32,000 nt of DNA from Kineococcus radiotolerans SRS30216 = ATCC BAA-149 (GCF_000017305.1 NC_009664.2:3600001-3632000); one strand, 5' to 3'. Shown: positions 1 to 32,000, numbered from the stretch's first letter. The notes: generated by a model not told the origin, from the sequence alone. Program-made: numbers and translations.

Positions 1-547
1 TCAGGCGCCCGCCGAGGAGGCGGTCGGCCTCGTTGATCTGCGCGACGTCGGCGTTGGAGATGCCCGCGCGCACGATGACGCCCTCGTCGAGGAGCTCGAC
101 GAGCGCGCCGATGGAGTCGGCGTAGGGGACGTCGGGGTCGGGGCGGTGGAACTGGTAGAGGCCGATGGCCTCCACGCCCAGGCGCCGCGCGGAGGCTTTC
201 GCGGCCTCCTTGAGGTGCGCGGGGTCGCCGTTCTTGGTCCAGGACCCGTCGCCGGGGCGCAGGTGCCCGCCCTTGGTGGCGACGACGACGTCGTCGGTGG
301 GGGAGCCGAACTCGCGCAGGGCGCGGGCGATGAGGGACTCGTTGTGGCCGACCTCGTCGGCGTCGCGGTGGTAGGCGTCGGCGGTGTCGATGAGGGTGAC
401 GCCGGCCTCGAGCGCGGCGTGGATCGTGGCGATCGCGCGGTCGGTGTCGGGGCGGCCCTCGATGGACAGCGGCATGGCGCCGAGCCCGATCGCGGAGACC
501 TGTCGGGTGGTGGGGGCGCCGGGGCGCCCGAGGCTGCGCTGCTTCAC
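1..547 (-). CDS. aldo/keto reductase, N-terminal part (3' end lies beyond the left edge)
   Basis: The minus-strand frame starting at GTG 545-547 reads VKQRSLGRPG..VSAIGLGAMPLS..LIDTADAYH..GHNESL..VVVATKGGH..LYQFHRPD. These are the N-terminal hallmarks of AKR enzymes (D..Y, catalytic K, H). The frame runs off the window; the TCA at 1-3 is out of frame. It is absent from the ORF track because it has no stop in the window. Confidence 0.8.
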   Translation of the reverse strand, partial: MKQRSLGRPGAPTTRQVSAIGLGAMPLSIEGRPDTDRAIATIHAALEAGVTLIDTADAYHRDADEVGHNESLIARALREFGSPTDDVVVATKGGHLRPGDGSWTKNGDPAHLKEAAKASARRLGVEAIGLYQFHRPDPDVPYADSIGALVELLDEGVIVRAGISNADVAQINEADRLLGGRL

Positions 548-591
548 GCGTCGGAGCCTAGGAACGGCCTCCGCAGAAGTCCAACACCTGA

Positions 592-612
592 TTCTTCTCG
601 TCGGCAGAAGTA
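592..612. promoter_or_regulatory. candidate LysR-type (T-N11-A) binding site in the divergent AKR/LysR promoter region
   Basis: The 75-bp intergenic region 548-622 is locally GC-poor. CTTCT (594-598) and AGAAG (606-610) are perfect inverted pentamers, and T596/A608 give the T-N11-A spacing. A third AGAAG lies at 575-579. Confidence 0.4.
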
Positions 613-622
613 CAGTTTCTGG

Positions 623-1543
623 ATGGACCTCCGTCAGATGCAGTACGTCGTCGCCCTGGCCGACGAGCGGCAGTTCACCCGGGCCGCGGCGCTGAGCGGG
701 GTGTCGCAGTCGGGGCTCTCGGCGGCGATCCGCACCCTGGAGGACGAGCTGGGCGCCACCCTGTTCGACCGCAGCCCCCGGCGGGTGGAGCCGACCGACG
801 CCGGCCTGGCCCTGCTGCCCTTCGCCCGCACCCTGCTCGCCCAGGCCACCGCGGCGCGCGACGCCGTCGTGCAGGCCACCCGCCGGTTGTCCGGCACCCT
901 GCGGGTGGGGGCCGAGCAGTGCCTGGGCGTCGTCGACGTCTCCACGCTGCTGGAGCGCTTCCACCGGCGCTTCCCGCAGGTCGAGATCCACTTCGAGCAG
1001 GCCGGGTCCCACGACCTGCTGGGCCGGTTGCGCGAGGGGGAGCTCGACCTGGTGTTCGTGGCGACCACCGAGCACCTCGGTGCCCTGCCCGCCAGCGAGC
1101 TCGGCCGCGAGCCGCTGGTCCTGCTGACCCCGCCCGAGCACCCGCTGGCCGGGCGCCCGCACGCGCCGTGGGCGGAGCTGGCGGCCCACCCGTTCATCGA
1201 CTTTGTGCCCTCCTGGGGCGTGCGGCCGATCACCGACGCGGCCTGCGCCGCCCACGGGGTGCACCGGCGGGTGCGGTTCAGCGTCGGCGACGTCCACGCC
1301 CTGCTCGACCTCGTGGGACGGGGCCTCGGGATCGCCATCGTGCCCCGCCACGTCGCCGCCAAGCCCCAGGCCGCCCGGCTCGCGGTCGTGCCGATGCCGC
1401 CCGGCACCCCGGAGTGGGTCGTCTCCGTCGTCACCTCCGCGGGCAGTTCCCCCGCCCCGCAGCTGCTGGAACTGCTGGAGGTCGAGCAGGCCGGGACGGT
1501 GGAGACGGCGACCGTCCGCCGGAACGGCAACGGCCTGCCGTAG
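623..1543 (+). CDS. LysR-family transcriptional regulator
   Basis: From ATG 623 the translation is MDLRQMQYVVALADERQFTRAAALSGVSQSGLSAAIRTLEDELGATLFDR, a typical LysR winged-HTH, followed by a substrate-binding-like domain. The 159 codons upstream in track ORF 146..1543 are antisense to the AKR gene. The gene is divergent from the AKR. Confidence 0.85.
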   Translation: MDLRQMQYVVALADERQFTRAAALSGVSQSGLSAAIRTLEDELGATLFDRSPRRVEPTDAGLALLPFARTLLAQATAARDAVVQATRRLSGTLRVGAEQCLGVVDVSTLLERFHRRFPQVEIHFEQAGSHDLLGRLREGELDLVFVATTEHLGALPASELGREPLVLLTPPEHPLAGRPHAPWAELAAHPFIDFVPSWGVRPITDAACAAHGVHRRVRFSVGDVHALLDLVGRGLGIAIVPRHVAAKPQAARLAVVPMPPGTPEWVVSVVTSAGSSPAPQLLELLEVEQAGTVETATVRRNGNGLP

Positions 1544-1607
1544 TCCGGGGCGGGGAGGGAGGAGCCGCCGGGTGCCCGGGCCGGGGGGTTGGGGGTACGG
1601 TGGGGCC

Positions 1608-3467
<1,860 letters not shown>

Positions 3468-3468
3468 A

Positions 3469-3512
3469 CCGGCGCGCGCCCGGGACCGCTGCCGGTCCCG
3501 GGCGTGCGCCGG
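3469..3512 (+). terminator. GC-rich hairpin downstream of leuA (no U-tail)
   Basis: A 20-bp stem (one G-U pair) pairs 3469-3488 with 3493-3512 around the loop CTGC. It begins 2 nt after the leuA TGA. Confidence 0.6.
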
Positions 3513-3621
3513 CCCGGGGTGGTTGAACGCGCACCCGGGACGTTCCCACCCCCCGCGACTCGCCGACGGTTAGGATCTGTCACGATCGGTGATCGAAGGA
3601 CGGGGACGGGCGGAGGGCACG

Positions 3622-5184
3622 ATGGGCAGCGAGCTCGACGTCGTGAGCCCGTTCGGGCCCCTGGACGCCCTGGCGGAGACCGCGCACCGCCTCTACCTCG
3701 ACGGGTACGGCGAACGCGCCATCCAGGCCTGCCGCGAGGGCCTGCACCTCTGCGAGCTCGCCGGCGACGAGCGCACCGCCCGCTACCTCCAGTTCGTCTG
3801 CGGGGTCGCCCTCCACCAGCTCGGCCGCGCCGCCGAGGCCAGCGAGGAGGCCGGGCACCTGCTGCGCCGCCTCGGCACCGGCGCCGAACCGGTCTGGCGG
3901 GCCAAGGCCCTCGCCCTGCTCGCCGAGTCCCGCGTCGACCTCGGCATGACCGCCCTGGCCATGGACCACCTCGCCGAGGGCCAGCTCATCGTCACCGGCC
4001 AGCCCATCCGCACCTACGACCACCTCTCGGCGACCATGTCGGTGGCGCTGGCGCTCAACGCCCTCGCCCTGTTCGAACCCGCCGACGAGCTCATGGTCCA
4101 GATGCTCGCCCTGACCTTCCCGCCCGCCCGGGTGCGGCTCAACGTCGCCCAGGAGGCCGCCGTCCTGCAGGTCTCCTGGGGCGCGATGCTCGAGGTCGCC
4201 GGCCGCGGGGCCGACGCCTGGCCGCACTACGCCACCGCCCTGTCCCGGGCCGCCCTCATGCGGGCCCTGGCCCTGGAGGTCGACTACCCCGAGATGCACG
4301 CCCGGGCCGAGGCCATCGAGGCGTTCGTCCTCATGCGCACCGGCGACACCGCGCTGGCCGAGGGCCGGCTGCGACCGGCGATGGCCGCGTTCCGGCTGCG
4401 CGAGGAGCTCGCCGAGACCCAGATCGCCCGCATCGCGCTGGCCATGGCCAGCTCCGACGCCGGCCACCGCACCGAGGCCGCCGACCTCCTCGCCGCCGTC
4501 CAGCGGGTGTCCTCCTCGACCCAGCTCGACGTCTGGGGCCTCACCGCGCTCGCCGTCCGGGCCCGCAACGCCGTCCAGCACGACGGGCGCAACGAGGCCG
4601 CCGACGCCCTCGAGCTCCTCGCCCAGATCTCGCTGTCGCGGCTGTGGGAGGACCGGGAGAGCCGCTTCGAGGCGCTGCAGGACCGCATCCAGCAGCGCGA
4701 GATGGCCGAGCAGCACGAACGCATCGGCCGCGCCGCCCTCGTCGACCCCATGACGGGCCTGGGCAACCGGCGCCGGCTCCAGCAGGTCCTCGAACGCCCC
4801 GACCAGCGCTTCAGCGCCGTCCTGCTCGACGTCGACCGCTTCCGCGCCGTCAACGAGGAGCACGGCCGGGACACCGGCGACGCCGTCCTCCAGCGCATCG
4901 CCGACCTCCTGCAGCGCAACGTCTCCGACGACGACGTCGTCGTCCGCTACGGGGGCGACGAGTTCGTGGTGCTGGTGCCCGCGACGCGCGAGGCCACCGC
5001 GACGGCGGAACGGTTGCTCGAGGTCGTCCGCAAGGAACCCTGGCTGGAGATCTCCCTCGGCCTGCGCGTCACCGCCTCCGTCGGGCTCGCCGGGCCCGCC
5101 TCGGCCGCCGAGGCGCTCGCCGCGGCCGACGCGGCGCGCGAGGCGGCCAAGCGCGCCGGGCGCGACCGCCTCGTCGTGGCCTGA
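3622..5184 (+). CDS. GGDEF-domain diguanylate cyclase with a roughly 350-aa N-terminal helical-repeat (TPR-like) region
   Basis: The C-terminus reads [58 protein letters not shown] 3622 is preferred over track start 3589 because GGAGGG lies 5 nt upstream. Confidence 0.85.
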
Positions 5185-5246
5185 GGCGCCGCGCCCGCAC
5201 CGCCGCGTCCGCCGTCCGTGTCCGACCCGCCGCCTACAGTGGCCCG

Positions 5247-6056
5247 GTGTCGGGGACGGGATCGCGGGGAACGCGGGGATCGAGCATCGGCGGGGCGAAG
5301 AGCTACCGCGACGAGGCCGTGGTCCTGCGCACCGCCAAGCTCGGCGAGGCCGACCGCATCGTCTCCCTGCTGACCCGCCACCACGGCCGCGTCCGCGCCG
5401 TGGCCAAGGGGGTGCGGCGCACCTCCTCGCGCTTCGGCGCCCGCCTGGAGCCCTTCACCTGCGTCGACGTGCAGCTGCACCGCGGGCGCTCCCTGGACAC
5501 CGTCACCCAGGCCGACGTCCTCGCCCCCTACGGGCAGGTGCTGGTCGCCGACTACGGCCTCTACACCGTCGGGCACGCGCTGCTGGAGACCGCCGAGCGC
5601 TTCACCGAGGTCGAGCGCGAGACCGCCACCCAGCAGTACCTGCTGCTCGTGGGGGCGCTGCGGAGCCTCTCGCGCCGCGAGCACGACGCCTCCCTCGTCC
5701 TCGACGCCTACCTGCTGCGCTCGCTGGCGGTGGCGGGGTACGCGGCCAGCTTCGGGGACTGCGCCCGCTGCGGGGAGGCCGGCCCGCACGCCGCGTTCAA
5801 CGTCTCCGCCGGCGGGGCCGTCTGCCCCTCCTGCCGGCCCCCCGGTTCCGCCGCCCCGGACCCGGCGACCCTGGAGCTGCTCGCCGCCCTGCTCAGCGGG
5901 GAGTGGGCCCTCGCCGACGCCGTCGAGGACCGCTGCCGCCGCGAGGGCAGCGGCCTCGTCGCTGCGTTCCTGCAGTGGCACCTCGAGCACGGCATCCGCT
6001 CCCTGCGCCACGTCGAGCGCGAACCGCACGAGCCGCCGGTGCCGCTGGCCCGGTGA
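5247..6056 (+). CDS. recO: DNA repair protein RecO
   Basis: [51 protein letters not shown] (OB fold) plus a CxxC..CxxC zinc motif (CARCGE..CPSC). It is the last 270 codons of track ORF 3504..6056. The GTG 5247 start is provisional. Confidence 0.85.
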
Positions 6057-6069
6057 ACGGCCCCCGGGG

Positions 6070-6639
6070 TCAGGCCTCCTGAGGCTGCCGGGCCAGCCGC
6101 CAGTCCCCGCCGGAGCCCTCGAGCAGGACGGCGGTCGCGTTCGCCAGCCGCGGCAGCTCCACCCCGGTGAGGCCGTCGACGGTGGCGCGGATGAACGTGC
6201 CGTGGGCGACGACGAGGAGGGGGAGGTCCCCGTGCTCGGCGCGCAGGCGGCGCACCGCGCCCGCCCCGCGCGCGACGAGGTCCGCCCACGGCTCCTGGCC
6301 GGGGCGCTCGCCGGTGGGGAAGCGGACGCCGAGCTCCTCGCGGTCCCCGCCCTCGGCCACGCCGAAGTCGCGCTCGACCAGGTCCTCCTCGGCCGGCAGC
6401 AGGTCCAGGCCCAGGTGGGCGGCCACGATCCGCGCGGTCTCCCGCGCCCGCGACAGCGGCGAGGACGTGATCGCGGCCCAGCCCTGCCCGGCGAACGTCC
6501 CGGCCAGGGCCAGCGCCTGCGCGCGGCCGGTGTCGTTGAGGGGGATGTCGGTGCGTCCCTGCAGCCGGCCGTCGCGGTTCCAGTCGGTCTCGCCGTGGCG
6601 GACCAGAGCGGTCCTGGGGGAGGGTGTGAGGGGATGCAC
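6070..6639 (-). CDS. histidine phosphatase family protein (phosphoglycerate-mutase-like)
   Basis: [10 protein letters not shown] (the RHG catalytic motif), [11 protein letters not shown] and VVAHG are present. The start is taken at the in-frame GTG at 6639 ([17 protein letters not shown]). Confidence 0.8.
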
Positions 6640-6671
6640 CGCCCCATGGTCCCACCTGGCACCCTGGGGCC

Positions 6672-7493
6672 GTGCCAGGTCCAGCCCGCCGTCCCGCCCG
6701 CCGCACCGCCGCACCGCGCGCGGTGGTGGCCCCGCCCCCGCACCCCTCCGGCGCCCGGCCCCCGCAGCTGCCGGCCGAGCTCGTGCCCCGGCACGTGGCG
6801 ATCGTCATGGACGGCAACGGCCGGTGGGCCAACCAGCGCGGTCTGCCGCGCGTGGAGGGGCACAAGAGGGGCGAGGCGTCGCTGCTCGACGTCGTCGCCG
6901 GGGCCATCGAGGTCGGCGTCACCCACGTCTCGGCGTGGGCGTTCTCCACGGAGAACTGGAAGCGCAGCCCCGACGAGGTCCGCTTCCTCATGGGGTTCAA
7001 CCGCGACGTGATCCGCCGCCGGCGCGACGAGATGAACTCCTGGGGGGTCCGCGTCCGCTGGGCCGGGCGGCGTCCCCGGTTGTGGCGCAGCGTCATCGAC
7101 GAGCTCGAGGCGGCCGAGGAGCTGACGAAGGACAACACCGTCTGCACGTTGACGATGTGCGTGAACTACGGCGGGCGGGCCGAGCTCGCCGACGCCGCCC
7201 GCGCCATCGCCCTCGACGTCGCCGCCGGCACGCTGAACCCGGCCCGGGTCGACGAGCGGACCGTGGCGCGCTACCTCGACGAACCCGACATGCCCGACGT
7301 GGACCTGTTCTGGCGCTCCTCCGGCGAGCAGCGGACCTCCGGCTTCCTGCCCTGGCAGGCCGCCTACGCCGAGATGGTGTTCTCGGACACGCTGTGGCCC
7401 GACGTGGACCGGCGCACGCTGTGGGCCGCGATCGAGACCTACGCCGAACGCGACCGCCGCTACGGCGGGGCCGCGGACAAGCCCACCGCCTGA
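6672..7493 (+). CDS. uppS: isoprenyl (undecaprenyl/decaprenyl) diphosphate synthase, cis-prenyltransferase
   Basis: [37 protein letters not shown] and [22 protein letters not shown] are present. A Pro-rich N-terminal extension makes the exact start uncertain. Confidence 0.9.
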
Positions 7494-7500
7494 CCGGGCA

Positions 7501-7542
7501 CGTCGGCCCCGCGGGTCCCGGACGGGACCCGCGGGGCCGACG
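7501..7542. terminator. perfect 42-bp palindrome between convergent uppS and ppc (bidirectional hairpin)
   Basis: Every position i pairs with 15043-i across 7501-7542 (CGTCGGCCCCGCGGGTCCCG/GA/CGGGACCCGCGGGGCCGACG). It sits between the uppS stop (7493) and the ppc stop (7555). Confidence 0.6.
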
Positions 7543-7554
7543 CACCGCGGGGGA

Positions 7555-10419
7555 TCAGCCGGTGTTGCGCATCCCGGCGGCGATGCCGTTGATGGTCAGC
7601 AGCAGCGCCCGGCGCAGCGCCGGGTCCACCGCGTCGCCGCTGGCGCGGGCCCGGCCCAGCAGCGAGACCTGCAGCGCGTGCAGGGGAGCCAGGTAGGCGT
7701 CGCGCAGTTCCAGGGTGCGGCGCAGGACCGGCGCGGACTGCAGGAGCTCGTCCTGCTCGGTGAGCAGCAGGACCTCCTCCAGCGTCCGGGCGTGCTCGGC
7801 GCGGATCACGTCGAAGGCCCCGCGCTGGTCGGGGGCGACGAGCTCCTCGACGTAGTGCGCGGCGATGCCGAGGTCGGTCTTGGCCAGCGTCATCTGGACG
7901 TTGGAGACGAAGCTGCGGAAGAAGCTCCAGCCCGCGAACATCGCCCGCAGGTCCTCGCCGCGGCCGGCCTCGCGCGCGGCCCGCAGACCCGAGCCGACCC
8001 CGAACCAGCCGGGGACGTTGATCCGGCTCTGGGTCCAGCCGAACACCCACGGGATGGCCCGCAGGTCCTCCAGCCCGCCCGTGCCGCCGGGGCGGCGGGA
8101 GGGGCGGGACCCGATGTTGAGGTTCCCGAGCTCCTCGACCGGTGTGGCGGCCAGGAAGAAGGGCACCAGGCCCGGGTCGCCGACGAGCGCGCGGTAGGCC
8201 TCCTGGCCCTTGGCCGCGACCAGGCCCATCGTGGTGTCCCAGCCGTCGAGCACCTCGCCCGGCTGCAGCGACGTGCGGTGCAGCGTGGAGGCCTCCAGGG
8301 CCGCGGACAGCGCGACCTCGAGGTTGTGCCGGGCCAGCCGGGGCTGGACGTACTTGTCGGAGATGACCTCGCCCTGCTCGGTGACCTTGATCGGCCCGTC
8401 GAGGGTCCCGTAGGGCTGGGCCAGGATGGCCTCGCCGGTCGGGCCGCCGCCGCGCCCGACGGAGCCGCCGCGGCCGTGGAAGAGGCGCAGCGTCACCCCG
8501 TGCCGGGCGGCGACGTCGCGCAGCGCGCGCTGGGCGCGGTGGATCTGCCAGCGCGAGGCCGCGATCCCGGCGTCCTTGGAGGAGTCGGAGTAGCCGAGCA
8601 TGATCTCCTGCACGTCCCCGCGGGCCGCCACGACGCGGCGGTAGGAGGGGTCGGAGAGCAGGCCCTCGAGCAGCTCCTCGGCCGCCTCGAGCTCGGTGAC
8701 CGTCTCGAACAGCGGCGCGAACCCGATGCGCGCCACGTCGTTCGCACCCGGGGTCTCGGCGAGGTCGACCAGGCCGACCTCGCGGGCCAGGACGACCACG
8801 GCGAACAGGTCGTCGATGCCCTGGGTCATGGAGACGATGTAGGTCTCGATGGTCTCCTCGCCGAAGCGGTCCAGGGCGGTGCGGATGGTGGTGAACAGCT
8901 GCACGACCTGCGCGGGCGTCCCGGTGAGGGTGCGCACCGCGGCGCCGATGAGCGGGCGGTGCCCCGTCATCTCCTTGGACAGCAGCTTGGTGCGGGCGCT
9001 GCGGTCGAGGGCGGCGTAGGGGGTGATGAGCTCCCCGAGGCGGTCGTAGATCGCGGCTAGGGCCTCGTGGTGCCGGCCCGCGTGCTCGCGCACGTCCAGG
9101 GTCGCCAGCCCGAAGCCGACGGCCCGCACGACCCGCAGGGCGCGGGCCACGGCCCCGTCGGCGACCATCTGGCCGTCGTTGCGCCGCAGCGAGTCCTGGA
9201 TGAGCAGGAGGTCGGCGGTGAACTCGCCGACCCCGGCGTAGTCGCGGCCCGGGACGTGCTCGGCCCCGGTGTGCAGCCGGGTGCGGGTGCCCTCCAGGCG
9301 GGCCAGGACGTAGGACAGCTTGAAGCGGTAGGGCTCCTCGCCGTTGAGGTGGACGCGGGCGGCGTGCACCTCCGGCAGGGCCTCCGCGTCGGCGGCCAGG
9401 GAGGCCAGCAGCTCCGGGGAGAACCCCACGACCTGGGTGGAGGCGGCCAGCTCGGTCAGCAGGTCGCGGGTCACCGCGGTCAGCACGTCCAGCGCCGCGT
9501 CGTGCTGCAGGCCCAGGACCTCCATCGTCACCTCGGGGGTGACGTTGGGGTTGCCGTCGCGGTCGCCGCCGACCCAGCTGCCGAAGCGCAGCGGCTGCGC
9601 GTCGACGGGCAGGTCGAGGCCGAGCTCGTCGAGGCCGACGGCGAGGTCCTCCAGCAGGTCGGGCAGGACGGTGGAGGTGAGGTTGCGCAGGTAGTGCAGG
9701 GCCGAGCGGGCCTCGTCGGCGGGACGGGGGCGCAGCACGCGCAGCTCGTCGGTCTGCCACAGCAGGTCGACGAGCTCGGCGAGGCGGCGCTGGCCGCGCT
9801 CGGCGTCGGTGGCGCGCTGGGCGGGGTCCTCGGAGGCCTCCACGATGCCGGTGATCCGCAGCAGCAGGTCCAGGATCGAGCGCCGGCTGGACTCGGTGGG
9901 GTGGGCGGTGAAGACCGGGCGCAGCTGCAGCCGGCCGAGGATCTGCTGGGCGGTGTCGCGGTCGAGGTCGCCGGACTCCAGGGCCTCGCGGACCCGGCCC
10001 AGGGTGGCGCTCAGGCCGCCGCCGGGCTGCTTGGACAGCTCCAGGCCGCGGTGCAGCTGCTCGGAGGCGTTGGCGAGCTGGAAGTAGGCGGTGAAGGCCC
10101 GCGCCAGGACGATCGCGGTCCGGTCGTCGACCCCGGACAGCAGCCGCGCCAGCTCCGCGCCGTCGTCGGCCTCGCGGGCCAGGGCCCGCACCCGCTCCAC
10201 GAGGTCGAGGAGCTCGGCGCCCTCGTGGCGGGTCAGGGAGGCGCCCAGCAGCTCGCCGAGGCGGCGCACCGACGCCCGCAGGGCCGCGTGGCCCTCGTCG
10301 GAGGAGACGCCGTCCACGGTCAACACGTCCTGCGACGCGCGTGGCTGCTCAGGGACCGCGGCCCGGGTCCCCCCGGTGCTCCCGCCGGTGCCGCCGCTCG
10401 TGCTCGTGCTCGTGCTCAT
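7555..10419 (-). CDS. ppc: phosphoenolpyruvate carboxylase
   Basis: 954 aa containing VFTAHPTE, GYSDSSKDAG, FHGRGGSVGRGGGP and the C-terminal GIAAGMRNTG. Confidence 0.95.
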   Translation of the reverse strand: MSTSTSTSGGTGGSTGGTRAAVPEQPRASQDVLTVDGVSSDEGHAALRASVRRLGELLGASLTRHEGAELLDLVERVRALAREADDGAELARLLSGVDDRTAIVLARAFTAYFQLANASEQLHRGLELSKQPGGGLSATLGRVREALESGDLDRDTAQQILGRLQLRPVFTAHPTESSRRSILDLLLRITGIVEASEDPAQRATDAERGQRRLAELVDLLWQTDELRVLRPRPADEARSALHYLRNLTSTVLPDLLEDLAVGLDELGLDLPVDAQPLRFGSWVGGDRDGNPNVTPEVTMEVLGLQHDAALDVLTAVTRDLLTELAASTQVVGFSPELLASLAADAEALPEVHAARVHLNGEEPYRFKLSYVLARLEGTRTRLHTGAEHVPGRDYAGVGEFTADLLLIQDSLRRNDGQMVADGAVARALRVVRAVGFGLATLDVREHAGRHHEALAAIYDRLGELITPYAALDRSARTKLLSKEMTGHRPLIGAAVRTLTGTPAQVVQLFTTIRTALDRFGEETIETYIVSMTQGIDDLFAVVVLAREVGLVDLAETPGANDVARIGFAPLFETVTELEAAEELLEGLLSDPSYRRVVAARGDVQEIMLGYSDSSKDAGIAASRWQIHRAQRALRDVAARHGVTLRLFHGRGGSVGRGGGPTGEAILAQPYGTLDGPIKVTEQGEVISDKYVQPRLARHNLEVALSAALEASTLHRTSLQPGEVLDGWDTTMGLVAAKGQEAYRALVGDPGLVPFFLAATPVEELGNLNIGSRPSRRPGGTGGLEDLRAIPWVFGWTQSRINVPGWFGVGSGLRAAREAGRGEDLRAMFAGWSFFRSFVSNVQMTLAKTDLGIAAHYVEELVAPDQRGAFDVIRAEHARTLEEVLLLTEQDELLQSAPVLRRTLELRDAYLAPLHALQVSLLGRARASGDAVDPALRRALLLTINGIAAGMRNTG

Positions 10420-10588
10420 CGCCTCGCCTCGCCTCCCTGCTGTGCTCGGGTCGACGCTGACTCCGGGTGCACGTCCGACTGACCGTCCACCGCCCGGGCG
10501 GGGCGGCGGGGGGCAGTCTTGCGCGTCCGCCGCCAGGGACGAAACCGGGGGAGGCGCGGCGGGCGTCGGGCCCGGCCGGCGGGGCCGG

Positions 10589-10867
10589 TCAGCTGCCGTT
10601 GGCGGCGGCCTTCAGCTTGGAGCCGGCGGTCAGCTTCGCGCCGTAGGAGGCGGCGATCTCCATGGTCTCGCCGGTGCGCGGGTTGCGTCCCGTGCGGGCG
10701 GCGCGCTCGACGCGCTCGACGGTCATCAGGCCGGGCAGCTTCACGGCCTCGCCCTTGGCGACGGCCTCGACGAGCACGTCGCCGAGGGCGTTGATGACGG
10801 CGTCGGTGTCGGTCTGCGTCAGGCCGGCGCGCTGGGCGACGGCGGTGACGAGCTCGGAGCGGTTCAC
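10589..10867 (-). CDS. hup: HU-family nucleoid DNA-binding protein (short form)
   Basis: VNRSELVTAVAQRAGLTQTDTDAVINALGDVLVEAVAKGEAVKLPGLMTVERVERAARTGRNPRTGETMEIAAS. The GTG at 10867 is preceded by AGGAGAG. The track start at 10924 adds 19 unsupported codons. Confidence 0.9.
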   Translation of the reverse strand: MNRSELVTAVAQRAGLTQTDTDAVINALGDVLVEAVAKGEAVKLPGLMTVERVERAARTGRNPRTGETMEIAASYGAKLTAGSKLKAAANGS

Positions 10868-10910
10868 GGTCTCTCCTGTGGTTCTCGAAGTCGGTGGTCG
10901 GCCTGTGACG

Positions 10911-11414
10911 TTACCGGTCGTCACCGCTCGTGCCCGGCACCCGGGGCCCGGTGGGCCGCGTCGCGCCCTCCCCGGCGGGCTCCGGGACCGGGTCCCCGGC
11001 CGGCTCGGCGTCCCCGGCCAGCTCGGTGCACTGCGCGCAGACGCCGAAGACCTCCACGACGTGCTGCACCGCGCTGAACCCGTGGTCGGCGCCCACGCGC
11101 TTGGCCCAGGCCTCCACGGCCGGACCCTCGACCTCGACGGTCTTGCCGCAGCGGCGGCAGACGAGGTGGTGGTGGTGGCCGGTGCTGCAGCGGCGGTAGA
11201 CGGCCTCCCCGCCGTCGTCGGTGCGCAGCACGTCGACGTCGCCGTCCTCGGCGAGGACCTGCAGGGCGCGGTAGACGGTGGCCAGGCCGACGTTCTCGCC
11301 GCGCGCGCGCAGCGTGGCGTGCAGGTCCTGGGCGGAGAGGAAGGCGTCGGCCTCGTCGAGGACCGCGGAGACGGCCGAACGCTGCTTCGTGGACCGGCGG
11401 GCCGGGGTCGACAC
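10911..11414 (-). CDS. Fur-family metalloregulator, Zur-like, with a 38-aa acidic/Pro-rich C-terminal tail
   Basis: [27 protein letters not shown] (wHTH), [17 protein letters not shown] and FGVCAQC (two CxxC pairs plus a His cluster). AAGGAGA lies upstream of the GTG start. Its position between uppS/recO and the glycine-tRNA ligase matches where zur sits in other actinobacteria. Confidence 0.85.
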
Positions 11415-11617
11415 GATGGGCTCGTCTCCTTCCGATCGACCTGCGAGCCGTTCTCGGCAGGCGGGTCAGGTCACCCTACGGGCTCACCGGCGCGGGGCCG
11501 AGCGGAGTCGGGCGGCGGCGCCCCGGGTCCGCTCAGCGCGTAACCTCTGCACCGACGCCGCCGCTCCCCCGGAGCGGGGCTCAGACCGCCGACACCCAGC
11601 CGGACAGGAGACTCCGC

Positions 11618-13006
11618 GTGGCCTCGCCCACCCCCCGCCTCGACGCCGTCATCAACCTCGCCAAGCGCCGGGGGTTCGTCTTCCCCTCGGGCGAGATCTA
11701 CGGCGGCACCCGCTCGGCCTGGGACTACGGACCGCTCGGGGTGGAGCTGAAGGAGAACATCAAGCGCCAGTGGTGGCGGCAGATGGTCTCCTCCCGCGAC
11801 GACGTCGTGGGCCTGGACTCCTCGGTCATCCTGCCCCGCCGGGTGTGGGAGGCCTCCGGTCACGTCGAGGTCTTCAGCGACCCCCTCGTGGAGTCGCTGC
11901 AGACCCACAAGCGCTACCGCGCCGACCACCTGCTGGAGGCCTACGAGGCCAAGCACGGCCACCCCCCGGTCAACGGCCTGGCCGACGTGCCCGACCCCGA
12001 GACCGGCGTGCGCGGGCAGTGGACCGAGCCCCGCGACTTCTCCGGGCTCATGAAGACCTACCTCGGCGCGGTCGACAACGAGGAGGGGCTGCACTACCTG
12101 CGCCCCGAGACCGCCCAGGGCATCTTCGTGAACTTCGCCAACGTCATGGGCTCGGCCCGCAAGAAGCCGCCGTTCGGCATCGGCCAGATCGGCAAGAGCT
12201 TCCGCAACGAGATCACCCCGGGCAACTTCATCTTCCGGACCCGCGAGTTCGAGCAGATGGAGATGGAGTTCTTCGTCGAGCCCGGCACCGACGAGCAGTG
12301 GCACCAGTACTGGCTCGACGAGCGGATGTCCTGGTACACCGGCCTCGGCATCGACGCCGGCAACCTGCGGTTCTTCGAGCACCCGCAGGAGAAGCTGTCG
12401 CACTACTCCAAGCGGACCGTCGACATCGAGTACCGGTTCGGGTTCCAGGGTTCGGAGTGGGGCGAGCTGGAGGGCATCGCCAACCGCACCGACTACGACC
12501 TCTCCACCCACTCGCGCGAGTCCGGCGTCGACCTCTCCTACTTCGACCAGACCAAGGGCGAGCGCTGGATCCCCTACGTCATCGAGCCCGCCGCGGGCCT
12601 GACCCGCTCGCTCATGGCGTTCCTCGTCGACGCCTACACCGAGGACGAGGCCCCCAACACCAAGGGCGGGGTCGACAAGCGCACGGTGCTGCGCCTGGAC
12701 CACCGCCTGGCCCCGGTCAAGGCCGCGGTGTTCCCGTTGTCCCGCAACGAGCAGCTCTCGCCCAAGGCCCGCGACCTCGCCGCGGAGCTGCGCCGGAACT
12801 GGAACGTGGAGTTCGACGACGCCGGGGCCATCGGGCGCCGCTACCGCCGCCACGACGAGGTCGGCACGCCGTACTGCATCACCGTCGACTTCGACACCCT
12901 CGAGGACGAGGCGGTGACCATCCGCGAGCGCGACACCATGGCGCAGGAGCGCGTCGGCCTCACCCAGGTCACCAGCTGGCTGGGCGCGCGCCTCGTCGGC
13001 GCCTGA
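11618..13006 (+). CDS. glyQS: glycine--tRNA ligase (dimeric class II type)
   Basis: 462 aa containing [44 protein letters not shown], and an anticodon-binding C-terminus with YCITVD. Confidence 0.95.
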
Positions 13007-13048
13007 GACCCGCCCGACGGCCGGGGCCCCTCCGGGTCCCGGCCTAGG

Positions 13049-14230
13049 GTGGCCCGCGTGCCGCGCCCGCCCCTGACCCAGCCGCTCGCCGCCGGGGCCG
13101 TCGCCGCCGTCACGGGGTTCGCGTCGTCCTTCGTCCTGGTGCTCGCCGGCCTCGCCGCCGTGGGCGCGACCCCCGCCCAGGCCGCCTCGGGGCTGCTCGC
13201 CCTGTGCCTGGTGCAGTGCGCGCTGGCGGTGGTGCTGTCCCGGTGGACGCGCCTGCCGCTGTCCTTCGTCTGGTCGACCCCGGGGGCGGCGCTGCTGGTG
13301 GCCGCCGAGGGCCGCGCGGGGTCCCTGGGGGCGGCCGTGGGGGCGTTCCTGCTGTCGGCCCTGCTCGTGGTCGTGACCGGGGCCTGGCCGGCGCTCGCCC
13401 GCCTCGTGCGCCGGGTCCCCACCCCCGTCGCGGGGGCCCTGCTGGCGGGGGTCCTGCTCCCGCTGTGCCTGGCCCCGGTCTCGGCCGTGCGCGCCGACCC
13501 CGTCGCCGGGCTGGCCGTCGCGGCGGTCTGGCTGGTCCTGCGCCGGGTGCGCCGGGCGTTCGCCGTGCCCGCGGCCATGCTCGTCGCGCTGGCCTTCACG
13601 GCGGCGGCCCTGCCGGGGACGGCCACGCTGGAGTGGGTGCCGCGGCTGGTGCCGGTGGCGCCCGAGCTCGACCCGTCGGTCGTGGTCTCGCTGGGCGTGC
13701 CGCTGTACGTGGTCACCATGGCGGGGCAGAACATCCCGGGCTTCACGATCCTGGAGACCCTCGGCCACCGCCGGGTCCCCACCGGGCGGGTGCTCGTGGG
13801 GGCCGGTCTGGGCAGCGGGGCCGCGGCGGTCTTCGGCGGGCACGCGGTGAACCTGTCCGCGCTGGCGGCCGGGATCATCGCCGGCCCGGGGGCCGGGAAG
13901 GACCCCTCCCGGCGGTGGATCGCGGCCGTGGCCGGGGGAGCGGGGTACCTCGTCCTGGGGCTGCTGGCCGCGCCCATCGCCGGGCTGGTGGGCAGCACCG
14001 ACCCCGTGCTGGTCGAGGCCGTCGCCGGCCTCGCCCTGCTCGACTCCTTCGTCGGCGGGCTCGTCTCCGCCCTCGACGACGCCGGGCAGCGGGTGACGGC
14101 GGCCCTCACCTTCGTCGTCGTCGCCTCGGGGGTGTCCTTCGCCGGGGTGGGCAGCGCGTTCTGGGGCCTGCTGGTGGGCCTGCTGGTCTTCCCGCTGGCC
14201 CGGCCCGCGCGCCCGGCCGCGAGCGCCTGA
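13049..14230 (+). CDS. benE: BenE-family benzoate/H+ symporter-like membrane transporter
   Basis: 393 aa, polytopic and hydrophobic. FVWSTPGAALL and PLYVVTMAGQNIPG resemble BenE-family signatures as I recall them. The family assignment rests on memory only. Confidence 0.65.
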   Translation: MARVPRPPLTQPLAAGAVAAVTGFASSFVLVLAGLAAVGATPAQAASGLLALCLVQCALAVVLSRWTRLPLSFVWSTPGAALLVAAEGRAGSLGAAVGAFLLSALLVVVTGAWPALARLVRRVPTPVAGALLAGVLLPLCLAPVSAVRADPVAGLAVAAVWLVLRRVRRAFAVPAAMLVALAFTAAALPGTATLEWVPRLVPVAPELDPSVVVSLGVPLYVVTMAGQNIPGFTILETLGHRRVPTGRVLVGAGLGSGAAAVFGGHAVNLSALAAGIIAGPGAGKDPSRRWIAAVAGGAGYLVLGLLAAPIAGLVGSTDPVLVEAVAGLALLDSFVGGLVSALDDAGQRVTAALTFVVVASGVSFAGVGSAFWGLLVGLLVFPLARPARPAASA

Positions 14231-14255
14231 CCCGCGGTTCAGGAGCGTCGCCGGC

Positions 14256-15248
14256 TCAGGGGCAGCCGCAGGAGCCGCGGTGGCGGAACGTCGGGGGGAT
14301 CCGCTCGCGGCGGGAGGTCTCGGGCGCGGTGCCCGCGAGGCGCTCGAGGATCATCGTGACCGCGCGGGTGGCCATGGCGGGGACGTCCTGGTGGATGGCG
14401 GTGAGGCCGGGTTCGACGAGGTCGGCCCACTCGGGGTCGTCGTAGCAGACCAGGGCGACGTCGCGGGGGGAGCGCAGGCCCAGCGCGCGCAGCGCGCGCA
14501 GGGTCCCGACGGTCATGGAGTTGTTGCCCACGACGACGCCGGTGGGGCGCTGCGCCCCGGCGAAGGCCTCCCGCACGGCGGCCTCGGCCACGTCGGTCTC
14601 GCTCCCGCCGTCGAGGACGACCCCGCTCAGGCCCCGCTCCTCCACCACGCGCTGGAAGCCGGCCAGGCGCTCGGACGTGGAGCTCAGCCCGGCCAGCCCG
14701 GCCACGAAGGCCAGCCGGCGGTGCCCGAGGTCGGCCAGGTGGGAGGTCAGCAGCGCGGTCGCCTCGGTGTTCTCCGGGGCGACCTGGTCGACCTCGGGGT
14801 CGGCGAAGCGGTCGAGCAGGACCGTGGGGATCCGGTGGGTGGCCAGGAAGGGCAGGGCCTCGGCGTCGGCGTGCACCGAGGGGGCCAGCAGGATCCCGTC
14901 GACGCGGCGGTCGGCGAGCTCGTGCACGGCGCGCAGCTCCTCGACGGGGTCGTCGTGGGTGTCGGCGAGCACGAGGGTGTACCCGGCCGCGCGGGCGCTG
15001 CCCTCGATGGAGGTCACCAGGTCGGCGAAGTGCGGGTTGGAGACGAAGCGGCTGGCCAGGCCGAGCGTGGTGGTGGAGGAGCGGGCCAGGGACCGGGCGA
15101 GGGTGTTCTGCCGGTAGCCGGTGCGGGTGATCGCCGACAGGACGGCCTCCCGCGTCGGTTCGCTGACCGTGCGGGTCCCGTTGAGGACGTGGGAGACGGT
15201 CGAGGCGTTCACCCCGGCCAGTCGCGCGACGTCGGCCATCGTCACCAC
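14256..15248 (-). CDS. LacI-family transcriptional regulator
   Basis: VVTMADVARLAGVNASTVSHVLNG (HTH) plus a periplasmic-binding-fold core. The start is ambiguous among GTG 15248, GTG 15245 and ATG 15239. Track start 15323 (TTG) would place the operator palindrome inside the CDS and is rejected. Confidence 0.85.
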   Translation of the reverse strand: MVTMADVARLAGVNASTVSHVLNGTRTVSEPTREAVLSAITRTGYRQNTLARSLARSSTTTLGLASRFVSNPHFADLVTSIEGSARAAGYTLVLADTHDDPVEELRAVHELADRRVDGILLAPSVHADAEALPFLATHRIPTVLLDRFADPEVDQVAPENTEATALLTSHLADLGHRRLAFVAGLAGLSSTSERLAGFQRVVEERGLSGVVLDGGSETDVAEAAVREAFAGAQRPTGVVVGNNSMTVGTLRALRALGLRSPRDVALVCYDDPEWADLVEPGLTAIHQDVPAMATRAVTMILERLAGTAPETSRRERIPPTFRHRGSCGCP

Positions 15249-15305
15249 AGCAGGAGCCTCCTCGCCCTCGCGGCCCGGGTCACCGTCACGATCGGGTGAC
15301 ACCCG

Positions 15306-15333
15306 GGACAAGCGCTTGCGCAAGCGCTTGTCC
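15306..15333. promoter_or_regulatory. perfect 28-bp palindrome holding two LacI/GalR-type operator cores
   Basis: GGACAAGCGCTTGC|GCAAGCGCTTGTCC. CAAGCGCTTG occurs twice (15309-15318 and 15321-15330), 12 bp apart, and each fits the LacI-family core AAnCGnTT. It lies between the divergent lacI-like and usp-like starts. Confidence 0.55.
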
Positions 15334-15387
15334 GGATCCTAGTGTCCTCCCGTCCACCGATCGACCCTGACGCGAGGGAGCGTTGCG

Positions 15388-15804
15388 ATGTGCGGTCCGA
15401 GGTCCCAGCACCCGCTGGTCGTCGTCGGCTACGAACCGGGTGACGAGCACGCCGTCCTCGAGGCCCTCGCCCAGGCCCGGCTGCGCGGGGGGTCGGTCGC
15501 CGTGGTCGCCGCCGCACCGCTGCCCGACGCCCTGCTGCTGCGCCTGCGCACCGCCCCCGTCGGGCTCGACCTGCGCCTGCCCCCCGAGGGCGCCGACGTC
15601 ACCGAGGCCGTCCTCGACCTCGCCGAGCGCGAGCAGGCCGCGCTGCTCGTGGTGGGCCTGACCCGGCGCGGCGTCGACGACCTGCTCGGGGGCCGCGCCC
15701 GCCTCGTCGTCCTCGACGCGCCGTGCCCGGTGCTCTCCGTCCCCGAGCCCGCCTCGGGCTCCGGCTGCCTGCCCCCCGCCGACGCCCTCACAATGGGGGT
15801 GTGA
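15388..15804 (+). CDS. universal stress protein (UspA-like) family protein
   Basis: 138 aa. The C-terminus [33 protein letters not shown] resembles the Usp ATP-binding/terminal motif. GAGGGA lies upstream of the ATG. The stop overlaps the next start (GTGA). Confidence 0.6.
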
Positions 15805-16967
15805 GCGCACCCACCCTGACGGCCGTCCAGCCGCTGCGGATCGGACCGCACGTCTCCCCGACGCCGGTCGTCCTGGCCCCCATGGCCGGCATCACCAACA
15901 CCGCCTACCGGCAGCTGTGCCGCGAGCACGGCGAGGGCTTCTACGTCAGCGAGATGGTCACCTCCCGCGCCCTCGTCGAGCGCCACGCCGAGACGATGCG
16001 GCTGGTGACGTTCACCGCCTCCGAGCGCCCCCGCAGCCTGCAGCTCTACGGCGTGGACCCCACGACCGTGGCCGCGGCGGTGCGGATGGTCGTCGAGGAC
16101 GACCTCGCCGACCACGTCGACCTCAACTTCGGCTGCCCCGTGCCCAAGGTCACCCGCAAGGGCGGCGGGTCCGCGCTGCCCTGGAAGGCGGAGCTGTTCC
16201 GCTCCATCGTCCGCGGCGCGGTCGCCGAGGCGTCGCGCGGCGGGATCCCGCTGACGGTGAAGATGCGCAAGGGCATCGACGACGACCACCTCACCTACCT
16301 GCAGGCCGGCAAGGCCGCCGAGCAGGAGGGGGCCGCCGCCGTCGCCCTGCACGGGCGCACCGCGTCCCAGCACTACTCCGGGCAGGCCGACTGGGAGGCG
16401 ATCGCCCGGCTGAAGGAGACCGTCACCACGATCCCCGTCCTCGGCAACGGCGACGTCTGGAGCGCCGAGGACGCGCTGGAGATGGTGCGCCGCACCGGGT
16501 GCGACGGCGTCGTCGTCGGCCGCGGCTGCCTCGGCCGGCCCTGGCTGTTCGCCGACCTCGAGGCCGGTTTCGCCGGGCGCGAGGACCGGGTCAAGCCGGG
16601 GCTGCGGCAGGTCGCGCAGGTCCTGCGCCGCCACGCCGAACTGCTGGTCGAGTTCTACGGCGACGAGCTGCGCGGCTGCCGCGACATCCGCAAGCACGTC
16701 TCCTGGTACCTCAAGGGCTACCCCGTGGGCGGGGACGTGCGCGCCCGCCTCGGCCTCGTCGACACCCTCGAGGCCCTCGACGAGCTGCTGGACTCCCTCG
16801 ACCTCGACCTGCCCTACCCGGGGGCGGCCGCCGAGGGCTCGCGCGGCCGGGCGGGTTCCCCCCAGGCCCGCGTCGCCCTGCCCGAGGGGTGGCTGGACGA
16901 CCAGGAGCTCACCGGTCCCGCGGCCGAGATGATCCGCCAGGCCGAGCTGTCGGTGTCGGGCGGATGA
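15801..16967 (+). CDS. dus: tRNA-dihydrouridine synthase
   Basis: [48 protein letters not shown] and [11 protein letters not shown] are present. The start is GTG 15801, within the track ORF that begins at 15723. Confidence 0.9.
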
Positions 16968-18217
16968 GCTCCGAGGACCAGGGCTACGGCCGCGGCGACC
17001 TGGAGCGCTGGGCCGCCGAACCGCCGAAGACCCACGGCCGCACCGCCTTCGCCCGCGACCGCGCCCGCGTCCTGCACTCCTCGGCGCTGCGCCGGCTCGC
17101 GGCCAAGACCCAGGTCGTGGGGCCCGGCACCGACGATTTCGTCCGCAACCGGCTCACGCACTCCCTGGAGGTCGCCCAGGTCGGGCGCGAGCTCGGGGCG
17201 GCGCTGGGGTGCGACCCCGACGTCGTCGACACCGCCTGCCTGGCCCACGACCTGGGGCACCCGCCGTTCGGGCACAACGGCGAGCGGGCGCTGGCCGAGG
17301 CCGCCGCCGGGATCGGCGGCTTCGAGGGCAACGCCCAGACGCTGCGGCTGCTGACCCGGCTGGAACCGAAGACGGTCGCCCTCGACGGCTCGCCCGTGGG
17401 GCTGAACCTCACCCGGGCCAGCCTGGACGCCTCGACGAAGTACCCGTGGCTGCACGGGAAGGCCCCGCGGGCGACCTCGAAGTTCGGCGCCTACGCCGAC
17501 GACGCGGACGTCTTCACCTGGCTGCGCGACGGCGCCCCGGAGAACCGGCCGTGCGTGGAGGCGCAGGTCATGGACTTCTCCGACGACGTGGCCTACTCGG
17601 TGCACGACGTCGAGGACGCCGTCGTCGCCGGCCACGTCCGCCTGGACTGGCTGGACCGGGACGAGATCCGCGCCCGCGTCGCGGCGCAGGTGCGCGACTG
17701 GTACCTGCCCGACGCCTCCGACGACGCGGTCGCCGACGCCCTGGAGCGGCTCTCCAGCACCGGCTTCTGGGCCCGGGAGCAGCCCGGGGAGGTCTTCGGC
17801 GGCCGGCGGCACCTGGCGGCGCTGAAGGACATGACCTCCCAGCTCATCGGCCGCTTCGCCAACGCCGCCGAGCACGCCACCCGGGAGCGCCACGGCGACG
17901 GGCGGCTGACCCGCTACGCCGCCGACGTCGTCGTCCCGCCCGGCACCGCCCTGGAGGTCGCCGTCCTCAAGGGGGTCGCGGCGACGTTCGTCATGACCGC
18001 CCAGGAGCGGCAGCCGTTCTACGCCCGCCAGCGCGAGCTGCTGCACGAGCTCCTCGCGGCGCTGGCCGAGCAGGCGCCGGGAGCCCTGGAACCGCCGTTC
18101 CGCGAGGACCACGCCCTCGCCGGGGACGACGCGGCCCGGTTGCGGGTCGTCGTGGACCAGGTGGCGTCCCTCACCGACGTCTCCGCGCTGGCCTGGCACG
18201 CCCGCCTCACCGGCTGA
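16964..18217 (+). CDS. dgt: dGTP triphosphohydrolase-like HD-domain protein
   Basis: [37 protein letters not shown] and [14 protein letters not shown] (HD motif). ATG 16964 overlaps the dus stop (ATGA). Confidence 0.9.
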
Positions 18218-18222
18218 CGGCC

Positions 18223-18263
18223 CGCGGGCGGGGTGCGGGGCCCGGCCCCGCACCCCGCCCGCG
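18223..18263. terminator. perfect 41-nt palindrome between convergent dgt and the CoA-binding gene
   Basis: Positions 18223-18242 pair with 18244-18263 around C18243 (CGCGGGCGGGGTGCGGGGCC C GGCCCCGCACCCCGCCCGCG). It lies between the stops at 18217 and 18271. Confidence 0.6.
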
Positions 18264-18270
18264 ACCGGCC

Positions 18271-18870
18271 TCAGCGCGCCCGGCGCTTGGCCGAGATCAC
18301 CCCGGTGTCGAACCCGGCCAGGTGCAGCCCGCCGTGGAAGCGGGCGTGCTCGATCTTCAGGCAGCGGTTCATCACGACGGTGACCCCGGCCTCCGCCCCG
18401 CGGCGCGCGACGTCCTCGTCGGCGAGCCCGAGCTGCATCCACATCACGGGCGAGCCCACTGCGATCACCTCGTCGAGGACGGCCCCGAGCTCGGCCGGCC
18501 GCCGGAAGACGTCGACGAGGTCGGGGACCCCGGGCAGCTCGGCGAGGGAGGGGTAGCAGGGCCGGCCGAGGATCTCGGTCTCGTTCGGGTTGACGAACCA
18601 GACCTCGAAGTCGGAGCTGGCGAGCAGGTACGTCGCCACGAAGTACGAGGCGCGCGAGGGCTTGGCCGAGGCGCCGAGGACGGCCACCGTCCGCGTCCGG
18701 CGCAGGATGCGCAGCCGCTGCCCGGGCGTGGGGGCGCTCCAGGTGGTGGCGGGGGCGTCCTTGGACCCGGTCGCGGCGCGGGCGTCGGCCGCGGCGGTCC
18801 GCAGGGTCTCCGGGGCGGCGACGGCGCCGGTGTCGGTGCTGGCGTCGGGCACGGGCGTCGTCCCGCTCAC
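18271..18870 (-). CDS. CoA-binding domain protein (YccU/YneT-like) with a roughly 50-aa Ala/Thr/Pro-rich N-terminal extension
   Basis: TRTVAVLGASAKPSRASYFVATYLL..FEVWFVNPN..LVDVFRRP. The extension has near-100% GC3, so it is probably translated. The GTG start shares GTGA with the metY stop. Confidence 0.75.
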   Translation of the reverse strand: MSGTTPVPDASTDTGAVAAPETLRTAAADARAATGSKDAPATTWSAPTPGQRLRILRRTRTVAVLGASAKPSRASYFVATYLLASSDFEVWFVNPNETEILGRPCYPSLAELPGVPDLVDVFRRPAELGAVLDEVIAVGSPVMWMQLGLADEDVARRGAEAGVTVVMNRCLKIEHARFHGGLHLAGFDTGVISAKRRAR

Positions 18871-20204
18871 CGGTTCCCCCCCACGGCCGCGGTGAGCGCC
18901 TGGTCCAGGTCCCACAGCACGTCCTCCACGTCCTCCAGCCCCACGCTGATCCGGATGAGGTCCTCGGGCACCCCGGCGGCGGTGAGCTGGTCGGGGGAGA
19001 GCTGCTGGTGGGTCGTGGAGGCCGGGTGCAGCACGAGGGTGCGGGCGTCGCCGATGTTGGCCAGGTGCGAGCACAGCTGGCAGCTCTCGATGAAGCGCTC
19101 GCCCGCGGCGCGTCCCCCCACGACGCCGAAGGAGAACACCGCCCCGGGCCCCTCGGGCAGGTAGCGCCGGGCGCGCTCGTGGTGGGGGTGGGTGGGCAGC
19201 CCGGAGTAGCGGACCCAGGAGACCCGCTCGTCGGCCTCCAGCCACTCCGCGACCGCCTTGGCGTTGGCGACGTGCTCGCGCATGCGCTGGGGCAGGGTCT
19301 CCACGCCCATGAGCAGCAGGAAGGCCGAGTGCGGGGACAGCGTCGCGCCGATGTCGCGCAGCTGCTCGCTGCGCAGCTTGGTGAGGAAGCCGTACTCGGC
19401 GAAGTTGCCCCACCAGCTCAGCCCCCCGTAGGAGGCGACCGGCTCGGTCATGGCCGGGAACTTGCCGTTGTCCCAGGGGAACGTGCCCGCGTCGACGACG
19501 ACCCCGCCCAGGGTGGTGCCGTGCCCGCCGAGGAACTTCGTGGCGGAGTGGATGACGATGTCCGCGCCGTGCTCGATGGGCCGGCACAGGTAGGGCGTGG
19601 CGGTGGTGGCGTCGACGACGAGCGGGATCCCGGCCTCGTGGGCGACGTCGGCCAGGGCGCGGATGTCGGCGATGACCGTGGAGGGGTTGGCGACGAGCTC
19701 GGTGAAGACGAAGCGGGTCTTCTCGGTGATGGCCGCGCGCACCGCGTCGGGCTCGGGGGCGACGAACACGGTGTCGACCCCGAAGCGGCGCAGCGTCACG
19801 TCGAGCTGGGTGACGGTGCCGCCGTAGAGGTTGTTCGAGGCGACGATCTGGTCGCCGGCCCCGGCGAGGGCGGCGAAGACGAGGAACTCCGCGGCCTGCC
19901 CACTGGCGCAGGCCAGCGCGCCGAGGCCGCCCTCGAGGGAGGCGATGCGCTCCTCCAGCGCCGCGACCGTCGGGTTGGAGATGCGGGAGTAGATGTTGCC
20001 GTACTTCTGCAGGGCGAAGAGGTTGGCGGCGTCGGCGGCGTCCTCGAAGACGAAGCTCGTCGTCTGGAAGATCGGCACCGCGCGGGCCCCGGTGGTGGGC
20101 TCGGGGACGGCCCCGGCGTGCACGGCCCGGGTGCGGAAGCCCCACGCGCGGTCGTCGGCCCCGGTGGCCTCTCGACGTGCGGGGCTGCTCTGCTCGTTGC
20201 TCAC
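18867..20204 (-). CDS. metY: O-acetylhomoserine aminocarboxypropyltransferase/sulfhydrylase (PLP enzyme)
   Basis: 445 aa containing PIFQTTSFVFEDA, YSRISNPTVAALEERIASLEGG and IHSATKFLGGHGT (PLP lysine). Confidence 0.9.
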   Translation of the reverse strand: MSNEQSSPARREATGADDRAWGFRTRAVHAGAVPEPTTGARAVPIFQTTSFVFEDAADAANLFALQKYGNIYSRISNPTVAALEERIASLEGGLGALACASGQAAEFLVFAALAGAGDQIVASNNLYGGTVTQLDVTLRRFGVDTVFVAPEPDAVRAAITEKTRFVFTELVANPSTVIADIRALADVAHEAGIPLVVDATTATPYLCRPIEHGADIVIHSATKFLGGHGTTLGGVVVDAGTFPWDNGKFPAMTEPVASYGGLSWWGNFAEYGFLTKLRSEQLRDIGATLSPHSAFLLLMGVETLPQRMREHVANAKAVAEWLEADERVSWVRYSGLPTHPHHERARRYLPEGPGAVFSFGVVGGRAAGERFIESCQLCSHLANIGDARTLVLHPASTTHQQLSPDQLTAAGVPEDLIRISVGLEDVEDVLWDLDQALTAAVGGNR

Positions 20205-20280
20205 GGGACGATCCTGCCACCCGTCCCCGACGGACCCCGACCAGCCGCTGCCCCGCCGCGGGGACGCCTATGCTCCCCCC

Positions 20281-22170
20281 GTGGCGGGGCGCATCCATCC
20301 AGACGATCTGCAGGCGGTCAAGGAGCGGGTCCGGCTCGACGAGGTGGTGGGGGAGCAGGTCGCCCTGCGCTCCGGCGGGGTCGGTTCCTTCAAGGGGCTC
20401 TGCCCCTTCCACGACGAGCGCACCCCCAGCTTCACCGTCCGTCCCGTCACCGGGCGCTGGCGCTGCTTCGGCTGCGGGGAGTCCGGGGACGCCATCGAGT
20501 TCGTCATGCGCATCGACGGCCTCGGCTTCGCCGACGCCGTGGAGCGCCTGGCCCAGCGGGCCGGGGTGCAGCTGCGCTACGTCGACGACGGCGGCCGCAG
20601 CACCCAGCGCCCGGCCAGCGACGCCGGGCAGCGGCAGCGGCTGCTGGAGATGCACCGGGTCGCGGAGGAGTTCTACGGGCAGCAGCTGGCCGCGCCCGGC
20701 CCGGCCGAGACCGCCCGGGGGTTCCTCGCCGAGCGGGGGTTCAGCCGCGAGGACGCCGCGCGCTTCGGGGTGGGGTTCGCCCCCAACACCGGCGACGCGC
20801 TGCTGCGGCAGCTGCGCGCCAAGGGTTTCGGCGAGGAGGAGCTGGTCACCTCCGGGCTGGCCGGGCAGGGTCAGCGCGGTCTCTACGACCGGTTCCGCGG
20901 GCGCCTGGTGTGGCCGATCCGCGACGTCGGCGGGCACACCGTGGCCTTCGGGGCGCGCCGGCTGTTCGACGACGACCGCATCGAGGCGAAGTACCTGAAC
21001 TCCCCCGAGACCCCCGTCTACAAGAAGTCCCAGGCGCTGTACGGGCTGGACCTGGCCAAGCGCGAGATCTCGCGCACCAAGCGGGTCGTCGTCGTCGAGG
21101 GCTACACCGACGTCATGGCCTGCCACCTCTCCGGGGTGGGGACGGCCGTCGCGACCTGCGGGACGGCGTTCGGGGAGGACCACGCCCGGATCGTGCAGCG
21201 GATGCTGGGGGAGGCCGACGGGTCCGCGGAGGTCGTGTTCACCTTCGACGGCGACGCCGCGGGGCAGAAGGCCGCCCTGAAGGCCTACGAGCTCGACCAG
21301 CGGTTCAGCGCCCAGACCTACGTCGCGGTCGCCCCCGCCGGGCAGGACCCCTGCGAACTGCGGCTGTCGGCCGGGGAGGCGGCGGTGGCGCAGCTGGTCG
21401 AGGGCCGGGTGCCGCTGTTCGAGTTCGCCATCCGCTCCACCATCGAGCGGTTCGACCTGAACTCCGACGCGGGCCGGCTCGCCGCGCTCGACGCGGCCGC
21501 CCCCATCGTCGGGGCCATCCGCGACCGCGGTCTACAGCAGCGCTACGCCATCAACCTCGACCGCTGGACGGGGTTCCTCGACGAGCGGTTCGTCCTGGAC
21601 CGGGTGCGGGCGCACTCCGGCGCCCGGCCCGCGCAGCAGCCCGGCCGCCCCGCCGCGGCCGTGGCGCCGGCCCCGCCCCGGCTGCCCGCCGCCGATCCGC
21701 GCGACCCCGTCGCCCAGCTGGAGCGGCAGGTCCTGTCCTGCGTCCTGCAGGCCCCCTGGGCCGTGGCCGACGTCTTCGACTCCCTGGAGGCCGACGCGTT
21801 CGGCGCCCCCGGGCACCGGGCCGTGCACGACGCCGTCACCGCCGCCGGCGGCCCGGGGGAGGCGCCGCAGGGCCCGGCGTGGCTGGCGCGCGTCCTCGAC
21901 TACGCCGACGGCCCCGTCGCGGGGCTCGTCGACGAGCTGGCGGCCAGCGACCTGCCGGTGTCCAACGAGGAGGAGCTCGAGCGCTGGGGGCGCCAGCTCG
22001 TCGCCGCCCTCGTCGGGCAGTCGGCGACCCGCGCGGTCGCCGACGCCCGCCGCACCCTGCAGCGGCTGGACCCCACCAGCCAGGCCGAGGAGTACGCAGC
22101 CGTCTCGGCGGAGCTGTTCCGGCTGGAGGCCGCCCGGCGGACCTGGCAGGAGCGGGCCCAGGGCGCCTGA
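20281..22170 (+). CDS. dnaG: DNA primase
   Basis: VAGRIHPDDLQAVKERV, zinc ribbon CPFHDERTPSFTV..CFGCGESGD, and TOPRIM VVVEGYTDVMA..FDGDAAG. GTG 20281 lies in the frame of track ORF 19993..22170. Confidence 0.95.
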   Translation: MAGRIHPDDLQAVKERVRLDEVVGEQVALRSGGVGSFKGLCPFHDERTPSFTVRPVTGRWRCFGCGESGDAIEFVMRIDGLGFADAVERLAQRAGVQLRYVDDGGRSTQRPASDAGQRQRLLEMHRVAEEFYGQQLAAPGPAETARGFLAERGFSREDAARFGVGFAPNTGDALLRQLRAKGFGEEELVTSGLAGQGQRGLYDRFRGRLVWPIRDVGGHTVAFGARRLFDDDRIEAKYLNSPETPVYKKSQALYGLDLAKREISRTKRVVVVEGYTDVMACHLSGVGTAVATCGTAFGEDHARIVQRMLGEADGSAEVVFTFDGDAAGQKAALKAYELDQRFSAQTYVAVAPAGQDPCELRLSAGEAAVAQLVEGRVPLFEFAIRSTIERFDLNSDAGRLAALDAAAPIVGAIRDRGLQQRYAINLDRWTGFLDERFVLDRVRAHSGARPAQQPGRPAAAVAPAPPRLPAADPRDPVAQLERQVLSCVLQAPWAVADVFDSLEADAFGAPGHRAVHDAVTAAGGPGEAPQGPAWLARVLDYADGPVAGLVDELAASDLPVSNEEELERWGRQLVAALVGQSATRAVADARRTLQRLDPTSQAEEYAAVSAELFRLEAARRTWQERAQGA

Positions 22171-22287
22171 GCAGCCGCCGCCCGCCGCGCGCGCCCCGGC
22201 GCGGCCGCCGGGTGCGCGGAGCGGTCCGCGGGGCTGGTACGGTTGGACAGTCGTGACCGAGGGGTGACCCGAGGGAACGAGAAGTGG

Positions 22288-22360
22288 TCCCGCATAGCTC
22301 AATTGGCAGAGCAGCCGGCTGTTAACCGGCAGGTTGTTGGTTCGAGTCCAACTGCGGGAG
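22288..22360 (+). tRNA. tRNA-Asn (anticodon GTT)
   Basis: A cloverleaf can be drawn: acceptor TCCCGCA/TGCGGGA, D-arm AGCTCAATTGGCAGAGC, anticodon loop CT-GTT-AA, T-arm GTTGG-TTCGAGT-CCAAC, discriminator G. No CCA is encoded. Confidence 0.9.
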
Positions 22361-22365
22361 CATCC

Positions 22366-22399
22366 ACCGAGGGGCGTGCCGAGCGGCACGCCCCTCGGT
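22366..22399 (+). terminator. hairpin immediately after tRNA-Asn
   Basis: A 15-bp perfect stem (ACCGAGGGGCGTGCC / GGCACGCCCCTCGGT) with loop GAGC. Confidence 0.55.
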
Positions 22400-22479
22400 C
22401 GTTCCCGGGCCGGGCCGCGTCTCCGCGGCCGGGACGACCCCGCCGTGCGCGCCCGGCGGGCGGGAGCGACGATGGGGAC

Positions 22480-23190
22480 GTGCTGCTGCGACTCCCCGGT
22501 ACCTACCCCGCGCAGGGGGACACCCACCTCCTGACCCGCACCCTGGTCGAGCTCGACCTGGCCCGGGGGCGCGACGTGCTCGACGTGTGCACCGGCGGCG
22601 GGGCCGTGGCCCTGGCCGCGGCGCGCGCCGGGGCCCGCACGGTGACGGCCGTCGACCTCTCCCACCGGGCCGTGCTGACCGCGCGGGCCAACGCCCGGCT
22701 GGCCCGGGTGCGCGTGCAGGTGCGCCGCGGCGACCTCTTCGAGCCGGTCCGGGACCGGCGCTTCGGCCTCGTCCTCGCCAACCCGCCCTACGTCCCGGCC
22801 GCGACCGACCGGCTGCCGCGCCACCGCCCCGGGCGCTCCTGGGACGGCGGGATCGACGGCCGCGCCGTCCTGGACCGGATCTGCGAGGGCGTGGCCGGGG
22901 TCCTGACCCCCGGTGGCCGCTTCCTGCTGACCCAGTCGACGCTCGCCGGGGAGGAGCCCACCCTCACCCGGCTCGCGGAGAACGGGTTCTCGGCCGCGGT
23001 GGTCGCACGCGCGCCCGAGCCCTTCGGGCCGGTCATGCGCCGGCGCGAGGCCATGCTGCGCGAGCGCGGCCTGCTCGGCCCCGGCCAGGAGCACGAGGAA
23101 CTGGTGGTCATCGAGGCCCGGCTCCCCGTCGTCCTGCCCTCCGTCGCCGAGCAGTGCGGGAGAGCGGAGGGTTTCGGCAGTGTCGTCTGA
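22480..23190 (+). CDS. HemK/PrmC-MTQ2-like SAM-dependent methyltransferase (NPPY class)
   Basis: VLDVCTGGGAVALAAA (SAM motif I) and LVLANPPYVP (NPPY). The N-terminus LLRLPGTYPAQGDTHLL is typical of this family as I recall it. The GTG 22480 start is provisional. Confidence 0.75.
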   Translation: MLLRLPGTYPAQGDTHLLTRTLVELDLARGRDVLDVCTGGGAVALAAARAGARTVTAVDLSHRAVLTARANARLARVRVQVRRGDLFEPVRDRRFGLVLANPPYVPAATDRLPRHRPGRSWDGGIDGRAVLDRICEGVAGVLTPGGRFLLTQSTLAGEEPTLTRLAENGFSAAVVARAPEPFGPVMRRREAMLRERGLLGPGQEHEELVVIEARLPVVLPSVAEQCGRAEGFGSVV

Positions 23191-23404
23191 ACCCCGCCAG
23201 CGCGTCGTCATCACCGGCGACGGGCCCCACCTCGTCGAGGGACCCGTGGAGATCGTCCTGCCCGACGGGAGCCGGACGGTCTCCGAGCGCCCCGTGACGG
23301 CGCTGTGCGTCTGCTACCGCAGCACCTTGTACCCCATCTGCGACACCAGCCACCGGCGCCGTCGGCGCCCCACCCGCCCCGAGACCCCGGAGGAACCGTC
23401 GTGA
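23180..23404 (+). CDS. CDGSH-type iron-sulfur domain protein (variant CDTSH)
   Basis: 74 aa. VVITGDGPHLVEGPVEIVLPDG then ALCVCYRSTLYPICDTSH, which is C-x-C-x2-S-x3-P-x-C-D-x-S-H (3Cys-1His). The start overlaps the upstream gene by 11 nt. Confidence 0.75.
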   Translation: MSSEPRQRVVITGDGPHLVEGPVEIVLPDGSRTVSERPVTALCVCYRSTLYPICDTSHRRRRRPTRPETPEEPS

Positions 23405-24414
23405 CCGACACCTTGCCCGACGTGAGCACCGCCCCCGCCCTGCCCCGGGCCCGGGGACCGCTCAGCGAGGCGGTGCTGTCGCGCCTGCGCGGGGGTGCCC
23501 TCCCCGTCGTGGACGTGGCCGGTGCGGACCCGTGGGGCGAGGACCTCCAGCTGGCCCTCTACACCTGCTACGAACTGCACTACCGCGGTTTCGCCGGCGT
23601 CGACGACGACCTCGAGTGGGACCCCGCCCTCCTCGGCCTGCGCGCCGGGCTGGAACGGGAGTTCGCCGCCGCGGTGCGGGCCGCGGTCCCCGGCGGGGAC
23701 GACCTGGCCGGGGAGATCGCGGCCCTCGTCGCCGCCGACGACGGCGAGGGCGGCGTCTCGCACCACCTGCGCGAGACCGGCGAACCGTGGCAGTTCCGCG
23801 AGTACATCGCGATGCGCTCGGTCTACCACCTGAAGGAGGCCGACCCGCAGGCGTGGGTCATCCCCCGCCTGGAGGGGGCGGCGAAGGCGGCCCTGGTCAC
23901 GGTGGAGCACGACGAGTACGGCGCCGGCCGCGGGGAACGCATGCACGCGCGCCTCTTCGGCGACATGATGCTCGAACTCGGCCTCAGCGACGCCTACGGC
24001 GCCTACCTCGACCACGCCCCGGCCGAGGTGCTCGCCGAGGTGAACCTGATGTCGATGTTCGGGTTGCACCGCAAGCTCCGCGGGGCCCTCGTCGGGCAGT
24101 TCGCCGTCGTGGAACTCACGTCCTCCCCGGGGTCGAAGCGGCTCGTCGACGCCGCCCGCCGCCTGGACCTCGGACCCGCCACCGAGCACTTCTACGCCGA
24201 GCACGTCGAGGCCGACGCCGTCCACGAGCAGGTCGTGCGGCACGGCATCATCGAACCCCTCGTCGCGGAGGACCCGGCGATGGCCGCCGACGTGGTGTTC
24301 GGGATGCAGGCCGCGACCGCCCTCGACGAACGGCTCGGACGCCACCTCATGGCCACCTGGGCCGAGCGGCGCTCCGCGCTGCTGGTCCCCCTCGACGCGG
24401 ACGCGCACCGGTAG
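23401..24414 (+). CDS. heme-oxygenase-like diiron (iron-containing redox enzyme) family protein
   Basis: 337 aa. VEHDEYGAGRGERMHARLFGDMMLELGL, FAVVELTSS and YAEHVEADAVHEQ (H-x3-D-x2-H) match the ligand spacing of HDO/CADD-type diiron sites. The GTG start shares GTGA with the CDGSH stop. Confidence 0.7.
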   Translation: MTDTLPDVSTAPALPRARGPLSEAVLSRLRGGALPVVDVAGADPWGEDLQLALYTCYELHYRGFAGVDDDLEWDPALLGLRAGLEREFAAAVRAAVPGGDDLAGEIAALVAADDGEGGVSHHLRETGEPWQFREYIAMRSVYHLKEADPQAWVIPRLEGAAKAALVTVEHDEYGAGRGERMHARLFGDMMLELGLSDAYGAYLDHAPAEVLAEVNLMSMFGLHRKLRGALVGQFAVVELTSSPGSKRLVDAARRLDLGPATEHFYAEHVEADAVHEQVVRHGIIEPLVAEDPAMAADVVFGMQAATALDERLGRHLMATWAERRSALLVPLDADAHR

Positions 24415-24427
24415 GCTCCGCCCGCAG

Positions 24428-24456
24428 GCCGCCCCGCGGGTCCGAACCGCGGCGGC
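24428..24456 (+). terminator. bulged hairpin after the diiron-enzyme gene
   Basis: GCCG-CC-CCGCGG gtccgaa CCGCGG-CGGC, i.e. 6 + 4 bp with a 2-nt bulge. It lies between the stop (24414) and the tRNA (24463). Confidence 0.4.
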
Positions 24457-24462
24457 GTCCCC

Positions 24463-24536
24463 GGGGCGGTAGCTCAGTCGGTCAGAGCAGGGAACTCATA
24501 ATTCCTCGGTCGTGGGTTCGAGCCCCACCCGCCCCA
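24463..24536 (+). tRNA. tRNA with CAT anticodon: elongator tRNA-Met or lysidine-type tRNA-Ile2
   Basis: Acceptor GGGGCGG/CCGCCCC with a G1-C72 pair (so not an initiator), D-arm AGCTCAGTCGGTCAGAGC, anticodon loop CT-CAT-AA, T-arm GTGGG-TTCGAGC-CCCAC, discriminator A. Confidence 0.85.
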
Positions 24537-24645
24537 CGAACGTCCCCCGGGCCACACCCCACCACGTCCCCGACGGCCTCCTGGAGCACCGCGTCGGTCC
24601 GCGACGCGATCGAACTCGTCCTCGCCGAGCCGTCCCGCTCGCGGT

Positions 24646-24665
24646 GCCGGACCGGGCCGTCCGGC
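24646..24665 (-). terminator. short hairpin after the last small ORF
   Basis: GCCGGAC cgggcc GTCCGGC (7-bp stem), 4 nt beyond the stop at 24670. Confidence 0.35.
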
Positions 24666-24669
24666 GAGG

Positions 24670-25062
24670 TCAGCCCCGGTCCTCCTGCTCCCGCGCGAGG
24701 ATCCTCAGGCCGACGTCGTGGGCCTCGTCGGCGGCGGCCAGGCTCGCCCGCAGCGCGGCCTCCGCGGCCGCCACCTCCTCCAGGGCCGCCTGCGCACCGG
24801 CGGCCACGTGGGCCAGCCCCAGCGCCTCGGCCTTCTCCTTCAGCTCGACCATCTGCCGCACCAGCGCCGCGCGCCGGGGATCGTCGAGATCGGCCTGACC
24901 GCCGGCGCTGCCGGCCTTCGCCTCCCGCAGGACGCGCTGGAGGTGCTCCCGGGTCGGCTCGCCGCTCACCGTCCGATGCTCGCAGTTCGGCGCTCGCACG
25001 TCCTGCTGCGGAGGCTCGGGCGCCGAGACGCACGTCCCACCCGCCCCGTCGTCGCACCGCAC
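24670..25062 (-). CDS. hypothetical protein: Cys-rich N-terminus plus an Ala/Glu-rich predicted coiled coil
   Basis: GC3 is very high in this frame. GTG 25062 is preceded by GGAGGAGG with a 6-nt spacer. The translation is VRCDDGAGGTCVSAPEPPQQDVRAPNCEH.. then LVRQMVELKEKAEALGLAHVAAGAQAALEEVAAAEAALRASL. I recognise no family. Confidence 0.5.
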   Translation of the reverse strand: MRCDDGAGGTCVSAPEPPQQDVRAPNCEHRTVSGEPTREHLQRVLREAKAGSAGGQADLDDPRRAALVRQMVELKEKAEALGLAHVAAGAQAALEEVAAAEAALRASLAAADEAHDVGLRILAREQEDRG

Positions 25063-25106
25063 CGGCGGCCTCCTCCGGCGGCGGGAGAGCGACGACCGGC
25101 TCCGGC

Positions 25107-25451
25107 TCAGCCGATCACGGCCCACTCGGGCCGGAAGTCGTCGTGCTGGCGGTACTCGCTGGCCATGACCCGCAGCAGGAACCAGGCCGTGTCGTCGATC
25201 GGCGACGTGTTGTGGACGTCGAACAGGGCCCGGCGGACGGCGAGACCGCGGACGACGGAGGCCGGGTCGTGGCGGGCGACGTGCCGCCCGACGGCGTCGG
25301 CCCCCTCCTCGACCCGGGCGACGGGCCCGGCCTCGTCGAGGACCGCGCCGCCCTCGAAGCGCCACGCTCCCGGTGCGAGGCTCCGGGCGGCGTCCTCGTC
25401 GGCGTCGTAGCGGGCGCGGATGAAGGGGACGATGTCCTCGCGGTTGCTCAC
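25107..25451 (-). CDS. DUF6221-like hypothetical protein
   Basis: IVPFIRARYDADEDAAR.., HVARHDPASVVRGLAVRRALFD and YRQHDDFRPEW follow the pattern I associate with DUF6221 (actinobacterial/actinophage small proteins). The assignment is from memory. Confidence 0.65.
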   Translation of the reverse strand: MSNREDIVPFIRARYDADEDAARSLAPGAWRFEGGAVLDEAGPVARVEEGADAVGRHVARHDPASVVRGLAVRRALFDVHNTSPIDDTAWFLLRVMASEYRQHDDFRPEWAVIG

Positions 25452-25514
25452 GTCGCCACCCTCGCAGGTCCGCCGCGCCGCGCACCCCGCGCGGCCGTCA
25501 CCGCAACGCGGTCG

Positions 25515-25685
25515 TCACCAGAGCTTGCCCCGCCAGCTCAGGCCCTTCCCCAAGCGCACGCTCACCCGGCCCGTGGTGGACACCGTCGCGCGGCCGAGCC
25601 GCTTGGTGAGGCTCACGCCCGACCTCCCGGCGTTCAGCCGCAGGCCCCTGCCCAGTGCCTTGGACCAGCGGAACGAGAACGGCAC
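25515..25685 (-). CDS. DUF4236-like small protein (56 aa)
   Basis: VPFSFRWSKALGRGLRLNAGRSGVSLTKRLGRATVSTTGRVSVRLGKGLSW resembles the DUF4236 repeat pattern (F-R-F-R-K-S-x-K-x-G-x-G-x-R-x-N-x-S..G.S). GGAGGA lies 7 nt upstream of GTG 25685. An alternative GTG at 25748 would add 21 codons. Confidence 0.6.
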   Translation of the reverse strand: MPFSFRWSKALGRGLRLNAGRSGVSLTKRLGRATVSTTGRVSVRLGKGLSWRGKLW

Positions 25686-25789
25686 CCTGTGCTCCTCCGT
25701 CGAGTCGATCGTGCCCGTCGCGGCGGCGGACGCGCGAGCGCTCACCACCTGCCCGGCCAACGCGCACCGCGGACCCGCCGTTCCGGGGG

Positions 25790-25993
25790 TCAGCGGGAGG
25801 CTCGGCCCCGCAGGACCTCCAGCAGGCGGGCGCGGGGCGTGCCGCGGTCCACCGGACGCGGCGGGCACCCCGGCGTCGACGCGCGCGCCACGCTGCGCCG
25901 CACCGCGGGGGAGCCGGTGCCACCGGGGAGGGGGGACGGCCGGTCCCCGGCGGAGGACGGCCGGCGCGGGGCCGTGTCGAGACGCGGGGACAT
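25790..25993 (-). CDS. doubtful Pro/Arg-rich hypothetical ORF (67 aa)
   Basis: This is the frame with the highest GC3 in the interval, but GC at codon position 2 is also unusually high and the sequence is low-complexity. An alternative ATG lies at 26059. No family was recognised. Confidence 0.25.
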   Translation of the reverse strand: MSPRLDTAPRRPSSAGDRPSPLPGGTGSPAVRRSVARASTPGCPPRPVDRGTPRARLLEVLRGRASR

Positions 25994-26109
25994 GGGAGAC
26001 CTCTCGGGCGGGAGCGGGATCGGCGCCGTCGCGGGGCGCGAGCGGCGTCCTCCAGTCATCGGGGCGCGGGCGGTGCGACGACATCGCCTGGACGGGTGAG
26101 GTGCCCGGA

Positions 26110-26370
26110 TCAGCTCGCGCGGCCCATCGCGGCGAGCAGCTGGGGCAGGGTCGGGGCGCCGCTGGCGCGGAAGACCTCCGTGCCGTCCTCGGTGCGGACC
26201 ACGACCGTGGGTGTGCTGAGGACCCCCGCGGCCTCGGCCCGCGAGGTGTCGGCGGCGACGTCGACCTCCTCCACCCGGGCGCGCGGGACGAGGCGGGAGG
26301 CCTCGCCCAGGACGGCCCGGGCCGCGCGGCACGGACCGCAGAAGGCGGAGGAGAACAGCTCGACGATCAC
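26110..26370 (-). CDS. small thioredoxin-fold protein (FCGPC active site)
   Basis: VIVELFSSAFCGPCRAARAVL..LSTPTVVV..G, 86 aa, with near-saturated GC3. The start is GTG 26370, within the frame of track ORF 26110..26640. Confidence 0.7.
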   Translation of the reverse strand: MIVELFSSAFCGPCRAARAVLGEASRLVPRARVEEVDVAADTSRAEAAGVLSTPTVVVRTEDGTEVFRASGAPTLPQLLAAMGRAS

Positions 26371-26419
26371 CCCCGTCCCAACGCCCGCGGCCGGCGGGAG
26401 CTTCCGCGCGGGCGGTGGC

Positions 26420-27715
26420 CTACAACAGGTAGCGGTACAGCGGGTCCGTCGCCGAGATCCGCTCGAACGACGGGGGAGCGGCCTCCATCCGGGCCAGCAG
26501 CCCCGGCAGGTCGTCCTTGCCGGGGATCTCGATGCCCACCAGGGCCGGCCCGAACTCGCGGTTGTTCCGCTTGACGTACTCGAAGAGCGTGACGTCGTCG
26601 TCCGGGCCGAGCACCTCGTCGAGGAAGCGGCGCAGCGCACCGGGCTCCTGCGGGAACTCCACGAGGAAGTAGTGCTTGCGGCCCTCGTGGACGAGGGCCC
26701 GCTCGATGATCTCCGCGTAGCGGCTGATGTCGTTGTTGCCGCCGGAGACCACGCAGACCACGCTCTGGCCCGGTTCGACGCGGACCGCCTCCGCCAGCGC
26801 CGCCGTGGCCAGCGCCCCCGCGGGCTCGGCGATGATCCCGTCGGTCTGGTACATCGCCAGCATCTCCACGCAGATCGCCCCCTCGGGCACCGCGACGAGC
26901 TCCACCTCGTGACCGGCCACCACGGCGTGCGGGACGTCGCCGACGCGGCGGACCGAGGCGCCGTCGACGAAGGTGTCCAGGTGCTCCAGCCGCACCGGAC
27001 GACCGGCGGCCAGCGCCGCCGCCATCGAGGGCGCCCCCGCGGGCTCCACCCCCACGACCCGCACCTGCGGGTGCCGCTCGCGGACCCAGGCCAGCACCCC
27101 GGCCAGCAGCCCGCCCCCGCCGACGGGGACGACGACCACGTCCGGCGGGCCCTCGCCGAGCTGCTCGAGCTGCTCGAAGACCTCGACCGCGACCGTGCCC
27201 TGCCCCGCGACCGTCCGGGCGTCGTCGAAGGCGGGCACCATCGTCGCGCCGGTGCGCTCGGCGTCCTCGAGCGCCGCGGCGGCGGAGTCGTCGTAGGTGT
27301 CGCCCAGGACGATGGTCTCCACGAACTCCTGGCCCAGGGCGGCGATGCGGTCCCGCTTCTGGCGCGGGGTCGTGCGCGGCACGTAGATGCGTCCGCGCAC
27401 CCGCAGGGCCGCGCAGGCGTAGGCCAGGCCCTGGGCGTGGTTGCCGGCGCTCGCGGTGACCACCCCGCGCCCGCGCTGCTCGTCGGTGAGCTGGGAGACC
27501 AGGTTGTAGGCCCCGCGCAGCTTGTAGGAGCGCACGACCTGGAGGTCCTCCCGCTTGACGCGCACGTGCGCCCCCAGGGCGGCCGACCAGCGGGCGCTGG
27601 TGGCGAGGGGGGTGCGGGTCACGACCCGGGACAGCCGCTCGGCCGCCGCTTCGACGTCCGCCGCCCGGGGCGGTGCGTCGGGCGGGGCGGGAGCGGGCAC
27701 GGCATCGAGCGACAT
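26420..27715 (-). CDS. ilvA: threonine ammonia-lyase (threonine dehydratase), short form with one regulatory domain
   Basis: KREDLQVVRSYKLRGAYN (PLP lysine), SAGNHAQG, VPVGGGGLLAG and a C-terminal ACT-like segment. ATG 27715 lies within track ORF 26420..28342. Confidence 0.9.
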   Translation of the reverse strand: MSLDAVPAPAPPDAPPRAADVEAAAERLSRVVTRTPLATSARWSAALGAHVRVKREDLQVVRSYKLRGAYNLVSQLTDEQRGRGVVTASAGNHAQGLAYACAALRVRGRIYVPRTTPRQKRDRIAALGQEFVETIVLGDTYDDSAAAALEDAERTGATMVPAFDDARTVAGQGTVAVEVFEQLEQLGEGPPDVVVVPVGGGGLLAGVLAWVRERHPQVRVVGVEPAGAPSMAAALAAGRPVRLEHLDTFVDGASVRRVGDVPHAVVAGHEVELVAVPEGAICVEMLAMYQTDGIIAEPAGALATAALAEAVRVEPGQSVVCVVSGGNNDISRYAEIIERALVHEGRKHYFLVEFPQEPGALRRFLDEVLGPDDDVTLFEYVKRNNREFGPALVGIEIPGKDDLPGLLARMEAAPPSFERISATDPLYRYLL

Positions 27716-27851
27716 GGGGTCGATCCTGCCCGTCCCCGCCCGACCACCACCACCAGGGGTGGGTGGGGCCGAGCCTCTCAACGCGGGTGGGTGCGGGAGG
27801 TTCCGGACCGTCGTGTGATGTGGCGCACATCCGAGCGCCACGGGGTAGAAG

Positions 27852-27890
27852 AAAGGTGAGGCTGCCCTAGCATCGGCGAGGCTCACCTCA
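27852..27890. promoter_or_regulatory. two adjacent IdeR/DtxR-like iron-box candidates upstream of efeU
   Basis: AAAGGTGAGGCTGCCCTAG (27852-27870) and ATCGGCGAGGCTCACCTCA (27872-27890) each match 13 of 19 positions of TTAGGTTAGGCTAACCTAA. AGGTGAGGCT and AGGCTCACCT form an imperfect inverted pair. A TAGCAT -10-like hexamer lies at 27868-27873, 54 nt before the efeU start. Confidence 0.35.
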
Positions 27891-27926
27891 CTCCGGTGGG
27901 TCCCCGCCCGACCCGAGGAGCTGCCC

Positions 27927-28760
27927 GTGCTCGCCACGTTCGTCGTCGGACTGCGCGAGGGCCTCGAGGCCTCCCTGATCGTCGGCATCGTCGCCGCGTT
28001 CCTCGTCCAGCGCGGGGAGCGGCGCGCCCTGCGCCCGGTCTGGGCGGGGGTCCTGCTCGCCGTCGCGCTGTGCGTCGGCGCCGCCGCCGCCCTGCAGGCC
28101 GCCACCCGGCAGCTGCCCCAGCGCCAGCAGGAGCAGCTGGAGACCGTCCTCGCCCTGGCCGCCGTGGCGGTGGTCACGTACATGATCGTCTGGATGACCC
28201 GGCACGCCCGCTCGATGCGGGCCGACCTCGAGCACGCCGCCACCTCCGCGCTGGGCAGGGGGTCCTCCCGGGCGCTGGTCGCGATGGCCTTCCTCGCCGT
28301 CCTGCGCGAGGGGCTGGAGACCTCGGTCTTCCTCCTGGCCACGTACCGCGCCTCGGGCCGCCACGTCGAGGGCGCGCTCGGCGCCTCCCTCGGCCTCCTG
28401 CTGGCCGTCGCGCTGGGCTACCTGGTCTACCGCGGCGGCGTCCGCCTCGACCTCGGCCGGCTGTTCCGCGTCACCGGCGTCCTCCTCGTCCTCGTCGCGG
28501 CCGGGCTGGTCGTGTCCGCCGCCCACACGGCCCACGAGGCGGGCTGGCTGCTGGTCGGCCAGCAGCGCGCCCTGGACCTGTCCGCGCTGGTGGAACCCGG
28601 CACCGTCCGCGCCGCGCTGTTCACCGGCGTGCTCGGCTGGCAGCCGCGTCCCACCGTGGCCGAGGTCGTCGGCTGGCTCGCCTACGCGCTGCCCGTGCTC
28701 GTCGTCGTCCTGCGGCCCCGGGCCACCCCCACCCCCGCTCCCCGCTCCGTCCCCGCCTGA
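27927..28760 (+). CDS. efeU: FTR1/EfeU-family high-affinity iron permease
   Basis: Two REGLE motifs (VGLREGLEASL and AVLREGLETSV) and seven hydrophobic spans. GAGGAG lies 6 nt upstream of the GTG. Confidence 0.9.
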   Translation: MLATFVVGLREGLEASLIVGIVAAFLVQRGERRALRPVWAGVLLAVALCVGAAAALQAATRQLPQRQQEQLETVLALAAVAVVTYMIVWMTRHARSMRADLEHAATSALGRGSSRALVAMAFLAVLREGLETSVFLLATYRASGRHVEGALGASLGLLLAVALGYLVYRGGVRLDLGRLFRVTGVLLVLVAAGLVVSAAHTAHEAGWLLVGQQRALDLSALVEPGTVRAALFTGVLGWQPRPTVAEVVGWLAYALPVLVVVLRPRATPTPAPRSVPA

Positions 28761-28807
28761 CCCGCACCCCGCCCGGCCCCCGCGGCCGGCGTCCCGAAAG
28801 GCCACCC

Positions 28808-29965
28808 GTGTCCCGACCGCGCCTCCTGCTCGCCCTCGCGGCCAGCCCCCTCCTGCTCCTCGCCGCCTGCGGGGGCGGCGACGCCGGGGGCTCCTCCGAC
28901 GCGTCCGCCGCCGGGACGGTGCACGTCTCCCTCACCGACGACGGCTGCACCGCCGAGCCCAGCTCCGTCCCCGCGGGGTCGACCACCTTCGAGGTCGTCA
29001 ACGACGGCGCCGGTGCCGTCACCGAGGCCGAGCTGGTCAACGCCGGCGGCCGCATCGTCGGTGAGCGGGAGAACCTCACCCCCGGGCTGAGCGCCAGCTT
29101 CTCCCTGGACCTCGAGGCCGGCGACTACACCGTGCAGTGCCCGAACGCCGCGACCGAGAGCTCCCCGTTCACCGTGACCGGGGCGAGCGCCACCCCGTCC
29201 ACCACCGCGTCCGCCACCGGGGACCCCCTCTTCGCCGCCGCCACCCGCGGCTACCAGGACTACGTGCGGGCCCAGGTCGCCGACCTCGTCACCGCCACCG
29301 GCGCCTTCGCGGCCGCGGTCGAGGCCGGCGACGTCGAGCGGGCCAAGGCGCTCTACGGCCCGGCCCGCGCGCCCTACGAGCGCGTCGAACCCGTCGCCGA
29401 GAGCTTCGGGGACCTCGACCCGCTCATCGACGCCCGCGTGGCCGACGTCGAGGACCCCGCCACCTGGGGCGGCTTCCACCGCATCGAGCAGGCGCTGTGG
29501 GTCGACGGCACGACCGCGGGCATGACCCCGGTCGCCCGGGAGCTCGTCGCGCACGTCGCCGAGCTCGACGAGCTCGTGGCGACCACGACCTACCAGCCGG
29601 CCGACCTCGCCAACGGGGCCAGCGCCCTGCTCGACGAGGTCGCCGCCTCCAAGGTCACCGGGGAGGAGGAGGCCTACTCCCACCTGGACCTGCTCGACTT
29701 CGCCGCCAACGTCGAGGGCGCGCGCCGGGCCTTCGACCTGCTCACCCCCGCCCTGCAGGTGACCGACCCCGAGCTCGTCGCCGACCTGACGACCCGGTTC
29801 GACGCGGTCACCGCCTCCCTGGCGCCCTACCGGCAGGGCGAGAGCTACGTCTCCTACACGACCCTGTCCCCGGAGCAGGTGCGGATGCTCGCCACCGGGG
29901 TCGACGCCCTCGCCGAACCGCTCTCCACGGTGTCCGGCAAGGTCGTCGGCGCCGCGAGCCGGTGA
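28808..29965 (+). CDS. efeO: EfeO iron-uptake lipoprotein (cupredoxin-like N domain plus M75-like domain)
   Basis: A lipobox LLLAAC. The N domain reads [35 protein letters not shown]. The C domain has GFHRIEQALW (HxxE). Confidence 0.9.
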   Translation: MSRPRLLLALAASPLLLLAACGGGDAGGSSDASAAGTVHVSLTDDGCTAEPSSVPAGSTTFEVVNDGAGAVTEAELVNAGGRIVGERENLTPGLSASFSLDLEAGDYTVQCPNAATESSPFTVTGASATPSTTASATGDPLFAAATRGYQDYVRAQVADLVTATGAFAAAVEAGDVERAKALYGPARAPYERVEPVAESFGDLDPLIDARVADVEDPATWGGFHRIEQALWVDGTTAGMTPVARELVAHVAELDELVATTTYQPADLANGASALLDEVAASKVTGEEEAYSHLDLLDFAANVEGARRAFDLLTPALQVTDPELVADLTTRFDAVTASLAPYRQGESYVSYTTLSPEQVRMLATGVDALAEPLSTVSGKVVGAASR

Positions 29966-29972
29966 GGCCGGC

Positions 29973-31232
29973 GTGAACCCCGTCCGTCCCACCCGCCGCG
30001 GCGTCCTCACCGGCGCCGCGGTCGTCGGCGCGGCCGGCCTCGGCGCGGGCGCGAGCGCCCTCGCCGGGCGCGAGGCCGCCGCCACCCCCGGCGCCACGCG
30101 CACCGTGCCCTTCCACGGCGCGCGGCAGGCGGGCATCACCACCCCCGCCCAGGACTCCCTGGTCTTCGCCGCCCTCGACGTCACCACCAGCCGGGCCGGG
30201 GAGCTCGCCGACGTCCTGCAGCGCTGGAGCGAGGCCGCCGCGACGATGGCCACCGGCGCCCCGGTGGGCGGGCCCGGGGGGCTGGGCGGCGCGGCGGACG
30301 AACCGCCGCTGGACACCGGGGAGGCCCACGAGCTGCCCCCCGCCAACCTCACCGTGACCCTCGGGTACGGCCCGTCGCTGTTCGACGGGCGCTTCGGACT
30401 GGCCGGACGCCGCCCCGCGGCGCTGGAGGAGCTGCCCGCCCTGCCCGGGGAGCAGCTCGACCCGACCCGCTGCGGCGGCGACCTGTGCCTGCAGGCCTGC
30501 GCCGACGACCCCCAGGTGGCCTTCCACGCCGTCCGCAACCTGGTGCGCATCGGGCGCGGGGTGGTCGCGGTGCGCTGGGTGCAGCTGGGCTTCGGGCGCA
30601 CCGCGACGACCTCCGCGGGACAGCCCACCCCGCGCAACCTCATGGGCTTCAAGGACGGCACCGCCAACCTGCGGGCCGAGGACACCGCCGGGCTCGACCG
30701 CCACGTCTGGGTCGGCGGCGAGGGGGCGCCGGCGGCCGACCAGGAGTGGATGCGCGGCGGCACCTACCTCGTGGCCCGCCGCATCCGCATGCTCGTCGAG
30801 GCCTGGGACCGCGCCCCGCTGGGGGAGCAGGAACGCGTCATCGGGCGCGCCAAGGTCTCCGGGGCGCCGCTGACGGGCACCTCGGAGTTCGACCCCCCGG
30901 ACCTGGCCAGGACCTCCGCGACGGGGGAGCCGGTCATCGACGTCGCCGCGCACATGCGGCTGGCCGCCCCGGAGACCAACGGCGGCGCGAGGATCCTGCG
31001 CCGCGGGTACTCCTACACCGACGGTCTCGACCTCACCACCGGTCAGCTCGACGCGGGGCTGTTCTTCATCTGCTTCGGCAACGACCCGGCGTCGCAGTTC
31101 GTCGCCATCCAGCGCCGTCTCGGCGCGAGGGACGGACTCACCGAGTACCTCAAGCACACCGGTTCGGCGATCTTCGCCTGCCCGCCCGGCACCGCCGAGG
31201 GGGAGAGCTGGGGCCAGGGGCTCTTCACCTGA
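29973..31232 (+). CDS. efeB: EfeB, Tat-exported Dyp-type peroxidase/deferrochelatase
   Basis: Twin-arginine signal PTRRGVLTGAAVVGAAGLG, FHGARQAGI, and the Dyp GxxDG motif in MGFKDGTANL. Confidence 0.9.
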   Translation: MNPVRPTRRGVLTGAAVVGAAGLGAGASALAGREAAATPGATRTVPFHGARQAGITTPAQDSLVFAALDVTTSRAGELADVLQRWSEAAATMATGAPVGGPGGLGGAADEPPLDTGEAHELPPANLTVTLGYGPSLFDGRFGLAGRRPAALEELPALPGEQLDPTRCGGDLCLQACADDPQVAFHAVRNLVRIGRGVVAVRWVQLGFGRTATTSAGQPTPRNLMGFKDGTANLRAEDTAGLDRHVWVGGEGAPAADQEWMRGGTYLVARRIRMLVEAWDRAPLGEQERVIGRAKVSGAPLTGTSEFDPPDLARTSATGEPVIDVAAHMRLAAPETNGGARILRRGYSYTDGLDLTTGQLDAGLFFICFGNDPASQFVAIQRRLGARDGLTEYLKHTGSAIFACPPGTAEGESWGQGLFT

Positions 31233-31236
31233 CCCG

Positions 31237-31254
31237 CCCCCGGAGGACCGGGGG
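31237..31254 (+). terminator. hairpin after efeB
   Basis: CCCCCGG agga CCGGGGG (7 bp), 4 nt after the TGA. A second stem, GCCGCT cgt AGCGGC followed by TTCAAAAT, lies at 31295-31317. Confidence 0.4.
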
Positions 31255-31314
31255 GAGCTGGCGCGCCGGACCGGGAAGCGCCTCACGGCGCACGGCCGCT
31301 CGTAGCGGCTTCAA

Positions 31315-31354
31315 AATGGGACCCGGGGCTACCGCGGTCCGACGCCCTCCCATT
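31315..31354 (-). terminator. hairpin with a short U-run for the convergent right-hand gene
   Basis: On the minus strand, AATGGGA..(26 nt, internally GGACC/GGTCC)..TCCCATT is followed by TTGAA. It lies in the locally GC-poor convergent gap 31233-31397. Confidence 0.4.
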
Positions 31355-31397
31355 GTAACGACGTCGACGCCGCGGGCGCAGCCCCGAGGCCCGGGGA

Positions 31398-31973
31398 TCA
31401 GCCCAGTTCCCCGGCCCGCCAGCGCGCGGCGACGTGCTCGAGCTGCTCCGCGGTGCGGACCAGGCGCGCGGCCGAGCGGGTCAGCGAGGTGGCGGCGTCC
31501 TCCTCGGTGACCGGCAGCACCTGGTCGGCGTGGTGGGCGCGCCCCACGGCGAGGATCCGGGCGAAGGCCGCGGCGCGCTCCAGGGTGACGGCGAAGTCGC
31601 CCTCGGCCACCCCGCGCAGCACGGCGTCGACGACGGCGACGACCTCCGCAGGACCGGGCGGGTCGGCGACCCCGGCCACGACCTCCAGGACGGGGGCGTG
31701 GCGGCGGCCCTCCACGTACTGCCGGGAGACCGCCACGGGCTGGCGCTGGACCCAGGTCCGCAGGACGTAGAGCCGCCACAGCGCGCCGGCCAGGGAGTCC
31801 GCGGGGGCGTCGGCCCACAGGTCGGCGATGACCTCCAGCCCCTCGTCCTGGGCCAGGCGGACCACGCGGCGGGTCACCTCGGCGTCCTGGGCGGAGCGGG
31901 CGCCGTGCACTAGGGCGCTGGCCGCGGCGTGCGCGGCCTCCTGGACGGCGGAGGGGTCGACGCCGCCGGCCAT
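31398..31973 (-). CDS. conserved hypothetical protein (may extend beyond the right edge)
   Basis: GC3 is high throughout and the protein is helical and Ala/Val-rich (..LWRLYVLRTWVQRQP..). There is no in-frame stop between 31973 and the window end and no clear RBS before ATG 31973, so the true start may lie outside the window. No family was recognised. Confidence 0.55.
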   Translation of the reverse strand: MAGGVDPSAVQEAAHAAASALVHGARSAQDAEVTRRVVRLAQDEGLEVIADLWADAPADSLAGALWRLYVLRTWVQRQPVAVSRQYVEGRRHAPVLEVVAGVADPPGPAEVVAVVDAVLRGVAEGDFAVTLERAAAFARILAVGRAHHADQVLPVTEEDAATSLTRSAARLVRTAEQLEHVAARWRAGELG

Positions 31974-32000
31974 GGAGACGATCGCGTCGTCGCCGGGCAG

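Follow-up and report, generated by a model that had tools for sequence, protein, structure and literature searches.

Heme-oxygenase-like diiron oxidases and oxygenases (HDOs) can share one and the same set of ligands and yet differ widely in the reactions that they carry out (PMC13108848). They need an external reductant, and MboB has been described as possibly the first dedicated redox partner of an HDO (PMC13185094). No CDGSH protein is mentioned as a partner of an HDO in either the 2026 mini-review of these enzymes (PMC13108848) or the 2026 paper on MboAB (PMC13185094). A precedent for an HDO that works with a methyltransferase is the N-nitrosourea pathway of streptozotocin, in which the N-methyltransferase SznE and the HDO N-oxygenase SznF (also StzE and StzF) act on one substrate (PMC11705231). 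CDGSH iron-sulfur domain (CISD) proteins of type 4 predominate in Actinobacteria, and the structural survey of the CISD types gave them no function (PMC3174974).

Here, we have analyzed a window of 32,000 nucleotides from Kineococcus radiotolerans SRS30216 (= ATCC BAA-149; NC_009664.2, 3600001-3632000), in which three adjacent genes encode a HemK2/MTQ2-type methyltransferase (MT, ORF1), a small CDGSH protein (ORF2), and an HDO (ORF3). The initial annotation had described three same-strand reading frames joined by overlapping stop and start codons, and both the gene models and their coordinates proved correct. The three products (236, 74, and 337 aa) are also those that public annotation assigns to identical contigs. 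The CDGSH gene starts with the GTG at 23180 and shares 11 nt with the MT gene, and a GTGA at 23401-23404 serves as the start of the HDO gene and the stop of the CDGSH gene. A GGAGG lies 9 nt 5' of the CDGSH start (23166-23170) and another 7 nt 5' of the HDO start (23389-23393). Since the stop and start codons overlap, translation would be coupled and all three proteins would be produced together.

Table 1. Features of the three-gene locus and its flanks; positions are counted from the first nucleotide of the window.
Feature	Position	Strand	Extent and support	Assignment
MT gene	22480-23190	+	GTG start, 236 aa, stop TGA 23188-23190	HemK2/MTQ2-type SAM-dependent methyltransferase
CDGSH gene	23180-23404	+	GTG start, 74 aa	Type-4 CDGSH iron-sulfur domain protein
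HDO gene (ORF3)	23401-24414	+	GTG start, 337 aa	Heme-oxygenase-like diiron oxidase/oxygenase
tRNA-Asn (GTT)	22288-22361	+	ARAGORN; Rfam RF00005, 70.2 bits	Context, outside the conserved module
tRNA with CAT anticodon, called tRNA-Met	24463-24537	+	ARAGORN; Rfam, 70.9 bits	Context only
Upstream hairpin	22366-22399	+	Directly 3' of tRNA-Asn; perfect 15-bp G+C-rich stem without T-run	
Downstream stem-loop, weak	24428-24456	+	Between the HDO stop and the next tRNA	

The two tRNA genes between which the unit had been placed were both recovered, and dnaG adjoins this copy. Of the hairpins that had been proposed to insulate the unit on both sides, only the upstream one is significant. The upstream hairpin is an inverted repeat with 100% complementarity that folds at -35.1 kcal/mol (z = -7.66; none of 200 shuffled sequences was equal), whereas the downstream stem-loop (-24.2 kcal/mol, z = -0.81) is matched in stability by 43 of 200 shuffles and is indistinguishable from the GC-rich background. 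Canonical terminator calling returned nothing at the upstream hairpin, which may be a terminator or a processing stem for the tRNA transcript. As a trait of the cassette, the tRNA-bracketed and insulated setting was not sustained: tRNAs bracket the module in none of the 60 other loci scanned and dnaG adjoins it in none of the 80 other genomes, and the bracketing and hairpin insulation are an accident of the Kineococcus genome. This also bears on a reading in which the position between tRNA genes is a sign of integration and the cassette an island, mobile or targeted to tRNAs, or else an accessory element of the anti-phage or toxin-like kind. Such a reading draws on the position between two tRNAs in this window, on a chromosomal location that differs between genomes, on copies found on plasmids and beside IS elements, and on a partial match of the MT to the PADLOC 'mad2' methylase model. 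However, the 'mad2' match is limited to the generic core of MTases, the defence library gave no matches for the CDGSH and HDO proteins, neither an integrase nor att-like flanking repeats were found, GC content is uniform (0.72-0.82), and the bracketing does not recur in the other 60 loci scanned. We consider this reading, island or accessory element, very improbable.

An HDO profile search of species-representative genomes yielded at least 597 loci, of which 80 were kept for a census. MT and CDGSH genes were found within about 2 kb of the HDO gene in 72 of these 80 actinobacterial genomes, which span several orders of Actinomycetes, and four more loci are cut by contig ends. The order is MT-CDGSH-HDO in 35 loci and HDO-MT-CDGSH in 33, with divergent or convergent arrangements in 2 + 2 (plus Nocardia and a Streptomyces plasmid). 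Departures from the trio comprise HDO and CDGSH genes without an annotated or detectable MT nearby (Curtobacterium plasmid pW21 and locus L004), the HDO gene alone (L063 and L068), and MT and HDO genes without a CDGSH gene (L074). Beyond genus-level synteny, no other gene family is conserved beside the module. The recurrent linkage of the three families that the initial annotation had anticipated is thus borne out by the census, by the four gene orders, and by gene fusions. In actinobacterial genomes, stop codons often overlap with the next start codon, and the three genes might on that account be unrelated neighbours whose overlaps reflect the usual compact packing of a high-GC genome. The census refutes this reading, which we regard as next to impossible given co-location in 72 of 80 genomes of several orders through at least four rearrangements, the existence of MT-CDGSH fusions, and co-regulation in published M. 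smegmatis data.

Searches of Pfam and NCBIfam returned the families that had been expected for the three products (HemK-related/MTS, zf-CDGSH, and Haem_oxygenas_2). The HDO matches PF14518 (Haem_oxygenas_2) with 188.6 bits (cut-off, 28.9) over residues 133-309, and its predicted ligands E146, E172, H182, E238, H268, D272, and H275 (DNA 23836-24225) align one-to-one with the 3His/4carboxylate set of SznF (E189/E215/H225/E281/H311/D315/H318). All seven are invariant in sets of 15, 41, and 79 sequences, so that the ligand conservation on which the diiron assignment depended is upheld in 79 orthologues. The motifs VVELTS and H268-x3-D272-x2-H275 are present as first read, but DEYGAG is separated from H182 by five residues and not by six. 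The strongest profile matches are HrmI (2e-10), SznF (2e-8), and RohS (6e-7), and the same three proteins are the best Foldseek matches of the AF2 model (pLDDT 87.7, pTM 0.87, all helices), with TM of about 0.7 and E-values of 7e-9 for SznF and HrmI; the match to HrmI is full-length, including the N-terminal helices, with a TM of 0.70 normalised by either chain. Judged by sequence profiles and a predicted fold, ORF3 groups with the N-oxygenases SznF, HrmI, and RohS and not with TenA or PqqC, in line with the original expectation. Assignment to the non-metal TenA/THI-4 or PqqC type was rejected (E of 0.02-0.08 and TM of 0.39-0.46 only, with the full ligand set present). An N-nitrosourea synthase of the SznF type was rejected as well: the protein ends at residue 337 with PF14518 as its sole Pfam domain, compared with 450-490 aa in SznF (the TM normalised to SznF being only 0.54), and it has no C-terminal cupin domain, which makes N-N bond formation in the manner of SznF impossible. 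N-oxygenation by this HDO is what its relatives, only about 20% identical, would suggest.

The CDGSH protein matches the full 48-position profile of PF09360 (zf-CDGSH) with 54.5 bits (cut-off, 29.5). Its predicted cluster ligands are C43, C45, C54, and H58 (DNA 23306-23353), arranged as C43-x-C45...C54-D-T-S-H58 and reading CDTSHR. Against the type-4 ligand pattern C-x-C-x2-(S/T)-x3-P-x-C-D-G-(S/A/T)-H, the residues C43, C45, S48, P52, C54, and H58 are present, and the Gly is replaced by Thr56. The 3Cys-1His set with a CDTSH reading, noticed at the outset, is confirmed: the four ligands are invariant in 72 of 72 orthologues, each of which reads CD(T/A)SH, whereas a divergent fusion protein (P0366) keeps the Gly as CDGTH. 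The protein had also been said to lack both the usual G and the usual K/F position. The former stands, but the latter is no anomaly, as R59 follows the His ligand and a basic residue there is normal in type-4 domains (PMC3174974). This R59 and the P motif G15-P16-H-L-V agree with the type-4 description (PMC3174974), and the closest solved structure is 3TBM, the type-4 CISD of Ralstonia, over residues 9-61. Membership of the Trm112 family was rejected, zf-CDGSH being the sole Pfam match at E <= 0.1.

The MT scores 53.9 bits against PF05175 (MTS) and 119.8 bits against TIGR00537 (HemK2/MTQ2; cut-off, 87), and its orthologues carry the NCBI name 'HemK2/MTQ2 family protein methyltransferase'. PrmC, the bacterial release-factor Gln methyltransferase, was considered and rejected (TIGR03534, 89 bits versus a cut-off of 199.1). 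Both the SAM motif I (VLDVCTGGG) and the NPPY motif (residues 101-104, DNA 22780-22791) were rightly read from the start; an MTQ2-like WDGGxDGR follows, and VLDVCTGGG, NPPYVP, and WDaGxDGR are invariant in 73 MT orthologues. Enzymes with an NPPY motif also act on proteins, rRNA, tRNA, and DNA, a range that counts against the explanation preferred below. The fold was assessed on the MT domain of an orthologous fusion protein (P0324), whose best nine Foldseek matches are all HEMK2/N6AMT1/KMT9 structures (target-normalised TM of 0.79-0.88, with 0.86-0.88 for human HEMK2/N6AMT1-TRMT112), compared with a TM of 0.53 for E. coli PrmC. The model predicts a single-domain MTQ2/HEMK2-like fold that is devoid of the N-terminal substrate-recognition domain of PrmC. 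No Trm112-like gene was found inside the module.

To our knowledge, all known MTQ2-type enzymes require Trm112, and the nearest fold, human HEMK2/N6AMT1, has been solved only as the TRMT112 complex. The CDGSH protein might then chiefly be the obligate small partner of the MT, replacing Trm112 functionally and stabilising or activating the enzyme, perhaps with a cluster that makes MT activity depend on redox state, O2, or NO; the HDO would be a separate enzyme of the same pathway using general cellular reductants. Besides the TIGR00537 score above the cut-off, gene arrangement favours this possibility. The MT gene precedes the CDGSH gene in 70 of the 72 complete loci, the two overlap by 1-41 nt at 53 of 66 junctions, and half of the loci have the MT gene in the middle, with the CDGSH gene on one side and the HDO gene on the other. 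Furthermore, two fusions have arisen independently of each other, both natural: an MT-CDTSH fusion with the HDO gene overlapping downstream (P0324), and a divergent MT-CDGTH fusion (P0366) for which an HDO of 44% identity is encoded at a distance of 1.2 kb. Order, fusions, and MT position all tie the CDGSH gene more closely to its MT neighbour than to the HDO gene, a pattern that suits a partner of the MT no less well than a reductant of the HDO. Nevertheless, the CDGSH protein has no similarity to Trm112, each of the four ligands of its redox cluster is strictly conserved, no confident docking of the domains is seen in the AF2 model of the P0324 fusion (pTM 0.73; pLDDT 53-83 in the CDGSH part), HDO and CDGSH genes occur as pairs without an MT nearby (pW21 and L004), and in loci of the order MT-CDGSH-HDO the CDGSH stop overlaps the HDO start at 24 of 31 junctions, 19 of them by 4 nt. 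We therefore treat a chiefly MT-directed role as a tentative alternative, possible but on the unlikely side, which is compatible with the explanation preferred below and not exclusive of it. Of the two roles first suggested for the CDGSH protein, that of HDO electron donor gains from the pairs without an MT and loses from the tighter tie to the MT, while that of Trm112-like partner gains from the fusions, the overlapping gene order, and the HEMK2-like fold and loses from the missing Trm112 similarity.

The promoter criterion (group 3) was GTTT/GNNT-N12-17-GGGTA[C/T] at a proper distance from the start codon. A finding new in this analysis is that most other loci of the module are preceded by a SigB/SigF-type promoter, GTTT/GNNT-N13-16-GGGTA, at a constant distance (9-12 nt) 5' of the first start codon, which fits the published consensus of SigB homologues and SigF (PMC8346170, PMC4694148). 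GGGTA[C/T/G] was located 14-19 nt 5' of the start codon in 38 of 68 loci (shuffle mean 1.1, maximum 5), accompanied by the upstream GTTT/GNNT element. The Nocardia loci share this geometry and M. smegmatis-like contigs also carry the promoter, while the copy in the window, with no GGGTA in 22362-22479, is without it. The published 26-mer of the MSMEG_1773 SigF promoter is found 12 nt upstream of an HDO orthologue 53.5% identical to that of the window, and downstream of this HDO, in convergent orientation, lie genes for a CDGSH protein (59% identical) and an MT of 222 aa (43% identical). The 26-mer, together with the lengths of the genes and their spacing, makes M. smegmatis MSMEG_1771-1773 the most likely counterpart of the module. 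According to data published for this species, these genes are among the most SigF-dependent, with MSMEG_1771 (222 aa), MSMEG_1772, and MSMEG_1773 each down about 2^6-fold in a sigF mutant.

The explanation that we prefer, to which we give an even chance and which leans on analogy, is a stress-induced N-methylation/N-oxygenation system in which the CDGSH protein is hub and electron donor. The locus would represent one copy of a self-contained three-gene module conserved across Actinomycetota, transcribed in most lineages from a SigB/SigF-type general-stress promoter into a leaderless or nearly leaderless mRNA. The HDO would bind two Fe(II) through its SznF-like 3His/4carboxylate site, activate O2, and oxygenate a substrate nitrogen (of the amine, guanidine, or amide type) as SznF, HrmI, and RohS do. 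A dimeric type-4 CDGSH [2Fe-2S] protein, seated on the coupled, or even fused, MTQ2-like methyltransferase, would serve as the hub and hand single electrons to the diferric HDO, re-reducing it at each turnover; the module itself encodes no NAD(P)H-dependent reductase. By analogy with SznE/SznF, the NPPY methyltransferase would N-methylate the same substrate before or after oxygenation. Several observations count against this explanation: the loci that keep the HDO gene alone or lack the CDGSH gene, the low identity to the characterised N-oxygenases, the diversity of reactions among HDOs with the same ligands, the fusion model without confident docking, and the missing GGGTA promoter in the window. 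Since the surroundings of the module hold no conserved transporter, regulator, reductase, or additional enzyme, the likely substrate is either a ubiquitous metabolite (an amino-acid-like amine or guanidine) or some macromolecule of the cell.

If a macromolecule were the target, for example a translation factor or ribosomal protein modified at Gln, Lys, or Arg, or an rRNA or tRNA modified at a base, the MT would methylate it and the HDO would oxidise the same or a neighbouring group as part of stress adaptation. The characterised HemK/MTQ2 relatives that were found all have proteins (release factors, L3, histone H4) or nucleic acids as their substrates, which is consistent with this view, as are the high conservation of the module (HDO identity of 57-79% across orders), its place in a general stress regulon, and the lack of biosynthetic, transport, or resistance genes nearby. 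Yet the substrates of the characterised HDOs are, with few exceptions, short peptides or free compounds of the fatty-acid or amino-acid kind (PMC13108848, PMC13185094), and those of SznF, HrmI, and RohS are free Arg, Lys, or aminoimidazole compounds. Moreover, the module is unlinked to translation genes in other genomes, adjacency to dnaG and tRNAs being confined to this one, and an MSMEG_1771 deletion mutant is viable (PMC9679996). We consider a macromolecular target unlikely.

The preferred N-methylation/N-oxygenation system may be extended to a ternary complex in which the CDGSH protein is a bifunctional hub, at once a Trm112-like obligate partner of the MT and the dedicated one-electron donor of the HDO N-oxygenase. 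The complex would install a combined N-methyl/N-oxy group, of the N-methyl-hydroxylamine, N-oxide, or nitroso type, on a common metabolite or protein as a conserved output of the SigB/SigF general stress response. This extension is a speculation that we think improbable. If true, it would be the first defined function for bacterial CDGSH proteins.

The module resembles several known systems in part. Like the MTQ2/HEMK2(N6AMT1, KMT9)-Trm112 pairs of eukaryotes and archaea, it has a single-domain NPPY methyltransferase that passes TIGR00537, resembles HEMK2 in its modelled fold (TM of 0.86-0.88 for the P0324 domain), and is co-produced with a small Cys-rich, putatively metal-binding protein. It differs in that this partner is a CDGSH domain, predicted to hold a [2Fe-2S] cluster, and not Trm112, in that its host is a bacterium without eRF1, and in that an oxygenase is always linked. 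From SznE/SznF it differs by the added CDGSH partner, a location outside biosynthetic gene clusters, broad conservation, and stress sigma factor control, and its own MT is of the MTQ2 type; SznF itself is the top fold match of ORF3 (TM of about 0.72) and shares the aligned ligands, but is only about 20% identical and has the cupin domain. HrmI/BelK, a lysine N6-oxygenase, and RohS, a 2-aminoimidazole N-oxygenase, are the best sequence (HrmI, 2e-10) and fold matches, whereas both are 15-21% identical to ORF3, belong to natural-product clusters, and have no reported CDGSH or MTQ2-type partner; HrmI is, in addition, a 3His/3carboxylate enzyme (PMC13108848). MboA/MboB, the mangotoxin acetylenase and its reductase, likewise combine an HDO with a dedicated iron-sulfur redox partner, which is needed for multiple turnovers (PMC13185094) and is only predicted on the side of the module. 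MboB, however, is an NAD(P)H/flavin/[2Fe-2S] reductase, compared with a 74-aa CDGSH protein without a flavin or nucleotide domain, and MboA desaturates a tripeptide and is absent among the 50 fold matches listed for ORF3. The SigF-regulon genes MSMEG_1771/1772/1773, annotated as 'methylase, putative' and 'conserved hypothetical', are the inferred orthologues, with gene lengths and spacing that match the published values; they form two convergent units, the HDO gene and the MT-CDGSH pair, and a separate SigF promoter serves each unit, in contrast to the single MT-CDGSH-HDO unit without such a promoter in the window. Finally, Ralstonia RsCISD (3TBM) has the same length, domain layout, P motif (GPxLV), 3Cys-1His set, and basic residue after the His as the CDGSH protein described here, which departs from other type-4 CISDs in the change of Gly to Thr (or Ala) throughout its orthologous group and in the defined genomic partnership of its genes.

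[quoted passage not shown] Their coupling through overlapping stop and start codons, proposed in the initial annotation from the sequence alone, is confirmed: the start of the CDGSH gene overlaps the MT gene by 11 nt, a GTGA at 23401-23404 is at once HDO start and CDGSH stop, a GGAGG box lies 7-9 nt 5′ of both internal starts, and the 236/74/337-aa products recur in independent public gene calls for identical contigs. The hairpins thought to insulate the module on both sides fared unequally, as the upstream one (22366-22399; -35.1 kcal/mol, z = -7.7) stands above the GC-rich background but the downstream one (z = -0.8) does not. Neither a sigma-70 promoter nor an intrinsic terminator was found in a scan of window positions 22000-24800, and Rfam at gathering thresholds returned only tRNAs from the window and 11 diverse loci, with no riboswitch or leader RNA hinting at a substrate. 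An imperfect 18-nt direct repeat (83%; ACCGAGGGG(T/C)G...CCGAG) is present on both sides of tRNA-Asn (22256-22273 and 22366-22383), its second copy being the 5′ arm of the strong upstream hairpin. In addition, an exact 14-nt repeat, GCCCCACCCGCCCC, is shared by the region coding for the CDGSH C-terminal tail (23367-23380) and the 3′ end of the CAT tRNA (24522-24535), which may be due to chance in DNA of 75% GC.

Features of the module and its flanks in window coordinates; the downstream context (~24670-31232) is taken from gene calls of an identical contig (L081, offset +18203)
Feature	Position	Strand or location	Product or remark
tRNA-Asn	22288-22361	upstream of module	near dnaG
MT	22480-23190	same strand as CDGSH and HDO	236 aa
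CDGSH gene	23180-23404	same strand as MT and HDO	74 aa
HDO gene	23401-24414	same strand as MT and CDGSH	337 aa
CAT-anticodon tRNA	24463-24537	downstream of HDO	
Small gene		minus; downstream of module	130 aa
Small gene	25107-25451	minus; downstream of module	DUF6221
Small gene		minus; downstream of module	DUF4236
Small gene		minus; downstream of module	67 aa
Thioredoxin-like gene	about 26110-26370	minus	
Threonine dehydratase	about 26420-27715	minus	
FTR1	about 27927-28760	minus	EfeUOB-like iron-uptake set
EfeO-like	about 28808-29965	minus	EfeUOB-like iron-uptake set
DyP peroxidase	about 29973-31232	minus	EfeUOB-like iron-uptake set

An HDO profile search of species-representative genomes yielded at least 597 loci, the best 80 of which were kept. 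All 80 belong to Actinomycetota, including Kineococcus, Aquipuribacter, Knoellia, Pseudonocardia, Saccharopolyspora, Actinosynnema, Nocardiopsis, Actinomadura, Actinoallomurus and Streptomyces as well as MAGs of Geodermatophilaceae and Mycobacteriales. A tblastn search with the window MT and CDGSH proteins placed all three genes inside a stretch of about 2 kb at 72 of the 80 loci, and the adjacency about which the initial annotation had asked is therefore recurrent. Four further loci are truncated by contig ends, and the four true exceptions are L004 (without MT), L074 (without a CDGSH gene) and L063 and L068 (HDO alone). Gene order varies considerably: MT-CDGSH-HDO in 35 loci (among them L001, counted by its tblastn coordinates), HDO-MT-CDGSH in 33, MT and CDGSH on the opposite strand on either side of HDO in two, and HDO convergent with CDGSH-MT in two, the convergent arrangement also being found in Nocardia farcinica and a Streptomyces plasmid. 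Genes that stay linked through repeated rearrangement are classically taken to be functionally coupled. When the flanking ORFs of all 80 loci were clustered, no fourth conserved gene emerged beyond Streptomyces-level synteny, and the downstream window genes (~24670-31232) show no link to the module in other genomes. The two tRNAs do flank the window copy, as had been noted, but a scan of 60 other loci revealed no copy bracketed by tRNAs, and dnaG, which lies with tRNA-Asn upstream of MT in the window, adjoins the module in none of the 80; thus, the bracketing is peculiar to this genome. An integrative-island reading was rejected, with no att-like repeats, integrase or GC anomaly, and so was membership of a defence system, for which PADLOC gave just a generic MTase-core match to mad2.

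MT precedes CDGSH in 70 of the 72 complete loci, with overlapping codons at 53 of 66 scorable junctions, while a following HDO gene is overlapped by CDGSH at 24 of 31 junctions, 19 of them with a 4-nt overlap. Two independent natural MT-CDGSH fusions were identified, each next to an HDO gene. One (P0324, 301 aa; L085, 5001-5906) carries the CDTSH motif and is overlapped at its 3′ end by the HDO gene; it comes from a MAG contig of 7x coverage, and a frameshift artefact is possible. The other (P0366, 313 aa; L086, 4979-5920) is a divergent fusion with a canonical CDGTH, 47% identical to the first, and has a 44%-identical HDO 1.2 kb upstream. HDO and CDGSH genes also overlap with no MT nearby in L004 and on Curtobacterium plasmid pW21 (L087; HDO 46% identical, overlap 4 nt). 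Because of the MT-CDGSH order, overlaps and fusions together with the CDGSH-HDO overlaps and MT-free pairs, CDGSH has genetic ties to both enzymes, in keeping with a model in which it is a hub or part of a ternary complex. No CDGSH-HDO fusion was present among the 120 closest CDGSH homologues, and an AF2 model of the natural MT-CDGSH fusion (pTM 0.73, low-confidence CDGSH part) does not resolve how the domains dock.

Several of these loci have further features of their own. In L086 (2764-6971), a YbdK/GCS2-family carboxylate-amine ligase (3810-4976, minus strand) is located between HDO and the fusion, which is followed by an F420-dependent LLM oxidoreductase (TIGR03559, 5931-6971); the two genes are possible clues to an amino-acid-type substrate and to where that lineage obtains reductant. 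The pW21 pair (record 37513-38822, 62 kb) lies among RES-family, SIR2-family and Lsr2 genes. On a linear plasmid of Streptomyces sp. NBC_00984 (L088, 3606-5879), a VOC-family (glyoxalase-fold) gene shares 4 nt with the HDO start, with gas-vesicle genes and genes for a Rieske protein and an IS3 transposase adjacent. Two other apparent fusions, a frameshift-riddled read-through of all three genes (P0452) and a protein in which MT, from residue 1 to about 148, runs straight into the C-terminal two thirds of HDO (P0454), were rejected as probable assembly or sequencing (frameshift) artefacts. A KsgA/RsmA-like domain is fused to an MTQ2-like domain in P0509.

The first protein matches the HemK2/MTQ2 model TIGR00537 (119.8 bits vs a cut-off of 87) as well as PF05175, in line with the HemK-related/MTS methyltransferase originally expected, and scores below the cut-offs of the PrmC, PrmB and PrmA models. 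NPPYVP and an MTQ2-like WDaGxDGR are invariant in its orthologues. The fold was assessed on the modelled MT domain of an orthologous natural fusion: human HEMK2/N6AMT1/KMT9 takes all nine top places among its structural matches (TM 0.79-0.88), against a TM of 0.53 for E. coli PrmC. This human enzyme has been solved only with TRMT112, and the main rival explanation of the module, also raised in the initial annotation, is that CDGSH chiefly stands in for Trm112 as the partner of the MTQ2-like enzyme. The conserved MT-CDGSH order and the fusions favour this role and the MT-free CDGSH-HDO pairs that of electron donor to the HDO, and the two are not mutually exclusive. To our knowledge, no partner or substrate has been described for bacterial MTQ2-type methyltransferases.

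The CDGSH protein matches PF09360 (zf-CDGSH, 54.5 bits), has a Ralstonia type-4 CISD (3TBM) as its closest solved relative, and shows the N-terminal P motif (GPHLV), 3Cys-1His ligands and basic residue after the His that characterize type 4. Its four ligands are invariant in 72 orthologues, in all of which the motif reads CD(T/A)SH(R); the replacement of Gly by Thr, already recognized with the ligands retained, is therefore a subfamily hallmark and not a defect. A structural survey of CISD types gave no function for bacterial CDGSH proteins, which are related to the medically important mitoNEET family (PMC3174974).

The third protein matches PF14518 (Haem_oxygenas_2, 188.6 bits), as predicted, and its best named relative is from K. 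aurantiacus (85% identity). A profile of 15 HDO sequences matched HrmI (E 2e-10), SznF (2e-8) and RohS (6e-7), all characterised N-oxygenases, in the PDB. E146, E172, H182, E238, H268, D272 and H275 align to SznF ligands E189, E215, H225, E281, H311, D315 and H318, a 3His/4carboxylate set that is estimated for about a quarter of HDOs and is common to SznF and the ferritin-like N-oxygenases AurF and CmlI (2026 mini-review, PMC13108848). The spacing first read as DEYGAG-x6-H is actually DEYGAG-x5-H. Variable ligands or a TenA/PqqC-like fold would have spoken against a diiron enzyme; all seven predicted ligand positions are invariant in 79 orthologues, and the best full-length structural matches of the AF2 model (pLDDT 87.7, pTM 0.87) are SznF, HrmI and RohS (TM about 0.7), with FlcD next and CADD, BesC, UndA, PqqC and TenA far weaker. 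From its ligands and modelled fold, the protein is predicted to be a metal-dependent HDO belonging to the N-oxygenase clade; as it lacks the cupin domain of SznF, it does not qualify as an SznF orthologue. TsnB9 of trichostatin biosynthesis was dropped as a link to an HDO glutamine-amide N-hydroxylase, the literature describing TsnB6/7 as the amidooxygenase and TsnB9 as a hydroxyamidotransferase.

Of 68 loci, 38 have a GGGTA[C/T/G] motif starting 14-19 nt 5′ of the start codon (shuffled mean 1.1, maximum 5), including 25 Streptomyces loci with GGGTA at exactly -15, and four apparent misses are start-codon miscalls. In most genomes, it and a GTTT/GNNT element 13-16 nt further 5′ form a SigB/SigF-type promoter lying a fixed 9-12 nt ahead of the module's first start codon (L005-L080 and L089; examples in L031, L038, L008, L010, L011, L025 and L089, 3953-3970 and 6085-6125). 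In Nocardia farcinica, GGGTAT-N9-ATG precedes HDO and GTTT-N16-GGTATT-N8-GTG precedes MT. The motif agrees with the consensus sequences published for mycobacterial SigF and for the nine SigB homologues of S. coelicolor (PMC8346170, PMC4694148), and its proximity to the start codon implies stress-sigma control with leaderless or near-leaderless transcripts in most relatives. No promoter of this type was found at the window's own copy (22362-22479), which may be driven by read-through from tRNA-Asn.

Three neighbouring entries stand in the SigF regulon published for M. smegmatis: MSMEG_1771 (A0QTA5/WP_011727889.1; 222 aa, annotated "methylase, putative", with GTTT-N15-GGGTA), MSMEG_1772 (start about 667 nt beyond that of MSMEG_1771, judging by the promoter distance given for it) and MSMEG_1773 (with its own promoter 11 nt upstream). 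All three fall by about log2 6 in a sigF mutant, and papers naming them treat them as uncharacterised or conserved hypothetical proteins. Three metagenome contigs (L090, L091 and L092) contain an exact copy of the 26-nt promoter published for MSMEG_1773, which is followed there after 12 nt by an HDO 53.5% identical to that of the window and, downstream, by a convergent CDGSH gene (59% identical) whose start is overlapped by the stop of an MT of exactly 222 aa (43% identical). From the promoter match, gene layout and MT length in these contigs, we infer that MSMEG_1771, 1772 and 1773 are MT, CDGSH and HDO, respectively. The MSMEG_1771 promoter 32-mer has no metagenome match. An IS110-like transposase gene (412 aa; L090, 56-1294, minus strand, and up to 1545; likewise in L091 and L092) ends just upstream of the MT start, so that the element stands in place of the published MSMEG_1771 SigF promoter, and the MT-CDGSH unit of these contigs may be uncoupled from SigF.

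In databases, the three proteins carry family names only. A full-text literature search, from which most subscription journals were absent, retrieved no paper that mentions CDGSH alongside either "iron-containing redox enzyme" or the pair "heme oxygenase-like" and "methyltransferase", and papers with both "CDGSH" and "diiron" were irrelevant to the module. The apparent novelty lies in the combination, in which an MTQ2-type methyltransferase and a CDGSH protein accompany an HDO. The module, widespread in Streptomyces, Pseudonocardia, Nocardiopsis, Nocardia and their relatives, joins the three families, and a reaction is known for only about a dozen of more than 10,000 HDO sequences (2026 mini-review, PMC13108848). 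In M. smegmatis, it appears to correspond to three genes that rank among those most dependent on SigF. A deletion mutant of MSMEG_1771, a gene picked under an ethanol-induction criterion, is viable in that species (PMC9679996). With this tractable model and existing mutant, the questions that the module opens, namely the reaction of this HDO clade, what bacterial CDGSH proteins do and the function of this part of the SigF/SigB regulon, are directly testable.

The best-supported reading, by analogy, is that the module would be a stress-induced N-methylation/N-oxygenation system. A CDGSH dimer would bridge MT and HDO and give single electrons to re-reduce the diferric site, no linked reductase gene being found at the module; HDOs depend on external electrons, and MboB is possibly the first dedicated HDO redox partner (2026, PMC13185094). 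Both a metabolite and a macromolecule are in play as the substrate, and the chemistry is put forward as a proposal. By analogy with all three nearest characterised relatives, the HDO would oxygenate a nitrogen, and the NPPY methyltransferase would methylate, on the same substrate, a planar nitrogen of amine or amide type, for which SznE and SznF, a methyltransferase and an HDO acting on one substrate, provide the precedent.
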